Assembly: GCA_964651815.1 (NCBI GenBank)
Contig: CAZYWG010000001.1
Span: 129,189 to 193,188 of the forward strand
DNA from: an uncultured Gammaproteobacteria bacterium
GTDB lineage: Bacteria > Patescibacteriota > Microgenomatia > Levybacterales > GWA1-39-11
Direction of reading: 5' to 3'
Length of the DNA: 64,000 nucleotides
The notes under the pieces are model-generated. The model made no database searches. It saw only the letters and a program-made list of their open reading frames with translations, and had not been told where the DNA came from. Every line of letters begins with the position of its first letter. Within the stretch, counting starts at the first letter, position 1. Shown in pieces: positions 1 through 64,000 of this stretch. Both the position numbers and the translations under genes were made by a program.

Positions 1-276
1 GAAGACTCCGTCCCCACAACAGCTCCAACCCCAGTCCCAAGTGAAACAATTTCTCCTACGCAGGCTTTACAAACAAACGTTTTGATAACAAATACTCCAA
101 CTGGGTTTTTAAGAGTGCGGGCAACACCTTCTGTGGGAGGCACCCAAATTGCAGAAGTCAAACCTGGAGAAAAATATATATATGTAGATGAAAATGATTC
201 CTGGTTTGAAATTCAGTTAAATGACGGATCAAAAGGCTGGGTTAGTAAATCCTACACGCAAAAGGTTAACCAATAA
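1..276 (+). CDS. C-terminal fragment of a larger secreted protein: Pro/Thr-rich linker followed by a bacterial SH3 (SH3b) domain (5' partial; the frame is open from base 1)
   Basis: The frame is open from position 1 and in-frame with listed ORF 82-276. The Thr/Pro linker VPTTAPTPVPSETISPT is followed by an SH3b-like sequence GFLRVRATPSVGGTQIAEVKPGEKYIYVDENDSWFEIQLNDGSKGWVSKSY. Confidence 0.6.
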   Translation, partial: EDSVPTTAPTPVPSETISPTQALQTNVLITNTPTGFLRVRATPSVGGTQIAEVKPGEKYIYVDENDSWFEIQLNDGSKGWVSKSYTQKVNQ

Positions 277-1207
277 AGTAAATAACTGTGATTGCCAAAA
301 TTCCCCAAAGAATAACTGACGCAAGTAACGACTTGTCGGAAAGAAGTACGCGGTCTGGCGACTCTCCTTCGTGTTTTTCGTAAATATCCTGTAAATATCG
401 CATGAGTCCATAAACAACCGGCAGAATTGTTATCATGAGCCACTTTCTTTGAAGATAGTACGGTAAAAAATCGGGAAGCAATATTGAAAGCGAAATCCTA
501 ACGCCTGATGGATTTTCTAGAAAAGTGAAAAGTGAATAAAAAATAAAAGTCGATGTTGCAAAAATTACAGTGTATGCAACTAGCAAATCTTCAGAATAAT
601 GGGATAAGCTCTGTCTAATTTCTTCAACGCGTGTTCCTTTATAAGATCTAAGTAAAGTTAATTCCGATCGCCTTTTCCCAATTGCCAAAAAAAGCGATAA
701 GCAAATAGTAGTTAAGAGAAGCCAAACTGAAAGATGATATCCAGTTATCACTTCCCCAGAAAAAACTCTCAATATATATCCGGTCGCAATAAAAAATATA
801 TCGAATATGACAACTGATTTAAAAACGTAAGAATACAATAATTGAAGTACAAGATAAACAAGCGCCAAAAAGAAAAATGCACTACTAATTGATCTTGAAA
901 TAAGGAGTGCAATAGTTATTATTACTATAAAAATAATAATTGCCTCTGTGGTGCTAATTAAACCGGATGCAATTGGCCTCGCCCGTTTAAATGGATGGAG
1001 TTTATCTTTTCCTATATCAACAATGTCATTAACAATATAAGTGGACGATGAAAGAAAACAAAATGCAATAAATCCAAGAATTACTCTTAAAAGAGCATCT
1101 GCAACAAAAAGTTGACCTCCAAAGATAATCGCCGCAAATAATGCAACGTTTTTAATCCACTGCCGCGGCCTAAGAAGTTTTAAAATATAAAATAAATGCT
1201 TAAGCAT
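266..1207 (-). CDS. UbiA-family prenyltransferase, decaprenyl-phosphate phosphoribosyltransferase (DPPR synthase)-like
   Basis: Polytopic membrane protein with an Asp-rich motif NDIVDIGKDKLHPFKRARPIASG (NDxxDxxxD followed by RPIASG), typical of UbiA/DPPR synthases. Confidence 0.7.
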   Translation of the reverse strand: MLKHLFYILKLLRPRQWIKNVALFAAIIFGGQLFVADALLRVILGFIAFCFLSSSTYIVNDIVDIGKDKLHPFKRARPIASGLISTTEAIIIFIVIITIALLISRSISSAFFFLALVYLVLQLLYSYVFKSVVIFDIFFIATGYILRVFSGEVITGYHLSVWLLLTTICLSLFLAIGKRRSELTLLRSYKGTRVEEIRQSLSHYSEDLLVAYTVIFATSTFIFYSLFTFLENPSGVRISLSILLPDFLPYYLQRKWLMITILPVVYGLMRYLQDIYEKHEGESPDRVLLSDKSLLASVILWGILAITVIYFIG

Positions 1208-2261
1208 TTTCTACTCCTCCCTTTTTAGCAATAAACTTTAGGGTTAAAATAAATGCACCAACTACAACAACTACTAGAATTATAGCAAAAAGCTTGCCAC
1301 GACTCGATAGATTTAAAGCAAAGAACCCAAGCAGCAATGAAACTGCCCAATAAAATATTGCAATTTTTCTTTGTCCAAACCCTTGAGCAAGAAGTAAGTG
1401 GTGCAAATGTTCCCTGTCTCCTTTAAAAGGCGAGCGTCCCGACAAAATTCTACGTAAAAAAATAAACACAAAATCTGCAGCGGGCACTCCCATAACTAGT
1501 AACGCAGTTGCGAGTTTTGCCCCAGACATGATTGATAAAACCCCCAGTAAAAAACCAAGAATTGTTGCCGAATAACCAGGGAAAATTTTAGCCGGATAAA
1601 AATTGTAGAACAAGAATCCCAGTGCTGCTCCTGCAACTATAAAAGAAGCTTCTGCAACAATAATATTTCCTTGTGTTAAAACCGGGAATCTTAGTGAAGC
1701 AATTCCAATAGATATTGCGGCGATTGCTGCAATCCCCGGCATCTGACCATCAACTCCTTTACTCCAATTAAGCATGTTCATAATCCAAACAATCCACAGA
1801 ATTGCGAGTATCGATTGAACTGAAAACGAAATGCCAAAAATATTGTATGTGAAGCCGGCAAAATGTAGTATTCCTCCAAACGGATTTGTAATAAAAGATA
1901 TATGCACACCAATAAAAACAACTATTGCTGCGCAAATAATGTTTCCTCCAAACCTTAAATAAGGCGATAAATCATACCTATCATCTAGAAGTCCAATGAT
2001 AACCGCTAGTCCTCCGGCTAAGATTATTGAAATAAATATTTTATCAAGCGGTATGAAGAACAAAAATCCAAGAATTGCCCCAATATAAATGGGTAAACCG
2101 CCTGCCCTGGGAAGTGTTTTCTTATGGATTATAGCCGGATGCTTGTGTTTTTTGGGATCATCGACCAATTTAAATTTGTTTGCCAAAATAATTGTGACTG
2201 GAATTAGTATTAAGACAACAAAAAATGAAAACAAAAAAGGGATTAAAAAATTAACAATCAT
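1200..2261 (-). CDS. Polyprenyl-phosphate sugar-1-phosphate transferase of the MraY/WecA family (glycosyltransferase family 4)
   Basis: 353-aa polytopic protein with DDRYDLSPYLRF and NMLNWSKGVDGQ motifs resembling the MraY/WecA DDxxD and NxxNxxDGxDG motifs. It overlaps the UbiA gene by 8 nt. Confidence 0.65.
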   Translation of the reverse strand: MIVNFLIPFLFSFFVVLILIPVTIILANKFKLVDDPKKHKHPAIIHKKTLPRAGGLPIYIGAILGFLFFIPLDKIFISIILAGGLAVIIGLLDDRYDLSPYLRFGGNIICAAIVVFIGVHISFITNPFGGILHFAGFTYNIFGISFSVQSILAILWIVWIMNMLNWSKGVDGQMPGIAAIAAISIGIASLRFPVLTQGNIIVAEASFIVAGAALGFLFYNFYPAKIFPGYSATILGFLLGVLSIMSGAKLATALLVMGVPAADFVFIFLRRILSGRSPFKGDREHLHHLLLAQGFGQRKIAIFYWAVSLLLGFFALNLSSRGKLFAIILVVVVVGAFILTLKFIAKKGGVENA

Positions 2262-2264
2262 ATT

Positions 2265-2663
2265 TTAAAAAACCAAAAAAATTATTTGCCCAAATGCTAC
2301 TAAAGATAGCATTGTAAACAACAGGCAATTAAAAGAAAGTATTCTTGAGATAAGAGTATTTGTTCTATAAAATATTGTTGAAAGGATATTGTTTAAAATG
2401 AATACCAACACCAGTATTAATGGAATAAAAAGTATTGCCCATGATGGATAAAGCCTGTCAACGCCCCATGGGTTACTATTAAGTAAAGGAATTAATGGAG
2501 GGAGTTTTGGCAAAATAAACAATATAAATAAAGTTTGTATTACAATTAAAAATTCAGCTGCAGATATAGAATATTTTATTATCTTGTCAGAGAAAACTTC
2601 TTTAAAACTGTCTTTCATAAATAGTTGAATTTGAAAATTTATATCTGAGATCGTAACCGTCAA
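2265..2663 (-). CDS. Small hydrophobic membrane protein, function unknown (start possibly at the internal Met near 2618)
   Basis: ORF with 3-4 predicted TM helices. It overlaps the upstream GT-C gene by 17-62 nt depending on the start. Confidence 0.35.
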   Translation of the reverse strand: MTVTISDINFQIQLFMKDSFKEVFSDKIIKYSISAAEFLIVIQTLFILFILPKLPPLIPLLNSNPWGVDRLYPSWAILFIPLILVLVFILNNILSTIFYRTNTLISRILSFNCLLFTMLSLVAFGQIIFLVF

Positions 2664-4104
2664 GAAAACTTGCTATCTCAGGACCTTCTTTTGTTTGAAT
2701 TATATATCGTGGGTTTTTTTGTGCAATAGCTTTTTTAGTCTCTTCTACCGCATTTTTGTAAAAAGTTATGTGATATGCAACGGCGTAACGCCCTGGCGGA
2801 AGCTTTCCAGTGAGCGCGTATATTTGAGCGCTGTCACTCCACAAGAAAATACCTTGAGACTTAATTGTGTTTAAATTTATAAATCTTGCAATATCATAAT
2901 CACGAGGTGTGTTATGGTCAAAAAAAGTTTGATAAGAAACAAGATTCTTACCTCCTGTAACGAAAGAAAAATAGTTTTGATAATAAGGAATAATTTTTGT
3001 ATAAAATTTAAAATTATGATTTATAAAAAATAAAATAATTAAAATTAGTGGGATTGTAAACATAAGATGTTTTTTACTTTCTATCATATAACCTAATACA
3101 AGCGATGCTGCCGGAAGAACAACCAAGAGATAGTGGGTGTAAGGACGAGCTGAAAAAAAGGCGTCAAACACTGAGAAGAAAAACCAGATGAAAATAACAA
3201 ACCCAAGTTTTCCTAAACTTTTCCTAAAACGAAAAGTAATTAAAGTAGCAATCACGAGTAAGAACAGTTTTAGAAATATCAATCCCATTGGAAAAAGAAA
3301 AAAATTTCCATAACCAACGTACCCAACATTTTGCGAAAAAGTAGCACGGAAAAAATCCAAAATTGCGCTATTTAAAAAGAAATATAACGAAGTTAAAATG
3401 ATGGGAATTATAAACGCTATAAGCAAAACCGTTTCCTGCTGAAAAGTTTTAAAAAGATTTTTTACTTCAATTACAACGTCTTTTTTTGTGAAAGTTATTT
3501 TATCAAAAAACCTCATTCCAAATGTTGCAACTGAAAATGCTGCTAAATCAAAAATTGCAACGATTTTGGTTAAAAAAGCCAGCGAAAGTAATACCCCAGC
3601 CAAACTAATATTCAAAAAGGAATTTTTATTACGGTTTACAAAAAGTAGATAAAAAGCAATAAGTGTGGGTAGAACCATGAAATTTTCAGCATTTGCAATA
3701 TTTCCTTCAATAATGGGCAAACCAAACATTAAAGCAAAAAATGCGGTTGAAATAAAAATAGAATAAATGTTACTAAAAATCTTTTTAGCAATTACAAAAA
3801 ATACTAAAACTGATAATAAGCCGACAATTAAAGAAGCAAGCTTTGAGTAGAACTGATCACCATTAAATAATGCATATATAAGGTATAAAATTGGCGGTTT
3901 GTTGTCCCATATTTGGCTATACAAAATTCTACCATTCCGAATAGCGGAACCAACAACCTCATATATTCCTTCATCACCGTACCAATATGGCTCTGATACG
4001 CTGGGTAAACGAAATAAGGAAAAAAATAAAACTACTATTGAAATAAAAAAAACTTCAATATTATTGAAGTGAATATCTAGAAAATCCTCAATACTTTTGA
4101 TCAT
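2602..4104 (-). CDS. GT-C fold glycosyltransferase, ArnT/PMT (GT39/GT83)-like polyprenyl-phosphate-sugar-dependent transferase
   Basis: 500-aa protein with more than 10 TM helices. The N-terminal loop motif YWYGDEGIYEVVGSAIRNGRILYSQIWDNKPPILYLIYALF is typical of the PMT_2/ArnT family. Confidence 0.6.
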   Translation of the reverse strand: MIKSIEDFLDIHFNNIEVFFISIVVLFFSLFRLPSVSEPYWYGDEGIYEVVGSAIRNGRILYSQIWDNKPPILYLIYALFNGDQFYSKLASLIVGLLSVLVFFVIAKKIFSNIYSIFISTAFFALMFGLPIIEGNIANAENFMVLPTLIAFYLLFVNRNKNSFLNISLAGVLLSLAFLTKIVAIFDLAAFSVATFGMRFFDKITFTKKDVVIEVKNLFKTFQQETVLLIAFIIPIILTSLYFFLNSAILDFFRATFSQNVGYVGYGNFFLFPMGLIFLKLFLLVIATLITFRFRKSLGKLGFVIFIWFFFSVFDAFFSARPYTHYLLVVLPAASLVLGYMIESKKHLMFTIPLILIILFFINHNFKFYTKIIPYYQNYFSFVTGGKNLVSYQTFFDHNTPRDYDIARFINLNTIKSQGIFLWSDSAQIYALTGKLPPGRYAVAYHITFYKNAVEETKKAIAQKNPRYIIQTKEGPEIASFLDGYDLRYKFSNSTIYERQF

Positions 4105-5594
4105 GATTTCTCAGTGACACGGTACTCAAGTCTCTTCCCAATTATCAATTGCACGTGTGATATTAAAGCCGGCAGAGACGAAAGGAAAAAACCGGAAATT
4201 GGCATGAGCACAAATTCAAGCGGAAATATAAATTGCCTAAATTTTGAAACTTTTGTTTTTTTGTTTCTCATATCAAAATCTATGTATATCAAAACAAACA
4301 ATGCGAATAAACATAGCGTTAAAATAAATCCGGACATTCTTGGTAAGTTATACCCAAGACTCGTCCTGGTAAAAACAGGGTTAAGAAAAGCAATTAGATT
4401 GGCTGAGATTGTAATTATGTACCAGTTAACTGGCCAAAGGATATGGTCTAATAGTACATTTCCAACAAGATACGTTTTCTTCCAGAATGGGGCCTCATGT
4501 GCAAGTATCCACCATTTTACATATACGGCATCGTCTGAAATTCCCCATGACCAGCGCCTTTCTTGGTTATATTTGTTAAGAAGACTTTTTGTATAAGTTG
4601 CAGATCTAGGCGCATCCATGGATGTTTTCAAAAAAATTGGATCAACACTTACCTTTCCATTAGTTGCGAAAAACGCCTTAAAGAAAATTCTATAATCTTC
4701 CGGAATTACATCAGTATCCCAATAATTTATTTCCTTTAACAACTTAAAAGAAAGTGAGTATACGGAATTAGGAATTAACCTTAAACCTTGGACTAATAGA
4801 GAAATTCGCCATAAACTCCCAAAAAATGAAATTATCCTAATAAATGAAGGCACCTGCCAGAAATTATTGTATGTAACGTTTGCAGATTGCCAAAAAAGCC
4901 TATGTGGATCAGGAGATCTTAAGAATTCGTAAGACAGATAAGCAAAAAATTGTTGATCAAATATCGCGTCGGCATCTACTGATGAGACGGTTAAAAAGTT
5001 GACGTCGATTTTACGTTCGTCGAGTAAAATTTTTTCAGCGCAACGTCCTGCATATGCTTGATTTGATGATTTTCCTTTTACTTCAAGTGGACTATCCGGG
5101 TGGAAAGTTGAATAAAATCCACCAAAAACGTTTTTATATTCTAACGCAAGCATCTTTGCTTTTTCTTTAGCATCTGTTTCTCTTTCTTCAAACGCTATAA
5201 AAACATAGATTCTTTCAGTCGGAAACGTTTGCTCCCTAAACGAGTCAATTGTTTCTTTAATTTTTGCGAGACTCTCTTGATATGTTGGAATGATTACAAC
5301 GTGCCCTAGTTTTGAAAAATTTGGCAAAACTTTTGCTTTTGAAAGGAAATCAGTTTTTTCAGCTTTTTTAATCTTTCTCGAAGCAATGAAAGCGCAAATT
5401 GCTAAATTCCCGGATTTATAAAGCCAGTACATATTGAAAAAAATTATAAAGTATGCAAGCTGAGTAGGAAAAAAAATCGCACCCCAAAAGGGCATACTTA
5501 TTAAAAAGATTGCAAAAGTTGGAGGAATTATTTCTAATAATCGGATTGATTTTCTAGGGTATCTTGTAAAGATTTTTGTTGCTAGAGTGTGCAT
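4101..5594 (-). CDS. Processive family-2 glycosyltransferase (cellulose/chitin/hyaluronan synthase-like) flanked by TM helices
   Basis: N- and C-terminal TM helices surround a GT2 core with VVIIPTYQES, a DxD-like SSVDADAIF motif and the Q(Q/R)xRW motif QERRWSWG. Confidence 0.7.
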   Translation of the reverse strand: MHTLATKIFTRYPRKSIRLLEIIPPTFAIFLISMPFWGAIFFPTQLAYFIIFFNMYWLYKSGNLAICAFIASRKIKKAEKTDFLSKAKVLPNFSKLGHVVIIPTYQESLAKIKETIDSFREQTFPTERIYVFIAFEERETDAKEKAKMLALEYKNVFGGFYSTFHPDSPLEVKGKSSNQAYAGRCAEKILLDERKIDVNFLTVSSVDADAIFDQQFFAYLSYEFLRSPDPHRLFWQSANVTYNNFWQVPSFIRIISFFGSLWRISLLVQGLRLIPNSVYSLSFKLLKEINYWDTDVIPEDYRIFFKAFFATNGKVSVDPIFLKTSMDAPRSATYTKSLLNKYNQERRWSWGISDDAVYVKWWILAHEAPFWKKTYLVGNVLLDHILWPVNWYIITISANLIAFLNPVFTRTSLGYNLPRMSGFILTLCLFALFVLIYIDFDMRNKKTKVSKFRQFIFPLEFVLMPISGFFLSSLPALISHVQLIIGKRLEYRVTEKS

Positions 5595-5599
5595 ATGTT

Positions 5600-6430
5600 T
5601 TACGGTTTCAGCTGGAACAGGTGCTCAAAATTTGAGTAAATTTGGCTTTGAAAATCAGCAAAAGTCACGCCGGTAAGCTGTGCCAAATAATCACCTATAA
5701 TTATAACATTTTTAGGCTCGTTACGTTGCCCGCGTAACGGAACGGGTGTAAGAAATGGTGCATCTGTCTCGGTTAAAATTCGGTCAAGCGGAACCTCTCT
5801 TGCAAGGTCTGGCAAAGCTACTGTTTCGCCGGGTGCGATACCCTTATAAGTAATATTTCCGTCAAACCCTATAAAAAATCCTAATTCCAGCGCATCTTTT
5901 AAAACTTCTTGAGTCCCGGCAAAACAATGAAACATTCCGGGTGGATTTTGGAAACGACTTTTGTATTCTCCAAGTATTCTAACTACATCTTCGCCGGCCA
6001 AACGATTATGAATTTGCAAAGGTAATTTTAACTCGATCGAAAGCTCAATCTGTTGGCGAAATGTCTCTTCCTGGATTTTCTTATCAACAATCCCGTTCGA
6101 TTTATAAGTATGGTAATCGAGGCCGATTTCACCGATTCCAATGACCTTGTCCCTCTGCGCTATTTTTCGCAAATTTTCAAACCAGTCTTTCTGGAGTTCT
6201 CCTTCAAATTCTTGATCTGCTTTATCCGCATGATGAGGGTGTACACCAACAATTGCATACATATTTTCATATTTATAAGCCAACTCAACAGCACGTATAC
6301 TTGATGGAATACTTGTACCAGTGTTAACTATCGCCTTGACTCCAGCATCGAATGCGCGGCGTGCAACTTCATCATAATCCTGGTCAAACGAGTGTAAATT
6401 TAAGTGACAATGGACATCAATCATAAGCAA
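5600..6430 (-). CDS. tatD: TatD-family metal-dependent hydrolase/DNase
   Basis: Starts MLMIDVHCHLNL, with the IGEIGLDYH and HNR motifs characteristic of TatD. Confidence 0.8.
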   Translation of the reverse strand: MLMIDVHCHLNLHSFDQDYDEVARRAFDAGVKAIVNTGTSIPSSIRAVELAYKYENMYAIVGVHPHHADKADQEFEGELQKDWFENLRKIAQRDKVIGIGEIGLDYHTYKSNGIVDKKIQEETFRQQIELSIELKLPLQIHNRLAGEDVVRILGEYKSRFQNPPGMFHCFAGTQEVLKDALELGFFIGFDGNITYKGIAPGETVALPDLAREVPLDRILTETDAPFLTPVPLRGQRNEPKNVIIIGDYLAQLTGVTFADFQSQIYSNFEHLFQLKP

Positions 6431-6484
6431 TATTTAGTATAAAGTATCATGAATTAAGTATAAAGACGTTGTATAATACGTGAC

Positions 6485-6748
6485 ATGAGTATTTCCCAAA
6501 TTGCCAACATCATAGGCTATATCGCTGCGGGAGTCGGAATAATTACATTTTTTCCTCAAGCTTTCAATGTTTGGAAAACTAAAAATACAAAAAGTATATC
6601 TTTGGGTACTTTCGTTATGCTCGCACTCGTCTCTATTTTGTGGACTACGTATGGATTTCTCATAATTGCTTATCCTGTTATCCTAGTGAATGTAGTTGTT
6701 TTTGTCATGACTGCATATATAACAATTATGAAATTAAAATACAAATGA
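6485..6748 (+). CDS. SemiSWEET / PQ-loop (MtN3-family) sugar transporter
   Basis: 87-aa protein with 3 TM helices and a PQ motif (FFPQAFNVWKTKNTKSISLGTFVMLAL). Size and topology match SemiSWEET. Confidence 0.7.
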   Translation: MSISQIANIIGYIAAGVGIITFFPQAFNVWKTKNTKSISLGTFVMLALVSILWTTYGFLIIAYPVILVNVVVFVMTAYITIMKLKYK

Positions 6749-7050
6749 TCTTAATACTTGTTAGTTTTGAAACAAATGAAGATGCGGACAAAGCCGCAAA
6801 TTTTTTAATTGATAACAAACTTGCTGCTTGCGTTGAAATTTACCCTGTCAAAAACTATTACATGTGGAAAGGTGAGAAAACAGTTGCCGATGAAATTTCA
6901 GGAGTTATCAAAACTGATGACAGATATTTTGAGAAAATCGAACAAGCACTAAAAGAAATTTTGCCCTACGAAATTCCGCAGATTATAGAAATTAAAGCCT
7001 CGAATGTGAACGACCCTTATCTCAAATGGCTCAAAGAATCAGTAAAATAA
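6745..7050 (+). CDS. cutA: CutA1 divalent-cation tolerance protein
   Basis: MILILVSFETNEDADKAANFLIDNKLAACVEIYPVKNYYMWKGE...EIPQIIEIKASNVNDPYLKWL. The ATG overlaps the SemiSWEET stop (ATGA). The longer listed ORF from 6640 has an overlapping, non-homologous N-terminus. Confidence 0.75.
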   Translation: MILILVSFETNEDADKAANFLIDNKLAACVEIYPVKNYYMWKGEKTVADEISGVIKTDDRYFEKIEQALKEILPYEIPQIIEIKASNVNDPYLKWLKESVK

Positions 7051-7366
7051 TCTAAGATTTTAGGGGGTTTGAAGGGAATGTTGTTTTTTTAAATAAATTT
7101 ATTCAAGATTATCTGGTTTTTAATCTCAACTTCCCATTATAAGGCCTGACTATTCTCTGCAAGCGTCTTACCTCTTCCATTCCTTTTGGAGCTTGGCTGT
7201 CCATTCTTTGGCTGCGCGGGCCTGCTGTTGGCCACGCTTGTTTCATCTCGCGCAAATGCTCCACCATTTGCCAATTATTCTAATTCACAAAAAAAATTTA
7301 ATCAAGTATTGTTTTTTTGAGGACTTTGTTGGATTATTTTAATCTCGTATTTTGGGGATTTAAGAA

Positions 7367-9016
<1,650 letters not shown>

Positions 9017-9093
9017 TTAAATTTTTATAATCGATAGATAAAAATTTAAGTCACACTGAGGACCCTAAGTCCGAAGTGCAACCTTAATTTCCT

Positions 9094-9405
9094 CTACCCA
9101 ACGACTGCGAGTATATCTTTTTCCTCAACTATTGTCCATTCTTCATTTCCTACTTTGACTTCATTTCCGCCCCATTTTTTGTACATTACTTTTTCCCCAA
9201 CTTTAACAGTCATTTTCCTAATTTCCCCTTTTGGTGTCACTTCTCCATCTCCTATTGCCATAACCATTCCAACTTGAGGTTTTTCTTTTGCTGTCTCTGG
9301 CAAATAAATTCCGCCTGCGGTTTTTCCTTCCGCTTCAAGCGGTTTTATTAAAACATTATTAAATAGAGGTTTGATTGCTGAATTAGTTGTACTCACTTTT
9401 GTCAT
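9094..9405 (-). CDS. groS: Co-chaperonin GroES (Cpn10)
   Basis: 103-aa protein with IKPLFNNVLIKPLEAEGKTAGGIYLPETAKEKPQVGMVMAIGDG, immediately upstream of groEL on the same strand. Confidence 0.95.
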   Translation of the reverse strand: MTKVSTTNSAIKPLFNNVLIKPLEAEGKTAGGIYLPETAKEKPQVGMVMAIGDGEVTPKGEIRKMTVKVGEKVMYKKWGGNEVKVGNEEWTIVEEKDILAVVG

Positions 9406-9419
9406 AATCTCGATTTAGT

Positions 9420-9448
9420 ATTCTAAGAGAAACTGAAAAATTTGTCAA
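9420..9448 (-). promoter_or_regulatory. Near-consensus sigma70-type promoter for groES-groEL (TTGACA-17-TAGAAT)
   Basis: On the minus strand, TTGACA (9448-9443), a 17-nt spacer and TAGAAT (9425-9420) lie about 14 nt upstream of the groES ATG. No CIRCE inverted repeat was found. Confidence 0.45.
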
Positions 9449-9560
9449 GAGGCTACTCCGACTGCTAATTCATTCTCTAAAAGGCATTTGACTTATATGT
9501 GAAAATTGGCTACGCTATTACAAACGCAAGAATACTGCGTTTTAATCTTATTGTAAAGCC

Positions 9561-10751
9561 GTGAAAATATTATCAAACAAATTTTTTATAATCGGCAATC
9601 TTATCCTTTTGTTAATTGCAATTCCTGTTACTTTATTCTTTGTTAAAAAGCAGCAAGAAGTCAGAAGTAAAGCAGCCGCTTCATCTAAATTGTATTTTGC
9701 ACCATCAAGCATTAATACCTCTACAACCTGTCAGAGTTTCAACGTTGACGTTATGGTTGATCCAGGGACTAATATAGTAAATGTAGTTAAATTATATATA
9801 ACTTATGATCCAACCCTGTTATCTGTTTCGCAAATTACTCCTTCTGATGCGTTTAAAGAAACTCAAAGTGCCGCAAGTATAACTAGCGGCGCTGCTAACA
9901 TAGGATTATCTACTGGGTTTAACGCTACTTCTGTTTCTAGTGTGACAAAAGTAGCAACAATTACATTTATTCCAAAAGGCACTGGCACAGCACAAATTCA
10001 ATTCGATGGGACTCAAACGGCGGTGTACTCCACCGCAAAAGCAGACGGAGCGGTAGAAAATGTTCTTCAAATAGGATCTTTGGCACCGGCAAATGCTACT
10101 ATTGGATCTGCGGAATGCCTATCAGGCCCAACAGGCTCAGTCACACCTACGGGCACGGGCTCGATCACGCCAACTGGATCTATCGCGCCAACAGGAACTC
10201 CTAGTGTAACAACAACTACATCACCAACGCCTTCTGCAGCTACTCTGGCGCCGACTTGCACAAGTTTGCTTGCAAGTCCTTCCACGGGCAACGCCCCGCT
10301 TGCCGTTCTTTTTACAGGACAGGGAAGTGATCCAAATGCAAATGGTCTAATAACTAAAGCGACATTTACTTTTGGTGATGGACAAACGCAAGATGTAACA
10401 ACAGGGCTCAATTTGAAAACTGTTAACACACAAACAAGCCATACATATCAAACTAGCGGATCATTCACAGCAACTGTTTTGTTTACTAATAATCAAAGCG
10501 CAACAAGCCAAATAAGCCAAGCGTGTTCTCAGAGTATAAATGTAACAGCAGCGTCCGGTTCGGCAACTCTTACTCCAACCGCAACCTTAATACCAACGGC
10601 AACGCCGACTTTGGTAGAAAAGCCTACAGCAACACCAACGCTCGTTGAAAAGCCAACGATTGCGCAAACAGGGAGCGTTGCCCAAACCATGGGTACACTT
10701 GGGGTAATAATAATGTCAATAGTTGGCGGCTTCTTCTTGCTAACTCTTTAA
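9561..10751 (+). CDS. Cell-surface protein: N-terminal signal/TM anchor, cohesin-like domain, PKD-like domain, Thr/Pro-rich tandem repeats and a C-terminal hydrophobic tail
   Basis: N-terminal TM helix. Cohesin-like region NVDVMVDPGTNIVNVVKLYITYDPTLLSV. PKD-like region GNAPLAVLFTGQGSDPNANGLITKATFTFGDGQ. Tandem repeat PTATPTLVEK x2. C-terminal sequence IAQTGSVAQTMGTLGVIIMSIVGGFFLLTL. Confidence 0.55.
   Translation: MKILSNKFFIIGNLILLLIAIPVTLFFVKKQQEVRSKAAASSKLYFAPSSINTSTTCQSFNVDVMVDPGTNIVNVVKLYITYDPTLLSVSQITPSDAFKETQSAASITSGAANIGLSTGFNATSVSSVTKVATITFIPKGTGTAQIQFDGTQTAVYSTAKADGAVENVLQIGSLAPANATIGSAECLSGPTGSVTPTGTGSITPTGSIAPTGTPSVTTTTSPTPSAATLAPTCTSLLASPSTGNAPLAVLFTGQGSDPNANGLITKATFTFGDGQTQDVTTGLNLKTVNTQTSHTYQTSGSFTATVLFTNNQSATSQISQACSQSINVTAASGSATLTPTATLIPTATPTLVEKPTATPTLVEKPTIAQTGSVAQTMGTLGVIIMSIVGGFFLLTL
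10593..10658 (+). repeat. Near-perfect 30-nt tandem repeat (2 copies) encoding PTATPTLVEK within the surface protein
   Basis: ccaacggcaacgccgactttggtagaaaag / cctacagcaacaccaacgctcgttgaaaag, read directly from the sequence. Confidence 0.7.
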
Positions 10752-10753
10752 AC

Positions 10754-12571
10754 TTAAGCTTTTAGTACTGCGAGGAAAGCTTCTTTTGGGACATTAACAC
10801 TTCCGATTGTTTTCATTTTCTTCTTTCCCTTTTTTTGTGCTTCAAGAAGCTTATCCTTACGGGTCCTATCTCCACCTGACATCTTTGCCAAAACATTTTT
10901 TGCGTATGGAGTTATTCTTTCACTCGCGATAATTCGTGATCCAACCTGTGCTCTTACAGATACCTCAAATTGATGCCGGGGAATTTCTTGAGCTAACGCT
11001 TTCACAATTCTTCGGGAAAAATCATCAGTTTCGCTTTTATGTACTACAAAACATAACTCGGGAATTATCTCGTGATTAACTGATACATCAACTTTTACCA
11101 AATCCGATTCTCGGAATTCACTAATTTCATAATCAAATGATGAAAATCCAGAAGAAATTGTTTTTAATTTGTCATAAAAATCGTAGATAACGTTTGCTAA
11201 CGGCATTTTAAATTCTATTTTAGTTTGATTTCCAAAATAGATGACATTATTTGTTTCGCCTCGTCTTTTGTGGACCACTTCAAGAACTGCACCCAAATAT
11301 TTTTCAGGCGTATATATTTCTCCCGTCACAAACGGTTCTTCAACTTTCTGATTTGAATTATCAAGATCTTTTGGGTTAGTTACACTTTTTCCGTCTACAA
11401 TGTATTCTATAGATGGAGGGGCCGCAAAAACTTCAACCCCTTCTTCTTTTTCTATTCTTTCAATAACTATTTGCGCATGAAGTAGACCTAAAAAGCCGCA
11501 CCTAAAACCCGGTCCAAAAATACTAGATTGCTCGGGAGTAATAGATAGAGCGGCATCATTAAGCTTTAGTCTATATAAAGCTTTTCTGAGATTTTGAAAA
11601 TCAGAAACAGTTGTTGGGTAAATACTTAAATATACAAACGGTTTTTGTTCTATGTATCTTCCTAAAGATTCTCCCTCGCCGCGCTCATTCAAAATTGTAT
11701 CCCCTACTTTTGCTTGTGTTATATCCTTAATATTTGTAATGATAAAACCTACCTCACCGTTTGTAAGCTCCTCAGAATACATATATGTTGGCTTCATAAA
11801 TCCAACTTGATTTACCAAAACTTTTGACCCGTCCGAGAAAAAAGTTAACGTGTCTCCTTTTTTAATTCTTCCTTGCTTTAATCTGACGTAGATTACAATT
11901 CCCCTATGCTCATCATAAATTGAATCAAAAATTAGGGCTTGGGTCGGGGAGTTAATGTCGCCCGTAGGTCCAGGAACTTTTTCAATAATTTGCTTTATTA
12001 ATTCCTGGATACCCTCCCCTGTCTTTGCCGAAATTCTTAGTATTTCATCTTTTTTATAACCAAAAGTATCAAATATATCTTGCTCTGTTTTTTCAATATT
12101 GGCTGTTGGCAAATCCACTTTGTTTATTACTGGTATAATAGCAAGTCCGAGCTTTGCGGCAAAATTATAATTTGCAACGGTTTGTGCTTGAACTCCTTTT
12201 GTTGCATCTACTAATAAAACTGCTCCATCGCACGCGTATAGTGTACGGACCACTTCGTAAGAAAAGTCAACATGTCCTGGAGTATCAATTAGATTTAGAA
12301 TAAACTTTTCCTCGTTCGCTTCAAAGTCCATTCTCACAGGTGCCAACTTGATTGTTATTCCATGCTCTCTTGAAATTGCGGAACTGTCTAAAAATTGCTC
12401 TTGATCCTTTATGTCTTGTTTTCTGATAGTTCCGGTTATTTCAAGCAACCGGTCAGCGAGTGTTGATTTGCCATGATCAACGTGCGCAATTATACAAAAA
12501 TTCCTGATATTGCTTTGATTCATGTAAGAATTATACATCAAAAAGTTTCTTCCACTTGCAATTTTTGACAT
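10754..12571 (-). CDS. lepA: Elongation factor 4 (LepA); the true start is probably the internal Met near 12523
   Basis: IRNFCIIAHVDHGKSTLADRLLEITG is the GTPase G1 motif, and the full-length protein carries the characteristic LepA C-terminal domain. The first 16 residues look like a non-conserved extension. Confidence 0.93.
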   Translation of the reverse strand: MSKIASGRNFLMYNSYMNQSNIRNFCIIAHVDHGKSTLADRLLEITGTIRKQDIKDQEQFLDSSAISREHGITIKLAPVRMDFEANEEKFILNLIDTPGHVDFSYEVVRTLYACDGAVLLVDATKGVQAQTVANYNFAAKLGLAIIPVINKVDLPTANIEKTEQDIFDTFGYKKDEILRISAKTGEGIQELIKQIIEKVPGPTGDINSPTQALIFDSIYDEHRGIVIYVRLKQGRIKKGDTLTFFSDGSKVLVNQVGFMKPTYMYSEELTNGEVGFIITNIKDITQAKVGDTILNERGEGESLGRYIEQKPFVYLSIYPTTVSDFQNLRKALYRLKLNDAALSITPEQSSIFGPGFRCGFLGLLHAQIVIERIEKEEGVEVFAAPPSIEYIVDGKSVTNPKDLDNSNQKVEEPFVTGEIYTPEKYLGAVLEVVHKRRGETNNVIYFGNQTKIEFKMPLANVIYDFYDKLKTISSGFSSFDYEISEFRESDLVKVDVSVNHEIIPELCFVVHKSETDDFSRRIVKALAQEIPRHQFEVSVRAQVGSRIIASERITPYAKNVLAKMSGGDRTRKDKLLEAQKKGKKKMKTIGSVNVPKEAFLAVLKA

Positions 12572-12609
12572 TTTGTCCTATCCTATATACATTCTTATTC
12601 GCATTTTAA

Positions 12610-14067
12610 ATGCATAATAAAGATACAAAACAATATCCGGCTCCACTTCCACCCTTTGATATAAAACAGCAGCTTAAAGATACAATTCAGGAAAAATGTG
12701 GTGTTTTTGGAATATGGGGAAAGGACTTTGGTGCCTCTCAAATCGCCTATTATGGACTTTGGGCGCTTCAGCACAGAGGGCAAGAAGCAACTGGAATTAG
12801 TAGTACGGACGGCGAAAAATTATACACAAAAAAAGGGGAGGGTCTTGTAGCCCACGTTTATGCCGAAAAGGATTTAATTAAATTAAAGGGACATGCCGCA
12901 ATTGGACATAATCGCTATGGAACATCCGGTAATAAAAGGGTCGTCCATCCTCAACCCGCAACCGGTATAAGCGGTAAATTAGCCCTTGCCCACAACGGAA
13001 ATCTTTTTTCAACAAAAAAACTAGAAGAATTTTTTAGGAAAAATCATATCCAAGCACGAGGCTTAAATGACTCCGAAATGATGCAAAGAGCTTTAGAATT
13101 TGTTTTTACTAAAACAGGATCTTTGGAAAAAGCTGTTAGAACCTGCTTTCCGCTTTTCACAGGAACCTTCTGCTTATTACTCTTAACAAAAGATGAGCTC
13201 GTTGCAGTAAGAGATTCATTTGGAATTCGCCCACTTTGTCTTGGTAAACTCAACAAAGGGTATGTTGTTGCATCTGAAACTTGTGCACTGAACGCTGTCT
13301 ATGCAAAATACATAAGAGAAGTGTTACCCGGAGAAATGTTAGTAATAAATAAAAAGGGATTAAAGTCATACGGACTTGCAACGGGTACACAAAAACTTGA
13401 CGTTTTTGAATTTATATATTTTGCAAGACGCGATAGTGTTCTTCTTGGAAAAAGTGTTAATCAAATTAGAAGAAATTTGGGTATACAATTGGCCCGTGAA
13501 TGCAAAAATTTAAAAGCAGACCTTGTTATTCCAGTTCCTGACTCAGGAATTCCGGCAGCTCTTGGGTTTTCATGGCAAAGTGGAATTCCTTTTGACCATG
13601 GTTTTGTAAAAAATAGATATGTACATAGAACTTTTATTCGTCCTGTCCAGACGCATCGAGAAATTGGTGTTACATTAAAAATTAATCCACTTCCTCAAGT
13701 TCTTGGTGGGAAATCTATTGTTGTAGTGGACGATTCAATTGTTCGCGGCACTACAACTAAAAAAATTATTGCGATGCTTAAAAAAGCGGGGGCAAAAAAA
13801 GTTCATATGATGGTTTCATCCCCTCCAATTAAATATCCGGATTTTTATGGAATAGATACACCTGACCAAAAACAGTTAATCGCCGCGAATATGAATGTTG
13901 AGGCAATTAGAAAATATATTGGTGCAGATACGTTGCATTATCTATCATACGAAGGTTTATTTAATGCGATAGAACTTCCAGAACAAATGTTTTGTACAGC
14001 GCTTTTTACAGGAAACTATCCAATAGACATCATGGAGAAAAAAACCGAGGTCAATTTTGCAGTTTAA
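12610..14067 (+). CDS. purF: Amidophosphoribosyltransferase
   Basis: The N-terminal nucleophile Cys sits in CGVFGIWG. The PRTase motif VVDDSIVRGTT lies in the C-terminal half. Confidence 0.93.
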   Translation: MHNKDTKQYPAPLPPFDIKQQLKDTIQEKCGVFGIWGKDFGASQIAYYGLWALQHRGQEATGISSTDGEKLYTKKGEGLVAHVYAEKDLIKLKGHAAIGHNRYGTSGNKRVVHPQPATGISGKLALAHNGNLFSTKKLEEFFRKNHIQARGLNDSEMMQRALEFVFTKTGSLEKAVRTCFPLFTGTFCLLLLTKDELVAVRDSFGIRPLCLGKLNKGYVVASETCALNAVYAKYIREVLPGEMLVINKKGLKSYGLATGTQKLDVFEFIYFARRDSVLLGKSVNQIRRNLGIQLARECKNLKADLVIPVPDSGIPAALGFSWQSGIPFDHGFVKNRYVHRTFIRPVQTHREIGVTLKINPLPQVLGGKSIVVVDDSIVRGTTTKKIIAMLKKAGAKKVHMMVSSPPIKYPDFYGIDTPDQKQLIAANMNVEAIRKYIGADTLHYLSYEGLFNAIELPEQMFCTALFTGNYPIDIMEKKTEVNFAV

Positions 14068-14702
14068 ATTGTTTTGATTACTGCATTGTCTCCCAAAACT
14101 TCAATCAGACCCTTATTTTCAGCTTTTTTAAGACGCGTGTAAAGAGATTCAACCGTATCGTTTTTTTTAACCGGGACAAATACCCGTTTTAAAACCGGTC
14201 CAAAATCCGCTTTTTCTGTAACAATATGAATTGAAGAAGCAGCTGTACTTAATGTTAAAAAATTTGTAACGGCAGCATCAGTTAACATTCCCTGATTCCA
14301 AGGAATTTCTGTTCCGTCTTCCAAACGGAAAACGCCATTTTCGTGGTCCGGTATGGCACCCGGATGAACGTTAATCGTTTTACCACGAAAAGTTTTAAAA
14401 AATGGTTTAGTCAAAATTCTATTAAATCCCGCGAGGATCGCGGCGTCTATTTTGTGTTTATTCAAAATTTCCGCAATTTCCTGACTGTATATATCTCTGA
14501 ACTTCTCTTTACTTGTTTCTTCAGGTTTTTGATAGGGCGTGACTTTAAAATCGATCTGTTTCTCTTTTGCAATTTTTACACCAGCCGCGTCTTCCCTATC
14601 AGCTATCACAAGTTTTATATAAAACCCGGCGCCAATCAATGCTCTAAGATTTGAACCGGTCCCTTTGTTTGAAACCAAAACCGCAAGTCTAACTTTGTTC
14701 AT
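14064..14702 (-). CDS. purN: Phosphoribosylglycinamide formyltransferase
   Basis: 212-aa formyltransferase domain beginning RLAVLVSNKGTGSNLRALI, with an INVHPG active-site region. Its position in the pur operon fits. Confidence 0.8.
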   Translation of the reverse strand: MNKVRLAVLVSNKGTGSNLRALIGAGFYIKLVIADREDAAGVKIAKEKQIDFKVTPYQKPEETSKEKFRDIYSQEIAEILNKHKIDAAILAGFNRILTKPFFKTFRGKTINVHPGAIPDHENGVFRLEDGTEIPWNQGMLTDAAVTNFLTLSTAASSIHIVTEKADFGPVLKRVFVPVKKNDTVESLYTRLKKAENKGLIEVLGDNAVIKTI

Positions 14703-15808
14703 CTCAAATCAAGTGTATCAGAAGAATAAGTGAGGTTTTTGGGTTTTATGATAACTTGCTTTGGCCCTTTTTCAACGTATCCCGCGTCAATTGCTTGAAA
14801 TTTATTTTGGCGAACAATTTCTAGGGTTTTTTTAACTTCTTTTTGAGGTACAAAAATTACATAATCCTGGCCCATGTTATATGTTTGGTACATTTCATAA
14901 TCATCCAGGTTTGCATGCTTTTGAATAAATCCAAATATTTCCTGCGGCTTAAATATTTTTTCAACTATATATGTGAATGCCGGTTTTGCACGCATAATCT
15001 TTCTCATTCCATGTCCTGAGATATAATTCATATAATGAATATCAACATTTGCGTCAAGTAAATCTTCCACAAGTTTTGCATAAATATTACTTTTATTTAA
15101 AACTGCTTCTCCATAAATCTTTCCGCTAAGAAGTTTTGCACCGTACCCGCCTTTTACTCTTTTTGCAACTGCACGTGCTAAAGAAATTCCACTTGCGTTA
15201 ACTCCCTCGCTTTTAAGGAGAATTATTCTGTCTCCAGCTTTTAATTTTTTATCATGGATAAATCTTTTTGCAGGGCCTATTATTCCAACTGCTGAGCCTC
15301 CGAGATCAATTGTATTTGGAATAATAATTTGTTTAAGAGTTGGTGTCTCACCACCGCCCCAAGAAGCACCTGAAAGGTCACACGCTTTTTTCCAACCCGT
15401 AATTAAATCTTTCATCCGCGCTTCATCCGCAAGCCAATCATTATTCTCTATAGCCCAATATGCATGGACTGTCAGGGGTTTTGCGCCAACTGAAATTAAG
15501 TCATTAATAATGTAGGCGACAGTGTCATTTGCAATAACATCATAGTAAGTTTTTCCGGTAATTTTTCTTGTTTCATCAGCAACTAAATTTTTTGTACCAA
15601 GACCTTCAATCATTGTTGCCATATAAGTACTGCCTTGTTTCCAAACGTATGCTGATTCACCACGGCTCTCAGAAAGTTCTGAAAATCCACGTTTTTTTAG
15701 ATTTATTCCAGTCTTATATGCAGAGTTTTGAGCAAGTTTTTTGATGGGGTCTTTTGTTGAATAATTGTCTCCTACTTGGTAGGAAGTAATTGATTTTTGT
15801 TTTTTCAC
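14699..15808 (-). CDS. purM: Phosphoribosylformylglycinamidine cyclo-ligase (AIR synthase)
   Basis: PurM/AIRS N- and C-terminal domains, including DTVAYIINDLISVGAKPLTVHAYWA. The gene is translationally coupled to purN. Confidence 0.85.
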   Translation of the reverse strand: MKKQKSITSYQVGDNYSTKDPIKKLAQNSAYKTGINLKKRGFSELSESRGESAYVWKQGSTYMATMIEGLGTKNLVADETRKITGKTYYDVIANDTVAYIINDLISVGAKPLTVHAYWAIENNDWLADEARMKDLITGWKKACDLSGASWGGGETPTLKQIIIPNTIDLGGSAVGIIGPAKRFIHDKKLKAGDRIILLKSEGVNASGISLARAVAKRVKGGYGAKLLSGKIYGEAVLNKSNIYAKLVEDLLDANVDIHYMNYISGHGMRKIMRAKPAFTYIVEKIFKPQEIFGFIQKHANLDDYEMYQTYNMGQDYVIFVPQKEVKKTLEIVRQNKFQAIDAGYVEKGPKQVIIKPKNLTYSSDTLDLR

Positions 15809-15812
15809 GATT

Positions 15813-16757
15813 TTAATTAAGATATTTGTTTAGTTCTGATGTTGCCACTGGAATTATACCAGGTTTATAAAATTGTAATGTTCCTGCTAAAATTCCTACT
15901 TTCACGGCTTCTAAAATGTTTGCGCCTTTACTTAAAGATGCAACTAGTCCCGCCATTGTCTGGTCTCCACAACCAGTTTCATTCATTGTCTTGGTTTTTT
16001 TGATTTTGGGAATCTTAATATGCTCCTGGTTATTCTTGTTAAAAAAATAAGCTCCGTTTTTTCCGTTTGTAATTAAAAGATTTTCAACATTTTTTGAAAG
16101 TAGTTTCCTTGCTGCTTTTTGTGCGGATGTAAAATCATTCACTTTTATACCTGTTAATATTTCAGCTTCGTGTTCGTTGGGTTTTAATAAAAAAAGCCTT
16201 TTATTCAAAACTTCTTTTGGATCATTAATATTGGATATTCCACCTGGTTCAATCAAAACTTTCGAATTATATTTATTTGCCATTTTAATAGCATACAAAT
16301 ATGTTTTTACTGGTTGTGTAAATTCAACTATAATGTATTCCGCTCGAGATACAATTCCTTCTGCTTTGTCTATATCTTCTTTTGAAAAATCTTGATTGGC
16401 TCCATGAACCACGTAAATAGTGTTTTCGCCGCTATTATTAACAGGTATTATGCCTATCCCGGGAAATTTTCCTTTTTCATCTACATCAACATAATCCGTA
16501 TTTACGCCTATTTTTTTAAGAGCTTTTATTGGAACTTCCCATAAACCGTATGGATCCTTACTACTTTTACCAATCATTGCAACAGTATTTTTAGAAGTGA
16601 GTACTCCTGTCATTTCCGCGATATTTCTTCCTTTTCCTCCAGCTCCGATCCTGAAATCCTTTGCATATACCATTTGTCCAGACTTTGGAAAATTATCAAA
16701 ACCAGATATGAATATATCGGTGTTCAAACTTCCTATAACAACTATTCTTCCATTCAT
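15813..16757 (-). CDS. PfkB-family carbohydrate kinase (ribokinase-like) embedded in the purine operon
   Basis: The N-terminus VVIGSLNTDIFI...GGKGRNIA and a C-terminal GCGDQTMAG motif (a variant of the GAGD anion hole) identify a ribokinase-type PfkB kinase. Confidence 0.75.
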   Translation of the reverse strand: MNGRIVVIGSLNTDIFISGFDNFPKSGQMVYAKDFRIGAGGKGRNIAEMTGVLTSKNTVAMIGKSSKDPYGLWEVPIKALKKIGVNTDYVDVDEKGKFPGIGIIPVNNSGENTIYVVHGANQDFSKEDIDKAEGIVSRAEYIIVEFTQPVKTYLYAIKMANKYNSKVLIEPGGISNINDPKEVLNKRLFLLKPNEHEAEILTGIKVNDFTSAQKAARKLLSKNVENLLITNGKNGAYFFNKNNQEHIKIPKIKKTKTMNETGCGDQTMAGLVASLSKGANILEAVKVGILAGTLQFYKPGIIPVATSELNKYLN

Positions 16758-16760
16758 ATT

Positions 16761-17567
16761 TTATGACTCTTTGGCAAACTTAATCATTCCTTCAAAAATA
16801 AAACCGCCTAGCGCTTTCACGTTTCCGCGTCTCCAGTTAGGATGCTGGGTTAAATCGACAATTTTTTCAGGATGTGGCATCAGTCCAATTATATGTCCAG
16901 TTGGGTCAGTAACACCGGCAATTGCGTTAAGCGCTCCATTGGGATTTTCAGGATATTTTTGGGTGGGGCTTCCGTGATCATCAACATATCTAACAAAAAC
17001 CAAATTCTCATTTTCAATAAGAGTCAGAGTATTATTATCTGTATAAAATTTCCCCTCTCCGTGATTAACCGCAATATCAACGATTTGCCCAACATAAGGC
17101 TTAAGACAAACCGCCCGCGAATCTTCAATTCTTACTTTGACAAAACGGCATTCAAAATGACCCGAATCATTATTTGTTAAAGTGACATCCATCTCTCCAA
17201 TATGGTTAAACGGAAGAAGCCCAGTTCTTACTAAAACCTGAAATCCATTGCATATTCCAATTACCTGGCTACCTTTGGTTACAAATTCTTCAAGTTGATT
17301 TCTTAAAAAAGATACCAGCTCAGTAGCAAGGATTTTTCCAGAGACTATATCGTCCCCATATGCAAATCCTCCTGGAATTGCAAGTATATTAAACTCTTTT
17401 AATTTGCGGCTTTTATCTCTGAGCTCATTAACGTGGATAAATTCACAATCTCCACCATACTTTTGAAAAGCGTAAGACAATTCTTCGTCACAATTTATTC
17501 CGTCTGCTCTTAAAATACAAACTTTTGGTTTAATCATGGGAAAAATTTCTGCATGGGTTCTTTCCAT
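16761..17567 (-). CDS. purQ: Phosphoribosylformylglycinamidine synthase I, the glutaminase subunit
   Basis: Class-I glutamine amidotransferase with a catalytic Cys in GICNGFQVL and HGEG downstream. It overlaps the 3' end of purL by 34 nt. Confidence 0.88.
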   Translation of the reverse strand: MERTHAEIFPMIKPKVCILRADGINCDEELSYAFQKYGGDCEFIHVNELRDKSRKLKEFNILAIPGGFAYGDDIVSGKILATELVSFLRNQLEEFVTKGSQVIGICNGFQVLVRTGLLPFNHIGEMDVTLTNNDSGHFECRFVKVRIEDSRAVCLKPYVGQIVDIAVNHGEGKFYTDNNTLTLIENENLVFVRYVDDHGSPTQKYPENPNGALNAIAGVTDPTGHIIGLMPHPEKIVDLTQHPNWRRGNVKALGGFIFEGMIKFAKES

Positions 17568-20392
17568 GCATTTTTGAGTGCATCGATATTTTCTTCAAAA
17601 AGATTTTTATTAGATTGGCCGACGGTTATAAAATTATTTTTCGTTGTTTTACCGACTATTTTGTACGGTACTTTCTTAAATAAGTTTCTGGCGACATTGC
17701 TGCTCTCGACTTCCACAATAAAGCAACCTGCCGTTTCATTGAATAAAAAGTTTTCGGCAATTTCTTTTTTTGGGATTTCAATATTTACGCCAACACCACC
17801 CCCAATACACATTTCAAAAATTGAAGTGATTAGACCGCCTTCTGAAACATCATGACATGCAAGGATTTTTCCGCTCTTTATTCCTTTATAAATTGAGGTA
17901 AATATGCGAGGTAAAGTTTTTAAATCAGCTCTTGGGACGTCTCCCCCAGAAATCATTAAGCTTTCTAAAAATACTGATCCTCCCATTGCATCCATGTGTT
18001 GCTTACCGACAAGACAAATGACTGAATCAGCTTTTTTAAAATCTGTTGTTGCCGTCTTTGCCACATCCGGAATCCTGCCGAATGCCGAGATACATAAAAC
18101 CGGAGGAATTTTTAAAATGAAATTATCTTTACCACGGTAAGTTGATGACAGACTGTCTTTTCCGGAAATGACAGGTGTTTTGAAAATTTTCATAAGATCG
18201 CAAACAGCATCAACTGATCGGTCGAGCGACCACAAAGATTCTTCATCAGGAAAAGGCCAAATGTAATTATTGATTAAAGATGCCTCACGATAATCTCCAC
18301 CCACTGCAACATAATTTGATAAAGCTTCAACGCCTGCCCAAATACTCCCCCAATACGGATCAATATTATTGAGAACTGGATTTAATCCATGAGAAACAAC
18401 CATACCGTATGGCTTATTTAAAATTGGACGAACAACAGACGCGTCATTCGGGGCATCAAGTTTCACTCCAGAAAAAGGCTGCACAACGCTTGTCCCTTGT
18501 ACAGTATGGTCATACAAACGGACAATAGGTTCTTTTGAGCAAATATTCCCAGATGACAGAACTTTTTTTAAAACGCTAACCCATTCACTTTTAGTTTTTA
18601 TTCGAATGGATTTACCTTGAACGCGTACCGAAGAGACGGGTTGAATGGGTTTTTTTGCAACCATTTTTCTTTGCGGAAGACCATTGTGTAAGAATCCCAT
18701 ATCAAGATCTGCCACAAGTTCTTTTCCATAATAAACTTCCAGTTTTTTATTTCCGGTAAAAACTCCTAGCTCTGAGAATTCAACATTATATTTTTTGCAA
18801 ATTTTGGCAAATGTTGTAATTTTATTTTTGGGAACTACAACAATCATCCTCTCTTGGGACTCAGAAAGCCAAATTTCCCAAGGGGAAAGTCCCGGGTATT
18901 TTAACCGTTCATTTTTAAGTTGGACTTTTACACCAGTCTCCTTGCCAATTTCTCCAATTGCAGAAGATAAACCACCTCCACCGCTATCTTGAAGTGCCCG
19001 TATTATTTCTTTATCTCTCGCTTCAATTATTGCATCAAACATTCTTTTTTCTTCGATCGCATTTCCTATCTGAACTGCCTGCGCGTTGACTGAGATAGTT
19101 TGGTGAGTCATTTCACCACTGGAAAAAGTTGCGCCGTGAATTCCGTCGCGGCCAACTCTTCCACCCACGCTTATAACTTTATCTCCGACAACGGGCTTTC
19201 CAATCTTTGCGAGTTTTTTTGGTAAAATCCCATATGCGCCAACAAGCACCGTAGGTTTTGCGCGGAAGTCATCATGAAAATGAAATGAACCGTTGTTGGT
19301 TGGAATTCCCATACGGTTGCCGTAATCGCGAACCGCAGCGACAACACGTTTCAGCATATAATCAGGTGCAAGACATCCGGGTGGAAGAATTGATTTTGGC
19401 ATAGTAGGTAGCGCAAGACAAAAAATGTCAGTTGAAACAAGAGTTTTTGCGCCTTGTCCAGTTGCAACAATATCCCTAAACACTCCGCCGGATCCGGTCA
19501 TAGCTCCTCCGTATGGCTCAATTGCCGAAGGGCTGTTGTGAGTTTCCGCCTTTCCGCAAATTGCCCATCCATCATAAAAATCTGTAACCCCCGAATTATC
19601 AACAAATGCTGAGACAATAAGTTTTTTGTGTTTTAAAGCTTCTTTTTGAATTCTTTTAATTAAGGGCTCCTTTGCTTTGCCATCAACAGTGAGCTTTGCC
19701 CTAAATGTCTTGTGTCCCGAATGTTCACTCCAAGTTTGCGCCAACGTCTCAACTTCACAATCTGTTGGATCCCGCTTAATTTTCTCAAAATAAGCCTGAA
19801 TTACTTTCATCTCTGTAAGATTTAAGAAAAGCTTTCCACGCGAGAGTTGAACAAGCTCCTCATCATTCATTTTGCGGATTTTAATAACTTTTGTTTTTCC
19901 AACAATTCCAGTTATCTGAAGTGTTTTTGGTGCTTTTTCAACTATTTGTTCAATCAGCTTGTTGTACAAATTAAGCTTGTTAATATTATCGACAGCGTTT
20001 TTCTTGTTTGCACCAAAAAGGTAATATTCTGTGCTTGCATCGGCTGCTTTGAGTTTAACGTTAAGATCCCGAGCCGCCTTCATAATTGATGCCACCTCAG
20101 GATTCATAACTCCCGGCTTATAGGCAATCTCAATAACTGCAGACTCTGTCTTTGCGAGACCGAAGGTCGAAGCAATCTCTTTTTGGGAGTTTAATGAATA
20201 GATTTGATTTATTTTTTCGCAAAATAATTTTTCTGCTAAAATCTTGGCTGCTTTTTGATCAATTCCTTCAAGCCTATAAACTCGTGCTGTCCTAACATTT
20301 GCTATTTTAGGGTTTTTTAAATCTTGCTTTACGTTGAGGCCTTTTGTGTCGTCTCGGGCTAGAGCCTGTATTACACGAATTGTTTGAATCAT
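17534..20392 (-). CDS. purL: Phosphoribosylformylglycinamidine synthase II (PurL) with an N-terminal ~190-aa extension that looks like two tandem PurS-like modules (a PurS-PurS-PurL fusion)
   Basis: The PurL core begins at ...AQTWSEHSGHKTFRAK. The N-terminal segments IRVIQALARDDTKGLNVKQDLK... and IEIAYKPGVMNPEVASIMKAARDLN... resemble PurS (compare TLKPGVLDPQG). No separate purS ORF is present. Confidence 0.85.
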   Translation of the reverse strand: MIQTIRVIQALARDDTKGLNVKQDLKNPKIANVRTARVYRLEGIDQKAAKILAEKLFCEKINQIYSLNSQKEIASTFGLAKTESAVIEIAYKPGVMNPEVASIMKAARDLNVKLKAADASTEYYLFGANKKNAVDNINKLNLYNKLIEQIVEKAPKTLQITGIVGKTKVIKIRKMNDEELVQLSRGKLFLNLTEMKVIQAYFEKIKRDPTDCEVETLAQTWSEHSGHKTFRAKLTVDGKAKEPLIKRIQKEALKHKKLIVSAFVDNSGVTDFYDGWAICGKAETHNSPSAIEPYGGAMTGSGGVFRDIVATGQGAKTLVSTDIFCLALPTMPKSILPPGCLAPDYMLKRVVAAVRDYGNRMGIPTNNGSFHFHDDFRAKPTVLVGAYGILPKKLAKIGKPVVGDKVISVGGRVGRDGIHGATFSSGEMTHQTISVNAQAVQIGNAIEEKRMFDAIIEARDKEIIRALQDSGGGGLSSAIGEIGKETGVKVQLKNERLKYPGLSPWEIWLSESQERMIVVVPKNKITTFAKICKKYNVEFSELGVFTGNKKLEVYYGKELVADLDMGFLHNGLPQRKMVAKKPIQPVSSVRVQGKSIRIKTKSEWVSVLKKVLSSGNICSKEPIVRLYDHTVQGTSVVQPFSGVKLDAPNDASVVRPILNKPYGMVVSHGLNPVLNNIDPYWGSIWAGVEALSNYVAVGGDYREASLINNYIWPFPDEESLWSLDRSVDAVCDLMKIFKTPVISGKDSLSSTYRGKDNFILKIPPVLCISAFGRIPDVAKTATTDFKKADSVICLVGKQHMDAMGGSVFLESLMISGGDVPRADLKTLPRIFTSIYKGIKSGKILACHDVSEGGLITSIFEMCIGGGVGVNIEIPKKEIAENFLFNETAGCFIVEVESSNVARNLFKKVPYKIVGKTTKNNFITVGQSNKNLFEENIDALKNAWKEPMQKFFP

Positions 20393-20516
20393 AAAAGAAG
20401 AATAAATAACGTCATTCTCATTTTCAACGTTTTATGTATATATTATTTTTCCCGCAAAATCAACACTATTTACTCCTTGCCATATTCAATAAATTATTAT
20501 AAGATATACTTTCTCT

Positions 20517-21680
20517 ATGGCAATGTCTCGTGAAGGACTTACATATAGCACACGGCCGGACCACACACGTTCTCCAGAAAGAGAACGCTTCAACTTGGTT
20601 ATAGCGTCTGATCTTGAAGGCCCACATCTATTAGGGGATACAGCATTAAACGTAATGTCTGCCTATGTTCGTCCCGCAAACGGTGATCCAAATATTGATT
20701 ATGGTGCGGAATTATATGGACAAACATATGAATGGTTTGAAGAAAATTTCGATTCAAAGGGTCTTGGTCAAGAAGGTTCTGATATTGCTTTAGCTCTTGG
20801 TCTACTCATGAATTTTGGTGTTACCGGTAAAAATTTACACGAGCATGCTCTTACCTCAAAGATGGCTCCTTTTTCAGATAAATATAGAAGCTATGCCAAA
20901 TCAGAAAGCGGACTTTTATTTGGTGTGACTACAGCATGGGAGCAACCTCACAAACCAATAGTTCTTGGTCAGTTAAATTTTGACGGAATGAAAGGAACCG
21001 ATTTCCCGATTGATGACTCTACTAGAAAAATGAAAGAGTCCGGAAAATTGGATGAAGAGATGGAATTAGTTGGTAAATTTTTAGAAGACAGTTTTACCTT
21101 AATTGAAAATCGTGCTAATGCGGTTGATGAGGAGAGAGATCTCTTTGCTGTATTGCTCAGAGAAAGAATTAACAAATTTTATGGAGAGGAGATTGGAATA
21201 TCATGGGATGATAAAGGCAAGATGATTCCGGCTGCCGGTGGATTTAGAACTAAGCTTGGAGAAATCATGTCAACTCTTGATGTAATTGGTGATAAAAGAA
21301 AAGAACAGGTGGCTCAAGATTTGTTTACGAATTCTGCAACACCAAATGCGGTAAAACTTGCTATAGGAGATGGATTTAACGACAGGCGTATGCTGGCAAG
21401 CGCCCCTTGGTCAATAGGGCTCAATGGGGCAAAAGCAGCGGAAGCGGCAAAAATAGGTGTTATAACTCCGGATATCAGCACACTAATTGAAATAACGGAG
21501 CTGATTAAAAGGGACCCAAGACCAACACCTGCACGAATTGAACAAGTTGTTTTTGAATCAAATAGAATCCTAGGTGACAGGGCAATTGTGCACGCTGGAG
21601 GGCCACTATCCAAATTTCACCAAGACAAACACCAAGATATGAAAAAGGAAATTAGAGGAAAAGGTGCGCTTCTTCCCTAA
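20517..21680 (+). CDS. Hypothetical protein, possibly a HAD-superfamily-like hydrolase
   Basis: 387-aa protein. The C-terminal GDGFNDRRML resembles HAD motif IV (GDGxNDxxM). The N-terminal VIASDLEGP is a degenerate motif I. GC content is slightly above the local average. Confidence 0.35.
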   Translation: MAMSREGLTYSTRPDHTRSPERERFNLVIASDLEGPHLLGDTALNVMSAYVRPANGDPNIDYGAELYGQTYEWFEENFDSKGLGQEGSDIALALGLLMNFGVTGKNLHEHALTSKMAPFSDKYRSYAKSESGLLFGVTTAWEQPHKPIVLGQLNFDGMKGTDFPIDDSTRKMKESGKLDEEMELVGKFLEDSFTLIENRANAVDEERDLFAVLLRERINKFYGEEIGISWDDKGKMIPAAGGFRTKLGEIMSTLDVIGDKRKEQVAQDLFTNSATPNAVKLAIGDGFNDRRMLASAPWSIGLNGAKAAEAAKIGVITPDISTLIEITELIKRDPRPTPARIEQVVFESNRILGDRAIVHAGGPLSKFHQDKHQDMKKEIRGKGALLP

Positions 21681-21683
21681 AAT

Positions 21684-22637
21684 ATGCCAAGTGTTATAGG
21701 AATCGGATCAACATTTGTCGATTACTTTTTTGAAGCTGATAAGAAATTTCTCAAAGACTACAAGCTCAAACCGGAAGACGACGTTTTTTTTGAAGATAAA
21801 GGTATAACACTAAATCAGATTTTAAGTAAACTTACTCTTCTTTCAAAAAGTCCCGGTGGAATGTCAACAAATACTACCGCTGTTTTATCAAAGCTTGGGG
21901 AAAAAGCAGGATTTTACGGAATTGTAGGCCAAGACGAAAACGAAAAAATATGGAAAGAGAAATTACCAAACGTTGATTTGAGTCATGTAAAAACTCTTGG
22001 GACAACTTCTGTATGCGCATGTATTCTGACAGGGAAACAAAAACATAGACTTTTTATATCAAGTATGAATCACGCAGATAATTTATTTTTTGACAATGTT
22101 GATTATCTTTTTTTAAACAGCGCAAAACTAATTCATGTTTCTCCATTTTTACTTGATCCTGAAGGAACAATTCCCAGAGTCGCCGCTCTCCTTGAAAAAA
22201 TTGATAAACCCCAAATAAGTTTTACTCCAAGCCTTATATATAGTTGGCTAGGGCTTAAGGCAATTGAGCCGATAATTAAAAACGTAGACATTATTTTTTT
22301 TAACACAGAGGAATTAAAAGCGCTTACAAATAAATCCCCAAAGATTGGAAGTAAAATACTTCTAAAGTGTGGTCCCAAAATTGTTGTCTGCACAATGGGT
22401 AAAAAGGGTGTTTTGATAACAACACAAGACATGCAATTTTTAACTAAAACTAGGCCGGTCAAAAAGATAGTTGATTCGACAGGTGCTGGAGACGCTTTTG
22501 CCGCCGGATTTTTATTTGGAATTTTAAATAAAAAAACGCTTCAATGGTCTGCCAGTTTTGGAAATAAAGTTGCTTCAAATGCGCTTACTGATTATGGGCT
22601 TTCTTGGCTAAAAGATTTTAAACCAAGCGATTTATAA
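21684..22637 (+). CDS. PfkB-family carbohydrate/nucleoside kinase
   Basis: DSTGAGDAFAAGFLFGIL is the PfkB C-terminal anion-hole motif. There is an N-terminal GG-type motif. Confidence 0.8.
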   Translation: MPSVIGIGSTFVDYFFEADKKFLKDYKLKPEDDVFFEDKGITLNQILSKLTLLSKSPGGMSTNTTAVLSKLGEKAGFYGIVGQDENEKIWKEKLPNVDLSHVKTLGTTSVCACILTGKQKHRLFISSMNHADNLFFDNVDYLFLNSAKLIHVSPFLLDPEGTIPRVAALLEKIDKPQISFTPSLIYSWLGLKAIEPIIKNVDIIFFNTEELKALTNKSPKIGSKILLKCGPKIVVCTMGKKGVLITTQDMQFLTKTRPVKKIVDSTGAGDAFAAGFLFGILNKKTLQWSASFGNKVASNALTDYGLSWLKDFKPSDL

Positions 22638-22646
22638 CAAAGCGAA

Positions 22647-24302
22647 TTATTGTGGCGTTGGCTTTGGGCTTTCAAAAATCTCCCCAACCTGTCTTAGAAT
22701 TTGATTCGGCTTTTTAAATCTTTTTAGAACTGCAATAATATAATAAGCCTCTTTTATATCAAGGAGCCACGTCAAAAAAATATAAGCCGCGAGTCCTGCC
22801 ACAGAAGCAATACCCGTAAGAAGCAATAAATTGACAGTGCGTGTGGTATCAAAAACTAGTTGGTCTAACAATTTTATTGGTACATAAAGACATATTCCAG
22901 TAATAATAGTTGCGGTGGCTATTTTTGCAAATGAGATTATCATTTCTATTTTGGGCAAAGTGATTTTCTGCTCGAGTAAAACTATCATAATAATTACGCT
23001 CATTACAGACGCCAATGAAAATGCAAATGCTAACGAATATATAGGTAAATGATTTATTAAAATGAAAAAATATGCAATCACTATGTTAAAAAAAACAGAC
23101 CCAAGTGTAACATAAAGCGGCGTTTTTGAATCATGATAAGCATAAAATGCACGAGACAAGAGAAATGACAACGAAGTTGCCGCAACGGAAATTGAAAAGT
23201 AGGCAAGTGTCAAACCTGTCTCAACTGTTGCTGCCCAATCAAAACGAGATGCCCCAAAAAAAAGTCTTACAAGCGGAATTCTAAGAACTATTAAAATCGC
23301 AGAAAGAGGCAGAGTCAAATATAGTATTTGGTTGAAAGAACTCGTAAATATTGACGTGAATTCACTTTTGTTATTTGTTTTAAGTGACATGGCGGGAAAG
23401 GATGCTTGAGCAATTGATTGACCAATTAAAAGCACCGGCGCCATTGCAAGGGTTTGCGCCAAATCCAAAACAACAAGCGAACGTGCCGATACAAATGACG
23501 CAAAGAATACGTTTGCAGTTGCTGCAATTTGTGAAACAACCAAAGTAAAAGATCTTGGTATCATAAGTTTTGTCAATCTATTTACACCAACACTTGTTTT
23601 AAAAGATATAAAAAATTTGAATCCTACATTAAAAAGAAGAGGAATTTGAACTATACAAAAGAAAAGAGATCCGAGCGCGACGCCCAATGTGGCGCCATAA
23701 ATTCCAAAATGGAAAAAATAGGAAAAAATGATTAGTCCAAGAATTATACCCAGGTTATAAAACGCCGATGCAATTCCTGGAATTACAAAATGCTGAAATG
23801 ATTGAAGGATTGCAGTAAAAAGTGTCCCTAGAATAAAGAAAACTTGTGATAATTGAATAATAATCATTAAATTTGCCATAAGAGCGAGTTCTGGTTTTGA
23901 AAAACCAGGTGCAACAAGACTTGCAAGCGGATATGCAAAAATAACAATTATTATGGAAATGAAGATAAAAAATAACGCCCCAATGCTTACGAGAGATGAT
24001 GTAAATTCATACGCTTCTTGTTTTTTGTCCTTACTCAGAAAATCTGTAAATATTGGAATAAATGAAGCTGTAAGAGCGCCCGAAATAACTACTTGAAAAA
24101 CAAAATCTGGCACCCTAAATGCTGCAAGAAAAACCCCTAGATCTGAAGACGCCCCAAAAAGGGCAACAAGCAACCTGTATTTAAGAACGCCGAATAATTG
24201 GGAGAGGATTGTTGTCAGAATTATGAAGGTTGCTGCAGTAAAAATATTTGTTTGACGAGACGTAAATGCATTAATACCCCGCTTTACAATATTTGAAACC
24301 AT
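22647..24302 (-). CDS. murJ: Lipid II flippase MurJ (MviN family)
   Basis: 551-aa protein with about 14 TM helices. The N-terminus ...AATFIILTTILSQLFGVLKYRLLVALFGASSDLGVFLAAFRVPDF is typical of MurJ. Confidence 0.85.
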   Translation of the reverse strand: MVSNIVKRGINAFTSRQTNIFTAATFIILTTILSQLFGVLKYRLLVALFGASSDLGVFLAAFRVPDFVFQVVISGALTASFIPIFTDFLSKDKKQEAYEFTSSLVSIGALFFIFISIIIVIFAYPLASLVAPGFSKPELALMANLMIIIQLSQVFFILGTLFTAILQSFQHFVIPGIASAFYNLGIILGLIIFSYFFHFGIYGATLGVALGSLFFCIVQIPLLFNVGFKFFISFKTSVGVNRLTKLMIPRSFTLVVSQIAATANVFFASFVSARSLVVLDLAQTLAMAPVLLIGQSIAQASFPAMSLKTNNKSEFTSIFTSSFNQILYLTLPLSAILIVLRIPLVRLFFGASRFDWAATVETGLTLAYFSISVAATSLSFLLSRAFYAYHDSKTPLYVTLGSVFFNIVIAYFFILINHLPIYSLAFAFSLASVMSVIIMIVLLEQKITLPKIEMIISFAKIATATIITGICLYVPIKLLDQLVFDTTRTVNLLLLTGIASVAGLAAYIFLTWLLDIKEAYYIIAVLKRFKKPNQILRQVGEIFESPKPTPQ

Positions 24303-24444
24303 ATAAGATCAACAACAGTTAACAATTAACAACCGGCGAAGAGTATTCGGTCAATTGTCAGTTGCTAGAGGTCAATTGTTGTAATATCCAGTATATCATG
24401 CTAAAATTCCCATGCCCAGATAGAAAATGCTGTAATTCTCTGTC

Positions 24445-24801
24445 TTGGAAAATATGCCGGTAATAAAGTCTGCAATTAAAAAATTAAGGAAAGACAGAAA
24501 GCGAGAGCGTGAAAATGACGCTTTCCGTAATGAGCTTGATAAAACTGTAAAAGAGGCTAAAAAATTGAAAACCTCAAAAGCGGTTTCTTCAGCTTCTTCT
24601 ATTTTGGATCGTGCTGTTAAGAAAAACCTTCTTCACAAAAACCGAGCAGCCAGAATTAAATCTTCTCTTGCAAAACTTGCCGGCCCCGTAAAAGGAAAAG
24701 CCAAACTAGCCGAAAAAACCACTTCCGTTAAAACTAAAAGTGTAACAAAAACGAAGTCTAAAAAAACTCAATCAAAACCCCCTAAGAAAACCTCCAAATA
24801 A
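24445..24801 (+). CDS. rpsT: 30S ribosomal protein S20 (bS20) with a Lys-rich C-terminal extension
   Basis: MPVIKSAIKKLRKDRKRERENDAFRNEL...LHKNRAARIKSSLAKL is a bS20 signature. The start is possibly at MPVIKS (24454). Confidence 0.85.
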   Translation: MENMPVIKSAIKKLRKDRKRERENDAFRNELDKTVKEAKKLKTSKAVSSASSILDRAVKKNLLHKNRAARIKSSLAKLAGPVKGKAKLAEKTTSVKTKSVTKTKSKKTQSKPPKKTSK

Positions 24802-24849
24802 GCGCTTTAGCTTTTTGACAAACCCTAAAAAACTCTCTAAACTAAATTC

Positions 24850-25395
24850 ATGCCTGATTCACCACACGTGAAGATTAATCTTATTGGGAAACAAAAAATA
24901 ACCCTTGGGGAGGATTTTTTGAGATGGGCAGTTAAGGCTGGAAGAATTATAATTGTAGTAACTGAGCTTATAGCTCTTGGCGCACTTTTATATCGCTTTA
25001 CAATTGACCGTAAAATAATTGACCTCCACGACAAAATAAAAAACGAACAACTTCTTGTAGAAAGCCAAAAGCCCAAAGAAACCACTTATAGAAGCATCCA
25101 GTCGCGTCTTGACAATGTAAAAACAATACAAGAAGAAACTAAAGCTAAAATCAATATTATGAACAGCATTGTATCGTCAATTTCCGATGGAGATTTCACC
25201 TCAACCAATATAACAGTTGATCAAAACACTATAGAAGTTCAAGGAGTCGCATTTTCAATTTTTCCTATAAATGCTTTTATAGATACTCTTAAAAAGGACC
25301 CTAATGTGACCTCTATAAGTCTTGACGATGTTACGAGCAGCAACCAAGGAGTCGGGTTTAAGATGAGTCTAGAAATAAAAGGACCAAGCTCATGA
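24850..25395 (+). CDS. PilN-like type IV pilus assembly protein (bitopic)
   Basis: Short cytoplasmic N-terminus KINLIGKQK (compare the PilN INLLP start), one TM helix, a coiled-coil region and a periplasmic-type domain. It is translationally coupled to the next gene. Confidence 0.45.
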   Translation: MPDSPHVKINLIGKQKITLGEDFLRWAVKAGRIIIVVTELIALGALLYRFTIDRKIIDLHDKIKNEQLLVESQKPKETTYRSIQSRLDNVKTIQEETKAKINIMNSIVSSISDGDFTSTNITVDQNTIEVQGVAFSIFPINAFIDTLKKDPNVTSISLDDVTSSNQGVGFKMSLEIKGPSS

Positions 25396-26018
25396 AATTC
25401 AAACTACCAAAATTTAATTCACTGAAATTTATACTTATAAAAGAGTATAGAAAATTACAAGCCTACTTAGGTACTATAAATAGCGAAAAACTTAAGGGTT
25501 ATACATATATAGTCCTCACCTTATTTACTGTTTCATTCTTTGGATTGGCCGCAATAAGCCCAACTCTAAATACTGTAATTAATTTAGATAAACAGTTTGA
25601 CGATAATTCCCTTGTTTATAATGCTCTAAAACAAAAACTCTCAAACCTAGTCTCACTTGATGAACAGTACACAAACCTACAGGATGATATAAATTCCGTG
25701 TATTCGGCAATTCCTAAGAGTCCCAAAATACCCTTACTTACGCGTCAAATAGAAAATTTAGCAAAAATGAACAATCTTATCGTTTCCAAACTAACATTCG
25801 GAACAGTAGAAATTTATCCTAATGATAAAGGAATTCCAATATATTCTTTCACATTTACAGTTGAGGTCGTAGGTAATCGTTCTGACGCGAATAATTTTAT
25901 TGCCGACATAATCAATTTTGATAGAATAGTTGGAATTGATAGAGTAGTTACAGGTGTAAATCAGGAGAAACAATATAACTTGTCCTTCACTGGACGCGCC
26001 TATTTTATACCTGACTAA
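25392..26018 (+). CDS. PilO-like type IV pilus assembly protein (bitopic)
   Basis: N-terminal TM helix and a coiled coil, then AIPKSPKIPLLTRQIENLAKMNNLIVSKLTFG, which resembles the conserved PilO core. Confidence 0.5.
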   Translation: MKFKLPKFNSLKFILIKEYRKLQAYLGTINSEKLKGYTYIVLTLFTVSFFGLAAISPTLNTVINLDKQFDDNSLVYNALKQKLSNLVSLDEQYTNLQDDINSVYSAIPKSPKIPLLTRQIENLAKMNNLIVSKLTFGTVEIYPNDKGIPIYSFTFTVEVVGNRSDANNFIADIINFDRIVGIDRVVTGVNQEKQYNLSFTGRAYFIPD

Positions 26019-26019
26019 T

Positions 26020-26328
26020 ATGCTTAAAAACCTTCTTTATTTTGCAATATTTACAACACTTATAGTTTCATCGTGGGTTGTTTTTGGAATTTACCACAGC
26101 AGCGTTACTTCAACTATAACGCCCGATACAACACTGATAATCACGCCTATCCCTTCTAGTTTTGACACCAAAACTATTAATAATATTAAAACCAGGCAAA
26201 TTATCCCCGCAGATATTTCTTTAGCAAGATCCGGGGGGGTAGCATCCAAATCTGGCACACCTTCTATTAACATCCCTTCTCCAACTTCCGTAATAGTTAA
26301 TAATTCTACTCCGTCGGCTGCTTTATGA
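26020..26328 (+). CDS. Small membrane-anchored protein with a Ser/Thr/Pro-rich tail (possibly a PilP-like accessory protein)
   Basis: 102-aa protein with an N-terminal TM helix, directly following the pilN/pilO-like genes. Confidence 0.3.
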   Translation: MLKNLLYFAIFTTLIVSSWVVFGIYHSSVTSTITPDTTLIITPIPSSFDTKTINNIKTRQIIPADISLARSGGVASKSGTPSINIPSPTSVIVNNSTPSAAL

Positions 26329-26329
26329 T

Positions 26330-27799
26330 ATGAAAAAAAAATTGTGGCATAAAAGAATTCCGACATCGGCTGCCTTTCTACTTCTTTTTATAAGTATTTG
26401 GGTAACCTCATTTCTCCTTCAAAAAGGGGCGGTTTTTATTGGCCAAGCGACACCTGATAAAACGCCGCAAAATGTTAAGATTTATAATGTGTCCGATTCT
26501 TCGTTTGCGGTTGCGTTTGCAACATATGACAAAACGGTTTCAGCGCTTCTAGTTGATGTAGACTCAAAAAATTCGAATACAATATTTGATTATAGAGACA
26601 AAAAAGGAGAAGCGAATTTTAATTCACATTTTATTGTTGTGTCTGGCCTATCTCCAAATCATAAATATTCATTTTCCATATTATCTGAGGGACAAACTTT
26701 TAATAATGGGGATTCAAAATATATTGTCAAAACCGGACCAAAAATTTCCTCAAAATCCCCAAATCAAAAGTTAATTTCCGGGAAGGTAATTCTCCCCGAT
26801 GGAACGCCTGCTCCTGACACAATTGTTCAACTTCAGGTTCCTAATGCACAAAGCATAGCTACTGTCACAGATAACAACGGCTCGTATAAAATCCAGGCGA
26901 ATATCATTAGAAGTGCCAATTTATCAACTTATATAAGACTTGGTTCATCAACTGAAATTGTATTAAAATTCTCTAATCAAAATCTTGAGTCAACTATAAA
27001 AAGCATTTACAAATCGGCCGCCACAATTCCTACAGTAACTCTTTCATATAAATATGATTTTACCCGCGTCACAAGTCAAGAATCGGCAACCGCCTCTTCA
27101 CAACTACAAGCACCCGTTCAAATTTTACAGGCTGGTGTCATAAAGATATTAAAGCCGGTGCCTGGTCAATCTTACACAGATTCTCAGCCGGTATTTCAGG
27201 GTATCGCCCTACCCACAGAAAACGTAAGTATTTTAATTAATCCGGATTCAATTAAAGCAACACTGGTTGCGGACAGGAATGGTTTTTGGTCTTATAGACC
27301 AAGTGGGCCTTTATCTCCGGGTGCTCACACTCTTACAATTAAAACCCCGAATAATCTGGGCATTTCAAAAACATTAATTGCCGATTTTAATATTTTTTCG
27401 CTTGGTACACGCGTTACGGAATCAGCGACTCCTTCCGCAACTCCCGTTATAACTTTGGCTCCCACTTTTACACCAACTCCTACTACTGTTCCGACTGTTG
27501 CTCCAACTGCGACTCCAACAATTGCAGTTCAAACTACCCAAAATCCAACTCCTACTGTTGGCACAGTATCAAATCCAACTCCTACTACCGCTCCAACTGC
27601 TGCACCTACCTTGATTGCACTTAACCCTACCTCCACTCCCACTCCAACGGTTGCAAAAGTCGCAACAAATGCGCCAACCGCGAAACCAAAATTGACAGGT
27701 GCAACTCCAGTTCCAACCGGAAGTTCGTCAACTGTAGTTTTTACATTCATTTCTGTTATATTAATAACTGCTGGAAGTGCATTATTGTTTATCCTCTAA
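26330..27799 (+). CDS. Large cell-surface protein: N-terminal signal anchor, FN3/Ig-like domains, a Thr/Pro/Ala-rich low-complexity stalk and a C-terminal hydrophobic anchor
   Basis: 489-aa protein. N-terminal TM helix. Beta-rich domains such as VKIYNVSDSSFAVAFATYDKTVSALL. PT(P/A)T-rich region. C-terminal sequence VVFTFISVILITAGSALLFIL. Confidence 0.5.
   Translation: MKKKLWHKRIPTSAAFLLLFISIWVTSFLLQKGAVFIGQATPDKTPQNVKIYNVSDSSFAVAFATYDKTVSALLVDVDSKNSNTIFDYRDKKGEANFNSHFIVVSGLSPNHKYSFSILSEGQTFNNGDSKYIVKTGPKISSKSPNQKLISGKVILPDGTPAPDTIVQLQVPNAQSIATVTDNNGSYKIQANIIRSANLSTYIRLGSSTEIVLKFSNQNLESTIKSIYKSAATIPTVTLSYKYDFTRVTSQESATASSQLQAPVQILQAGVIKILKPVPGQSYTDSQPVFQGIALPTENVSILINPDSIKATLVADRNGFWSYRPSGPLSPGAHTLTIKTPNNLGISKTLIADFNIFSLGTRVTESATPSATPVITLAPTFTPTPTTVPTVAPTATPTIAVQTTQNPTPTVGTVSNPTPTTAPTAAPTLIALNPTSTPTPTVAKVATNAPTAKPKLTGATPVPTGSSSTVVFTFISVILITAGSALLFIL
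27420..27720 (+). repeat. Low-complexity Thr/Pro/Ala-rich coding repeat region (PTxT units)
   Basis: Repeated act cct / cca act / gct cca codon blocks encoding TPTPTTVPTVAPTATPT... Confidence 0.6.
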
Positions 27800-27820
27800 A
27801 ACTGTCTTAAAATAAAACAC

Positions 27821-29104
27821 ATGAAAATTGGTATTATTGGAGCGGGATTTACTGGACTTTCTGCAGCATTCGCCTTATCAAAAAAGGGACACGACGTTGA
27901 GGTTTTTGAACGTGATGATAAGCCTGGAGGTTTAGCAATTGGATATCAAGAAAAAGAGTGGAAATGGAGCCTTGAAAAACATTACCATCATTGGTTTACA
28001 AATGATAAATTCGTATTGAATCTCGCAAAAGAAATTGGCCACAATGTAATTATTCGGCGCCCAAAAACTTCAAACTTTGTTAATGGCCGGATTTACCAGT
28101 TTGACTCTCCTCGTGACGTTTTGTCATTTCCAGAACTATCTGTATTTAACCGTCTGCGTATGGCTGCAGTAATTGCAACTTTGCGTTACGACCCTTTTTG
28201 GCAGCCGCTTGAGAAATTTAATGCAACCGAATTTTTACCTAAAACGATGGGCGAAGAAGCTTATAGATTAATTTGGGAGCCATTGTTTAAAAATAAATTC
28301 GGACCTTACTCAGATAACATTTCTCTTGCATGGTTTTGGGCAAGAATTGTAAAACGCACACCTTCTCTTGCTTATCCTGAAGGAGGTTTTCTAACTTTTG
28401 CACAGCACCTTCAGAAAGCAATAGAAAAACGAGACGGCAAATTTCAATATAATACAGAAGTTATTGATTTGTCATCAGATAAAAATCCCCACATAAAATT
28501 TTGCAGGGTCGGAACAACTGAAACAAAATTGAAAAGTTATGACAAAGTTATAGTTACACTTCCTTCCTTCCAATTTCTAAAAATCGCACATAATTTACCT
28601 GACGAGTATAAAAATAAATTTGTAAAACTTAAAGGTCTTGGCGCAACCAATCTTATTCTTCGTCTCAAAAAACCATTTTTTCAAGATAATACGTATTGGC
28701 TTAGTATCTGTGATCCAACCTCTCCCATTATGGCAATTGTAGAACATACAAATTTTATGGACAAAAAAAATTATAACAATGAACACCTAGTTTATCTTGG
28801 AAATTATTTACCTGCAGATCACACGAGATTTACTATGGACAAAGTAGAAAAGTTAAAACTTTTTGATTCTTTTTTAAAAAAAATCAATCCCGAGTATAAA
28901 AAGAGTTTAATAGATTATGAGCTATTCAAAGCTCCATTCGCTCAACCAATTATACCGGTTAACTATTCAAAAAATATTCCTCAACATAATACTCCCCTTA
29001 AGAATGTGTATTTAGCAAATATTGAACAGGTTTACCCATGGGACAGGGGGACAAATTATGCTGTTGAACTTGGAGAAAAAATAGCAAATATTGTTTTTAA
29101 TTAA
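27821..29104 (+). CDS. FAD/NAD(P)-binding oxidoreductase of the amine-oxidase/phytoene-desaturase/protoporphyrinogen-oxidase superfamily
   Basis: N-terminal Rossmann fold MKIGIIGAGFTGLSAAFALSKKGHDVEVFERDDKPGG. It is the first gene of a co-directional operon of overlapping genes. Confidence 0.7.
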   Translation: MKIGIIGAGFTGLSAAFALSKKGHDVEVFERDDKPGGLAIGYQEKEWKWSLEKHYHHWFTNDKFVLNLAKEIGHNVIIRRPKTSNFVNGRIYQFDSPRDVLSFPELSVFNRLRMAAVIATLRYDPFWQPLEKFNATEFLPKTMGEEAYRLIWEPLFKNKFGPYSDNISLAWFWARIVKRTPSLAYPEGGFLTFAQHLQKAIEKRDGKFQYNTEVIDLSSDKNPHIKFCRVGTTETKLKSYDKVIVTLPSFQFLKIAHNLPDEYKNKFVKLKGLGATNLILRLKKPFFQDNTYWLSICDPTSPIMAIVEHTNFMDKKNYNNEHLVYLGNYLPADHTRFTMDKVEKLKLFDSFLKKINPEYKKSLIDYELFKAPFAQPIIPVNYSKNIPQHNTPLKNVYLANIEQVYPWDRGTNYAVELGEKIANIVFN

Positions 29105-31320
29105 TGGACTTTCAAAGCATATCTTCTCTTGCCTATTTTGTTTCTTTTCTTCTCCTTATAACTTGCCTTGGAATTCCAATTGTGTTTCTTCTTTTTAAAA
29201 AAAACGGGGATCATGGTTTTGCTTTTTCAAAGCTTTCTGTAATTCTTATTTTATCTTTCACTTCTTGGCTTATAGGATATATGGGAGAGGTATATATTTT
29301 TAAAACAATTTTGGCAGAATTTTTAATAATCGCAATTATTTCCTCGATTGTTTTTTTTAAAAATAAAAAAGACTTAATTAAAACTCTCAAATCTAGCAAA
29401 AAGATATTTATTTTTGAGGAACTTATTTTTTGGATTTTCTTCTTTTCTTTTATCTTAATTCGCGTAGGTAACCCAGACTTATGGCACCCTGTCATGGGTG
29501 GCGAAAAACCGATGGATTTTGCCTTCTTAAATGCAATGGTAAGAACAACTTCTCTTCCACCATTTGACCCATGGTTTGCAGGAAGTACTATCAATTATTA
29601 CTATTTTGGGCAATTTATAGGCGCGACAATTATTAAGCTATTAAATATTCCTTCTGCTATATTCTATAATCTTTTTCTTTCATACCTTTTTGCTCAAGCC
29701 GCGGTGGGCGCAGCATCAATTATTTTTTCATTCACGAAAAATAAGGCGTTTTCATTATTGGGAAGCTTCTTTCTTTTGGTATCAGGCAATTTAGCACAGA
29801 TTCCCGTAATCATTGGCTCATTCAAAACCGCTATTCCTATAAATGGGTGGTATTGGACAGCAACACGAATTATGCCAAATTTTGAAATAAATGAATTTCC
29901 ATTTTTTACATTTCTTTATGCAGATCTCCACTCTCACCTAATTGCGCTTCCCATAGATTTATTTTTAATTGCTCTTCTAACTGAATTTTATCAACTCTTG
30001 AAATCCCAGGAATTAATGCGAGCAACGTTTTTAGTAATTCTCGCATCAATTGTTCTTGGAATATTACGAATGACAAACATATGGGACTACCCTAGCTTTT
30101 TGCTATTTACTTTTTTAGTTATCTTTTTATCAATCTTACATTTTTCAAAAAAAAGCGTTTTTAAACGACTCTTAATAGCGGGTTTCTTATCCGCAATTTC
30201 AGTTGTAGTAAGTAATCTTTCTATTCTACCTTTTATTATTTTTTATAAAACCGGCCCTCTTGGCGCAACAATTTACACAGAGCACCCCACGCGAATATCT
30301 GATTATGTTTTAATTCATGGATTCTTTTTGTTTATATTAATTACTTTCTTTATTGTATTTATTAAATTTAAAAATATTTTTACTCTTTCCAAGATATATA
30401 GGCTCTTTTTGTTTATACCGTTGGCAATTTGCGTTATTTTACTCTCAAAAAGTTTGATCTTTCTAGCATTTATTTCTTTCCTAATTTCATTAACTTTTAT
30501 CACCTTTGTGATAAACAGAAATGACAAACTGGCACCTCCAGTAATTCTATTAATCTTTGCACTTTTCTTGACTTCAATTCCCGATATTATCGACATAAAA
30601 CTCGGTCTCGGAAGAATGAATACCGTTTTTAAATTCTATTTTCAAGGATGGATATTTTTTGCACTTGGATCATCGATTGCCTCATTTTTTATTTTCGAGA
30701 AGATTAAAAAACACTCAACCGTAAAAATCGTCGTAATGGTAATTTTCTTTGTATTATTTGGCGGAACGCTTTTGTATCCCGTGACAGCCACACCTGCAAA
30801 AATTAATGACAGAATGGGGCTAGATAGACGTCCCACTTTAAATGGCGAGCACTACATGAATAATTCCATTTACTACGACAAAGAGGAAAGTATCCCTCTC
30901 CGTTATGACATGTTTGCCATTGATTGGATTAAAAAAAATATAGAAGGAAAACCTGTAATTCTTGAGGCGTCTGTCCCTATTTATCGCTGGGGAAGCCGCA
31001 TCTCAATATATACAGGACTCCCTACTGTACTTGGTTGGGATTGGCACGAAATTGCGCATAGACAATATCTTCCGGCATCAGATATCCAAATCCGCACTGC
31101 TCAAATTCAACAAATATATGAATCAAATGATTTTGAAGCAACAAAAAAACTTTTGGTACTATATAATATTTCATATATTTATTTAGGTCAACTTGAGAAA
31201 GCGTATTACAATACGTCTGGTATTAGAAATATAATTGTTAAACATCCGGCATTTTTTGTGGAAGTTTACAAAAATCCACAAGTTACTATCTATAAGTTTT
31301 TGAATGGAAGATCTTATTAA
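29104..31320 (+). CDS. Chlor_Arch_YYY / DUF2298-like polytopic membrane protein (738 aa), first paralog; probably a GT-C-type transferase
   Basis: About 16 or more TM helices. Motifs EKPMDFAFLNA, DPWFAG, INYYYFG (the YYYxG motif) and GLPTVLGWDWHE. The ATG overlaps the stop of the upstream oxidoreductase. Confidence 0.6.
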   Translation: MDFQSISSLAYFVSFLLLITCLGIPIVFLLFKKNGDHGFAFSKLSVILILSFTSWLIGYMGEVYIFKTILAEFLIIAIISSIVFFKNKKDLIKTLKSSKKIFIFEELIFWIFFFSFILIRVGNPDLWHPVMGGEKPMDFAFLNAMVRTTSLPPFDPWFAGSTINYYYFGQFIGATIIKLLNIPSAIFYNLFLSYLFAQAAVGAASIIFSFTKNKAFSLLGSFFLLVSGNLAQIPVIIGSFKTAIPINGWYWTATRIMPNFEINEFPFFTFLYADLHSHLIALPIDLFLIALLTEFYQLLKSQELMRATFLVILASIVLGILRMTNIWDYPSFLLFTFLVIFLSILHFSKKSVFKRLLIAGFLSAISVVVSNLSILPFIIFYKTGPLGATIYTEHPTRISDYVLIHGFFLFILITFFIVFIKFKNIFTLSKIYRLFLFIPLAICVILLSKSLIFLAFISFLISLTFITFVINRNDKLAPPVILLIFALFLTSIPDIIDIKLGLGRMNTVFKFYFQGWIFFALGSSIASFFIFEKIKKHSTVKIVVMVIFFVLFGGTLLYPVTATPAKINDRMGLDRRPTLNGEHYMNNSIYYDKEESIPLRYDMFAIDWIKKNIEGKPVILEASVPIYRWGSRISIYTGLPTVLGWDWHEIAHRQYLPASDIQIRTAQIQQIYESNDFEATKKLLVLYNISYIYLGQLEKAYYNTSGIRNIIVKHPAFFVEVYKNPQVTIYKFLNGRSY

Positions 31321-32257
31321 AGCAAGAAAGAAAACTCGCAGAGGTTTTCAGGACGAAGATTGGCCAGATCATTACCTTGAAAAAGTGGCTTGTCCGCTGT
31401 GCAAAAGTGATTCCTATAAAAAACTCTACCCAGACTCTTACCGAAGGATCGTGAGGTGTAATAAGTGTCATCTGATATACACTAACCCGCGTCTTAAAAA
31501 AATCCATTTGAAACACCTTTATTCGCAGGAGTACTTCCAAAATACAAATTCTTCCCATTTTGGATACGAAAACTATTTGGATGATGAAGAAAAAATTGTT
31601 AAAACTTTCGCAAAAAGGATGTCTGCGATTGAAAGAGAGTTTGGCCGAGGGAAAAAGGGGAATATCTTAGACATTGGATGCGCAACCGGTTTTTTCTTAA
31701 AAGCAGCAAAAGACGCCGGCTGGCAAGTTGAAGGAGTCGAGATTTCAGAATTTGCTGCCAACTACGCTAAAAATCACTTTAAATTTAAGGTCTACTGTGA
31801 AGATTTTTTAGATATTAAAATTTCAGAAAAGTTTGATGTTATCACAATGTGGGACGTTATAGAACACTTCTATAATCCGCAAGCTGCAATTGAAAAAGCA
31901 AATAAACTTTTAAAACCCGGGGGCTTACTTGTTTTGTCAACGCCAGATGTTGCTTCACTACCGGCCAAAATAACCCGCCACAAATGGGTAGGTTACAAAC
32001 TTTCAGATGAACACTTAACTTATTTTTCTCCCAAAACTATGAAAATCTTCCTTGAAAATTCAGGGTTATCGATTGTGAGGAATGGACATGTTGGAAAACA
32101 CGTTTCACTTGATATGCTTCAGGACAGAGCATCAATTTATAGTCCTGCTTTGGGCCGCGCATTTTCTATTGCAAAACGATTTTTCCCTAAAAATTACTTT
32201 CTTTACATCAATCCATTTGACATAATGTGTGTATATGCAAAGAAAATTCTTTCATAA
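31304..32257 (+). CDS. Class I SAM-dependent methyltransferase with an N-terminal Zn-ribbon
   Basis: Zn-ribbon CPLCKS...CNKCH. SAM motif I ILDIGCATGFF. Acidic motif II-like sequence DVITMWDVIEH. Confidence 0.8.
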   Translation: MEDLIKARKKTRRGFQDEDWPDHYLEKVACPLCKSDSYKKLYPDSYRRIVRCNKCHLIYTNPRLKKIHLKHLYSQEYFQNTNSSHFGYENYLDDEEKIVKTFAKRMSAIEREFGRGKKGNILDIGCATGFFLKAAKDAGWQVEGVEISEFAANYAKNHFKFKVYCEDFLDIKISEKFDVITMWDVIEHFYNPQAAIEKANKLLKPGGLLVLSTPDVASLPAKITRHKWVGYKLSDEHLTYFSPKTMKIFLENSGLSIVRNGHVGKHVSLDMLQDRASIYSPALGRAFSIAKRFFPKNYFLYINPFDIMCVYAKKILS

Positions 32258-32285
32258 TTTCCAAGACACGCTTTCCACTTGATGA

Positions 32286-33989
32286 ATGAAATATAGAGAA
32301 AAAATTTTACTTGGATTAATATTGGCCGGGGCTTTTTTTTTGAGGTCGTACCACATTAATTGGGATCAGGGAACACATCTTCATCCCGATGAGCGTGCAA
32401 TTGTCATGAATACGCTCCCGCTTGCACTTCCCCAAAGCTTATCCCAATTTTTAAGCGTCGCGAGCCCACTTAACCCACACTTTTTCCCTTATGGAAACTT
32501 TCCGCTTTATCTTTTAAAGGCCATTTCAACATTTGCAGCAATATTTAACCATCACCTTGCTGAATATAATGGAATTGAACTTGTTGGTCGATTTATCTCC
32601 TCGCTTATTGATATACTCACGATTTTGTTAATCTTTAAAATGACAAGAATTCTGTTTGGAGAAAAGGCAGGATTTGCAGCAGCTATTATTTATGCACTTT
32701 CTGTTTTCCCAATACAAGCTTCTCATTTTTATGCAGTAGATATACTTTTAACTTTTTTTACAACCTTAACACTTTTCCGTCTTCTACTATTTCATACAAA
32801 ACCCAACATTCTTAATGCAGCATTTGTTGGCATATCTTTTGGACTTTCTCTAGTCACAAAAATAAGCGCTATTCCGCTATTTGCTGCCATAGTTGGAGCC
32901 ATTTCTATAGATTTTGTATTAATTCTTGTGAAAGCTCCACATAAATACAATGTTTGGCTTCCTCATGTTCCAATATTTTTAAAACGGCTGATTCGAGATC
33001 TTCTTTCGATTGGTTTTTTTACCACCCTTACTTTTGTCATTTTTCAACCGTATGCTCTGATTGATTCTAAAGAATTCATTTCTCAAAATTTGCTTCAATC
33101 TCAAATGAGCAATAATGCTTATATTTTCCCGTATACCCTACAGTATGTTGGAAAAATTCCATATTTTTACGAACTAAAGAATTTATTTTTATGGGGGCAA
33201 GGACCTGTAATATCATTATTGTGTCTTTTGGGTGTTTTATTTTTTGCATTGAATTACAAAAATTATCCAAAAGAAGCAAAGTCCAAGACTTTAATAATTC
33301 TATCGTTTTTACTAATTTATTTCTTAATTATTGGAAAATTCGCGGTGGGATGGATGAGATACATGTTACCACTTTATCCGCTACTTAGTATTTTTGGAGG
33401 AACTTTTTTACTTTTTTTAGTTGACAAATATTTTAAGCCTATAAAATTTAACTTTGTAAAAATTTCATTAGGTATCGCAATTTTATTGTTACTTTTAATT
33501 TGGCCAATTTCATTCATGTCGATTTATCAAAAAACAAACACCCGAGTAGCCGCAACAGATTGGATAAATAAAAACATTCCAACCGGTTCACCAATTGCCA
33601 TTGAACACTGGGATGACCAATTACCGCTGTACTCGTCAAATAACTATAATTTCATTATCCTAACGCTTTACGACCAACCCGACGACAAAACAAAATGGGC
33701 TATTATGTCCCAGAAAATAAAAGCCGCAAAATATATTATCATCGCGTCCAATAGGCTTTACATACCACTACAAAAACTTTCTGATTGTAAAAAGTTTAAA
33801 GAATGTTTCCCCTTAACCGCACAGTATTATAAAAATTTATTCTCCGGGAAGCTGGGATTCAAAAAAATTGCAGAATTTTCGTCTTATCCCACTATTCCAG
33901 TATTAAACTTGCAGATTAATGACCAAGGGGCAGACGAGTCATTTACAGTCATTGATCACCCGAAAGTGTATATTTTCAAAAAGGTGTAA
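32286..33989 (+). CDS. GT-C fold glycosyltransferase (ArnT/PMT-like)
   Basis: 567-aa polytopic protein. The first extracytoplasmic loop carries a DE motif (HLHPDERAIVMNT) and there is a C-terminal soluble domain. Confidence 0.55.
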   Translation: MKYREKILLGLILAGAFFLRSYHINWDQGTHLHPDERAIVMNTLPLALPQSLSQFLSVASPLNPHFFPYGNFPLYLLKAISTFAAIFNHHLAEYNGIELVGRFISSLIDILTILLIFKMTRILFGEKAGFAAAIIYALSVFPIQASHFYAVDILLTFFTTLTLFRLLLFHTKPNILNAAFVGISFGLSLVTKISAIPLFAAIVGAISIDFVLILVKAPHKYNVWLPHVPIFLKRLIRDLLSIGFFTTLTFVIFQPYALIDSKEFISQNLLQSQMSNNAYIFPYTLQYVGKIPYFYELKNLFLWGQGPVISLLCLLGVLFFALNYKNYPKEAKSKTLIILSFLLIYFLIIGKFAVGWMRYMLPLYPLLSIFGGTFLLFLVDKYFKPIKFNFVKISLGIAILLLLLIWPISFMSIYQKTNTRVAATDWINKNIPTGSPIAIEHWDDQLPLYSSNNYNFIILTLYDQPDDKTKWAIMSQKIKAAKYIIIASNRLYIPLQKLSDCKKFKECFPLTAQYYKNLFSGKLGFKKIAEFSSYPTIPVLNLQINDQGADESFTVIDHPKVYIFKKV

Positions 33990-34026
33990 TTGTAAAAAGA
34001 ATTTTTATTGTTTAAAATGTATTTTT

Positions 34027-35064
34027 ATGCAAACCGTTCTTATTACAGGTGGTGCCGGCTTTCTTGGAGTGCATTTATCCCGCTTCTTACTCGCAAAGGG
34101 TCTTAAAGTAATTTGCCTTGATATTGAAGAAATAACCGCGTCTGATATCAAAAAAAGAGTTTCATATGTTAACGTTGATATCAGAAATAAAAACGAGCTC
34201 ATCCGTGCATTTAAAAACGTAGACTTCATTGTTCATGCTGCTGCCGCTCTTCCCATAATTCATAGTAAAAACGAAATATTTAAAACAAATATTGACGGAA
34301 CAGAAAATGTACTTGACGCAGCATTTACAAACAAAGTAAAACGTTTAGTCTTTATTTCTAGCACTGCCGTTTATGGGGTCCCAAAACATTTACCCGAAAC
34401 TGAAGGAGATCTTATTAAACCAATAGGCTATTACGGTGAGTCAAAAGTGGCCGGCGAAAAATTATCCCTTTCTTATCAAAAAAAAGGTTTACAAGTAAAT
34501 ATTATTCGTCCCAAAACATTTTTAGGGCCAGAGAGGCTCGGGGTCTTTACCCTTTGGTTTGAAGCAATATATAAAAACAAACCAGTTTTCATTTTGGGGT
34601 CTGGAGATAATTTATATCAGCTCCTTGAAGTTAATGATTTATGCGATGCTATTTATAACGCGCTCACAATTAAAAAATCTGGGGAGGTTTTTAATGCCGG
34701 GGCGCAAGAATTTAGGACCTGGAGGGAGGATCTAGGTGCATTAATAAAACATGCAAAATCAAAATCAAAAATTGTAGGCTTCCCTGTTTTACCTTCACAA
34801 TTAGCACTTTCAGTTCTTGAAAAATTAAATCTTTCACCAATCGTTGCGTGGCATTATAAAACACTTCCAATTAATTCTTACGTAAGTATAGAAAAGGCAA
34901 AAAAGATTTTAAATTTTAAACCAAAAAAAGGGAACCAAGATATTTTAATTGAGAGTTATGATTGGTATGCTAAAAATAGGAAAAAATTTATTGGAAAAAC
35001 AGGAAACACCCATAGAACACTTTGGAATTTTAAATTGCTTGATATTTTTGACAAATTATCATGA
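34027..35064 (+). CDS. NAD-dependent epimerase/dehydratase (SDR family, UDP-sugar epimerase-like)
   Basis: MQTVLITGGAGFLGVHL has the GxxGxxG motif, and the catalytic YxxxK sits in YGESKVAGEK. The listed ORF start at 33919 overlaps the upstream gene, so the ATG at 34027 is preferred. Confidence 0.85.
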   Translation: MQTVLITGGAGFLGVHLSRFLLAKGLKVICLDIEEITASDIKKRVSYVNVDIRNKNELIRAFKNVDFIVHAAAALPIIHSKNEIFKTNIDGTENVLDAAFTNKVKRLVFISSTAVYGVPKHLPETEGDLIKPIGYYGESKVAGEKLSLSYQKKGLQVNIIRPKTFLGPERLGVFTLWFEAIYKNKPVFILGSGDNLYQLLEVNDLCDAIYNALTIKKSGEVFNAGAQEFRTWREDLGALIKHAKSKSKIVGFPVLPSQLALSVLEKLNLSPIVAWHYKTLPINSYVSIEKAKKILNFKPKKGNQDILIESYDWYAKNRKKFIGKTGNTHRTLWNFKLLDIFDKLS

Positions 35065-35615
35065 AGACAAAAATTGGGTTTGATTTTGACAAAATATTTG
35101 TATCATATCCTCCAATTATTCCGGGCTTTTTAATTGAATATTTATATAAGAAGAAAAACCATAATCTTTCTTATAGAATCCCTGGTAAGGTAGAGCAAAA
35201 GATAAGGGTTCTCTCTCATACACCAATTTTTCGTCGTCCTATAAAATCTAACATTGATGCACTTAAAAAAATTTTTGATTCAAAGGAATTTAAAATATAC
35301 TTAATTTCAAGCAGGTTTTCATTTTTAAAAAAAAGGACAGATGACTGGAACCATAAACACAAACTCTCCAGTTTTTTTGAAAACATGTACTTTAACTTTG
35401 ATGATAAACAACCGCATATTTTTAAAAAAACAATCATTAAAAAGGAAGGTATTCAAAAGTTTGTGGATGATGATCTTGATCTTTTGCGATATCTTGCTAA
35501 AGAAAACGAGGACGTACAATTTTATTGGCTGAGTGATAATCATCATTTGACAAAATTACCGGAAAATATCAAAAAAATTAAAAATTTGGAAGAATTTAGA
35601 ATTAAATATTTATGA
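35061..35615 (+). CDS. Hypothetical protein, possibly a HAD-like phosphatase
   Basis: 184-aa protein. FDFDKIF is a motif I-like DxD sequence. VDDDLD is motif IV-like. Translationally coupled to both neighbours. Confidence 0.3.
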   Translation: MKTKIGFDFDKIFVSYPPIIPGFLIEYLYKKKNHNLSYRIPGKVEQKIRVLSHTPIFRRPIKSNIDALKKIFDSKEFKIYLISSRFSFLKKRTDDWNHKHKLSSFFENMYFNFDDKQPHIFKKTIIKKEGIQKFVDDDLDLLRYLAKENEDVQFYWLSDNHHLTKLPENIKKIKNLEEFRIKYL

Positions 35616-37762
35616 TCACACAAGATTTTCTGTATGTTCTCCAGTGGTGGATTCCCTTTTTTATATTGGGAATAGTTTTTTTCCCGTTAACATCTCTTGT
35701 ATTTGAAAACTTTTTGGATAAAGGTTATATTTTTTCAAGAGTAATTGCTATTGGTATAATCTCCTATGTTGTTTTTGTAATTAACGAACTTCACCTCCTA
35801 AAATTTAATACTCCTACGATTCTATTTGTTGTCTTTCTTTTTCTTATTGTTAATATTTTGATTTTTCATAAAACTAAATCCATTAACTTCAAAAAAATAA
35901 ATTACAAAATCATTATTTTTGAAGAGCTTTTATTTTTAGTAGGAATTATTATTTGGTCTTATGTCAGAGCACATGAACCAAGTATTAATGGACTTGAAAA
36001 GTTTATGGACTTTGGATTTCTGAATTCTATTTTAAGATCTGATTATATGCCACCAACTGATATGTGGTTTACACCGCTACCAATAAATTATTACTATTTT
36101 GGTCACCTAAGCACTGCCGTTATTACCAAACTCTCTTTTTTACCATCATTTTTAACATTTAATCTAATGATAGCAACTCTGTTTTCTTTTACATTTAGTC
36201 TTTCTTTCTCTCTTGCTTCAAACTTAATTTCTAAAGCTATTTCTGTTAAAAAAGGAATTTTTGGAGGATTTATTACGGCAATTCTTTTAACTTTTGGAGG
36301 TAACCTTCACATGATTTATGCATTATTTAAACCGTATGATGTAACCAACCCTGTCCCCTTTTGGAAACTTTCATTTTCCCCGCTTACTTTCCCAAATAGC
36401 TATTGGTATCCAAATGCAACGCGTTTTATTCCCTACACTATCCATGAATTCCCAATTTATTCATTTGTTGTATCCGATCTTCACGGGCATGTAATTGACA
36501 TAATGTACGTGCTCTTATCAATTACTTTAATCTACGCCCTTTTTATTAAAAAGGGGATTGATAAGGTGACACTCGTTTTAATATCTTTTTTCCTTGCAAT
36601 AATGTACATGACAAATGCGTGGGATGGTGGAATTTATTTAATGCTAGTGTGCATAATACTATTCATCAAAAATTGGCACTATATAAAAATCCGTAAAGGT
36701 CAAAAAATCTTATCAATTCTTAACCATCTTGAATTATCTAATATTAAAGTTTTTTTAACAAAACTTTTTAAACCTGCTATTAGCACTTTTATTTTATTTG
36801 TTATTTTTTCACTCCCGTTTAACATCTATTTTCAGACAGGGGCGATAGTACATGGTATTGGAGTTGTCTGCGCGCCAAGTTTTCTGACTAATATTGGTCA
36901 CTTGGGCCCGTTCTTATTTGAAGCGTCACATTGCCAAAAATCCACATGGTGGGAACTCTTAACTCTTTACGGATTTTTCTACTTTTTTGTTTTATCGTTT
37001 TTGATTTTTATATCCCGGAGCAAAAAATTGAATTTGCTAACTGAAGACTTCTTTATTTTAGCGTTAATTCTAATTTCAACTCTATTGATAATTATTCCAG
37101 AATTTTTCTATCTTAAAGATATTTATCCTGCTCATTATCGTGCAAATACCATGTTTAAACTTGTTTACCAAGCATTTATGATGCTCTCGATTGTTTCGGT
37201 TTACGTTTTAGTCAGAATTTTGAATAAAACAAAAAATATTTTCTTTTACATCATGAGTGCAATTTTAATCATCCCAATTCTTATCTATCCTTATTTTGCA
37301 ATTAGGTCATATTATGGAGATTTTAAGAACTATACTGGAATTAATGGTTCGCTTTATCTTAAAACACGCTACCCGGATGATTACTCTGCAATAAACTGGA
37401 TAAATACCAACATTCAGGGCCGACCGGTGATGGTAGAAGCACAAGGCGATTCTTACACGGATTACGAAAGGATTTCAGCAAATACAGGCCTTCCAACAAT
37501 TCTTGGCTGGACAGTCCATGAATGGCTTTGGCGTGGGACGTATGATATTCCAGCACCGCGAATTCAAGAAGTCAAAGATGTTTATGAAAATCCGGATGTT
37601 AATAAAACACGACAGATATTAAAAAAATACAATGTGCAGTATGTTTATATAGGAACACTTGAGCATCAAAAATATGTAAATTTAAAAGAGGACAAATTTG
37701 ATAAACTTGGTAAAGTGGTTTTCCAGCAAGGACAAACAACAATCATTAAACTATCTATTTAA
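35612..37762 (+). CDS. Chlor_Arch_YYY / DUF2298-like polytopic membrane protein (716 aa), second paralog
   Basis: Same architecture and motifs as the 29104-31320 gene: EKFMDFGFLNS, DMWFTP, INYYYFG and GLPTILGWTVHEWLW. Confidence 0.6.
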   Translation: MITQDFLYVLQWWIPFFILGIVFFPLTSLVFENFLDKGYIFSRVIAIGIISYVVFVINELHLLKFNTPTILFVVFLFLIVNILIFHKTKSINFKKINYKIIIFEELLFLVGIIIWSYVRAHEPSINGLEKFMDFGFLNSILRSDYMPPTDMWFTPLPINYYYFGHLSTAVITKLSFLPSFLTFNLMIATLFSFTFSLSFSLASNLISKAISVKKGIFGGFITAILLTFGGNLHMIYALFKPYDVTNPVPFWKLSFSPLTFPNSYWYPNATRFIPYTIHEFPIYSFVVSDLHGHVIDIMYVLLSITLIYALFIKKGIDKVTLVLISFFLAIMYMTNAWDGGIYLMLVCIILFIKNWHYIKIRKGQKILSILNHLELSNIKVFLTKLFKPAISTFILFVIFSLPFNIYFQTGAIVHGIGVVCAPSFLTNIGHLGPFLFEASHCQKSTWWELLTLYGFFYFFVLSFLIFISRSKKLNLLTEDFFILALILISTLLIIIPEFFYLKDIYPAHYRANTMFKLVYQAFMMLSIVSVYVLVRILNKTKNIFFYIMSAILIIPILIYPYFAIRSYYGDFKNYTGINGSLYLKTRYPDDYSAINWINTNIQGRPVMVEAQGDSYTDYERISANTGLPTILGWTVHEWLWRGTYDIPAPRIQEVKDVYENPDVNKTRQILKKYNVQYVYIGTLEHQKYVNLKEDKFDKLGKVVFQQGQTTIIKLSI

Positions 37763-38921
37763 CGCCATTTGTGGGCGTCTCCCCAACTTTTGTTATCCCT
37801 TCCTTTCCAACTGTACAAACACTACCTTCTGTAATACATGCCACATAATCATGTATTTCCGAAAAGTCATTTTCGCCTACGCGTGGTGAAAGAATAAACT
37901 GAAATTGCTTATCTGATGTTGGGACGGGTTGTGATAAAAGTCCAAATGTACCCTGATAAACGTTGCCTGAATCAATCACATAACTTTGTGTTTTTGCATT
38001 TTGCATTTTGCGTGCGAGATTTATAAAATCATCATATTCATTAGCTTGAATATCAGTATCAATATTACTTTTTAATATATTAAAAATTCCAAATATTTTG
38101 ACGGGATTAAGAATAATCCCTAAGGATAAAACTTTTTCTTTAACTGCTGAAATTACTTCTTGTTGACGCTTGCTCCTTGCAAAATCAGATCCTTCTTCAC
38201 CTACTCCGTGACGCGACCGAGAAAATTCTAGTGCTAAATTTCCATCCATATGTTGAAGCCCAGCATTTACATGCAGGTGAACATAACGGCATGGGAAATA
38301 TGTCCAAATATCCTGTTCTGCTGACGCGGTTGCCGTAAAATCTTTAATATCTTGATCAGAATGATCACAAGTATCCGCTTCTTTTCCTTCAACTGGATAA
38401 TTATAATCATCAAGAGTATGAGAGACATTCACATCAACACCTCCCAAATAATCAATCAATTTAACAAAACCCGAAAAATCAATAACAACAACGTAGTCAA
38501 TTGGAACTCCGGCTACTTTCTCAACAACTGCTTTGGCATAAAGCTTTCCCTGATTATTTTGTTTCTGTCCAAGCGCGTAGGCTAAATTAATTTTACCCTT
38601 TATATCATCAACCCACAGATCTCGTGGAATGGAAATTAGACCCGCAGAGTCTTTTGAAGGATTTACCATTGCAAGAATAATGGTGTCTGTTAAATCAGGG
38701 CCGTCATGTGTTCCACCACCTCGACCTAGTATTAAAATATTTATATTACCGCTTTTTTCTTCTTTTAATTGAAGCTTTTGGTTAAGAACAAATTTATAAA
38801 TTAAGTAAGACGCGGCAATCAAAAATATTGCTAGAATAATAATTATAAAAGGGTTATTTTTTTTAAGCATTTTTAACAATTGAGGCAAAACTTTCGGGGT
38901 CGCGGCTTGATCTACCAACAA
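37755..38921 (-). CDS. LytR-CpsA-Psr (LCP) family cell-envelope polymer transferase
   Basis: N-terminal TM helix, then ILILGRGGGTHDGPDLTDTIILAMVNPSKDSAGLISIPRDLWV, the LCP core motif. The start is probably the internal Met near 38870. Confidence 0.8.
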   Translation of the reverse strand: MLVDQAATPKVLPQLLKMLKKNNPFIIIILAIFLIAASYLIYKFVLNQKLQLKEEKSGNINILILGRGGGTHDGPDLTDTIILAMVNPSKDSAGLISIPRDLWVDDIKGKINLAYALGQKQNNQGKLYAKAVVEKVAGVPIDYVVVIDFSGFVKLIDYLGGVDVNVSHTLDDYNYPVEGKEADTCDHSDQDIKDFTATASAEQDIWTYFPCRYVHLHVNAGLQHMDGNLALEFSRSRHGVGEEGSDFARSKRQQEVISAVKEKVLSLGIILNPVKIFGIFNILKSNIDTDIQANEYDDFINLARKMQNAKTQSYVIDSGNVYQGTFGLLSQPVPTSDKQFQFILSPRVGENDFSEIHDYVACITEGSVCTVGKEGITKVGETPTNGVK

Positions 38922-39540
38922 GGACTCCTGATATATTTTCCATTGCAGTAAATTTTCCTACGTTCTCTGGATTTACACTTCCGCCATATAAAACGAGTTG
39001 AAGATCCGGGTATTTACCTTTTACTGTTTTTGCAACCATTTCAGCATTTTCAGGAGTGTCAGGCTTGTCAGAACCTATTGCAAATGGAGGCTCGTAAGCC
39101 ACTACAGAAACGCCTTGAGGAATGGGTGTGTTTTCATCTTGAATACAAAAAATTGGAATTAAACCTGCATTAATCGCGGTCGCTACCTTTTTTGAAAGCA
39201 TTTCATCATTTTCTCCAAAATTCTTTCTCCGCTCAGAATGCCCAATAATTGCGTATTTCACAAACTCCGCTGCTTGATGTGCCGACACTTCACCTGTATA
39301 TTCTCCGTCTTCAAAAGGCGCAACGTCCTGCACGCCAAGTGCAATTGGCAAACTATTTGCTCTAATATATTTTGCCGCGTCAGGAACAGAAAGAAAAGGT
39401 GGACAAATCACAATTTTATTGTTTGACTGACTTAAAGATTCAAGAAGCGCTCCTATTTTTTCAAAATAACTTGTGGCTTCGACTGAAGTCATTTGCATTT
39501 TCCAATTACCAACAGTTAATAACTCTTTCATATGATACAA
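38863..39540 (-). CDS. tpiA: Triosephosphate isomerase
   Basis: The N-terminal catalytic motif GNWKM, the active-site motif IIGHSERR, the catalytic glutamate in AYEPPFAIGS, and C-terminal YGGSV. Confidence 0.9.
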   Translation of the reverse strand: MYHMKELLTVGNWKMQMTSVEATSYFEKIGALLESLSQSNNKIVICPPFLSVPDAAKYIRANSLPIALGVQDVAPFEDGEYTGEVSAHQAAEFVKYAIIGHSERRKNFGENDEMLSKKVATAINAGLIPIFCIQDENTPIPQGVSVVAYEPPFAIGSDKPDTPENAEMVAKTVKGKYPDLQLVLYGGSVNPENVGKFTAMENISGVLVGRSSRDPESFASIVKNA

Positions 39541-39582
39541 TTTAAGGTGACTTCTCCAATTTTCATACTATTATAACAGCAT

Positions 39583-41430
39583 ATGAATGATATTCTCAAT
39601 AAATTAAATGCGGAGCAAAAAAAGGCGGTTACACAATCTGATGGTCCTATGATTGTTTTGGCTGGAGCAGGCTCCGGTAAAACAAGAGTTTTAGTCCACC
39701 GTGTTTTATATCTAGTCCTCGAAAAAAAGGTAAACCCTTCAAATATTTTAATGGTTACTTTTACCAATAAAGCTGCCGGTGAAATGCTTGAGCGAATTAT
39801 TAAAACGTTCGACCAATATAAAATAAGCGAACAACCTGTGGTTGGTACATTTCATGCAATTTGTGCCAAGATTTTAAGGCGTGAAGGAAAAAACATTGGA
39901 ATTCCCGTGGGTTTTCAGATATTTGATGACCAAGACCAACTTGAAACAATAAAGGAAGCATTTTCATTTCTTGATATTTCAATTAAAGATATAAAGCCGA
40001 GAGCTGTTTTGGCAACTATTTCCCAGGCAAAAAATCAAATGATAGATGAAGCTTCTTATGAATCCCTGGCGCGTGGTTATTTTCAGGAAACAGTTGCAAA
40101 AGTTTATCCTGTCTACCAAGCCTTACTCAAAGACCACGAAGCGCTTGATTTTGACGATTTACTTTTAAAAACTGTTGAGCTTTTCAAAAAAACTCCATCA
40201 GTTTTAAACCAATACCAGTACAGGTTCCAATATGTAATGGTTGATGAATATCAAGACACTAATGAGGCGCAATATAGATTAACAAAACTCCTTGGTGGAA
40301 AAAACAGAAACATATGTGTTGTAGGGGACTTTTCCCAAAGTATTTACTCTTTCAGGGGAGCGGATTTTAGAAATCTTGAAAAATTCAAGCGCGATTTTCC
40401 GGAGTGCGTAACTTTCCCACTTTCTCAAAATTATCGTTCGACTCAAAAAATTCTTGACGCTGCGACTACTGTTATTTCAAATAATACCCTTCACCCTGTG
40501 TTATCACTTTGGACTAAAAATGAAGAAGGTGAGGAGGTAGTAATATTTTCAGCCGAAAACGAACACAACGAAGCGGAATTTATTATTCAACAAATAATTA
40601 CTTCGCAACAAAAAAATCCAGATTTGCATCTTCGGGATGTTGTAATTTTATATAGAACTAATGCTCAGTCACGAGCTTTGGAAGAAACTTTTTTACATAA
40701 CTCTGTGCCATATGTACTTGTTGGCGGCACGCGTTTTTACGAAAGAAAAGAAGTTAAGGATGTACTCTCCTATCTTTCATATTTAGCAAATAATAAAAAC
40801 AAAATCGCTTTAAAAAGAATTGAAAAAATAGGAAAAAGACGCATGGAAAAACTTTTGGAATACGTAAATGAGGTAGCAAAAGAAGGTTTAGAAAAAAAAG
40901 CGACTATCGAAATATTGGATGAAATTTTGATCAAAACGGATTACATAGCGCTATACGACGACAAAGACCCAGAGGATAAACCGAGAATTGAGAATATTAA
41001 AGAACTCCGCTCCGTTGCAATTGAATTTCCAAACCTTAATCAATTTTTGGAAAATGTCGCTCTAGTTGAGCAAGATTATCACAGTATGCCAGATAGACAA
41101 GTTAAAAACCCAGACGCAATAACTCTTATGACAATGCACGCTGCAAAAGGGCTAGAATTTAAAATTGTGTTTATTGTGGGAATGGAAGAAGGCCTTTTTC
41201 CACACAGCCAATCTATGTTTGACGCCGGGGAAATTGAGGAAGAAAGACGTCTTTGTTATGTTGGAATAACTCGTGCGAAAGAAAAATTATTTCTTACGTT
41301 TGCAAAACGACGATTATATTTTGGACAAACAGTTTCTAACCAAATTTCAAGATTTATATACGAGTTGCCTGAGGAAGTTTTGAAAAAAAATTATATAGAA
41401 AGATATTCTGATGAACCGAGTTTTCTATGA
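39583..41430 (+). CDS. UvrD/PcrA/Rep-family ATP-dependent DNA helicase (short form, 615 aa)
   Basis: The N-terminus has Walker A (GAGSGKT), Q motif and helicase motifs II (VMVDEYQDTN), IV and VI. The C-terminus carries VGITRAKEKLFLT. Confidence 0.88.
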   Translation: MNDILNKLNAEQKKAVTQSDGPMIVLAGAGSGKTRVLVHRVLYLVLEKKVNPSNILMVTFTNKAAGEMLERIIKTFDQYKISEQPVVGTFHAICAKILRREGKNIGIPVGFQIFDDQDQLETIKEAFSFLDISIKDIKPRAVLATISQAKNQMIDEASYESLARGYFQETVAKVYPVYQALLKDHEALDFDDLLLKTVELFKKTPSVLNQYQYRFQYVMVDEYQDTNEAQYRLTKLLGGKNRNICVVGDFSQSIYSFRGADFRNLEKFKRDFPECVTFPLSQNYRSTQKILDAATTVISNNTLHPVLSLWTKNEEGEEVVIFSAENEHNEAEFIIQQIITSQQKNPDLHLRDVVILYRTNAQSRALEETFLHNSVPYVLVGGTRFYERKEVKDVLSYLSYLANNKNKIALKRIEKIGKRRMEKLLEYVNEVAKEGLEKKATIEILDEILIKTDYIALYDDKDPEDKPRIENIKELRSVAIEFPNLNQFLENVALVEQDYHSMPDRQVKNPDAITLMTMHAAKGLEFKIVFIVGMEEGLFPHSQSMFDAGEIEEERRLCYVGITRAKEKLFLTFAKRRLYFGQTVSNQISRFIYELPEEVLKKNYIERYSDEPSFL

Positions 41431-42446
41431 GCGAATTTATTGATGTTAACGACTCCAAAAAGGAAGAATTTAATAAAGTGGTCAATCACCCATTACAATC
41501 TTTTGAATGGGGTGAGTTTCGCAAAAAAACCGGGATTAAAGTAATAAGACGGGCTCTTATCCAAAATGGACAATTTGTAGATGGATTTACTGTAACTCTT
41601 CATAAAGTTCCTAAAACAAAATACTACATTGGGTATTTGCCTAAAGGAAATGAACCAACAAAAGAAGTCATCGAGGAACTCAAAAGAATTGGAAAGGAAA
41701 ATAATTGCATATTTATCCAACTTGAACCAAATATCATAAGTCTTAAATCTGAAGTCTTAGGTCTTCTAAAACCCGCTGCCCACCCCCTGTTTACAAAATT
41801 CACTTTTGTTCTTGACCTAACAAAATCAGAAGATGAACTGTTAAAACAAATGCATTCAAAAACACGTTATAACATCCGTGTTGCTGAGAAACATAATGTA
41901 AAAGTTTCTGAAGATAATTCTGAAAAAAGTTTTGTAGAATATTTAAAACTGATGCTCACAACCACTAGTCGCCAGGGTTTTTATGCACACACGCCAAGCT
42001 ATCATGAAAAACTTTTCGAGACTTTGCCAAAAGAAGAGGGACCAAATATCTTATCTTACCATTTACTAAATGCGCAATTCGATTCTAAAACTTTAACTTC
42101 TTGGGTTTTATTTGTTTTCAAAAATCATCTTTATTATCCTTATGGTGCGTCCAGCCGCGAACACCGCGAAACAATGTCTAACAATCTTGTTGCATGGGAA
42201 GCAATCAAATTCGGCAAAAAACTAGGACTTAAAAAATTTGATATGTGGGGGGCACTCGGGACAGAACCCGATAAAAACGACCCATGGTATGGCTTCCATA
42301 GATTTAAAGAAGGTTACGGCGCAGAACTTGTAGAATTCGTTGGATCATATGATCTTATTGTAAAACCTAAACTTTACGAACTATATAAAGTCGCTGATAA
42401 ATTCCGCTGGGAATTATTAAGAGTAAAGAAAAAAATTCTTAAATGA
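41427..42446 (+). CDS. FemAB-family peptidyltransferase (peptidoglycan interpeptide-bridge formation, FemX-like)
   Basis: 339-aa protein with two GNAT-like halves. LQSFEWGEFRKKTG is an N-terminal FemAB signature. Translationally coupled to the helicase gene. Confidence 0.75.
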   Translation: MSEFIDVNDSKKEEFNKVVNHPLQSFEWGEFRKKTGIKVIRRALIQNGQFVDGFTVTLHKVPKTKYYIGYLPKGNEPTKEVIEELKRIGKENNCIFIQLEPNIISLKSEVLGLLKPAAHPLFTKFTFVLDLTKSEDELLKQMHSKTRYNIRVAEKHNVKVSEDNSEKSFVEYLKLMLTTTSRQGFYAHTPSYHEKLFETLPKEEGPNILSYHLLNAQFDSKTLTSWVLFVFKNHLYYPYGASSREHRETMSNNLVAWEAIKFGKKLGLKKFDMWGALGTEPDKNDPWYGFHRFKEGYGAELVEFVGSYDLIVKPKLYELYKVADKFRWELLRVKKKILK

Positions 42447-42972
42447 TTTTATAGAGGTACATTTCGTTCTTTCTGTCTTCTCCTACAAGCTGTATTTTTT
42501 TATCCTGTTCAAACTTATATCTGTAGCTTACAACTTTTGTCCCTTTTTTTAACTCTTTAAACAATTTTGGTTTCAGTTTTTCAAGGACCCTTGGGACAAG
42601 ATAAACAAAGACTATTGTTGCACTGTTTAAATTGATGTTAAAAAAATTACCTTTTTTAAGTGTTACTTTTTTTCCAACTTTGTTTAATACAACATTTAAC
42701 TTAGCGGTTAAGTGTCTTATTGGATCTATTTCAACACCAAAACATTTCGCGTCAAAATTTTTTGCCACTGTTACCAAAAACGTTGCGTCACCACTTCCCA
42801 ATTCATATACGATATCTTTTGAATCTATTTTTGCGAGTTTAGCCGCAGCTTTTGCTTTTCTTCCGCTTGTCCGCCACCAAGGACTCCAGGGACTATCAGG
42901 CGGCCAAACACACGACAAAATAATAAGTAGTATAAATACAAAAAAAATAAGTACCAAATTGATAATCATCAT
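42439..42972 (-). CDS. Small class I SAM-dependent methyltransferase with an N-terminal TM helix
   Basis: VYELGSGDATFLVTVAKNF is SAM motif I (ExGxGxG), followed by motif II-like sequence FGVEID. Confidence 0.65.
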   Translation of the reverse strand: MMIINLVLIFFVFILLIILSCVWPPDSPWSPWWRTSGRKAKAAAKLAKIDSKDIVYELGSGDATFLVTVAKNFDAKCFGVEIDPIRHLTAKLNVVLNKVGKKVTLKKGNFFNINLNSATIVFVYLVPRVLEKLKPKLFKELKKGTKVVSYRYKFEQDKKIQLVGEDRKNEMYLYKII

Positions 42973-43248
42973 TTAAATTTTAATCAGCACTTTTCCCAAA
43001 ATATTTTCTTTCTTAATTGGTTCGACTTTTAAACTATCGTTCATATTGTCTCCCCCAACAACAAAAAATTCTTGATTTATTTTTGTGATACGTTTGATGA
43101 TAATTCTATCATTATATTTGAACAAGATCACATCACCAACGCGAGGGTCTCTGAAAAAATAAGGAATTGAGCTAATAATTACATGATTGTTGGGCTTGAA
43201 TGTAGGCAACATGCTATGACCTGAAATCTTAAACAAACCGAGGATCAT
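42973..43248 (-). CDS. sodX: NiSOD maturation protease SodX (small S26-family signal-peptidase-like serine protease)
   Basis: 91-aa protein. SGHSMLPT contains the SGSM-type nucleophile, and KRITKI contains the general-base Lys. It lies immediately downstream of sodN. Confidence 0.75.
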   Translation of the reverse strand: MILGLFKISGHSMLPTFKPNNHVIISSIPYFFRDPRVGDVILFKYNDRIIIKRITKINQEFFVVGGDNMNDSLKVEPIKKENILGKVLIKI

Positions 43249-43253
43249 GGAGA

Positions 43254-43784
43254 TTATTTGTGCATCACTATTTCTCCGCCAGTTGGATATCCAGATGGAA
43301 CGTGGATAGATTCAAGGTTTTTTGTTTTGTAAAAAATCTCGGCAATTTTTTGAGTATTTTCGAGAAGCTCATTTGCTGCAACTTTATCAATATTCTGTCT
43401 GACTTTAATAGAAAGTTTTACGGTGGACGACAAAAGCGCTTGAAGTTCTGGATATTTCTCATGGTGCTCGGGTTTAAAATAATCATTTTCAAGAGTCCCC
43501 AATTCTTCTTCAACTATTCCACCGTGCTCTTCTTTTACATGAACCATCCGTGCAATATCATGTTCTGTTTTTGTTTCATCTTCCCTTTTCAATTCGCTGA
43601 TTAATGAAGTCATACGAATAACCGTATGCGCTGCCATTTGAATACCATGAACATCATAAACCCCGCATGGTATATCACAATGCGCATAAGCAATTGGCGT
43701 AGGAATTAAATTGACAAAAAGAGGTATAATTTTTAGAACTTTTTTTGTCACCCTGAACGAAGTGAAGGACCTTATACTCACCAT
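43254..43784 (-). CDS. sodN: Nickel-containing superoxide dismutase precursor (NiSOD)
   Basis: The Ni-hook motif HCDIPCGVYD (43653-43682) follows a 34-aa leader ending AYA. Confidence 0.9.
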   Translation of the reverse strand: MVSIRSFTSFRVTKKVLKIIPLFVNLIPTPIAYAHCDIPCGVYDVHGIQMAAHTVIRMTSLISELKREDETKTEHDIARMVHVKEEHGGIVEEELGTLENDYFKPEHHEKYPELQALLSSTVKLSIKVRQNIDKVAANELLENTQKIAEIFYKTKNLESIHVPSGYPTGGEIVMHK

Positions 43785-43928
43785 AATTCTATATTAGACT
43801 AACACATGAAGGTTTGAATTTCAATATAAATCTGCAATAAATATGAACATATCCAAAACTACCATTTGATGGATCGCAATCTAGACTATAATAAACGCGT
43901 TAAGAAAATATGTTAAAGAATAAAAATC

Positions 43929-44480
43929 CTAAGCGGCTTTTCTCAGCTCTTGAGTAACAAATCTTTGTATTACCGGTACTGCTTGACCAGGCACCGGCAT
44001 ACCTCTTTGAATTCCCATCTCCGAAAGCTTTTGCGTCGCCCCTGACCAACCAACTAATTCTGAGATTGGATCAACCTTCTCATTGGTTCTAGACTGGTAA
44101 GTAACTATCAACTCTTCACCATTTTTTACACCTACAATTAAGGCTTTTTTACCCTCTGACCAAGTAAGATACCTTGCTGCAATACCAAAGAAATCTTGCT
44201 CCTCAGGAATAATATCACCGGAGTGTCGTGGTAAATCCAATCTTACCAAACTCACTGTTTTGCAAATCTGTCCAGGTTTTCCTAACCCTCCAAGAACCTC
44301 TTGATTCACAAGCTCAAGTGAAGGAGTTACATGCAAACCTTCCAAAACCTGCCTGCCAAAAACAGCATTTAATCTTGCGAGGCTCTCAGGATATGGCGAG
44401 ACATAAGGCTCGGCTTTATCAACGATTTTTCCTTTGTCTCTTGCTAAATCCCTTAAACTATCAATGAATTGTTCTGCCAT
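43929..44480 (-). CDS. Hypothetical protein (183 aa) with no recognisable motif and slightly elevated GC
   Basis: Clean ORF co-directional with the downstream ATP-cone nuclease gene. No TM helix. GC is visibly higher than its flanks. Confidence 0.4.
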   Translation of the reverse strand: MAEQFIDSLRDLARDKGKIVDKAEPYVSPYPESLARLNAVFGRQVLEGLHVTPSLELVNQEVLGGLGKPGQICKTVSLVRLDLPRHSGDIIPEEQDFFGIAARYLTWSEGKKALIVGVKNGEELIVTYQSRTNEKVDPISELVGWSGATQKLSEMGIQRGMPVPGQAVPVIQRFVTQELRKAA

Positions 44481-44514
44481 ATTAATTGTGATTTTACAAC
44501 TTATAAGCTATTTG

Positions 44515-45351
44515 TCAATTTTCTCCGCAGATAAGACTAGCGGATTTTTTAATTTCGGCAACTCTTTGTTTATCTATCATGTATTTGGTAACAAATTCAT
44601 CTTCGGGAATTTTTATAAGATCTGAGGCGAGCACAATATCATTGTCTATCAATCTCCTTTTTTCTTCGGTTGTCAGATCTGTCATTATCGTCACAGGGTA
44701 CATTTTTGGCCTCTCAACAAAGTCTTGAAGACTTTCATTATCCGGATAATTCCACGCAAGAGTCTTTATTCCTTTACACTCGGCATATGTAATTGCATCA
44801 ACCGTAAGCTTTGTATTTGTTGCCACCCACACGGCCTCTATCTTGTTTCTTTCCTTAATATCAAGGAATCTGGCATAAGTATAAAGCAAAACTTGCACAT
44901 CTGTTTTTCCAAAACTTTGATTGTGGAATTTTGCCTCAATTATTTCCCTCTTCCCATTTTTCTCAAGTAAAACATCTATCTCATGAGAAACACATTCACC
45001 TTGCATTATAAGATCAACCTGAGTTTTATATCCTTGACTCTCAAAAATTCTTGCTAAATATTGCTCGAATGGAAAACCGGTTGGTCCAAGTTCAAAAATT
45101 CCCTGGCGTAGATTAAAACGCAAAGCGCTTTTTCTATCTTTATGGACCAAAAATTCCCTGATGTGATAAAAAATCTCATCAGTTGTAATTGTATTATCCG
45201 TTTGGACCCGTTCTTTAATGTGCTCAAGGACGCGGTCAAAAAGCTCTTTTGGAACTCCACTTCTTTCCATGGAGCGAATAACGCGCATATCATCAAACAC
45301 AACCTGCTCTCCATCTCGCTTTATAACGGTTATTGGGGACTGGGCAGTCAT
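44515..45351 (-). CDS. ATP-cone domain fused to an Mrr-type (PD-(D/E)xK) restriction-endonuclease-like domain
   Basis: N-terminal ATP-cone ITVIKRDGEQVVFDDMRVIRSM. C-terminal Mrr_cat-like YLARIFESQGY...HEIDVLLEKNGKREIIEAKFHN with a D...E.K catalytic pattern. Confidence 0.6.
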   Translation of the reverse strand: MTAQSPITVIKRDGEQVVFDDMRVIRSMERSGVPKELFDRVLEHIKERVQTDNTITTDEIFYHIREFLVHKDRKSALRFNLRQGIFELGPTGFPFEQYLARIFESQGYKTQVDLIMQGECVSHEIDVLLEKNGKREIIEAKFHNQSFGKTDVQVLLYTYARFLDIKERNKIEAVWVATNTKLTVDAITYAECKGIKTLAWNYPDNESLQDFVERPKMYPVTIMTDLTTEEKRRLIDNDIVLASDLIKIPEDEFVTKYMIDKQRVAEIKKSASLICGEN

Positions 45352-45414
45352 ATATTGTATATTATGCCAATTTTCTTAATTAAAAGGAAGGATTTTCAAG
45401 TATCCGATCTATTC

Positions 45415-47223
45415 TTAAAAGCTGGAAAGTAATGCTTGGATATCAGTGTTTAGAATTAGATACGCACTTTCATTAACATGTTTTCCTCGCTGCGCGCCTA
45501 AATCATTTAACAATGCGCTCAACACATTCTTTTGGGAAGTTTTATCTTTTGATGCACTCTGAACTTTTGAAAGTAAATCTTTACAAATCCCAGAATTATC
45601 TATACTCCCGTTATTACAAAGAGTATTTATATCATTAATAAGACTATTAAAGGTAATCAATTTGGTAATTGAATCATTTTGTGAGTTGTTATGGTTAAAG
45701 TTAATGACATAAATATCACTGTTTGTGTTAATTAAATTCCCAAAAAAGTCTCCTGTTACATCTTGGGCGGTGTTATCAAAAAGGTCAGATTCAAGGTGGT
45801 AGCTTTGATTTGTAGGGGAAGAAATAGTTACATAATATTTGCCACTTGATGGCTTTTTGATATAGTAGATCTTAACTGGGTCTCCACTCGCCACTCCTTC
45901 TGGATCGTCTATTAATGGTTGCTCCATAACTACTCCACCAACAGGAAGGAAGTTTTGATCTGTTACAAAAATATTCACAGAAGGATTAACATACAGCTCA
46001 ATCAGCGATCCGTCGGAATTTGCTGGTGCAAAATGTTTTATTGAAGAAAAAACACCACCATAATCTGTCAAAGTTGTTTTGTTATAAAAGGGATCGTTTA
46101 TAGAAAATGTTGCACTAGTAGTACCGGTTGTAATTACAAAATGGCCACTGTTATTGACCCCAAGTATGTCTGGCTGATGATTTTGTATATCTGTAGTTAA
46201 CTGGGTGTTTGTTGCAGCCGCGAGTGGATCAAACTCTAAAAGATCGTAATGAAAATTAGGATTTGCTGATCGAGCAAGATGTGATAGTTTTGAAATTGCA
46301 CCCCAATTGACATATCCATTCTCAATGTAAGACTTTGAATTTGTCTCAAACCAACTATTTAAAGTTCCAGGGTTTAAGTCTGTTCCATCTGGGAGGTGTG
46401 TGATTCCATAGTATCTTAATAGCATTACGGATGAAGTTAGCGCACATCCCCATCTTGAAATATCTGTTGCTTGTGGAGGAGTCAAGGTTGGCGCCCAAAG
46501 ATTTGCAGAATCATAAAGTTGCCCACCCCAAGCATTATCTGTTTGCTTAAGAAGCGGGACACTAAGATTAACAGAATTACCGTCAATGGTACTAACAACA
46601 ATATTGTCAAAATGAGTTTCACTTGAAGAATCACCACCTACACCCGCTCTCAATCCTATTGTACCTAAAGGCAAAGGTGATGATAAATATATCTCCCTAA
46701 CAAGCAAATTATTTATAAAAACCTTTATATCATCAACATTTACAATAATCTTAACATGATAAGTGCTACCATTTTGATAGTTTTGAGGTACGTTCACTAA
46801 TATCTGGTCTATTGGACCTCCAATTGCGAAATCTCCAGGTGATTGGAAGTGAACTTCGTACAAGGTTAAGGAATTTGGCTCAATTATGTAAGGAAGGTTG
46901 TGATCTGTCCCATTTACAAATTTCATATCCAGTTCTATTTCATATTTGTTTAGAGGAGTAGTCCATTCGGATGGTTTAGGGATTATATTACTTGCACAAC
47001 TAGGTTCGTTTTGAATTTTCATCACAACTTCACCATTCTCTACTACCCATTGAGCACTACATGTAGGTGGAAAATTAAACGGTATCCAGCGAGATGGAAA
47101 TGAATCATTAGGATAAGAATCAAAATTGTCTTGAAATATCGTTGAGGCAAAAATATGTTTCGTAAAAATCGGCGAAAGAAAAAAACACAGCAAAACTAAT
47201 AGGGCAAGATATAGTCTTTTCAT
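45415..47223 (-). CDS. Secreted multidomain protein: signal peptide, LamG/ConA-like domain and a C39-like papain-fold cysteine peptidase domain
   Basis: Signal peptide MKRLYLALLVLLCFFLSPIFTKHIFAST. DNFDSY...HFDNIVV is a LamG_3-like signature. VPLLKQTDNAWGGQLYD...RWGCALTSSVMLLRYYG is Peptidase_C39_2-like with a candidate catalytic Cys. Confidence 0.45.
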   Translation of the reverse strand: MKRLYLALLVLLCFFLSPIFTKHIFASTIFQDNFDSYPNDSFPSRWIPFNFPPTCSAQWVVENGEVVMKIQNEPSCASNIIPKPSEWTTPLNKYEIELDMKFVNGTDHNLPYIIEPNSLTLYEVHFQSPGDFAIGGPIDQILVNVPQNYQNGSTYHVKIIVNVDDIKVFINNLLVREIYLSSPLPLGTIGLRAGVGGDSSSETHFDNIVVSTIDGNSVNLSVPLLKQTDNAWGGQLYDSANLWAPTLTPPQATDISRWGCALTSSVMLLRYYGITHLPDGTDLNPGTLNSWFETNSKSYIENGYVNWGAISKLSHLARSANPNFHYDLLEFDPLAAATNTQLTTDIQNHQPDILGVNNSGHFVITTGTTSATFSINDPFYNKTTLTDYGGVFSSIKHFAPANSDGSLIELYVNPSVNIFVTDQNFLPVGGVVMEQPLIDDPEGVASGDPVKIYYIKKPSSGKYYVTISSPTNQSYHLESDLFDNTAQDVTGDFFGNLINTNSDIYVINFNHNNSQNDSITKLITFNSLINDINTLCNNGSIDNSGICKDLLSKVQSASKDKTSQKNVLSALLNDLGAQRGKHVNESAYLILNTDIQALLSSF

Positions 47224-47294
47224 TTATTAATGTGTATAATCTCAATAATAAGTTATTATTTTAAAGCAATTCAATATCCATTTAGTGCATAGGA

Positions 47295-48098
47295 ATGAGT
47301 AAATCTATATCAATAATTTACGTCTACTATAACACCCCACATGAAATATTAGACTCCATTAATTCACTTAGGAGTGCTGCTTCCAATTATGAGGTTATAA
47401 TTGTCAACAACAAATCAACTAGACCTCTCCCAGAAGAAATAAAGAAAAAAAAACACCTGAAGATAATTGACAACATTGAAAACGTGGGTTTTGGGAAGGC
47501 TGCGAATCAGGCAGTTAAACTTGCCCGCGGAACATATGTGATGATTTTAAACCCTGATACTGTATGCTATACAAAATCAATTGATCTTATGGTAGCAAGG
47601 ATGCAACTAGATAAAACAATTGGGGTATTGGGTCCACAACAAGTTAATAAACAGGGCGAAATTTTACATAGCATTGGTTCTATGCCAATGCTTCCAGATG
47701 CAATCTTTGTTTTTTCTTTTTTGAGGAAAATTTGGCCAAAAAATCCATACAAAGAAAAATTTTGGGCAAAAGGAATAGATAGAACTAAAGAGCAAGAGAC
47801 AGAAACCATAGGTGGTGCGTGTATGCTATTCCCAAAAAAAATATTTGATGCAGTTGGTGGTTTCGACGAAAGATTCTTTATGTATTTTGAGGAGGCAGAT
47901 ATTTGCTTGCGAATAAAAAAACTCGGATACAAAATTTTTTATTATCCCAAAGCAAAAATAATGCACTTAGTTGGTAAGAGTACTTCAGATAAAGATTGGA
48001 TTAAAAAAACGTTTGAAAAAAGCAGGTACGAATTTTTTAAAAAATATTATCCTTTTCCTACTGCATTACTTAGTGAATTATTTCTTCGGTTATTCTAA
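47295..48098 (+). CDS. Family-2 glycosyltransferase
   Basis: SIIYVYYNTPHEILDSINSL...YEVIIVNNKST is a GT2 N-terminal signature, and there is a DxD region. Confidence 0.8.
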   Translation: MSKSISIIYVYYNTPHEILDSINSLRSAASNYEVIIVNNKSTRPLPEEIKKKKHLKIIDNIENVGFGKAANQAVKLARGTYVMILNPDTVCYTKSIDLMVARMQLDKTIGVLGPQQVNKQGEILHSIGSMPMLPDAIFVFSFLRKIWPKNPYKEKFWAKGIDRTKEQETETIGGACMLFPKKIFDAVGGFDERFFMYFEEADICLRIKKLGYKIFYYPKAKIMHLVGKSTSDKDWIKKTFEKSRYEFFKKYYPFPTALLSELFLRLF

Positions 48099-48169
48099 CT
48101 TCATTATTATTGCGCGGAAAATATAGTCTTCTTCATACGCTGTAAAAATTACTAATTGATTGTGTGATT

Positions 48170-48841
48170 TCAGATTTCCTTTGTAGACTTCTTAAGTCTA
48201 TATATTCCATGTTTTGCACAAATAGGAAAATTAAATGGTGTAGCATTTATATACTGTATAGTCATGTCTTCCAATCTTAATCCGGGTAAACTTTCAACCA
48301 ACTTTAACATATCTTTTTTTGTCCTAACGTACTTTCCTTGCTCGAGTATTTTATAATAATGCATAAATTTTGGGTCATTTTTCTCTGGCAATAATGGTTC
48401 AACTACAACTAAGATTCCATTTTTAGACAATATTTTAGCAGCAGCGATTGATAATTTAATTGCCATACTGTTATCTATATGATGGATTACACCTGCAAAA
48501 AGTATATAATCAAATTTTTTTGTGGTTTTTTTCACAAAATCCCTTAAATCACTTGCAATAAAATTGAAATTGTTTTTTTCCTTAAAGGCATTCTTCGCAT
48601 ATTTTATTGCAGCATTATCTAAATCTATTCCAGTATAGTTAATGTTTTTATTTTTTAAAAAAGCCTTTGCAGTAATACCTGTTGAACAGCCAATTTCTAA
48701 AATATTTGTTTGATTTCCATAATAGACTTTACATAATTTCCTTTTATCAACTGCCCCTCCCGCAAAATATTGAAATAAAGTCCATAGGCGCGGGAAATTT
48801 GCTTGTGAAAGAAATGGGTTGGAATTTTTTTTTGTTGACAT
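48170..48841 (-). CDS. Class I SAM-dependent methyltransferase
   Basis: SAM motif I ILEIGCSTGITA. Confidence 0.75.
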   Translation of the reverse strand: MSTKKNSNPFLSQANFPRLWTLFQYFAGGAVDKRKLCKVYYGNQTNILEIGCSTGITAKAFLKNKNINYTGIDLDNAAIKYAKNAFKEKNNFNFIASDLRDFVKKTTKKFDYILFAGVIHHIDNSMAIKLSIAAAKILSKNGILVVVEPLLPEKNDPKFMHYYKILEQGKYVRTKKDMLKLVESLPGLRLEDMTIQYINATPFNFPICAKHGIYRLKKSTKEI

Positions 48842-48888
48842 TCTACTTATTTAAAGTATTTCTTATCCAGTCATATCAAAAACTATGA

Positions 48889-49671
48889 TTAAAACTTTGT
48901 TTTTAAATTACCCGTTTTTTTTAATTGGTTTTTCTCATAATACAAAAGGACATCACCACAATAGAACATGGAAACAAAAGGAAGTCTCTCAAAAAAAGGT
49001 TGCACCGTCTGTAAAAACTGAGCAAATTTTTTGTTACAAAAATATGGAATAATTACACAATAGTTTTGCTTTTTAACGAAAAAACCATTTTTTTTAAACC
49101 ATTTATTTATCAGTGGAGGAAAGTAAGATTTCTCTTCATGTTCTATGTGATAAGGCGATACTTTTTCAATTACCTTTAGGATTGGGTTATATCCGTTACA
49201 TTCCAAAACAACTACTTTATCCACAACCTTGGTAACACTTTCAATTGCTTTTTTTGGTTCATAAAGATGATGCAATACGCCTCTTATGATAGCTACGTCA
49301 AATTCTCCTTTTTTTATTTTTTTATCGATATCATATATACTTGCTTGGAAAAATTTTATTTTCCTGAGTTTTCCTTTCTTTACCTTCTCCTGAGCAAACT
49401 TAATCCCCATTTTTGAATTATCAAATCCTACTATTTTTTTGGGGCTAACTTTTTTTAACAATTCTAAAGTAAATGTTCCATCTCCACACCCAACATCTAA
49501 TATTTTTTTATTACGCCCGATTTTTAAAAGAATTGTGTTGACAATTTCATCTGTTTGCCTTTTTGTTGCAAGTCTCGCTGAAAGCCGACGAATATCTGTG
49601 TATATATACCTTCCTGTTTTTGCAACATCTTTGTTATAAACGCTTATAACCTTTTCTTTTTTTATTCTCAT
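48889..49671 (-). CDS. Class I SAM-dependent methyltransferase
   Basis: SAM motif I ILDVGCGDGTFT. Confidence 0.75.
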   Translation of the reverse strand: MRIKKEKVISVYNKDVAKTGRYIYTDIRRLSARLATKRQTDEIVNTILLKIGRNKKILDVGCGDGTFTLELLKKVSPKKIVGFDNSKMGIKFAQEKVKKGKLRKIKFFQASIYDIDKKIKKGEFDVAIIRGVLHHLYEPKKAIESVTKVVDKVVVLECNGYNPILKVIEKVSPYHIEHEEKSYFPPLINKWFKKNGFFVKKQNYCVIIPYFCNKKFAQFLQTVQPFFERLPFVSMFYCGDVLLYYEKNQLKKTGNLKTKF

Positions 49672-49677
49672 AAATCC

Positions 49678-51381
49678 CTATTTTTCAATAAGCCAATTTT
49701 CAAGTAGTAAGCCGTCTAAACCACTATGCGTAAATGTCCAATACGCAGTTTGCAAAGTCCCACACAGCGGATACCCATGAATATTAAATGAGGTGTTTAA
49801 TAACCCACCAACACCCGTAATTTTTTTAAATTCCTTCAAAATACTCTCAAGACCCGGATTCCATTCGTTAACAGTTTGAGGTCTTGTTGTTAAATCAAAG
49901 GGATGAAGTCCTGCAATAATATCTTTTGCCTGTTCGGTTGTATCAAAAGCCTCAATCATATACGGTGAGAATCTGCTTTTTTTAACATATTTTGGCTGAT
50001 CCCCCTCTAGAATTGCTGGGGCAAACGGCATCCAGAAATCTCTTTGCTTAATCGCAACATTAATTTTTCTGATTATACTCAGATTTCTTGGGTCGGCTAA
50101 AATACTCCTATTTCCAAGAGCTCGGGGACCAAATTCATCTCTTCCAGCAAATCGCGCAATGACTTTTCCATTTTTAAGATATGATGAAACTTCTTTCGCA
50201 GACACTTTTCGCGGCTTTTTTTTTAATTTTTTAGATGAAATAAAATCTGTAATTTCTTCTTCGGTATATTGATGGCCATAATAAAGGCTGTCTATTATTG
50301 TTTTTTTTGCAGTTAATTTGTTCTTTTCACAATATCTATAATATCCCTCTAAAGCCACTCCTACTGGAGCTCCACCATCTTCTGCTGCTGGATATACAAA
50401 AAAACTTTCAACCTCTGGAAGTTCACGAATAAGCTTATTGGTTTTAACATTTAAAAAGGACCCTCCTGCACAAACTATTTTATGAATTTTAGTTTCTTTA
50501 ATTGCGTTTTTTACCCAATTCACAACTAGTTCTTGAAAATATTCTTGAGTTGCTGCGGCAATGTTGTCAAAACGCTTACCACGAAGCATTTTTTGATAAA
50601 CCTTTTGCATTTTTTTTAAATAGTGACCAGATATATTTTCAAACTCAAGTGGATTACCTGGATTAATTCGCACAACATTCCTTAAATCATCAATTATACC
50701 GGTTGATTTACCGTATGGTGCAAGACCCATTACTTTATATTCGTGTTCCCACCTTTTCATACCAAGATATGCTGTGATTTCAGAATATAGATTATTGCCG
50801 ATACTGTCATAATAACTTGTCTCAGCTATTCGCTTCATATTAAATTGGCTACCTATACTCACTGTCGCTGAAATACTATCTCCCATTCCATCCAAAGTAA
50901 ATATCAGGGTTTTTTCACTCCATGGTCTTTGATAAAAAGCACATGCAGCATGGACAATATGATGTTCTATGAACTGAATTGGCTTTCCATACATACCTAG
51001 CATTTCTAACTGATTAATGAGCTCTTCTTTTTTTCGAAAGAGATGAAATAATGCAACAGCTGAGTGACTGAGCCATTTTTGGTGAAACCATGGTGAGAAA
51101 ATTTCCGCGAGCAAATGTACTGTATTTTTTTCTACCTTTACAGGGTTGTCGAGCCTTAGTAAACTTGCAATAGTAATAAGAGTCACGTCTCTAGGAGAAA
51201 TGCCAGAAATTTCAAACACTTTTTTAATTGCTAATTTTGGAACTCCTGAAAAGTTTTTTTCATTATTCAACCGTTCTTCGTTAATTGCAGCAATAACCTT
51301 TCCATCAACAACTAACGCTGCCCCGGCATTATGTCCGTCATGAATACCTAATATTACAATTTTATTCTGTGTCGTTTCCAT
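49678..51381 (-). CDS. Carbamoyltransferase of the NodU/CmcH/TobZ family (O-carbamoylation of a sugar or secondary metabolite)
   Basis: 567-aa protein. N-terminal Kae1/YgjD-like domain ILGIHDGHNAGAALVVDGKVIAAINEERLNNEK plus a C-terminal carbamoyltransferase domain. Confidence 0.8.
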   Translation of the reverse strand: METTQNKIVILGIHDGHNAGAALVVDGKVIAAINEERLNNEKNFSGVPKLAIKKVFEISGISPRDVTLITIASLLRLDNPVKVEKNTVHLLAEIFSPWFHQKWLSHSAVALFHLFRKKEELINQLEMLGMYGKPIQFIEHHIVHAACAFYQRPWSEKTLIFTLDGMGDSISATVSIGSQFNMKRIAETSYYDSIGNNLYSEITAYLGMKRWEHEYKVMGLAPYGKSTGIIDDLRNVVRINPGNPLEFENISGHYLKKMQKVYQKMLRGKRFDNIAAATQEYFQELVVNWVKNAIKETKIHKIVCAGGSFLNVKTNKLIRELPEVESFFVYPAAEDGGAPVGVALEGYYRYCEKNKLTAKKTIIDSLYYGHQYTEEEITDFISSKKLKKKPRKVSAKEVSSYLKNGKVIARFAGRDEFGPRALGNRSILADPRNLSIIRKINVAIKQRDFWMPFAPAILEGDQPKYVKKSRFSPYMIEAFDTTEQAKDIIAGLHPFDLTTRPQTVNEWNPGLESILKEFKKITGVGGLLNTSFNIHGYPLCGTLQTAYWTFTHSGLDGLLLENWLIEK

Positions 51382-51683
51382 ATTATGCTAGTATTAATTT
51401 CTAAATCTAAAATATTGCAAGTGGAAAATGAAAATCCCAAAAAAAGCTTTATTTTTCCTGCTCGCTAATTGCTGAATTATATCACACGTTGCGTTCCTTA
51501 GAATAATTCAATAGTGTGATTGTTATGCATTAAATTGGAGAGGTTTAATACTTTGTTAACACCTCTGTCAACCATAAAATTTGGTAAAAAATTATTTAAG
51601 TGCTATCCACTAAAATACAATACGTTGACAATTATGCTATGTATGCTAGTATCAAATTTAAATCATGAAAATAAAACCTCCAA

Positions 51684-53030
51684 ATGTATAATTTTTTCAA
51701 AAAAAATTGGATTTATTTTTCCACAGGATTCATCCTTCTAATTGCTAATTCGTTACTTTTTATTCTCTCAAAACCGGCTGTTGCAATGGAGCTTTTTTAT
51801 TATCCTTGGCTAATTGAAAAAGGCCTCCTCATATACAGGGATTTTTACCATGACCACGGTCCATTACTTAGCTATCTTCTTGCTCCTTTAACTTTAGATA
51901 AATCATTACTTACACTTAAAATGTTTTATATTTTGGTACAAGACGTTAACCTAGCGCTTGTTTTAATCATAATAAAAAGATTTTCTAAGTTTTCGGGTTT
52001 TATTGTTGGAGGGATAGTTTTTATATTGTTAAATTTTATCTTCTCGTACATGTATTTTTGGGACGAGCAGCTAATTGCAACATTTTTTTTGTTAATTTTT
52101 TATGTCCTTAGCATTAAAGATTTTCCATTAAAAACAGCAGTCCTTGGCGTTCTGATTGGACTTTTAGCCTTAATAAAGCCTAACGTAGTGATTATCACAA
52201 TTCCTGTATTTTTTTTATATAAAAGGAAATCTTTCTTATTTTATACAATTTTGGTTTGGTTAATTGCCACGTTATTTTTTTTAGTTCAACATGCGGTTCC
52301 TAATATTATTGATAACGTCATTTTATATAACATCTTTTATCAAAACTTCTCCAGAAACAGCTATCCTTATCTCGAAACCCTTAAAAACCTACAATTTTTC
52401 CTAAACTTTCTCCTTGTCATTTCCATTTTTGCGGTCTTTAACATAAATAAAAAAAACATTAATGTCAGATTGCTCATTTTCATGTTGGTATCGTTAGTCA
52501 CAATATACCCAGAGTTGGGCTATATGCGTTTTGTCCCTTTTGGGGGATTTTTTGCTATTTTTATAGCTTATTTATTTACTATTACTAATAAGAAATTATT
52601 TTTTCTAGCTGTATTGATTTTATACATGGTTGGTTTTTCTTTACAAATAAAAAGCATAATAAAAACCCATCAACATTTAATATCAGTGACTGAAGGTAGT
52701 AGGAACCTGAAGATTGTAAGTTATCTAAAAACAAATAATCTCTATGAGAAAAATTTTTACATCATGAGCAATAATCCCGAAATATATTATATGCTTGACA
52801 GGCCGATTCAACTGTACTTTCCCTTAATGTACCCGAATCTTTCAAGCTACTATAAGAACTATCAACAAACATATATTAATGACTTAAACAGAAATAAAAC
52901 TTACACAGTAATAATTCCACAACCGCTAAGCGTAATTTATGCACAAGCCACTACTCTAATTGCTTTTGTAAAAACAAACTATAAACTTTCTTACAAAGAT
53001 AAAGATTTTTTAGTTTATACAAAAAGATAA
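51684..53030 (+). CDS. Polytopic membrane protein, GT-C-like (DUF2029/mannosyltransferase-like), function unknown
   Basis: 448-aa protein with about 11 or more TM helices and a small extracytoplasmic C-terminal domain. Confidence 0.4.
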   Translation: MYNFFKKNWIYFSTGFILLIANSLLFILSKPAVAMELFYYPWLIEKGLLIYRDFYHDHGPLLSYLLAPLTLDKSLLTLKMFYILVQDVNLALVLIIIKRFSKFSGFIVGGIVFILLNFIFSYMYFWDEQLIATFFLLIFYVLSIKDFPLKTAVLGVLIGLLALIKPNVVIITIPVFFLYKRKSFLFYTILVWLIATLFFLVQHAVPNIIDNVILYNIFYQNFSRNSYPYLETLKNLQFFLNFLLVISIFAVFNINKKNINVRLLIFMLVSLVTIYPELGYMRFVPFGGFFAIFIAYLFTITNKKLFFLAVLILYMVGFSLQIKSIIKTHQHLISVTEGSRNLKIVSYLKTNNLYEKNFYIMSNNPEIYYMLDRPIQLYFPLMYPNLSSYYKNYQQTYINDLNRNKTYTVIIPQPLSVIYAQATTLIAFVKTNYKLSYKDKDFLVYTKR

Positions 53031-53236
53031 ATTGATTAGGTGATAAATTATTCTACCTCATAAATGCGAGTTTTATTGGTGAAACTTTATTTAGCTTCAA
53101 ATTTACCATATAAATATCTGTAATTAACTAGGAAAAGAATTGCATAAATTATGGCATTTAATTTTAGCGTAATTTCCTTTCTTAAATAGTTGTTTAAGTG
53201 TTGTTGCAACCCTAAGCGCTTGCTATAATTGCGGGA

Positions 53237-54184
53237 ATGCAAACTAAAAACGTTTTTGTGACTGGTGGGACCGGATTTATTGGAGCAAACCTTATATACA
53301 GGTTGATTGGAAAAGGATTTACCATACATCTTCTCGTAAGAAAAGAAACAAATTTTTGGAGATTAAAAAAAATTCAAAATAAAATTCACACCCATTTTGT
53401 CGATCCTTTAGAACTGGGTGCTTTATCATCAACATTGAAAAAAATAAATCCAAATGCAATTTTTAATTTAGCGGCATACGGTGGATCATCATCAGAAACA
53501 GATATTCAGGAAACAATTCAAGCGAATATAAATATCACAGCAAATTTGCTGCTCGCTAGTCAAAACATCCCTTATAAAATTTTTGTGAATACCGGGTCGT
53601 CTTCAGAATACGGTTTTAAAAAAAATGCAATGAATGAAAATGATGCGCTTTCACCTAGCAGTTTTTACGCAGCAACAAAAGCTGGCGCAACATATTTATG
53701 TCAAGTTTTTTCAAAACAATATAAAAAACCAATCGTCACACTTCGTCCCTTCTCTGTTTACGGACCTTACGAGTCAAAAAACCGTTTTATCCCTACAATT
53801 GTTCAAAATCTTATCAACAAAAAAGACATAAATGTTACAAAAAGCCCATCACGACGAGATTTTATTTATATTGATGATATAATCGATGCGTATATTAAAA
53901 CTTATCAACTCGGCAAAAAATTAGGCGGTGAAATTTTCAATCTTGGGACAGGAAAAGAATATTCAAATCAAGAAGTGATAGAACAACTTTTTAAAGTATC
54001 AAAGAAAAAAGTTGCGGTAAATCATGGCGCATATGCAGAACGTTCCTGGGACACTCTCCACTGGAAAGCAGATATTTCAAAAGCCAAAAAAGGGCTTGAC
54101 TGGAAACCTAAATATACACTTGCACAAGGTCTAAAAAAAACGTTTAGATGGTTTTCTGAAAATTCAACTCTGTATGAAAATTAA
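53237..54184 (+). CDS. NAD-dependent sugar-nucleotide epimerase/dehydratase (SDR)
   Basis: VFVTGGTGFIGANL (GxxGxxG). YAATKAGA contains the YxxxK catalytic dyad. Confidence 0.85.
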   Translation: MQTKNVFVTGGTGFIGANLIYRLIGKGFTIHLLVRKETNFWRLKKIQNKIHTHFVDPLELGALSSTLKKINPNAIFNLAAYGGSSSETDIQETIQANINITANLLLASQNIPYKIFVNTGSSSEYGFKKNAMNENDALSPSSFYAATKAGATYLCQVFSKQYKKPIVTLRPFSVYGPYESKNRFIPTIVQNLINKKDINVTKSPSRRDFIYIDDIIDAYIKTYQLGKKLGGEIFNLGTGKEYSNQEVIEQLFKVSKKKVAVNHGAYAERSWDTLHWKADISKAKKGLDWKPKYTLAQGLKKTFRWFSENSTLYEN

Positions 54185-54929
54185 CAGAACATCAAAATCA
54201 TTTGAAAAATTTATTAAAAAGCTTTCCACCGAGCAAAAAAAATTAAGAATTAGAATCCTTGAAATTTCTAACGCTGCACAAATTAGCCATATTGGTTCTT
54301 GTTTTTCTTGTGTAGATATAATTGCAGCGATTTATAAAGTGAAAAAACCGGTAGATAAATTTGTATTGAGCAGCGGGCACGCCGGCGTTGCGTTATATTC
54401 GGTCCTTGAAAAAAAAGGGATGATGAAATCTCCCAGTATCGGAAATCTTCACATACACCCTGACAGGAACATCAAAAATGGAATTTACGTCTCAACGGGA
54501 AGCCTAGGACAAGGCTTACCAATTGCCGTTGGGTTTGCACTTGCCAATAGAAATGAGAATGTTTATTGTGTGGTTTCTGATGGGGAGTGTTTTGAGGGAA
54601 GTATTTGGGAGTCAATAAATATTGCATCAAGTCAAAGACTTGGAAATTTAAAAATAGTCGTTAACGCGAATGGTTTTGGGGCTTATGGGAAAACAGATGT
54701 AAACAAACTCGCTCCTAAGTTTATTGCTTTTGGAGCACGTGTTACAACTCTAGACGGACATGATGTCAAAAAAATTTCTAGTGCACTTTCCAAAAAGATA
54801 AAAAATAAACCAGTTGTCATTATTGCAAAAACTACTGTTGAGCAACTTCCTTTTTTACAAGGGCAGGATGCACATTATAAAATAATGATAGCAGAAGAAT
54901 TTAAGCTTGCCCGAGAAATCTTAAAATGA
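54174..54929 (+). CDS. Split transketolase, N-terminal (ThDP/PP-domain) subunit
   Basis: GH...ThDP-binding GDG...N motif (VVSDGECFEGSIWE...VVNANG). Confidence 0.8.
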   Translation: MKINRTSKSFEKFIKKLSTEQKKLRIRILEISNAAQISHIGSCFSCVDIIAAIYKVKKPVDKFVLSSGHAGVALYSVLEKKGMMKSPSIGNLHIHPDRNIKNGIYVSTGSLGQGLPIAVGFALANRNENVYCVVSDGECFEGSIWESINIASSQRLGNLKIVVNANGFGAYGKTDVNKLAPKFIAFGARVTTLDGHDVKKISSALSKKIKNKPVVIIAKTTVEQLPFLQGQDAHYKIMIAEEFKLAREILK

Positions 54930-55450
54930 AAGCCAAATTGCAAAAACTTAATATCAAACATCGTCATCCCACAATGAGGGGATGGTTTTCCTATGAACTT
55001 TATAATCTTATGTTGAAAGATGACAAAATATGGGTAATAGTTGGTGACTTAGGATATAAAATGTTCGACTTTATAAGAGAGGCTTTCCCCGAGCGATTTA
55101 TAAATACAGGGTCCGCGGAACAAGCAATGATAGGAATTGCAATAGGTCTTGCACTTCAAGGAAAGAAGCCTTTTGTTTATTCAATTACGCCATTTCTTCT
55201 CTATCGTCCATTTGAAACGATAAGAAACTATATTAATCAGGAAAAAATCCCAGTCCGTTTAATTGGCGCCGGACGAGATCGTGATTATCTACATGATGGG
55301 TTTTCTCATTGGGCAGAAGAGGATAAAAAAATAATGAAGATTTTTGGAAATATAAATTCTTTATGGCCAAGCAAAAACGAGGATATTCCATCACACGTTA
55401 AAAAAATGGTAAATACTAATAAACCATGGTACATTAACCTTAAGAAATAG
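54926..55450 (+). CDS. Split transketolase, pyrimidine-binding (Pyr) domain subunit; short form with no C-terminal domain
   Basis: FINTGSAEQAMIGIAIGLALQGKKPFVYSITPFL is a Pyr-domain signature. Only 174 aa, against a typical ~300-aa C-subunit. Confidence 0.7.
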   Translation: MKAKLQKLNIKHRHPTMRGWFSYELYNLMLKDDKIWVIVGDLGYKMFDFIREAFPERFINTGSAEQAMIGIAIGLALQGKKPFVYSITPFLLYRPFETIRNYINQEKIPVRLIGAGRDRDYLHDGFSHWAEEDKKIMKIFGNINSLWPSKNEDIPSHVKKMVNTNKPWYINLKK

Positions 55451-55452
55451 AT

Positions 55453-56397
55453 ATGAAGAAAAAAATTTCAGCAATCATTGCATGTTATAAAGACGGAGAA
55501 GCAATTCCTGTGATGTATAAAAGACTTTCCGAAACTTTCAAGGCATTGAAAATTGATTATGAAATAATTTTTGTAAACGATGGCAGTCCTGATAATTCAG
55601 AGGAGGTAATAAGTAAAATCGTTGCAAAAGATGGACACGTTATAGGAATTAACCACTCAAGAAATTTCAGCTCCCAAATGGCATTTACAAGCGGAATGGA
55701 TATCTCAACGGGCGACGCAATTGTTTTTCTGGACGGAGACTTGCAAGACCCTCCTGAGATAATAAAAGACTTCTATAAAAAATGGATTGAAGGATATGAT
55801 GTCGTTTATGGTATCAGAGCAAAACGCGAAGCACCAATGTGGATGGCTCTTTCTTATAAATTATTTTATAGAATTTTTAATAAAATGTCCTACATAAAAA
55901 TGCCATTGGACGCTGGAGACTTTTCACTTATTGATAGGAGAGTGGTTGAAGTTTTAAAACAGTTTCCTGAAAGAGATAGGTTTCTACGGGGTCTTCGCGC
56001 TTGGGTAGGCTTTAAGCAAACTGGAATAAAATACGTAAGACCGGAAAGAATGTTTGGAAAAACAACAAATAATCTGTTCAAAAACATCAATTGGGCATTT
56101 AAAGGTATATTTTCTTTTTCGTATGTACCTTTGCAAATTATGACACTTATTTCTTTCTCAATATTTGTTTTGGCAATTATTGGAATTATTTTCCAAATTA
56201 TTATCCGTCTTTTTTTCAACGTAACCCCGCAAGGAACCACTACTGTTTTAATCGTCATATTATTTTTAGGTGCATTGCAACTTCTTGGCATAAGTATTCT
56301 TGGACAATATATGGGGAAAATTTTTGAGGAAGTAAAATTACGTCCAAAATATATTGTAAAAAGTATTATTAAACATTCCAACCCTCGTAGAAAATAA
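55453..56397 (+). CDS. Polyprenyl-phosphate glycosyltransferase of the GtrB/DPM1 type (GT2 domain with two C-terminal TM helices)
   Basis: IIACYKDGEAIPVMY...IIFVNDGSPDNSEEV...FLDGDLQDPPE contains the DxD motif. Two C-terminal TM helices. Confidence 0.85.
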   Translation: MKKKISAIIACYKDGEAIPVMYKRLSETFKALKIDYEIIFVNDGSPDNSEEVISKIVAKDGHVIGINHSRNFSSQMAFTSGMDISTGDAIVFLDGDLQDPPEIIKDFYKKWIEGYDVVYGIRAKREAPMWMALSYKLFYRIFNKMSYIKMPLDAGDFSLIDRRVVEVLKQFPERDRFLRGLRAWVGFKQTGIKYVRPERMFGKTTNNLFKNINWAFKGIFSFSYVPLQIMTLISFSIFVLAIIGIIFQIIIRLFFNVTPQGTTTVLIVILFLGALQLLGISILGQYMGKIFEEVKLRPKYIVKSIIKHSNPRRK

Positions 56398-57308
56398 TGA
56401 TGAAAGATGGACATCTCATAACTACTCATTGTGCCATCTGTGGTTTTGCCGAAAAAAAAGAAGAACTTTACACCACAACTTTTGATACTAAAAAAATAAA
56501 TAGTAAAACTTTTTCTGCCCGCCGTACTCCAGACCGCATGCATTACAGATTTGTCAGGTGTAAGAAATGTGGCCTAATTTTCTCAGATCCTATTCTCCCA
56601 GAAAAAAAGCTTAATGAACTTTATAAAAAAAGTGGCTTTACATATAGTCAGGAATCAAAATACCTTAAGAACACATACGGCTATTATTTATCGAAAATAA
56701 TTCCCAAAAAAGGAAAAGTTAAACTTCTTGATATTGGATGTGGCGACGGATTTTTTATGGAAGAAGCAAAAAATCTTGGGGCTACTGACATTTTTGGTAT
56801 TGAACCGGGTGCGCCATCTGTAAAACATGCACCTCAAAATATCCAAGGTAACATTAAAGTTGATATTCTTAGAAAAGGATTATTTAAACCCGGAACATTT
56901 GATATTATTACTTGTTTTCAAACCCTTGACCATATCCCTGATCCAAATGAGTTCCTAAAAATAACAAGAAATCTTCTAAAAAAGGGTGGCAAGGCACTAT
57001 TTATACAACATAATACTGATGGACTTTCCGTAAAAGTCCTGCATGAAAAATCCCCGATATTTGACGTTGAGCACATTTATTTATTCAACAAAAAAACACT
57101 CAAAAAGATTTTTGAAAAAAATGGTTTTAAGGTCAAAGGCGTATTCGATGTTAAAAACTGTTATCCAATATCATACTGGACACGTATGCTCCCTTTTTCA
57201 AGAGGGTTTAAAAAAATAATTCTGCCATTTCTTGACATAACAAAAATAGGTCTTATACCAATAACGATAGGTGCCGGTAATTTAGGAATAATCGCGGAAA
57301 AAATCTAA
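56397..57308 (+). CDS. Class I SAM-dependent methyltransferase with an N-terminal Zn-ribbon; paralog of the 31304-32257 gene
   Basis: CAICG...CKKCG Zn-ribbon. LLDIGCGDGFFMEEAKNLGA. Confidence 0.8.
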   Translation: MMKDGHLITTHCAICGFAEKKEELYTTTFDTKKINSKTFSARRTPDRMHYRFVRCKKCGLIFSDPILPEKKLNELYKKSGFTYSQESKYLKNTYGYYLSKIIPKKGKVKLLDIGCGDGFFMEEAKNLGATDIFGIEPGAPSVKHAPQNIQGNIKVDILRKGLFKPGTFDIITCFQTLDHIPDPNEFLKITRNLLKKGGKALFIQHNTDGLSVKVLHEKSPIFDVEHIYLFNKKTLKKIFEKNGFKVKGVFDVKNCYPISYWTRMLPFSRGFKKIILPFLDITKIGLIPITIGAGNLGIIAEKI

Positions 57309-57340
57309 TACTTATATTATGAATGTACCTTGTTATTATA

Positions 57341-57736
57341 TTATCTGTCTTTCAATCTGTAAACAAATTTTAACCCAGACCAAATATCATCAATTGCCGC
57401 AACCTTTACATCAACTAACCCATTTTCAAGTCCTTCTTCCCGAATAATATTTTCATTCAGATCTGTTTTAACGCCAGACATTTTTTTGGGCCATGAAATC
57501 CAAAGTGTTCCATCTTTGTTTAAGTGATTGCGAACACTCTCGAAAAATTTTTTAAGCTCCTCCTTACTTTTTGAGAAAAAGTGAACGTAATCAAATTCCC
57601 CTTCCAATTTTCCCTTAGTTTGAAGATTAACACCGAGCGCTTGACGAAATGTTTGTGGTTCATTGATAAAAATTATCTTATAATCCGGTTTTATTCCTAA
57701 TTTTTTAATCAATGGCGTTCCTGAATACCCAACCAT
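57341..57736 (-). CDS. Hypothetical small cytoplasmic protein
   Basis: 131-aa ORF with no recognisable motifs. Confidence 0.4.
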   Translation of the reverse strand: MVGYSGTPLIKKLGIKPDYKIIFINEPQTFRQALGVNLQTKGKLEGEFDYVHFFSKSKEELKKFFESVRNHLNKDGTLWISWPKKMSGVKTDLNENIIREEGLENGLVDVKVAAIDDIWSGLKFVYRLKDR

Positions 57737-57796
57737 ATTTTGTAGTTTATCATAATTGCCCTACTTGAATTAAATCTCCTTTGCTATACTAAATAA

Positions 57797-58342
57797 ATGG
57801 AATGGGAATCTTGGCAATACAAAAATTTAACAATATTATTTTTCTCATTTCTTCTGTCTCTCGCGCTCGGAAGTTTTAAACCGTTCCACGAATTCCTTTT
57901 TACTGCCGGGTATTGGTCCGCATTTCTAGCCGGAGTAATTTTTGTTTTTACTTTTAGTGCCCCGATTGCTGCCGTTATACTTTTGATTCTTGCCGAAAAA
58001 CTTCCTATTTTCCTTGTGTTAGTTGCTGCCAGTTTTGGCGCAATACTCTCCGACTTTACAATCTTCCGTTTGTTCAAAGATGGTCTTGCTGAAGAAATCG
58101 AACCACTTTATGAAAATCTAGGCAAAAATCATTTTAAACATATATTGCGAACCAAACATTTTAGGAGACTTCTCCCTGTAATTGGCGCGATAATTATTTT
58201 GACTCCTCTTCCTGACGATGTGGGAATAAATCTTATGGGAATTCACAAACTAAAAAACCAACAGTTTTTGGTTTTGTCAGCGCTTGTTAACGTTGTTGGA
58301 ATAATTTTTATTCTTCTCCTATCTTTTGTGATCAAACCCTAA
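57797..58342 (+). CDS. Hypothetical membrane protein (about 5 TM helices)
   Basis: Hydrophobic 181-aa ORF, translationally coupled to the next gene. Confidence 0.4.
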   Translation: MEWESWQYKNLTILFFSFLLSLALGSFKPFHEFLFTAGYWSAFLAGVIFVFTFSAPIAAVILLILAEKLPIFLVLVAASFGAILSDFTIFRLFKDGLAEEIEPLYENLGKNHFKHILRTKHFRRLLPVIGAIIILTPLPDDVGINLMGIHKLKNQQFLVLSALVNVVGIIFILLLSFVIKP

Positions 58343-58344
58343 AT

Positions 58345-59517
58345 ATGCTGTTTAGCAACAATAAATTTTGGTATGGATTTATTATTTTTATAGCATTAAA
58401 CATTTTTTTATACGTTTTTATTTTTAAGTTTAACAAAATCCCTTTTGATTCATTTGATTACACGTATAATTCCCACCACTATCTTAGAGACAACAGGATA
58501 GATAAAGGCCCCTTTAATTTTTTGCGTTCTTTAGGGCAGTATGACGCACAATGGTATCTAAAAATTGCAAATGATTCTTATCCTACGCTTCCAAAAAATA
58601 TTGATATGAATAATAAAAAAGTTATGGATGGCCTAACTTTTGCTTTTTTCCCTTTTTATCCTCTGGCAATTCGAACAATAAATTACGCTTTTAAAAATGT
58701 AGAACTTAGTGCCTTTGTTCTTTCTAATTTGCTATTACTTCTCGACTTTATCAGTCTTTTTTTTGTTGTTTCAAAATTATATAAGATAGATATAGCATTA
58801 AAAACTATTTTTCTTCTCTTTCTTTTCCCATTTTCTATTTTCTTTAGAAGTTATTTTACAGAAAGCCTACTGCTTCTAGAGCTTGTTTGGTTTTCCCATT
58901 TTTTAATAAATAGAAAGTGGATTTTTTCGTCCATTATTTTAGGCCTTATGATAGTTACTCGGGGAGCAGGAATATTTATCCTCCCTGTATTTTTCTATTT
59001 TCTATACAAAAATACCAAAACCAGAAATTTAAATCTGCAGTCTTTCTTTTGGATTATCTTATTTTCTCTCACACCTTTGTTTTTATGGCTTTCTTATTGT
59101 TATTTACAGACCGGAAACGCTCTATATTTTTTGTCCATAAGAAGCGTATGGTTTTCTGATCCCGTTCCAATATTACATAACTTTCTTATGATTTTTCTAT
59201 TTTGGAAATTACCGCTTCACAATTTTCATACTTCACAAATAGATGTAACAACAATAATAGTTTTACTCGCTCTTTTGATTAAAAGTAAAAAAATGATTAA
59301 ACCGGAATTATGGCTGATAAGTTTTGCGCTTTGGTTAGGCCCGCTTCTCACAACTGATACTATGTCTTTCACCCGATACCAAATAATATCGTTTCCTATA
59401 TTTATATATCTAGCTCAAATTTTAGTAGGCTATAAATACTGGGCTTTGACAATAATTTTCTTTTTAGGTTTACTTTTTACTTCTCTTCTTTTTGTAAATT
59501 GGTACTGGCTCGGGTAA
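58345..59517 (+). CDS. Polytopic membrane protein, GT-C-like glycosyltransferase candidate
   Basis: 390-aa protein with about 10 TM helices and an extracytoplasmic loop near the N-terminus. Confidence 0.4.
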   Translation: MLFSNNKFWYGFIIFIALNIFLYVFIFKFNKIPFDSFDYTYNSHHYLRDNRIDKGPFNFLRSLGQYDAQWYLKIANDSYPTLPKNIDMNNKKVMDGLTFAFFPFYPLAIRTINYAFKNVELSAFVLSNLLLLLDFISLFFVVSKLYKIDIALKTIFLLFLFPFSIFFRSYFTESLLLLELVWFSHFLINRKWIFSSIILGLMIVTRGAGIFILPVFFYFLYKNTKTRNLNLQSFFWIILFSLTPLFLWLSYCYLQTGNALYFLSIRSVWFSDPVPILHNFLMIFLFWKLPLHNFHTSQIDVTTIIVLLALLIKSKKMIKPELWLISFALWLGPLLTTDTMSFTRYQIISFPIFIYLAQILVGYKYWALTIIFFLGLLFTSLLFVNWYWLG

Positions 59518-60699
59518 CGCTTTACTTTGGTAAAAAATACTTAGCATCACAGATAAAAGAAAGCTGATGATACCAAAAGTTGAAAACAATCTAATAAGAT
59601 TCCTAAAAGGCGCATAAATTATAAAACCAAATGGGTCAATAATTGCAATAAATCCTACAATAAAAATTACATACCACCAAAATGGTATATAGAAATTCTT
59701 TTCCAAATTCTTAACCATTATCAATAACGGGAGTAGCAATATCGCTATGTTCCAATCAAAAGTTACGGGAAAAGCAAGTAGCGCAGTTGTTAACATTACT
59801 CCTTCTATTAACAAATCATCTTTTAAAAACCGTCTGTAACGATATATAAAAATCAAAACTATAATAACAACAATTAATGACATTGTGTATCCCAATATAT
59901 ATGTAATATTACTTGGGAGTTGTAATAAAAGAGGATTGATTTTCAGGGGGATTCCATGAGCCTCAAAAGTGGAGCCAACAAAAAGTTTTGCAAATAAACC
60001 ACTTAAAGAAGTATTACTGATATTTGAAATCCAAGCATTTTCATATATCCTCACAGGGCCGAGGTATGTTTTGTAGGTTTTTGGTCCGAACAAAACGAGC
60101 GTTGTCACAACGCCAACAATGCAAGTAAAGATTGCTGAAATAAAAATTTTTTTCTTTCCTAAAATATAAATTCCAATTATTAAAACCGCGGGCCAAATTT
60201 TTATTAGGGCTGCAACACCCAGCAACAATCCGGACAATAAATCATTATTCTTTTTTCTCGCAATCCATGATGAGACTAGTAAAAATAGGAGTATTTGATT
60301 TAAATTATGGAAAACGCTTGATGTAAAAAGTGGCGACCATAAAATACTCAGAGATAAAAAAACTGATAAATTTTTAATAGAAAACATTTTTAATGTCTGT
60401 AAAATTCCAATCCCTGCTGCAATATAAAAAGATAAAGAAATAACAGACCATATAAGACTCGCGTCTTCCAAAGAAAACATCTCAAATGGATAAAAAAATA
60501 AGACTGAAAAAGGTGGATGAGCATCATATTTTAATTTGGGACATGAAATACGTGAATATATTGATTTATGGTTTACAAAGTTTTTAACAGCGGAATAATC
60601 CTGACAAAAGTCGCCACTGATAACACTCAATTGAACGCTTATCCTGAAAAGAACAAGAAAACTTATGAGTGATAAAAAAATCCAAACAAATCGAGTCAC
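59470..60699 (-). CDS. Polytopic membrane protein, DUF2029/GT87-like GT-C glycosyltransferase candidate
   Basis: 409-aa protein with about 11 TM helices. ALIKIWPAVLIIGIYILGKKK is a KIWP-type motif seen in DUF2029 mannosyltransferase-like proteins. Convergent 48-nt overlap with the 58345-59517 gene. Confidence 0.45.
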   Translation of the reverse strand: MTRFVWIFLSLISFLVLFRISVQLSVISGDFCQDYSAVKNFVNHKSIYSRISCPKLKYDAHPPFSVLFFYPFEMFSLEDASLIWSVISLSFYIAAGIGILQTLKMFSIKNLSVFLSLSILWSPLFTSSVFHNLNQILLFLLVSSWIARKKNNDLLSGLLLGVAALIKIWPAVLIIGIYILGKKKIFISAIFTCIVGVVTTLVLFGPKTYKTYLGPVRIYENAWISNISNTSLSGLFAKLFVGSTFEAHGIPLKINPLLLQLPSNITYILGYTMSLIVVIIVLIFIYRYRRFLKDDLLIEGVMLTTALLAFPVTFDWNIAILLLPLLIMVKNLEKNFYIPFWWYVIFIVGFIAIIDPFGFIIYAPFRNLIRLFSTFGIISFLLSVMLSIFYQSKALPEPVPIYKKKRSKK

Positions 60700-60846
60700 A
60701 GAAGTAGTATATATTATTGCGCGTTTGGTGCGGACCGTCGCAGACGATGTTCGAACTTTTTGTGCACAAAATCAATGCGTCTTCCCGTTATATTCTTAAC
60801 CTCAACCTCGGTTGACATTCATTGATAATTCATAAATACTGAATTA

Positions 60847-61842
60847 GTGGAAAACAATCAACTATCCCAAACTTCACAAGTTCCACCTGTTCAACCGGTT
60901 TTCCAAACTAAATCTCCCGGTCAATTAAAGTCTACTTTCCATATTCCTAAATTAATTATGTTTGGGATTATTTTGCTGATTCTTATTTTGATTGTCCCGG
61001 TTAGTATATATGTTTTAAAAGTATTTGAAGCAATTCCTAAAGCAAACTGGAAAACATACACAAATAATATTTATCACTATTCATTTCGATATCCTTCAGG
61101 GGACACCGTTGAAGAAACTGTACCGGATCGTTTTGGTAGCTCGGTAACAATATCAGACAGCGAAGGGATAATTAATGTTGATGTGAATCCTATTAACTTA
61201 CCTGATTTCCATAAAATTTCTGGAGATTCAGTAAATAAAAGATCATTCAACGGGATATCATGGTACATACACACAACTCAAGGTACTGACTGCTCCCATG
61301 GATGTTTAAGTAGTCTTCCTTCAACTGTAACTTATCAAACTGAAAAAGATGGCGATGCCTATACTTTCAGCTATGATTATTATGGAAATAAACCACTGCT
61401 ATATGATGCTATTTTTTCAACCTTCAAATTTACAGACCAAACAAAGACAGCAATAAGTCTGACCCAAGAACTTAATAATTTCCCCATATATCCTGCTGCT
61501 ATATATACTTCAAAATCTATCAATGGATCTTGTCTCCAGCAAACACTAGGTCCAAATGAATGCATTAAGGGATATACGGTATATAAATTCGGATTTCATG
61601 AAAATGAAGAAACAGTAATGAATTGGTATAACGGAAAGGAGTTCCCAACCGGATGGAGCTGTATGGTATTTGGTGCAAAGAATACTCACACTTATAAGAA
61701 TATATCTGAAGAATATTCTCCTTCAGGACATTTTACTCCTTACGTATATTCGTACTTGGATAGTTTATGTTCTAACAATAATTTACGCTATAAATTGAGG
61801 ATATCCTCAGATCAAACTATCTTTGTCGGAATACCTGATTGA
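60847..61842 (+). CDS. Secreted/membrane-anchored hypothetical protein
   Basis: N-terminal TM helix/signal anchor (LIMFGIILLILILIVPVSIYVL), then a Cys-containing globular domain. Confidence 0.4.
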   Translation: MENNQLSQTSQVPPVQPVFQTKSPGQLKSTFHIPKLIMFGIILLILILIVPVSIYVLKVFEAIPKANWKTYTNNIYHYSFRYPSGDTVEETVPDRFGSSVTISDSEGIINVDVNPINLPDFHKISGDSVNKRSFNGISWYIHTTQGTDCSHGCLSSLPSTVTYQTEKDGDAYTFSYDYYGNKPLLYDAIFSTFKFTDQTKTAISLTQELNNFPIYPAAIYTSKSINGSCLQQTLGPNECIKGYTVYKFGFHENEETVMNWYNGKEFPTGWSCMVFGAKNTHTYKNISEEYSPSGHFTPYVYSYLDSLCSNNNLRYKLRISSDQTIFVGIPD

Positions 61843-61913
61843 CCCTTCATTTCGTAAACGGGGGGAGGACCAACTTCTTTGGCCTTGCCAAACTAAGCCT
61901 TGGCGAAGTTGTG

Positions 61914-62000
61914 CGGAGAGGGCGAGATTCGAACTCGCGGTGACGTTGCCGCCACAAAGGTTTTCAAGACCTTCGCACTAGACCACTATGCGACCTCTCC
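61914..62000 (-). tRNA. tRNA-Ser (anticodon TGA)
   Basis: Folded manually. Acceptor GGAGAGG/CCTCTCC. 3-bp D stem. Anticodon stem AAGGT/ACCTT with loop CTTGAAA. 18-nt variable arm. T arm GCGAG-TTCGAAT-CTCGC. Discriminator G. CCA is not encoded. Confidence 0.85.
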
Positions 62001-62041
62001 ACTGAAAAGTAGGCAAAAAATTAACTTATCTACTTTTCAGT
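62000..62041. repeat. Perfect 13-bp inverted repeat (hairpin) filling the spacer between the two tRNA-Ser genes
   Basis: cactgaaaagtag (62000-62012), a 16-nt loop, then ctacttttcagtg (62029-62041). Confidence 0.8.
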
Positions 62042-62042
62042 G

Positions 62043-62128
62043 CGGAGGAGACAGGATTCGAACCTGCGAGAGCCTTACGGCTCAGGGATTTAGCAAACCC
62101 CCTCAGTGGGCCACTGTGACACTCCTCC
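62043..62128 (-). tRNA. tRNA-Ser (anticodon GCT)
   Basis: Acceptor GGAGGAG/CTCCTCC. 3-bp D stem TCA/TGA. Anticodon stem GGGGT/ATCCC with loop TTGCTAA. 17-nt variable arm. T arm GCAGG-TTCGAAT-CCTGT. Confidence 0.8.
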
Positions 62129-62230
62129 AAAATCAGGATGCGTCTTAAACGCTCCTCCAAAAATTAGTATCTAATTATATCAGGCAGAGCCGTAATTTAA
62201 AACAGAACGAAATCTTAATTTGTTATTTGT

Positions 62231-62656
62231 TTGTTAAGGCTTTATGAGCCTATTTTGGTTGCCGAAAAAGCTATCCTATGCTATGATTTAAGCATGACAA
62301 ACGCAGTTGCTGAAACTGAAATGAGTTCTGTGAATCCGCCCGAAAGTAAGCCAGTTACTCTTTTACCAGAAGTTACTGGGAGTGGCGTAAAAGCTATTCA
62401 ACCGGATAAGCATATGAATGAAATTATAGATGCACATCCGGAAGAATCTGTAATGCCCGCCGCCCAATCTGTCCCAACACCAACAGCTTTAAGCGAAACG
62501 CTTATGGTTCCCATAACTCAAACTACTGAAGTGTTATCTCCGGATAGAAAAAGTGACGCTACACAAACTTCAAGATACGCAAAATTTGTAAATATGTTAA
62601 ATAAAATAAGATCTGGAATTAGAGCTGGAAAAGGAGGACAAAATGGGATTAGATAA
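62231..62656 (+). CDS. Hypothetical soluble protein (141 aa)
   Basis: ORF immediately upstream of, and overlapping by 14 nt, the ATPase gene. No motifs recognised. Confidence 0.3.
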   Translation: MLRLYEPILVAEKAILCYDLSMTNAVAETEMSSVNPPESKPVTLLPEVTGSGVKAIQPDKHMNEIIDAHPEESVMPAAQSVPTPTALSETLMVPITQTTEVLSPDRKSDATQTSRYAKFVNMLNKIRSGIRAGKGGQNGIR

Positions 62657-64000
62657 TTTCACTCAGGTATTTATAAATGTACTTTTCGCGTTTTTACTCG
62701 CTTTTGTCCTTGCGTCAATTGTCATTGGGTGTTTAGCGGGGATTGTTCTTGCAGTGGGTTTTTGGAATAAAAGTAAAAAAAGGCACGAACGCGCACTTGA
62801 TACAACTCTTCTTGAAGTATCTCTTCCACGCGAAAATGAAATTAAGATTGACGCGGCAGAACAACTTTTCTCAAGCGTTATTTCTATCAAAGGTACAAAA
62901 GGAATATTTTCTTTTCTTAAAAACGCTGATAGCATTTCGTTTGAAATAGTCGCGCGTCCTCAAGACATTAGATTTTATGTTGGAGTACCAAATAAACTTC
63001 GTGACATGGTTGAAAAACAAATCCACGGAAGTTATCCTGACGCGCAAATTCTTCAAGTTGAGGACTACAATTTGTTTGAAACCCCGGGACACGTTGCGTA
63101 TTCGTCGCTCAAACTTAAAAAATCAAATTATTTACCCATAAAAACCTATAAGGATTTGCCTATTGATCCTCTATCGTCAATTACTAGCACGATAGCTAAA
63201 ATGACAGAGGGTGAAGGCGCTTCAATTCAGATTCTAGTGACTCCTTGTGGTGATTCCTGGAAAAAGGCAGGACGCGAATATATTACAACTACCAAAAAAC
63301 GCGAGGCAAATCCAGAGACTGCTAAGTATTCCGTTGACCAAAAAGAACTTGAATCAATTGAACAAAAAATAACAAAGCCGGGTTTTGCAGTATTTGTAAG
63401 ACTTCTGGTTGTCTCCTCAACCAAAGAATCATCGGAAGCGCATCTTACAAATATTAAAGGTTCTTTTTCACAATTTGAGTCTTCATACAACGCGTTTGAG
63501 GAAGAAAAAAACAGGTTTTTTAAAGGAATGGCAATTGTTGATTTTATTTACCGCCAACTACCCCTTATGCCAAAAGTTTTGGGAATTCTAAATACAGAAG
63601 AGCTTGCAACAATTTTTCATTTTCCAAACAAAACGGTTGAGACGCCGGGGATTCATTTTCTTGGGGCTCGCGTCGCACCTGCTCCTGCAAACATTCCAAC
63701 CAGCGGGCTTTATCTTGGGAAAAGTATTTACCGTGGACAGATTCGGGAAGTATACATGAACGATGATGACCGGAGACGCCACATGTATATAATAGGTAAG
63801 ACAGGCGTGGGAAAATCAGAATTTTTGAAGGATATGATTCTTCAAGACATTCGCAACGGCAAAGGGCTCTGCTTCATTGATCCTCATGATACAATAGACA
63901 TGATCTTGCCGCTTATCCCACCGGAACGTGCTGAAGATGTTATCCTGTTTGACCCTTCAGATACGGAACGCCCAATGGGTGTAAATTTCTTAGACGCCCA
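62643..64000 (+). CDS. Membrane-anchored P-loop NTPase (VirB4/VirD4/HerA/FtsK-like, AAA_10/DUF87-type), 3' partial
   Basis: Re-translated by hand: no stop codon from the ATG at 62643 to the window end (452 or more codons). A strong AGGAGG RBS lies 5 nt upstream. N-terminal TM helix VLFAFLLAFVLASIVIGCLAGIVLAV. Walker A HMYIIGKTGVGKSEF, followed by GLCFIDPHDT and VILFDPSD. Confidence 0.6.
   Translation, partial: MGLDNFTQVFINVLFAFLLAFVLASIVIGCLAGIVLAVGFWNKSKKRHERALDTTLLEVSLPRENEIKIDAAEQLFSSVISIKGTKGIFSFLKNADSISFEIVARPQDIRFYVGVPNKLRDMVEKQIHGSYPDAQILQVEDYNLFETPGHVAYSSLKLKKSNYLPIKTYKDLPIDPLSSITSTIAKMTEGEGASIQILVTPCGDSWKKAGREYITTTKKREANPETAKYSVDQKELESIEQKITKPGFAVFVRLLVVSSTKESSEAHLTNIKGSFSQFESSYNAFEEEKNRFFKGMAIVDFIYRQLPLMPKVLGILNTEELATIFHFPNKTVETPGIHFLGARVAPAPANIPTSGLYLGKSIYRGQIREVYMNDDDRRRHMYIIGKTGVGKSEFLKDMILQDIRNGKGLCFIDPHDTIDMILPLIPPERAEDVILFDPSDTERPMGVNFLDA

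Follow-up and report, generated by a model that had tools for sequence, protein, structure and literature searches.

On the minus strand of the window, as we call the whole 64-kb stretch of DNA that was analysed, two short genes stand one behind the other: sodN, which encodes a nickel superoxide dismutase (NiSOD) precursor, and sodX, which encodes its predicted maturation protease. The genes point the same way, sodX downstream, and the gap between them is 5 nt. The coding features are as follows:

43254..43784, minus strand: sodN, NiSOD precursor, 176 aa if the start is the ATG at 43784; the mature enzyme has 142 aa
43683..43784, minus strand: propeptide (leader), 34 codons, MVSIRSFTSFRVTKKVLKIIPLFVNLIPTPIAYA, from the sequence and alignments
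43683..43736, minus strand: family-homologous part of the leader, its last 18 codons, by alignment to the whole family propeptide
43656..43682, minus strand: Ni-hook HCDIPCGVY (His1, Cys2, Cys6 and Tyr9 of the mature enzyme), residues 35–43, from the sequence
42973..43248, minus strand: sodX, predicted NiSOD maturation protease, 91 aa, from Pfam, dyad, fold and synteny
43213..43215, minus strand: codon for Ser12 of SodX (GHSMLPT), the catalytic Ser box
43093..43095, minus strand: codon for Lys52 of SodX (IIKRI), the catalytic Lys box
42439..42972, minus strand: membrane-anchored class I methyltransferase, protein-lysine-methyltransferase-like, whose ATG comes directly after the sodX TAA

SodN is a NiSOD precursor. 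It opens with the leader and continues with HCDIPCGVYD, the Ni-hook by which the gene had been recognized in an earlier note on this DNA, and the identification is confirmed by Pfam Sod_Ni (PF09055; 3.1e-32, 112.3 bits against a cut-off of 25) and by the NCBIfam sodN model TIGR02753 (125.7 bits against a cut-off of 90), both passed. Residues 35–156 align end to end with mature Streptomyces NiSOD (1t6i/1q0d) and cover the whole of that enzyme, with His35 falling on its residue 1; the SodN of Streptomyces coelicolor and S. seoulensis (1t6u, 1q0d) has the same hook, HCDxPCGxY, at the mature N-terminus. In alignment A1, with 26 homologs, the hook residues H35, C36, P39, C40, G41 and Y43 are invariant, and the 142-aa mature part of the window protein is intact, with 40 of the 40 invariant family positions kept. 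The fold is predicted to be a four-helix bundle: the AF2 model has helices at 46–64, 70–102, 114–130 and 134–154 with pLDDT above 90, in a bundle that is confident from 46 to 154, while in the precursor model the leader has a pLDDT of ~63 and the cleavage region falls below 50, values too low to tell how the leader packs. Residues 157–176 (43257..43316, minus strand) form a C-terminal tail of 20 residues, …SGYPTGGEIVxHK, which AF2 draws as a beta-hairpin; it is conserved in the mature NiSODs of the clade and absent from the 117-aa Streptomyces enzyme.

SodX appears, from its sequence and its modelled structure, to be a soluble S24/S26-fold Ser/Lys protease with a predicted role in NiSOD maturation. 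The earlier description of it as S26-like holds: Pfam Peptidase_S26 (1.3e-10, 41.9 bits against 22.9) and Peptidase_S24 (1.1e-07, 32 against 23.3) are both passed, and the AF2 model (pLDDT 88.6) has the S24/S26 (clan SF) fold, with Foldseek matches to SipA, SpsB, LexA and UmuD at TM 0.6–0.84. Against TIGR02754 the protein scores 42.3 bits, below the curated cut-off of 63.25, in a match that spans model positions 2–89 of 90, and its assignment therefore rests on context, dyad and fold. The dyad, which the same note had marked for checking, is intact—Ser12 and Lys52 align with the Ser and Lys boxes of Bacillus anthracis signal peptidase I (4nv4)—and both residues are invariant across 16 SodX homologs. 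Fold and dyad are thus held in common with the type I signal peptidases (LepB/SipS/SpsB, MEROPS S26), but SodX has neither a membrane anchor nor a large extra beta-domain, and its 91 aa compare with at least 176 in the matched signal peptidase chains. No membrane segment or signal peptide is found in SodX (19-residue KD maximum 0.72), and only 11 residues lie ahead of the catalytic Ser. ‘Minimal’, as it had been called, it is not, since about 90 aa is the ordinary size of a SodX: the TIGR02754 model has 90 positions, and the homologs are mostly 89–97 aa long, with one of 127. The public NCBI protein for the SodX of this genome (P0121) is a shorter form of 79 aa whose start at Met13 leaves out the catalytic Ser12; the ORF of 91 aa from the ATG at 43248 (43213..43248, minus strand) fits the N-termini of all homologs (MILGLFKISGHSM).

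Host genome and neighbourhood

The locus is very probably a standard two-gene NiSOD system, sodN-sodX, of a Patescibacteria (Levybacteria-like) genome, with maturation in the cytoplasm. The closest SodN homologs carry Levybacteria or Patescibacteria labels. NiSODs from metagenome-assembled genomes (MAGs) of these groups (e.g. P0008, P0048 and P0051, named ‘superoxide dismutase, Ni’) are 60–76% identical to the window SodN, and share with it the HCDIPCG hook, the propeptide end …LIPxxTAYA and the neighbourhood sodN-sodX-methyltransferase-FemAB-UvrD. The gene content of the window is of the small-genome type, and includes purine synthesis, GroEL, LepA, PilN/PilO, glycosyltransferases, and FemAB and UvrD family proteins. 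SodX lies directly 3' of sodN in 68 of 80 related loci by blastp, and phmmer finds it downstream of sodN with 75 matches in 81 sequences. Patescibacteria, DPANN archaea, Thermoplasmata and Dehalococcoidia all have pairs of this type.

In loci L031–L081, a SodX gene beside that of NiSOD is a widespread arrangement, which extends over DPANN archaea (Nano-, Woese-, Aenigm- and Micrarchaeota), MAGs of Thermoplasmata/Methanobacteriota, one Heimdallarchaeota MAG and Dehalococcoidia. These loci have a conserved propeptide in common, M-S-L-L-x-x-L-x-x-L-D-R-h-x-P-A-x-h-A-Y/H-A. Long stop-free segments in Methanobacteriota and Thermoplasmata loci had raised the suspicion of SodN-SodX fusions; this was rejected because sodN stops after 151 mature residues and the segments that bear SodX are in a different frame.

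The methyltransferase abuts or overlaps the stop codon of sodX in 24 CPR (Patescibacteria) loci. It has a single transmembrane anchor and is related to an archaeal protein-lysine N-methyltransferase (NF041081, 4.8e-29, below the cut-off), and just past the membrane helix it carries a strikingly conserved motif, VWPPDSPW[AS]PWWRT (loci L002–L029, L060, L082, L084 and L086). We considered it as a third component of the system and rejected it: in L084 the gene adjoins FemAB/UvrD in a locus without sodN-sodX, for which reason we treat it as conserved synteny, probably no part of the NiSOD system.

Directly upstream of sodN, at 43929..44480 on the minus strand, is an ORF of 183 aa that matches no family and has no homolog in any of the related loci. 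Beyond it, at 44515..45351 on the same strand, lies a gene for a protein that combines an ATP-cone, an Mrr_cat (restriction endonuclease-like) domain and an AF1548-like C-terminus; it is kept in only four related loci. Further away, two genes for large DUF2298 membrane proteins, at 29104..31320 (plus strand, E 4e-95) and 35612..37762 (plus strand, E 2e-92), belong to one glycosylation-type cluster together with PMT_2, an epimerase and methyltransferases. A triosephosphate isomerase ORF (38863..39540, minus strand), listed with a TTG start, overlaps the LytR_cpsA_psr ORF downstream of it (37755..38921, minus strand) by ~60 nt, and the listed starts of these ORFs are probably too far upstream. 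An Rfam scan of the window found two tRNAs only, both distant from sodN.

A working NiSOD implies, as the earlier note remarked, that nickel is taken up, and uptake by this organism is a reasonable supposition to draw from the enzyme. Among the 52 larger ORFs of the window, compared with NiCoT, HupE/UreJ, CbiM and Nik, none matches a nickel transporter, and the sole metal-related match is CutA1 at 6640..7050. In marine cyanobacteria a NiCoT-type transporter often lies near the NiSOD genes; the window has no such neighbour.

The start codon of sodN

The propeptides of the family are shorter than 34 aa. Annotated leaders measure 17–21 aa in 99 of the 119 closest homologs, with a mode of 18, and leaders in 80 genome loci run to 16–22 aa, with 28 aa in a few Dehalococcoidia. 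Where longer leaders are annotated among the homologs, an ATG lies inside them, between about −18 and −21; P0021 is the exception, with Val at −18. In Streptomyces the leader has 14 aa, as against the 18 aa typical of this clade and the 23 or 34 aa of the window. The match to TIGR02753 begins only at SodN residue 18, and the first 16 codons of the window leader are an extension found in no other sequence among the 199 relatives compared (Patescibacteria, DPANN, Thermoplasmata and Dehalococcoidia). In the Levybacteria and Patescibacteria MAGs an ATG stands at about −18, behind a strong promoter; at that position the window has CTA, in an ORF that continues 16 codons further upstream. Translation must consequently begin upstream, and the only in-frame ATG, GTG or TTG codons upstream of His1 are ATG(−34), GTG(−33) and GTG(−23). 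The features that bear on the choice are these:

43734..43736, minus strand: CTA (Leu −18), standing opposite the start ATG of the closest relatives (alignment A1 and leader table)
43749..43751, minus strand: GTG(−23), the alternative start besides ATG(−34)/GTG(−33), giving a 23-aa leader
43791..43818, minus strand: promoter-like site TTCAAA-16-TAATAT, 8/12 matches, ending 6 nt before ATG(−34)
43888..43916, minus strand: second, stronger promoter-like site TTAACA-17-TATTAT, 10/12 matches, ~100 nt upstream of ATG(−34)

Shine-Dalgarno-like (SD) motifs precede only 5 of the 52 genes of the window, and are uninformative for the choice between ATG(−34) and GTG(−23). Promoters say more. A −10 box lies 3–12 nt before the start of 18 of the 26 operon heads, compared with 31% at random positions. 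In 25 of 32 CPR relatives, a strong sigma-70 promoter (TTGACA-17-TATxAT) ends 6–12 nt before the family ATG—1.8% at random—and that position, just before the ATG, both fixes the sodN starts of the relatives and makes their sodN mRNAs leaderless or nearly so. Many operon-leading genes of the window have a TATAAT/TATACT-like box 6–10 nt before the start (e.g. 53237, 57797, 60699, 24850 and 60847), and some have in addition a perfect TTGACA 17 nt upstream; with the scarcity of SD motifs, this points to leaderless mRNAs being widespread in the genome.

On balance, we favour a start at ATG(−34), position 43784, with an mRNA that is leaderless or nearly so, although the promoter in front of it is weak: it has 8 matches of 12, and in related loci 8% of positions taken at random reach such a score. 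Of the 34-aa leader that the earlier note had described, this much stands: it belongs to the longest ORF and is plausibly the true product. Its length does not stand by itself; it varies with the start, and GTG(−23) would give 23 aa.

Initiation at GTG(−23), at 43751, is possible but rather unlikely. The leader would then be M-TKKVLKIIPLFVNLIPTPIAYA, much nearer to the family norm of 16–22 aa, and the 34-aa form would be a longest-ORF artefact, as the internal canonical start makes of the other long annotated leaders, P0021 again excepted. The stronger promoter ~100 nt upstream would place both candidate starts within the mRNA, which might then not be leaderless, and so keeps this GTG in play. 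Against it, GTG is the rarer start (44 of the 52 listed ORFs of the window begin with ATG), neither an SD nor a −10 box lies ahead of it, the rival ATG(−34) shows the modal 6-nt leaderless geometry of the relatives, and public gene callers picked the ATG (P0001, 176 aa). The earlier note had held that a downstream start better backed by a ribosome-binding site would speak against the long leader; no SD precedes GTG(−23), and the long leader is unharmed on that count. The choice between the two codons is in any case a sub-question inside an ordinary cytoplasmic system, not an alternative to that system.

Whichever codon is used, the extension is derived, not ancestral, because it is unique among the 199 relatives and because the family start ATG is CTA here. 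This leaves without support the proposal that the long leader is an evolutionary intermediate between Sec signal-peptide cleavage and dedicated NiSOD maturation. The extra residues are best regarded as an addition peculiar to this lineage, and nothing in the analysis points to a function for them.

Loss of the family ATG might also be taken as a sign of decay, in which expression of sodN was crippled and the extension of the ORF upstream is fortuitous. The CTA at −18 is what such a history would leave behind, and the promoter is weaker than those of the relatives (8/12 as against 9–11/12). We think this highly unlikely, however: the mature region of 142 aa is intact throughout, with all 40 invariant family positions present, sodX is intact, dyad included, and an in-frame ATG with a well-placed −10 box is available.

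The leader and its likeness to a signal peptide

The earlier note read the n-h-c organization of a Sec signal peptide in the leader, saw in AYA|H a cleavage site placed exactly at the mature His1, and went on to suggest a NiSOD outside the cytoplasm. The site is there, and its small residues at −1 and −3 are what Sec requires, a rule that SodN leaders and Sec signal peptides have in common. Among the 199 relatives, however, Ala(−1) is present in 199, with Ala/Val(−3), Tyr/Phe/His(−2) and Pro(−7) conserved, whether the leader is hydrophobic or not; the motif consequently does not discriminate in favour of Sec, and is better seen as a family-wide feature of recognition by SodX.

What lies before the site is also unlike an h-region in most of the family. 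One or more charged residues occur at −15..−6 in 85 of the 119 close homologs (71%), in 27 of 33 CPR loci and in all 47 of the other, more distant loci, which share a conserved Asp-Arg/Lys pair at −11/−10; the charge-free core is found in the remaining 29% of close homologs. Positions −10, −14 and −17/−18 are repeatedly polar, and over −17..−7 the helical hydrophobic moment of 187 leaders averages 0.54 (z 1.7 against shuffles, with a positive z in 96%). The window leader conforms: its moment is 0.55 (z 2.3), as against 0.10–0.24 in the h-regions of three exported proteins of the window; its 12-residue hydropathy is 2.26, where the exported proteins of the window reach 2.7–3.85; its 19-residue maximum of 1.58 is borderline for membrane insertion; and its hydrophobic stretch includes two Pro and one Asn. 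A Sec signal has a uniformly hydrophobic, non-amphipathic h-region, which this leader lacks, and a signal-peptide character should be kept among orthologs, most of which here carry charges. Judged from the sequence, then, the supposed h-region is an amphipathic helix. SodN-type leaders as a group differ from Sec h-regions in this way, as amphipathic and often charged helices in which an aromatic side chain or His is conserved at −2 and a Pro at −7.

Some features of the window leader do lean the other way. Its N-terminus is cationic, with R5, R11, K14, K15 and K18 in the 34-aa form and three Lys in the 23-aa form; its last 16 positions are uncharged, a stretch reached by 3.5% of the relatives; and by 8-residue hydropathy the leader ranks among the top 10% of the family. 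Given that cationic N-terminus and the charge-free last 16 positions, a trained predictor might call it a signal peptide. As to the n-h-c organization, the charged n-region and the small residues at −1/−3 are real, but with an amphipathic middle of modest hydropathy the likeness is superficial.

We regard it as very improbable, therefore, that the extended, cationic, hydrophobic leader is a Sec signal or a membrane anchor and that the NiSOD of this presumed episymbiont is exported or attached to its surface. The positive N-terminus, the uncharged stretch, the AYA at −3..−1 and the local hydropathy are matched against a stretch that is amphipathic, broken by Pro and Asn, and less hydrophobic than those of the exported proteins of the window. 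Both the AxA and the last 18 residues are ordinary for a family in which most members carry charges there that are incompatible with Sec. The extension, moreover, occurs in one genome only, and directly downstream a soluble SodX, its dyad intact, has been kept that could do nothing for an exported substrate. The extracytoplasmic NiSOD of the earlier note thus finds no footing in the amphipathic leader, in the charged leaders of the relatives, or in a SodX that has neither a membrane segment nor a signal peptide. It is just as improbable that the 16-residue extension and the charge-free amphipathic leader together tether pre-NiSOD on the inner side of the membrane, or send part of it through Sec; were that so, an ultra-small episymbiont would have a surface-proximal nickel SOD, and a shift of start codon alone would have turned a cytoplasmic propeptide into a targeting signal.

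Maturation of the precursor

The ordinary cytoplasmic system, which we prefer, would work as follows. SodN would be synthesized in the cytoplasm as a precursor. SodX, soluble and armed with Ser12 and Lys52, would read the conserved C-terminal part of the propeptide—the amphipathic helix, Pro(−7) and Ala-Tyr-Ala(−3..−1)—and, by homology, would cleave between Ala(−1) and His1. The cut would free the N-terminal amine which, with Cys2 and Cys6, makes up the Ni-hook of the active enzyme. The identities of the genes, the dyad, the fold, the synteny, the conservation of the leader and the lack of a membrane segment in SodX come from the analysis itself; cleavage by SodX, its place in the cytoplasm and the start codon in use are things that we infer. 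Two considerations bear on the place: SodX lacks a membrane segment and a signal peptide, which would make cleavage by this cognate protease cytoplasmic, and a soluble protease in the cytoplasm is unable to cut a substrate that has been exported, so that the retention of SodX supports cytoplasmic maturation.

Known systems behave in the same manner. According to PMC3919588 and PMC8346466 (the latter citing Eitinger 2004), NiSOD becomes active when SodX, its cognate peptidase, cleaves the preprotein, and maturation is described as cytoplasmic for Streptomyces and Prochlorococcus. The SodN-SodX of Streptomyces (SCO5254/SCO5255) likewise combines a propeptide cut off exactly ahead of His1, with small residues at −1/−3, and a cognate S26-like peptidase (PMC3919588). 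The spacing differs: streptomycetes have a conserved intergenic region between sodN and sodX (PMC3919588), whereas in the window the co-directional sodX follows after 5 nt. Prochlorococcus marinus MIT9313, from a different phylum, likewise has SodN and SodX as a two-gene unit in a small genome, with a short, soluble SodX of about 90–100 aa like that of the window; its active NiSOD depends on the cognate peptidase, as reported in the passages of PMC8346466 and PMC3919588 that cite Eitinger 2004. A literature search for surveys of propeptide length and for NiSOD in Patescibacteria returned general statements only.

As an operon, sodN-sodX adds little to the biology of NiSOD, such genes having already been annotated in this lineage. 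Its by-products are modest. Across Patescibacteria, DPANN, Thermoplasmata and Dehalococcoidia the propeptide bears a family-wide signature, an amphipathic helix with Pro(−7) and Ala-[Tyr/His/Phe]-Ala before His1, which is presumably what SodX recognizes and which accounts for the resemblance to a signal peptide without export. The start codon gives another. The present sodN is the one case in which the canonical start has truly been lost, while the other long annotated leaders are artefacts of gene calling; in SD-poor genomes such as this, the position of the promoter fixes start codons, and exposes long annotated leaders that are artefactual.

What the first reader, a model, noticed from the sequence alone, without database searches (positions are those of the whole stretch)
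43929..45351. ATP-cone-regulated Mrr-type nuclease with an adjacent higher-GC hypothetical gene: a candidate nucleotide-sensing defence module
The 278-aa protein fuses an ATP-cone, the ATP/dATP-sensing domain of NrdR and ribonucleotide reductases, to a PD-(D/E)xK Mrr_cat restriction-endonuclease fold (catalytic pattern D...E.K in HEIDVLLEKNGKREIIEAKF). Immediately downstream on the same strand is a 183-aa protein with no recognisable domains and GC content above the local background, suggesting horizontal acquisition. A nuclease gated by nucleotide-pool state is a plausible anti-phage or abortive-infection effector. The pair is wedged between a redox enzyme locus and a secreted peptidase, an accessory context.
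Basis: partly seen in the sequence, partly recalled or inferred. Interest (0 to 1): 0.6.

Follow-up and report, generated by a model that had tools for sequence, protein, structure and literature searches.

The report
Conserved ATP-cone nuclease, not a defence module
The 278-aa gene is a well-conserved, vertically inherited member of an uncharacterised archaeal and Patescibacterial nuclease family that carries an ATP/dATP-sensing domain; its 183-aa neighbour is a fast-evolving, lineage-restricted gene, and nothing marks the pair as an anti-phage system.

Summary
Both ORFs exist as described. The 278-aa protein has three domains: ATP-cone, Mrr_cat PD-(D/E)xK nuclease and a C-terminal AF1548-like helical domain. 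E96, D126, E139 and K141 are invariant across archaeal and bacterial relatives.

It belongs to a large, database-annotated but functionally unstudied family. The family includes AF1548 (PDB 1Y88), whose crystallised form lacks the ATP-cone.

In Levybacteria-like Patescibacteria the gene keeps a fixed syntenic position: C39-like protein > nuclease > NiSOD/SodX > methyltransferase < FemAB < UvrD. It diverges at about the rate of UvrD and FemAB. No defence models, phage or viral-contig relatives, or defence neighbours were found in about 15 different contexts.

The 183-aa ORF is a real gene. Its raised GC lies in codon positions 1 and 2, while GC3 is host-like, so recent transfer is not indicated. 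It has two very divergent homologues at the same position in two other genomes, each behind its own promoter-like site. Most relatives lack it, so it is not an obligate partner.

The most likely function is a housekeeping nuclease gated by ATP/dATP, acting in nucleic-acid turnover, salvage or repair. That role is inferred, not shown.

The parts
44515..45351 (-). Gene for the 278-aa ATP-cone / Mrr_cat / AF1548-like_C protein (AF1548-like family)
   Evidence: ORF. Pfam domains. PDB 1Y88 at E = 1e-32. AlphaFold model with pLDDT 93. 650 homologues.
45118..45333 (-). ATP-cone domain (residues 7-78), with the V-x-K-R-D-G...F motif
   Evidence: Pfam PF03477, 24.5 bits against a cut-off of 25.8. All 42 family members hit it. 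The family profile aligns to the ATP-cones of NrdD, NrdR and NrdA. Foldseek hits to NrdR and RNR cones. K11, G14 and F19 are conserved in at least 90% of sequences.
44764..45078 (-). PD-(D/E)xK nuclease domain (Mrr_cat, residues 92-196)
   Evidence: Pfam PF04471, 34.5 bits, above the cut-off. Structural match to 1Y88.
44929..45066 (-). Catalytic core segment from E96 through D126 and E139 to K141
   Evidence: Translation checked. These residues are invariant in 42 archaeal and bacterial sequences. They are equivalent to D38/E51/K53 of AF1548 (PMC1874628).
44536..44700 (-). C-terminal helical AF1548-like_C domain (residues 218-272), helix-hairpin-helix-like, probably DNA-binding
   Evidence: Pfam PF22357, 19.9 bits. 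35 of 42 relatives hit it, and one also hits HHH_5. The alignment to 1Y88 runs to residue 269.
43929..44480 (-). 183-aa lineage-restricted gene of unknown function. It belongs to a fast-evolving small-protein family found directly 3' of the nuclease in three species.
   Evidence: ORF. It is alone in 5.8 billion clusters and in a full HMMER scan of 1.84 billion representatives. Positional homologues L016:6862-7455 and L020:683-1228 match at pairwise BLASTP E = 1e-5 and 2e-6. The GC1 > GC2 > GC3 pattern is typical of coding sequence. None of 2000 shuffles gave an ORF of 183 codons; the longest was 162.
44491..44518 (-). Sigma-70-like promoter candidate (TTGACA-16 nt-TAAAAT) in the 34-nt spacer. 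The -10 element ends 10 nt before the ATG of the 183-aa gene, so the mRNA would have little or no leader.
   Evidence: Best match in the region, 11 of 12 positions. L016 (TGGTATAAT, 9 nt before the ATG) and L020 (TATAAT, 7 nt before the ATG) have the same arrangement. This is a consensus match only, not shown to be functional.
42973..43784 (-). Syntenic context downstream: Ni superoxide dismutase (sodN) and its S26-type maturation peptidase (sodX-like)
   Evidence: Pfam Sod_Ni and TIGR02753; Peptidase_S26/S24. Conserved after the nuclease in most clade-A loci.
45415..47223 (-). Syntenic context upstream: 602-aa Peptidase_C39_2-domain protein
   Evidence: Pfam. Present directly upstream in 42 related loci.

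Best explanation
The 278-aa gene is an ordinary, vertically inherited chromosomal member of the AF1548-like family. The family's layout is an N-terminal ATP-cone, a Mrr/Hjc-like PD-(D/E)xK nuclease and a C-terminal helical (HhH-like) domain. It occurs across Archaea and Patescibacteria.

Shown:
- the three-domain architecture;
- an intact, invariant E-D-ExK catalytic constellation;
- wide distribution;
- fixed synteny, and divergence comparable to UvrD and FemAB;
- absence from phages and from known defence models.

Inferred:
- It is a metal-dependent nuclease that binds DNA through the C-terminal domain.
- Its activity or oligomeric state is switched by ATP versus dATP bound to the ATP-cone, as in NrdR and ribonucleotide reductases. 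Nucleic-acid cleavage would thus be coupled to the adenine-nucleotide pool.
- The physiological role I rank first is nucleic-acid turnover that feeds nucleotide salvage or catabolism. DNA repair is a close second.

The 183-aa gene is a real, rapidly evolving, lineage-restricted gene. It occupies a variable slot just downstream of the nuclease and probably has its own promoter. It is dispensable for the nuclease, because most relatives lack it. The two genes do not form a recognisable two-gene system.
For: Architecture and active site.

Family breadth:
- 650 close relatives.
- 236 relatives of the archaeal branch, nearly all carrying ATP-cone + Mrr_cat + AF1548-like_C. They include a 265-aa protein 99% identical to the crystallised AF1548.
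- 177 GTDB species representatives.
- At least 588 metagenome loci.

Core-gene behaviour:
- Clade A synteny: methyltransferase < C39-like > nuclease > [slot] SodN > S26 peptidase > methyltransferase > FemAB < UvrD <.
- Clade B synteny: DUF2079 > nuclease > DinB <.
- Paceibacteria-like lineages: MnmA > nuclease > MgtC > AlaRS.
- Mean identity to the window protein is 62% for the nuclease, against UvrD 68, FemAB 63, SodN 53 and TIM 41 in the same loci.

No defence signal.

Hints of a link to nucleotide metabolism:
- Plasmids of Pontibacter and Criblamydia both carry nuclease > beta-CASP/RMMBL nuclease > thymidine/AMP-phosphorylase-family protein > PRPP synthetase.
- In Bathyarchaeia the gene overlaps the end of an AMP-phosphorylase-like gene that follows an IF-2B (ribose-1,5-bisphosphate-isomerase-like) gene.
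- LOG-like nucleosidase, NUDIX, Maf, and PyrB-, PyrC- and PyrD-like genes are immediate neighbours in several Patescibacterial lineages.
- The family's spread over Archaea and Patescibacteria resembles that of the AMP phosphorylase/RuBisCO nucleoside pathway (PMC5113843, PMC6389311).

Small gene.
Against: - No biochemical data exist for any member. Nuclease activity, the substrate (DNA or RNA) and nucleotide binding are all inferred.
- The window protein's ATP-cone score is marginally below Pfam's cut-off.
- The nucleotide-metabolism neighbours appear in a minority of contexts. None of the 80 metagenome loci carries the MBL/phosphorylase/Prs trio.
- That trio is common on proteobacterial plasmids without the nuclease.
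- DNA-repair neighbours are about as frequent: DinB, UvrD, HhH-GPD, LigD_N, Pur_DNA_glyco.
- Prevalence within whole Patescibacterial genomes was not measured, so 'core' rests on synteny and divergence rather than on a presence/absence matrix.
- A sensor-plus-PD-(D/E)xK layout is also what CRISPR-associated effectors such as Card1 and Can2 look like.
Confidence: 0.55

Rival explanations
1. DNA repair or recombination nuclease. The protein would be a structure-specific (Hjc/RecU-like) or damage-processing endonuclease, licensed by the ATP/dATP state so that DNA is cut only when precursors for resynthesis are available.
For: - The nuclease domain belongs to the Mrr/Hjc neighbourhood of the PD-(D/E)xK superfamily (PMC3424549). 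Some relatives also hit Pfam Hjc, and JGI names several 'Holliday junction resolvase'.
- The C-terminal HhH-like domain suggests binding to DNA without sequence specificity.
- Repair neighbours include a convergent DinB in 27 clade-B loci, UvrD four genes away in clade A, and a DnaQ-like exonuclease upstream.
- Further repair neighbours are HhH-GPD and LigD_N flanking it in Altiarchaeales, and Pur_DNA_glyco nearby in Korarchaeota.
Against: - Each repair association is one synteny block, not an independent recurrence.
- Geoglobus keeps a separate canonical Hjc about 2 kb away.
- No repair neighbour is shared between lineages.
Confidence: 0.22
2. One reading: a nucleotide-sensing anti-phage or abortive-infection nuclease, with or without the 183-aa protein as partner. 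It would fire when phage infection perturbs ATP/dATP pools.
For: - The ligand sensor plus PD-(D/E)xK effector layout parallels Card1, Can2 and Cdn1 (Foldseek E about 1e-4). PADLOC gives a weak CARF_PDDEXK hit.
- Two homologues are plasmid-borne.
- The gene borders a variable slot.
- The neighbour evolves very fast, as conflict genes do.
Against: - Conserved synteny and housekeeping-like divergence.
- Very wide, apparently one-per-genome distribution in Patescibacteria and Archaea.
- No significant defence-model match.
- No relatives in phages or viral contigs.
- No defence genes adjacent in about 15 contexts.
- The partner is absent from most relatives.
- The plasmid copies sit in metabolic cassettes.
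Confidence: 0.08
3. An NrdR-like, non-catalytic DNA-binding regulator. The ATP-cone would control DNA binding by the nuclease-fold and HhH domains to regulate dNTP-related genes.
For: - The ATP-cone's best-understood non-RNR role is in the repressor NrdR (structures 7p37 and 9fvr matched).
- JGI labelled one homologue 'NrdR family'.
- Inactive restriction-endonuclease folds do serve as DNA-binding modules.
Against: - E96, D126, E139 and K141 are invariant from Archaea to Bacteria, which argues for catalysis.
- There is no Zn-ribbon.
- No ribonucleotide reductase gene is adjacent in any context examined.
- No second ATP-cone protein or RNR lies in the window.
Confidence: 0.05
4. The 183-aa protein is a dedicated modulator of the nuclease (an inhibitor or adaptor), making a lineage-specific two-gene unit.
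For: Three independent genomes keep a homologue in exactly the same position and orientation, 4-35 nt after the nuclease gene, despite only 21-29% identity.
Against: - It is absent from closer relatives of the window's nuclease (82% and 79% identical: L006, L004) and from all other lineages.
- Each copy has its own promoter-like element.
- The same slot holds unrelated genes elsewhere.
- Positional conservation could simply be inheritance followed by loss.
Confidence: 0.1

Closest known systems
AF1548 of Archaeoglobus fulgidus (PDB 1Y88; Pfam PF22357 AF1548-like_C with PF04471 Mrr_cat). Sources name its relatives 'ATP cone domain-containing protein' or 'restriction endonuclease'.
   Same: Same three-domain architecture in the full-length relatives. 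Same catalytic D/E/K. Alignable over residues 98-269 at E = 1e-32, with target-normalised TM 0.82. It is likewise a single gene in housekeeping contexts.
   Different: Only 32-39% identical to the archaeal members, and bacterial (Patescibacteria). The solved structure lacks the ATP-cone. No member has a tested function, so membership gives an architecture but not a mechanism.
E. coli Mrr-type type IV restriction endonucleases
   Same: The Mrr_cat PD-(D/E)xK catalytic domain. PMC3424549 groups 1Y88 with Mrr_cat and COG1787.
   Different: The Mrr N-terminal winged-helix reader of modified DNA is replaced by an ATP-cone. An extra C-terminal helical domain is present. Synteny is conserved, rather than the patchy island distribution of restriction genes.
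NrdR and the ATP-cones of ribonucleotide reductases
   Same: A homologous ATP-cone with the VxKRDG...F signature. The presumed logic, an ATP/dATP-dependent conformational or oligomeric switch, is borrowed from these proteins.
   Different: No Zn-ribbon and no RNR catalytic domain. No genomic link to nrd genes. The output domain is a nuclease.
CARF-domain PD-(D/E)xK effectors: Card1, Can2, Cdn1, VC1899
   Same: A nucleotide-ligand sensor domain fused to a PD-(D/E)xK nuclease. These are the next-best structural matches after 1Y88. PADLOC gives a weak CARF_PDDEXK hit.
   Different: The sensor is an ATP-cone, not CARF. Similarity is confined to the nuclease fold (query-normalised TM about 0.3). 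No CRISPR or cyclic-oligoadenylate context.
Archaeal Holliday-junction resolvase Hjc
   Same: Related PD-(D/E)xK fold. A few relatives also hit Pfam Hjc, and JGI annotates some as resolvase.
   Different: Twice the size, with sensor and HhH-like domains. Geoglobus encodes a separate Hjc nearby. No junction-resolving evidence.

Membership tests
AF1548-like ATP-cone nuclease family | N-terminal ATP-cone domain | tested here: met
   PF03477 at E = 4e-5, 24.5 bits against a cut-off of 25.8. All 42 relatives hit it. Profile and fold matches to NrdD, NrdR and NrdA cones.
AF1548-like ATP-cone nuclease family | Mrr_cat PD-(D/E)xK domain with an intact E...D...ExK motif | tested here: met
   PF04471 at 34.5 bits, above the cut-off. 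E96, D126, E139 and K141 are invariant.
AF1548-like ATP-cone nuclease family | C-terminal AF1548-like helical domain | tested here: met
   PF22357 at 19.9 bits, below the cut-off of 23.9. However, 1Y88 aligns through residue 269 at E = 1e-32, and the structural match has target-normalised TM 0.82.
AF1548-like ATP-cone nuclease family | Nuclease activity and ATP/dATP binding | not testable with these tools
   No biochemical data were found for any member.
Type IV (Mrr-like) restriction endonuclease | N-terminal Mrr_N winged-helix DNA-reader domain | tested here: not met
   The N-terminus is an ATP-cone. There is no Mrr_N hit.
Type IV (Mrr-like) restriction endonuclease | Accessory, patchy, island-like distribution | tested here: not met
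   Fixed synteny and housekeeping-like divergence.
Known anti-phage defence systems (PADLOC models) | Significant match of either protein to a defence-system model | tested here: not met
   The nuclease has only weak hits (CARF_PDDEXK at E = 4e-4, Cas4 at 0.013). The 183-aa protein has none.
Two-gene nuclease/partner module (toxin-immunity style) | Partner gene co-occurs with the nuclease across relatives | tested here: not met
   Relatives of the 183-aa protein follow the nuclease in 3 species only (window, L016, L020) among 175 loci. None was found in a metagenome scan.
NrdR | N-terminal Zn-ribbon followed by the ATP-cone; regulon of nrd genes | tested here: not met
   The ATP-cone starts at residue 7, with no Cys-rich ribbon. 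No nrd genes lie in any neighbourhood.
CARF-nuclease CRISPR ancillary effectors (Card1/Can2) | CARF sensor domain and type III CRISPR context | tested here: not met
   Only the nuclease domain aligns (query-normalised TM about 0.3). There are no cas genes nearby.

The most novel reading that the evidence does not exclude
The AF1548-like family may be the first class of nucleases under ATP-cone allosteric control. On this reading it is a conserved Patescibacterial and archaeal switch that couples breakdown of DNA or RNA to the ATP/dATP pool. It would supply nucleotides to salvage and to the AMP-phosphorylase/RuBisCO nucleoside pathway that these reduced-genome lineages depend on. The small, probably leaderless downstream gene would be a lineage-specific modulator.
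Probability: 0.2. Interest if true: 0.65.

Novelty: new member of a known kind. Interest (0 to 1): 0.3.

Why it matters
As a defence candidate, this finding should be dropped. What remains is a tidy lead. A very widespread, strongly constrained gene of Patescibacteria and many Archaea joins the classic dATP/ATP sensor of ribonucleotide reductases to an intact nuclease. No member has been studied, and the only crystal structure lacks the sensor domain.

If ATP or dATP does gate cleavage, the known uses of the ATP-cone would extend beyond dNTP synthesis and its repressor. It could also explain how organisms that live on scavenged nucleic acids control their breakdown.

The analysis gives two cautions for genome scans:
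- Raised GC in an AT-rich genome can come from amino-acid composition alone.
- An apparent ORFan can still have positional homologues that sequence searches miss.

Tried and rejected
1. Hidden structured RNA. I tested whether the GC-rich 183-codon stretch hides a structured RNA. Rfam found nothing at gathering thresholds over the window, or at E <= 1 over 43700-44600. tRNA/tmRNA scans found only two tRNA-Ser genes, far away.

2. WD40 hit for the 183-aa protein. The only non-self hit in the 1.84-billion-protein HMMER scan was a 1591-aa STAND/WD40 protein, matched by eight repeats to residues 99-132. I rejected it as repeat-inflated chance.

3. More relatives of the 183-aa family. None turned up in:
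- a metagenome pattern scan;
- phage genomes;
- PHROGs, Pfam or a PDB profile search;
- six-frame translations of all fetched loci.

4. Structure of the 183-aa protein. The single-sequence AlphaFold model had pLDDT 36 and was unusable.

5. General link to the plasmid cassette. I tested whether the beta-CASP/phosphorylase/Prs cassette accompanies the nuclease generally. None of the 80 closest metagenome loci has it. The trio is common on proteobacterial plasmids without the nuclease. It is kept only as a hint.

6. Inverted repeat around the small gene. A 14-nt repeat brackets it (43708-43721 and 44508-44521). I judged it to be at chance level for AT-rich sequence and did not take it as an insertion scar.

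8. Literature. Searches for ATP-cone combined with endonuclease, Mrr, restriction or defence found no study of this architecture.
Full report
**Observation**

The window is AT-rich (about 35% GC). It carries GroEL, LepA, PurF, PurL, MurJ, UvrD and FemAB. Identical or near-identical proteins come from Patescibacteria, mostly Levybacteria-type genomes.

Both ORFs in the finding are real. One is a 278-aa ORF at 44515-45351 (-). The other is a 183-aa ORF at 43929-44480 (-), 34 nt downstream on the same strand.

Pfam gives three domains for the 278-aa protein:
- Mrr_cat, residues 92-196, above the curated cut-off.
- ATP-cone, residues 7-78, 24.5 bits against a cut-off of 25.8.
- AF1548-like_C, residues 218-272, below the cut-off.

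The two marginal calls are secured independently:
- The protein aligns to PDB 1Y88 (AF1548) over residues 98-269 at E = 1e-32.
- All 42 members of a diverse family alignment hit ATP-cone and Mrr_cat, and 35 hit AF1548-like_C.
- The family profile aligns its N-terminus to the ATP-cones of NrdD, NrdR and NrdA.
- An AlphaFold model (pLDDT 93, pTM 0.85) matches 1Y88 at target-normalised TM 0.82. Its other matches are the CARF-nucleases Cdn1, Card1 and Can2 (nuclease fold) and the ATP-cones of NrdR and RNR.

E96, D126, E139 and K141 are invariant in 42 archaeal and bacterial sequences. They correspond to the D38/E51/K53 predicted as catalytic in AF1548 (PMC1874628, PMC1821046).

**What family it is**

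A search with the crystallised part of AF1548 returned 236 relatives. Almost all are 260-280 aa with ATP-cone + Mrr_cat + AF1548-like_C. One of them is a 265-aa protein 99% identical to AF1548. The 199-residue PDB entry is therefore an N-terminally short version, and the three-domain layout is the family norm.

Distribution of members:
- Archaea: Archaeoglobi, Korarchaeota, Bathyarchaeia, Aenigmarchaeota, Nanoarchaeota and Altiarchaeales.
- Patescibacteria: Levy-, Roizman-, Pacei-, Jorgensen- and Saccharibacteria and WWE3.
- Sporadically elsewhere: plasmids of a Bacteroidota and a Chlamydiota species.

Source databases already name these proteins 'ATP cone domain-containing protein', 'restriction endonuclease' or 'Holliday junction resolvase'. 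I found no functional study. PMC3424549 groups 1Y88 with Mrr_cat and COG1787.

**Core gene or accessory gene**

Gene neighbourhoods were clustered for 89 loci.

In the window's clade (at least 50% identity) the order is fixed: SAM-methyltransferase < C39_2-domain protein > nuclease > [variable slot] > NiSOD > S26 peptidase > methyltransferase > FemAB < UvrD < TIM >.

A second Levybacterial clade (about 40% identity) has DUF2079 > nuclease > DinB <. Paceibacteria-like metagenome loci have MnmA > nuclease > MgtC > AlaRS. Other blocks have LOG-like > nuclease > ThiI, nuclease > GyrA, or thioredoxin and thioredoxin reductase nearby.

Mean identity to the window's proteins across the same loci:

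| Protein | Identity |
|---|---|
| UvrD | 68% |
| FemAB | 63% |
| Nuclease | 62% |
| Methyltransferase | 57% |
| SodN | 53% |
| S26 peptidase | 46% |
| TIM | 41% |
| C39-like protein | 36% |

The nuclease therefore evolves like a constrained, vertically inherited gene.

Evidence on a defence role:
- PADLOC gives only weak fold-level hits.
- tblastn finds nothing in 50,697 phage genomes.
- A pattern scan of IMG/VR finds no relative.
- BFVD has only single-domain matches.
- In archaeal genomes the neighbours are permeases, CorA, AMP-phosphorylase-like and IF-2B genes, DNA glycosylases, DJ-1 and redox genes. None is a defence gene adjacent to the nuclease.

**The 183-aa ORF**

It has no family match. 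It was the only member of its cluster in 5.8 billion clusters. A full HMMER scan of 1.84 billion representatives added only a repeat-inflated WD40 artefact. No Rfam family covers the stretch.

It is nevertheless a gene:
- 2000 shuffles of its 552 nt never gave an ORF of 183 codons; the longest was 162.
- Its GC1 > GC2 > GC3 profile (0.55, 0.39, 0.32) is that of coding sequence in this genome.

Its overall GC of 0.422 is about 2 sd above the window's ORFs. GC3, however, equals that of the conserved nuclease gene.

Searching the fetched loci showed that the ORFs at the same position in two other species are homologous to it. These are L016:6862-7455 (197 aa) and L020:683-1228 (181 aa). Both lie directly 3' of the nuclease orthologue on the same strand. 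Pairwise BLASTP gives E = 1e-5 and 2e-6, and they share the motifs L..VN.E.l.G.GK and SYL.W...(I)VG..nG.

Those homologues show the same pattern: GC raised in positions 1 and 2, with host-like GC3. The GC excess is therefore a property of the protein's composition, which is rich in G, V, E, P, Q and R and poor in K, N, I and F. It is not a sign of recent transfer.

All three copies have a -10-like hexamer 7-10 nt before the ATG. In the window it is part of the best promoter match in the region, TTGACA-16-TAAAAT. This suggests separate, nearly leaderless transcription, though that is inference from consensus matches.

The family is absent from closer relatives of the window's nuclease (L006 at 82%, L004 at 79%) and from every other lineage. 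In those genomes the same slot is empty or holds EamA + NUDIX, PyrC-like/PyrD-like genes, or a PyrB-like gene. It is thus a fast-evolving occupant of a variable slot, not an obligate partner.

**Mechanism**

Shown: a sensor domain homologous to the ATP/dATP-binding cone, an intact PD-(D/E)xK site, a C-terminal helical domain, and housekeeping-like conservation.

Inferred, by analogy with NrdR and ribonucleotide reductases: ATP and dATP binding changes conformation or oligomeric state and so gates cleavage. In those proteins nucleotide loading of the cone changes oligomerisation and output; the structures matched are 7p37, 9fvr, 8p28 and 5im3, and the cone's behaviour is described in PMC11226230 and PMC5794259.

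For the physiological role I rank nucleic-acid turnover and nucleotide salvage first. The reasons:
- Two unrelated plasmids, from Pontibacter and Criblamydia, carry the same co-directional cassette. It reads ATP-cone nuclease > beta-CASP/RMMBL metallo-nuclease > thymidine/AMP-phosphorylase-family protein > PRPP synthetase.
- In Criblamydia the cassette sits beside phosphoketolase, glycogen phosphorylase and acetate kinase.
- In Bathyarchaeia the gene overlaps the end of an AMP-phosphorylase-like gene that follows an IF-2B-family gene.
- Several Patescibacterial blocks place LOG-like nucleosidase, NUDIX, Maf or pyrimidine genes next to it.
- The family's Archaea-plus-Patescibacteria spread resembles that of the AMP-phosphorylase/RuBisCO nucleoside pathway (PMC5113843, PMC6389311).

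The support is limited:
- None of the 80 nearest metagenome loci has the cassette.
- The MBL/phosphorylase/Prs trio is common on proteobacterial plasmids without the nuclease.
- DNA-repair neighbours (DinB, UvrD, HhH-GPD, LigD_N, Pur_DNA_glyco) are about as frequent.

A repair or recombination role is therefore a serious rival. The defence reading and an NrdR-like non-catalytic regulator are less likely, for the reasons given above.

**Verdict**

The sequence observation is correct. The nucleotide-sensing nuclease reading remains the best mechanistic guess. The defence module, horizontally acquired partner and accessory context are not supported.

The gene is a new member of a known, annotated but uncharacterised family. 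It is of modest interest as a lead for biochemistry, and of low interest as a scan hit.

Noticed in passing
PDB 1Y88 versus P0123: The crystallised AF1548 (199 residues) lacks the ATP-cone. A 99%-identical 265-aa gene model and nearly all archaeal relatives carry it. The only solved structure of the family therefore omits its regulatory domain.
   Followed up: partly
L094:1972-6597 (Pontibacter plasmid NZ_CP021236) and L095:8001-12608 (Criblamydia plasmid NZ_LK031773): The same four-gene co-directional cassette occurs in two unrelated phyla. It reads ATP-cone nuclease > beta-CASP/RMMBL metallo-hydrolase > thymidine/AMP-phosphorylase-family protein > ribose-phosphate pyrophosphokinase. In Criblamydia it lies next to phosphoketolase, glycogen phosphorylase and acetate kinase.
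   Followed up: partly
L180, L181, L182 (Legionella, Ralstonia and Sphingobium plasmids): The MBL / thymidine-phosphorylase-family / Prs trio, or the last two genes alone, is widespread on proteobacterial plasmids (153 records). There it sits among heavy-metal ATPases, universal stress proteins and FtsH, without the ATP-cone nuclease. It looks like an uncharacterised mobile stress or metabolic cassette.
   Followed up: partly
window 44481-44518; L016:6826-6861; L020:650-682: All three homologues of the small gene have a -10-like hexamer only 7-10 nt upstream of the ATG and no Shine-Dalgarno sequence. L016 even has CCTCC there. This suggests leaderless or near-leaderless mRNAs.
   Followed up: partly
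window 42973-43784: A Ni superoxide dismutase with the AHCDIPCGVYD processing site, followed by its S26-type maturation peptidase. The sodN ORF is 176 aa here against 160 aa in relatives, so the annotated start may be 16 codons too early.
   Followed up: no
Slot between the nuclease gene and sodN in L006, L008, L014-L016, L020, L024-L039: The position just 3' of the nuclease gene is a hotspot of gene-content variation among otherwise syntenic Levybacterial genomes. It can be empty, or hold the small ORF family, EamA + NUDIX, a PyrC-like amidohydrolase plus unknown gene plus PyrD-like DHO dehydrogenase, or a PyrB-like (Asp/Orn) carbamoyltransferase.
   Followed up: partly
Loci L012, L017, L020-L047 and others: Many GTDB records titled 'uncultured Gammaproteobacteria bacterium' (binchicken/SRP co-assembly MAGs) carry loci with typical Levybacteria synteny and 50-78% identical proteins. 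The record titles appear to be mislabelled.
   Followed up: no
window 12610-14067 and 17534-20392: PurF-like amidophosphoribosyltransferase and PurL-like FGAM synthase genes are present. This Patescibacterium therefore encodes at least part of de novo purine synthesis.
   Followed up: no
window 9753-10751 (+): A 332-aa PKD-domain ORF has the highest GC in the window (0.446, with GC2 of 0.58). This is another case where composition, not necessarily transfer, raises GC.
   Followed up: no
L026 and L030 (both from MAG CAZMSF01): Two contigs of one MAG each carry a copy of the nuclease (57% and 55% identity to the window) in similar synteny. Strain mixture in the bin is more likely than true paralogy.
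   Followed up: no

Follow-up and report, generated by a model that had tools for sequence, protein, structure and literature searches.

A five-gene cassette at positions 53237-57308, uncharacterised so far, forms the conserved core of a cell-surface or cell-envelope glycan-decoration locus in an uncultivated Patescibacteria (Microgenomates-like) bacterium, and its probable product is a chemically modified, lipid-linked sugar. The surrounding region (47295-57308) is a mosaic of modules and not a single fixed pathway. ORF and domain-profile analysis of the window, by which we mean the whole 64-kb stretch of DNA that was analysed, recovered all ten genes that a preliminary description had listed for this region, with the domain content it had given and with functions that hold at the family level. 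Its interpretation as a whole stands in part: the enzyme families hold, the co-occurrence of the genes needs qualification, and the rarity of the predicted chemistry was overstated. The genes of the region, together with two downstream membrane protein genes, are the following:

47295-48098, + strand: soluble GT2 glycosyltransferase, 267 aa, a variable member of the locus (PF00535, E 4e-22)
48170-48841, - strand: class I methyltransferase, 223 aa, on the strand of the carbamoyltransferase (PF13649, E 4e-14; weak NodS-like match)
48889-49671, - strand: class I methyltransferase, 260 aa (PF13847, E 7e-22)
49678-51381, - strand: NodU/CmcH/TobZ-family carbamoyltransferase, accessory module (PF02543, E 9e-41; PF16861, E 8e-52)
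51684-53030, + strand: polytopic membrane protein, 448 aa, with a C-terminal soluble domain (no Pfam match)
53237-54184, + strand: extended SDR, nucleotide-sugar epimerase/oxidoreductase-like, first cassette gene (PF01370, E 1e-44)
54174-54929, + strand: transketolase-like ThDP-binding (PP) subunit, a shortened N-terminal half, 251 aa (PF00456, E 2e-22)
54926-55450, + strand: transketolase-like pyrimidine-binding (Pyr) subunit, 174 aa (PF02779 only)
55453-56397, + strand: GtrB/ArnC-like polyprenyl-phosphate glycosyltransferase, GT2 (PF00535, E 8e-25)
56397-57308, + strand: Zn-ribbon class I SAM methyltransferase, last cassette gene (PF13489, E 3e-24; N-terminal CxxC...CxxC)
58345-59517, + strand: polytopic membrane protein, 390 aa, weak GT-C (PMT_2) candidate (PF13231, E 0.003, below cut-off)
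59470-60699, - strand: GT87 (PimE-type) GT-C glycosyltransferase (PF09594, E 3e-25, above the gathering score)

The conserved cassette

The cassette is a translationally coupled operon, in which the SDR, the PP subunit (TKN), the Pyr subunit (TKpyr), the GtrB-like enzyme and the Zn-ribbon methyltransferase follow one another with junctions of -11, -4, +2 and -1 nt, the first being an 11-nt overlap between the SDR and TKN genes. It is found in many Microgenomates glycan loci with its gene order shuffled, and as these genes are found together on dozens of unrelated contigs, their clustering is not due to chance. A TKN homolog lies directly upstream of TKpyr in 59 of 61 metagenome loci, and among the 26 metagenome loci with enough flanking sequence, the cassette is accompanied by a GtrB ortholog in 19 and by an ortholog of the Zn-ribbon methyltransferase (39-55% identity) in 18. 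In L089-L091, L097, L103 and other loci, an SDR ortholog (50-56% identity) immediately precedes the transketolase genes, and in L087-L091 a GtrB ortholog (73-75% identity) immediately follows them. The methyltransferase is divergent from SDR-TKN-TKpyr-GtrB in L089-L091, the order is SDR-methyltransferase-TKN-TKpyr-GtrB in L131, L138 and L166 and TKN-TKpyr-SDR-GtrB-methyltransferase in L144, and in L151, L154 and L169 GtrB and the methyltransferase lie upstream on the opposite strand. The co-occurrence of the region's genes in related loci is asymmetric: it holds for the SDR, the split transketolase, GtrB and the Zn-ribbon methyltransferase, and it fails for the carbamoyltransferase, which is near the cassette in 2 of 25 metagenome loci and absent from the other 23.

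The carbamoyltransferase module and the variable genes

The carbamoyltransferase is of the NodU/CmcH/TobZ type, as had been proposed. A tRNA-modification enzyme of the Kae1/HypF type is ruled out, because the corresponding profiles match marginally (TsaD, E 0.0026; HypF, 30 bits where the cut-off is 466) next to the strong PF02543 and PF16861 matches. Its best solved relatives are 7xb6 (E 1e-49), followed by NovN, GdmN and TobZ, and the best solved-structure match reaches 172 bits. With TobZ, NovN, GdmN, NodU/NolO and WapO (PA5005) it has in common the motifs and the two-domain architecture, Kae1-like plus YrdC-like, and it keeps the family-invariant motifs, including HHxxH, DG.GD, GR.E.GPRALGNRS, KxR and NTSFN. 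It is an ortholog of no characterised O-carbamoyltransferase (NodU equivalog score 110.8 against a cut-off of 1000).

Viewed from the cassette, the sequence comparisons make this enzyme an occasional add-on. Viewed from the carbamoyltransferase, the clade with at least 66% identity adjoins the cassette in nearly every context examined, and in all six distinct ones for which contig context exists (the window, L002/L008, L004, L006/L086, L007/L087 and L088). Members of this clade lie within 0-3.5 kb of transketolase genes in eight loci and in five different arrangements, directly adjacent in L002 and L134, and the number of arrangements exceeds what inherited synteny would give. In the next relative (L048, 62% identity) the cassette is missing, and relatives with at most 57% identity are found in glycan loci without a transketolase, L012 being the sole exception. 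Two more distant relatives that we inspected are both in glycan loci, one of them together with a GtrB-like GT2 and a ThDP enzyme of another class.

Whether the carbamoyltransferase acts on the sugar of the cassette is in our estimate an even question. The alternative that it and its methyltransferases are an independent module, which modifies another glycan or a small molecule that is not a glycan, is improbable, though it survives better than the other alternatives. It would agree with the absence of the enzyme from most cassette loci, with the contexts of the relatives of at most 57% identity, with the opposite strands of the two modules in the window, and with the 448-aa protein and the first GT2 being demonstrably shuffled between loci. 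Against it stands the repeated placement of the closest clade beside the transketolase genes, and all carbamoyltransferase contexts inspected are glycan loci and not secondary-metabolite clusters.

The 260-aa methyltransferase gene starts 6 nt downstream of the carbamoyltransferase gene. In L087 and L088 an ortholog (47-51% identity) is next to the carbamoyltransferase, and L099 and L105 have one without it. For the 223-aa methyltransferase, no ortholog of at least 100 bits was found in 25 related loci, the first GT2 has only weak, scattered relatives in related loci, and a homolog of the 448-aa protein (69% identity) occurs in a different glycan locus that has neither transketolase nor carbamoyltransferase. 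Judged by these comparisons, none of the three is a conserved partner of the cassette.

Carbamoylated and methylated glycans had been called rare, which overstates the case. The carbamoyltransferase family has thousands of homologs, at least 240 genome stretches from bacteria and archaea encode a relative, and the clade spans Patescibacteria, Chloroflexi, Planctomycetes and many archaea. Besides the distant relatives in glycan loci, carbamoylation of a cell-surface glycan is established for WapO, which modifies the LPS core heptose in Pseudomonas (PMC8005017).

Probable lipid loading and candidate GT-C enzymes

The assignment of the GtrB-type enzyme was confirmed. It matches Synechocystis GtrB (5ekp, E 1e-76) and ArnC (9hwj, E 1e-41), scores 233 bits with the NCBIfam PgfS model and 160 bits with that of ArnC, both under the equivalog cut-offs, and has the C-terminal hydrophobic block (residues 222-287) expected for the family. 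We regard a route via a polyprenyl-phosphate sugar as likely. Hydrophobic segments are absent from the SDR, both transketolase subunits, the carbamoyltransferase, its two methyltransferases and the first GT2. One short segment, at residues 274-292, is found in the C-terminal part of the Zn-ribbon methyltransferase, which carries a CAIC...CKKC motif within residues 12-58. Its residues 34-248 weakly resemble the sugar 3-C-methyltransferase KijD1 (5t64, E 5e-4), and its similarity to the UbiG core is stronger.

Several GT-C candidates were said to flank the locus, and a polyprenyl-phosphate-dependent one does lie nearby, the GT87 protein at 59470-60699. With at least seven hydrophobic segments it is a candidate for the extracytoplasmic user of the polyprenyl-phosphate sugar; it is not conserved beside the cassette in other loci, and a search of the related loci found no GT-C partner conserved with the cassette. 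The other two proteins fared less well. The 390-aa protein has six hydrophobic blocks and a sub-threshold PMT_2 match, and the 448-aa protein has a weak fold match only. Its family is small (14 clusters, 5 of them weakly matching EpsG) and its AlphaFold model is poor (pLDDT 60). Its top four Foldseek matches are weak throughout (best E 0.02); three are to GT-C enzymes and one is to the C-terminal soluble domain of the oligosaccharyltransferase AglB, such that the protein is a candidate for a GT-C-like or EpsG-like transferase or polymerase.

The SDR and the split mini-transketolase

The SDR keeps the GGTGFIG Rossmann motif and the S...YxxxK triad. In place of the Asp-Glu dyad of RmlB and other 4,6-dehydratases it has Ser-Ser, and its local sequence motif there resembles that of the UDP-GlcA 4-epimerase 6zl6. 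Because the dehydratase dyad is missing, the earlier label of an epimerase is a fair one, if read as epimerase-like.

What had been described as a split transketolase (54174-55450) does consist of two subunits, yet the second has only 174 aa and no Transketolase_C domain, the next gene beginning 2 nt further on. Among solved structures, the PP subunit is closest to the N-terminal chain of 6yak, a split transketolase (E 9e-26). It keeps equivalents of the three catalytic histidines, the SDG...N Mg/ThDP motif and GSLGQG; several loops are deleted. The Pyr subunit matches residues 42-191 of 6yaj (E 8e-19). Its best 120 protein clusters are all of about 170 aa, with 62-79% identity, and about 70 of its best 150 representatives at the 50%-identity level have 150-180 aa, which makes the truncated subunit a large conserved family and not a fragment. 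The family conserves the cofactor Glu65, Asp124, His128, Arg18 and a terminal Arg/Lys174. The mini-transketolase retains equivalents of Asp469 and His473 and of both substrate-phosphate arginines, and the latter would allow ordinary sugar phosphates as substrates. Of the four residues that bind the sugar phosphate, two are missing: the equivalents of transketolase Ser385 and His461 (E. coli numbering) have become Lys45 and Gly, and new invariant residues are found at that site (Gly116-Arg117 and Tyr121; Asp120 is shared by 92% of members). A full-length transketolase from the glycan locus L004 likewise lacks the Ser385 and His461 equivalents.

We consider it reasonably probable that this enzyme serves the glycan pathway of the locus and not the pentose phosphate pathway; that its step is specifically the addition of a two-carbon branch is a tentative suggestion. 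It is unlikely that the enzyme is an ordinary pentose-phosphate transketolase or a supplier of ketose or heptose phosphates, with the cassette loading a conventional methylated Glc or GlcNAc onto polyprenyl phosphate. Such a role would fit the retention of all ThDP and catalytic residues and of both phosphate-binding arginines, the transaldolase-family (TAL_FSA) gene that adjoins the cassette in L091, and the 64-kb window having no second transketolase. [quoted passage not shown] Split transketolase genes are known from them, and in Microgenomates such housekeeping genes share an operon with that of an aldolase (PMC7143001). Against this stand the loss of the C-terminal domain and of the Ser385 and His461 equivalents, the new invariant residues at the substrate site, the same two losses in the full-length L004 enzyme, a family score of 164 bits against the NCBIfam transketolase cut-off of 488, and the genes staying beside the SDR, GtrB and methyltransferase genes despite the shuffling of their order. 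Other ThDP chemistry, be it ketol cleavage that shortens the chain by two carbons or a DXS- or YerE-like reaction in which pyruvate provides an acetyl or hydroxyethyl group in place of hydroxyacetyl, is quite improbable: DXP synthase profiles also match both subunits, in L173, a related Patescibacteria locus, an acetolactate-synthase/YerE-class ThDP enzyme accompanies a carbamoyltransferase and a GtrB-like GT2, and the remodelled substrate site is uninformative on reaction direction or donor, but both subunits have their highest overall similarity to transketolases, above DXS, and the conserved Asp469 and His473 equivalents are typical of acceptor handling by transketolases.

A proposed pathway

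From the observed gene content, family assignments, residue conservation and synteny we infer the following chemistry, including substrate, step order and acceptor. A keto-sugar would be tailored in the cytoplasm, loaded on polyprenyl phosphate, transferred outside by a GT-C enzyme and, in this lineage, carbamoylated; to this reading as a whole we assign a probability of about 45%. The tailoring probably includes a thiamine-dependent two-carbon step and methylation. The SDR would either produce a keto-sugar by oxidation of a common nucleotide sugar or reduce one later on. Epimerase-like SDRs normally retain their keto intermediate and do not release it, which counts against this step. On this sugar the C-domain-less split transketolase would then form or cleave a C-C bond by means of ThDP, the likeliest reaction being the addition of a two-carbon unit (ketol or acyl) to the keto group, which would give a branched or extended sugar. 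Methylation of the sugar by the Zn-ribbon methyltransferase would follow, and the GtrB-like enzyme would move the finished sugar from the nucleotide to polyprenyl phosphate. After flipping, a GT-C enzyme, for which the GT87 protein and perhaps the 448-aa or 390-aa protein are candidates, would join it to an acceptor outside the membrane, for instance a surface protein or a wall glycopolymer. In this lineage the divergent operon 48170-51381 may add a carbamoyl group, from carbamoyl phosphate and ATP via carbamoyl-AMP, and further methyl groups, presumably on a cytoplasmic intermediate, since the carbamoyltransferase and its two methyltransferases are all soluble. Profile searches recognised neither a nucleotidyltransferase nor a GtrA-type flippase in the locus, which counts against the proposal.

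Relation to known systems

Like the Gtr (GtrA/GtrB/GtrC) and GacI/CsbB-type systems, in which one sugar is loaded on polyprenyl phosphate in the cytoplasm and then transferred outside, the locus combines a GtrB-type GT2 that has a C-terminal membrane anchor with nearby polytopic GT-C-type proteins. It differs from Gtr in having no recognised GtrA, in its Patescibacterium host, and in that the GtrB gene shares an operon with a sugar-tailoring SDR, a ThDP enzyme and a methyltransferase, so that something other than unmodified glucose or GlcNAc is probably transferred. For tailoring before lipid loading, the best analog would be the Arn pathway (ArnA/B/C/D/T, L-Ara4N on lipid A), with its SDR-derived keto-sugar, tailoring, ArnC-type loading on undecaprenyl phosphate and GT-C transfer. 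There, however, tailoring is by an aminotransferase and a formyltransferase, whereas here it is by a transketolase-like ThDP enzyme and a methyltransferase, and no ArnA decarboxylase signature, ArnD or ArnE/F is present.

An oxidoreductase together with a two-subunit transketolase is also found in the miharamycin and amipurimycin clusters of Streptomyces, where ketol transfer to a sugar ketone, adding a hydroxyacetyl group after the oxidoreductase has made the keto-sugar, has been proposed without proof (PMC12247030); the likeness lies in the genes and in the proposed reaction. For the two-carbon branch that the preliminary description suggested, this is a published, if unproven, precedent. 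Those enzymes belong to antibiotic clusters and are uncharacterised in vitro, whereas the one described here has no C-terminal domain, and its genes, in a cell-envelope glycan locus, are coupled with that of a polyprenyl-phosphate transferase. YerE and related ThDP enzymes, which make acyl-branched sugars (yersiniose) of O-antigens, are a precedent in that they use ThDP to form a C-C bond on a nucleotide-4-keto-sugar bound for a surface polysaccharide (PMC12247030; PMC9306805). YerE is of the decarboxylase/acetolactate-synthase class, a single flavin-binding chain with Pyr before PP, unlike the two-subunit, transketolase-class enzyme of the cassette. Sugar C-methyltransferases of the KijD1 type, which have a Zn domain, act on keto-sugars.

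Gene content of the locus

The preliminary description had read a glycan-decoration locus between 47295 and 57308, and an ORF map together with Pfam and NCBIfam scans confirmed every gene that it had listed. These genes, and a further glycosyltransferase downstream, are as follows.

Genes of the locus and the evidence for each
47295-48098, +, GT2 (Pfam/NCBIfam scans)
48170-48841, -, class I methyltransferase, 223 aa (Pfam/NCBIfam scans)
48889-49671, -, class I methyltransferase (Pfam/NCBIfam scans)
49678-51381, -, carbamoyltransferase, 567 aa (PF02543 and PF16861)
51684-53030, +, polytopic membrane protein, 448 aa (ORF map)
53237-54184, +, extended SDR (Pfam/NCBIfam scans)
54174-54929, +, transketolase N half, TKN (Pfam/NCBIfam scans)
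54926-55450, +, transketolase Pyr half, 174 aa, TKpyr (Pfam/NCBIfam scans)
55453-56397, +, GtrB-like GT2 (Pfam/NCBIfam scans, matches to relatives of known structure)
56397-57308, +, methyltransferase with an N-terminal CxxC...CxxC ribbon (Pfam/NCBIfam scans, sequence motif)
59470-60699, GT87 enzyme (a GT-C family), 2 kb downstream (Pfam)

At the level of the family, the sequence-based assignments of the carbamoyltransferase, the GtrB-like GT2, the SDR and the methyltransferases are secure. The rest of the window, which has a GC content of about 35%, encodes purine biosynthesis, GroEL, LepA, MurJ, PilN/PilO, a LytR-CpsA-Psr ligase, FemAB and DUF2298 proteins, and the nearest protein relatives carry the names Daviesbacteria, Levybacteria and Gottesmanbacteria. 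Taken jointly, these features suggest a genome of the Microgenomates type within the Patescibacteria. A scan for promoters and terminators gave no enrichment over shuffled sequences (44 sites against 49±7.5, and 6 against 6.9±3.1); the sole notable site, TTGACA-16-TAGTAT at 51625-51652, lies upstream of the gene for the 448-aa protein.

A conserved five-gene cassette

The SDR, the two transketolase halves, the GtrB homologue and the Zn-ribbon methyltransferase (53237-57308) form a single tight operon in the window, with junctions of -11, -4, +2 and -1 nt. We followed this cassette through the gene tables of three loci (L089-L091) and by tblastn over 80 metagenome loci, counting only loci with enough flanking sequence. 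TKN lies directly upstream of the Pyr half in 59 of 61 loci, a GtrB orthologue (63-75% identity) is present in 19 of 26 and an orthologue of the Zn-ribbon methyltransferase (39-55% identity) in 18 of 26, and in most loci an SDR orthologue adjoins the transketolase genes. Gene order and orientation vary from locus to locus but the gene set persists, and such persistence despite reshuffling is the signature of a functional unit.

The same does not hold for the locus as a whole. Co-occurrence of its genes in related genomes was borne out for the five-gene cassette, whereas the carbamoyltransferase, one methyltransferase, the 448-aa protein and the first GT2 vary, such that a fixed ten-gene operon is rejected. 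The carbamoyltransferase accompanies the cassette in only 2 of 25 loci with enough flank, and tblastn of the metagenome loci returned no orthologues of the 448-aa protein, the first GT2 or the 223-aa methyltransferase. The locus is a mosaic in which a conserved cassette is combined with a carbamoyl/methyl module particular to the lineage and with transferases that vary.

The literature that we searched contained no description of a cassette combining a mini-transketolase, GtrB, an SDR and a methyltransferase; on transketolases in O-antigen or capsule clusters it offered passing mentions alone, for example of subunits in a glycan-related region of Campylobacter fetus. In two of the loci with gene tables, a gene resembling FAD amine oxidases and UDP-galactopyranose mutase follows the GtrB gene (L090, 11463-12725; L091, 11463-13682), and in L091 a transaldolase-family gene lies between the two.

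A transketolase-like enzyme without a C-terminal domain

TKpyr ends at residue 174 and has no C-terminal domain (PF02780); the next gene begins 2 nt further on. Its best 120 clusters are all approximately 170 aa long at 62-79% identity, and when 50%-identity representatives were searched exhaustively, about 70 of the best 150 matches measured 150-180 aa, most of them ranking above the canonical C-halves of approximately 300 aa. This uniform length, together with the deep set of short representatives, argues that the truncation is real and old; with more than 100 clusters of equal length, a pseudogene or assembly artefact is rejected. A 427-aa protein from the same search (P0298), which matches the Pyr-only subunit over residues 261-422, looks like an N and a Pyr half joined in one chain, likewise lacking the C-terminal domain.

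The catalytic apparatus is largely intact. If residue roles are taken over from work on the E. coli and human enzymes, as we assume here, the pair keeps the ThDP/Mg motif (SDG...N), GSLGQG, equivalents of the three catalytic histidines, the invariant cofactor-activating Glu65 (in AEQ), and the Asp and His that contact the acceptor hydroxyl; several loops of the N domain are deleted in TKN. The substrate site is altered. Transketolase binds the substrate phosphate by four ligands (Arg358, Ser385, His461 and Arg520 in E. coli numbering), and TKpyr retains the equivalents of both arginines (R18 and R/K174), but across 114 family members the Ser is replaced by Lys45 and the His by Gly. A G-R...D-Y signature occupies the site instead, with Gly116, Arg117 and Tyr121 in 114 of 114 sequences and Asp120 in 92%. 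The transketolase equivalog NF004559 is not reached, since TKN scores 164 bits and TKpyr 55 bits against a cut-off of 488. Thus, one defining feature is present, namely a PP domain with ThDP/Mg motif and catalytic His joined by a Pyr domain with the cofactor Glu, whereas three of the four tested are not (the pair has no C-terminal domain, keeps two of the four phosphate ligands and stays below the equivalog cut-off), and for this reason we call the pair transketolase-like rather than a transketolase. A full-length version from another glycan locus (L004) already lacks the Ser and His ligands, which suggests that a transketolase lineage was recruited to glycan loci and shed its C-terminal domain later.

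These features bear on the possibility that the mini-transketolase is simply the housekeeping enzyme. Split transketolase genes are known from Microgenomates, where they stand in an operon with an aldolase (PMC7143001), and the transaldolase-family gene adjoining the cassette in L091, the two retained phosphate-binding arginines and the failure to find a second transketolase within the 64-kb window fit such a role. The loss of the C-terminal domain, the remodelled substrate site and the recurrent linkage of the transketolase genes to the SDR, GtrB and methyltransferase genes speak against it.

The carbamoyltransferase and its context

The carbamoyltransferase had been placed in the NodU/CmcH/TobZ family with the caveat that it might resolve as a tRNA-modifying Kae1 or a HypF-type enzyme, and the placement stands. 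PF02543, the N-terminal Kae1/ASKHA-like domain, scores 140.8 bits against a gathering cut-off of 24, and PF16861, the C-terminal YrdC-like domain, 175.6 bits against 27. Full-length alignments were obtained with the solved O-carbamoyltransferases 7xb6, NovN and GdmN, and TobZ aligned over its C-terminal half. An alignment of 12 family members shows no variation at H140, H141, H144, D164, D335, the G418-S426 block, K445, R447 and N529-N533; the corresponding HxxxH, Asp residues, GPRALGNRS, KxR and NTSFN we take to form the metal-binding and carbamoyl-AMP sites in TobZ. With both domains far above threshold, an end-to-end match to solved O-carbamoyltransferases and invariant motifs, a Kae1/TsaD or HypF identity is rejected, the matches to those profiles being marginal and below their cut-offs (TsaD PF00814, 18 bits against 24.8; HypF TIGR00143, 30 against 466; TIGR00329, 29 against 208). 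Orthology to NodU, the Nod-factor 6-O-carbamoyltransferase, is rejected as well (NF041651, 110.8 bits against an equivalog cut-off of 1000).

The argument that carbamoylated and methylated glycans are rare turned out weaker than the preliminary description had it. A carbamoylated surface glycan is already known in the LPS core of Pseudomonas, where WapO is involved (PMC8005017), and homologous carbamoyltransferases are common in uncultivated lineages: the clade comprises 7,935 proteins at E ≤1e-20, with relatives in at least 240 genome stretches from Patescibacteria, Chloroflexi, Planctomycetes and many archaeal lineages. Both distant relatives inspected (in loci L172 and L173) lie in glycan loci with GT2, GT4, SDR, PMT_2 and Wzm/Wzt-like ABC transporter genes, and a glycan locus likewise surrounds every other homologue inspected.

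From the at least 240 stretches we retained 80 loci with 38-68% identity to the carbamoyltransferase, searched them by tblastn with 15 window proteins and also inspected gene tables. Wherever the relative is at least 66% identical, a split transketolase lies within 0-3.5 kb, in five distinct arrangements (the window, L002/L008, L004, L006/L086, L007/L087 and L088, plus L133 and L134 from the search of metagenome loci); in L002 and L134 the carbamoyltransferase is directly upstream of the transketolase N half. No transketolase is found beside a 62% relative (L048) or beside nearly all relatives at or below 57%.

It may be that carbamoyltransferase and cassette are independent modules, such that the substrate of the former differs from the product of the latter. 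The absence of the carbamoyltransferase from 23 of 25 cassette loci speaks for this, but at 66% identity or more the clade adjoins the cassette in every context seen.

In one of the two distant loci (L173, 1-5897; GCA_964520615.1, CAZFNL010000137.1), an acetolactate-synthase/YerE-class ThDP enzyme and two SDRs are encoded upstream of a 56% relative of the carbamoyltransferase. After the ThDP enzyme and the SDRs come a sugar-phosphate cyclase related to AroB (TIGR04425, 348 bits), a protein resembling HpcH and a GT2 of the GtrB/PgfS type. The analogous position is thus occupied by a ThDP enzyme of another class than that of the window, and this patescibacterial locus is consistent with ThDP-dependent sugar modification as a recurring theme of such loci.

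The remaining cassette enzymes

In the SDR the Rossmann motif and the Ser-Tyr-Lys triad are preserved, and there is local similarity to a UDP-GlcA 4-epimerase. It is not an NDP-sugar 4,6-dehydratase of the RmlB type, as alignment with 6bi4 places Ser-Ser at the Asp-Glu dyad, with Tyr and Lys kept. The GtrB homologue matches Synechocystis GtrB (5ekp) over residues 5-304 with E 1e-76, and ArnC with E 1e-41; it has a DGD motif (in FLDGDLQD) and a GT-A GT2 domain followed by a C-terminal transmembrane region (hydrophobic block 222-287), the architecture of the GtrB/ArnC/DPMS type.

The Zn-ribbon methyltransferase has a UbiG-like core and a weak match (E 5e-4) to KijD1 (5t64), a sugar 3-C-methyltransferase with a Zn domain. 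Its CxxC...CxxC is present, and neither PF08421 nor PF08484 was detected even at E up to 1, such that the PF08421/SAM/PF08484 architecture of sugar C-methyltransferases of the TylC3/KijD1 type is missing. A C-terminal hydrophobic segment occupies residues 274-292 of this protein (56397-57308, +), which may be membrane-associated and act on a lipid-linked rather than a nucleotide sugar. A further methyltransferase (31304-32257), from the first glycan locus of the window, has a methyltransferase region 28% identical to that of the cassette enzyme.

A possible pathway

Among working systems, the Arn pathway and those of the Gtr type are the nearest analogues: there, a nucleotide sugar is tailored in the cytoplasm, a GtrB/ArnC-type GT2 loads it onto polyprenyl phosphate, and after flipping it is transferred by an enzyme of the GT-C class. 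Here, a nucleotide sugar would be tailored in the cytoplasm by the epimerase-like SDR, the ThDP enzyme and the methyltransferase, put on polyprenyl phosphate by the GtrB/ArnC-type GT2, flipped and passed on by a GT-C enzyme; it is this tailoring set that departs from the Arn and Gtr-type systems. The carbamoyltransferase and its two methyltransferases are devoid of hydrophobic segments, which points to action on a cytoplasmic intermediate that they would modify. By analogy, the locus can be read as a variant of Gtr/Arn-type lipid-linked sugar decoration with a chemistry that we infer.

For the ThDP step, a precedent comes from miharamycin and amipurimycin biosynthesis, where split-gene transketolases have been proposed, though not proven, to add a hydroxyacetyl group to a keto-sugar made by an oxidoreductase, and 13 further split transketolases of Streptomyces clusters have been predicted to use ketone acceptors (PMC12247030). 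The pairing of an SDR with a split transketolase agrees with this order of oxidoreductase and transketolase, which makes a two-carbon branch a reasonable guess. Instead of adding hydroxyacetyl, the ThDP enzyme might split off a ketol or take pyruvate as its donor.

The most far-reaching reading, to which we give a probability of roughly three in ten, is that the cassette is a hitherto unrecognised pathway, common in Microgenomates, to a lipid-linked, methylated surface sugar that is ThDP-branched or two-carbon-extended, and in this lineage carbamoylated. If so, it would provide the first functional role for a minimal transketolase of PP and Pyr domains, and the first enzyme of the transketolase class to branch a sugar of a cell-envelope glycan; if the cassette serves housekeeping metabolism and routine glucosylation, there is nothing unusual about the locus.

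Patescibacteria live for the most part as uncultivated epibionts, and their surface glycans probably mediate attachment to the host, and to our knowledge essentially nothing is known of the chemistry of these glycans. The mini-transketolase cassette, more than the carbamoyltransferase, is the more interesting object of the locus. Since it links a minimal enzyme of transketolase type with a polyprenyl-phosphate transferase, it offers a concrete target for expression (four soluble enzymes and one membrane enzyme), and it bears on whether transketolase-class enzymes branch keto-sugars, which is still a proposal in miharamycin and amipurimycin biosynthesis too, and on the purpose of the transketolase C-terminal domain.

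Membrane proteins and other glycan genes of the window

For the role of extracytoplasmic transferase, the strongest candidate is the GT87 enzyme at 59470-60699. The resemblance of the 448-aa protein to GT-C enzymes is weak: the AlphaFold model (pLDDT 60) is too poor for a firm fold call, its top Foldseek matches (DPY19, STT3, the soluble C-terminal domain of AglB, and ALG9) are weak (best E 0.02, TM about 0.37), and 5 of 14 relatives weakly match EpsG. A 69% homologue is found in a separate glycan locus (L174, Logan SRR22387933_50022) that has neither transketolase nor carbamoyltransferase. That locus also encodes two genuine sugar C-methyltransferases (PF08421, PF13489, PF08484), GT2-PMT_2 fusions of 725-764 aa and a Wzy_C protein.

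No small membrane protein matched the GtrA-type flippase family, even in a relaxed Pfam search. At 57797-58342 (+), 2 nt before a 390-aa PMT_2-like gene, lies the gene for a 181-aa protein that has four hydrophobic segments but matches no family; it may be a small flippase or an accessory subunit.

Two other regions of the window carry glycan genes. What had been counted as the first glycan locus (29104-38921) comprises two DUF2298 membrane proteins (738 and 716 aa), a PMT_2 protein, an SDR and a LytR-CpsA-Psr ligase. At 266-5594 (-) there is a third module for lipid-linked glycans: the gene for a UbiA-family prenyltransferase (266-1207) overlaps that for a GT4 MraY/WecA-type phosphosugar transferase (1200-2261), and after these come a PMT_2-like membrane protein (2602-4104) and a 497-aa GT2 (4101-5594).

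Directly upstream of the locus under study, 45415-47223 (-) encodes a protein of 602 aa in which a Peptidase_C39-like domain is combined with an N-terminal hydrophobic segment; the protein also weakly matches the folds of 3-keto-disaccharide hydrolase and alginate lyase. At 44515-45351 (-) is an unusual 278-aa fusion of an ATP-cone, an Mrr-type restriction endonuclease catalytic domain and an AF1548-like C-terminal domain. The gene table of an identical contig (L001) shows a nickel superoxide dismutase (PF09055) at 43254-43784 (-), followed by a signal-peptidase-like gene, the Ni-SOD maturation protease. Finally, two adjacent tRNA-Ser genes with the anticodons TGA and GCT, 41 nt apart, are located at 61913-62128 (-).
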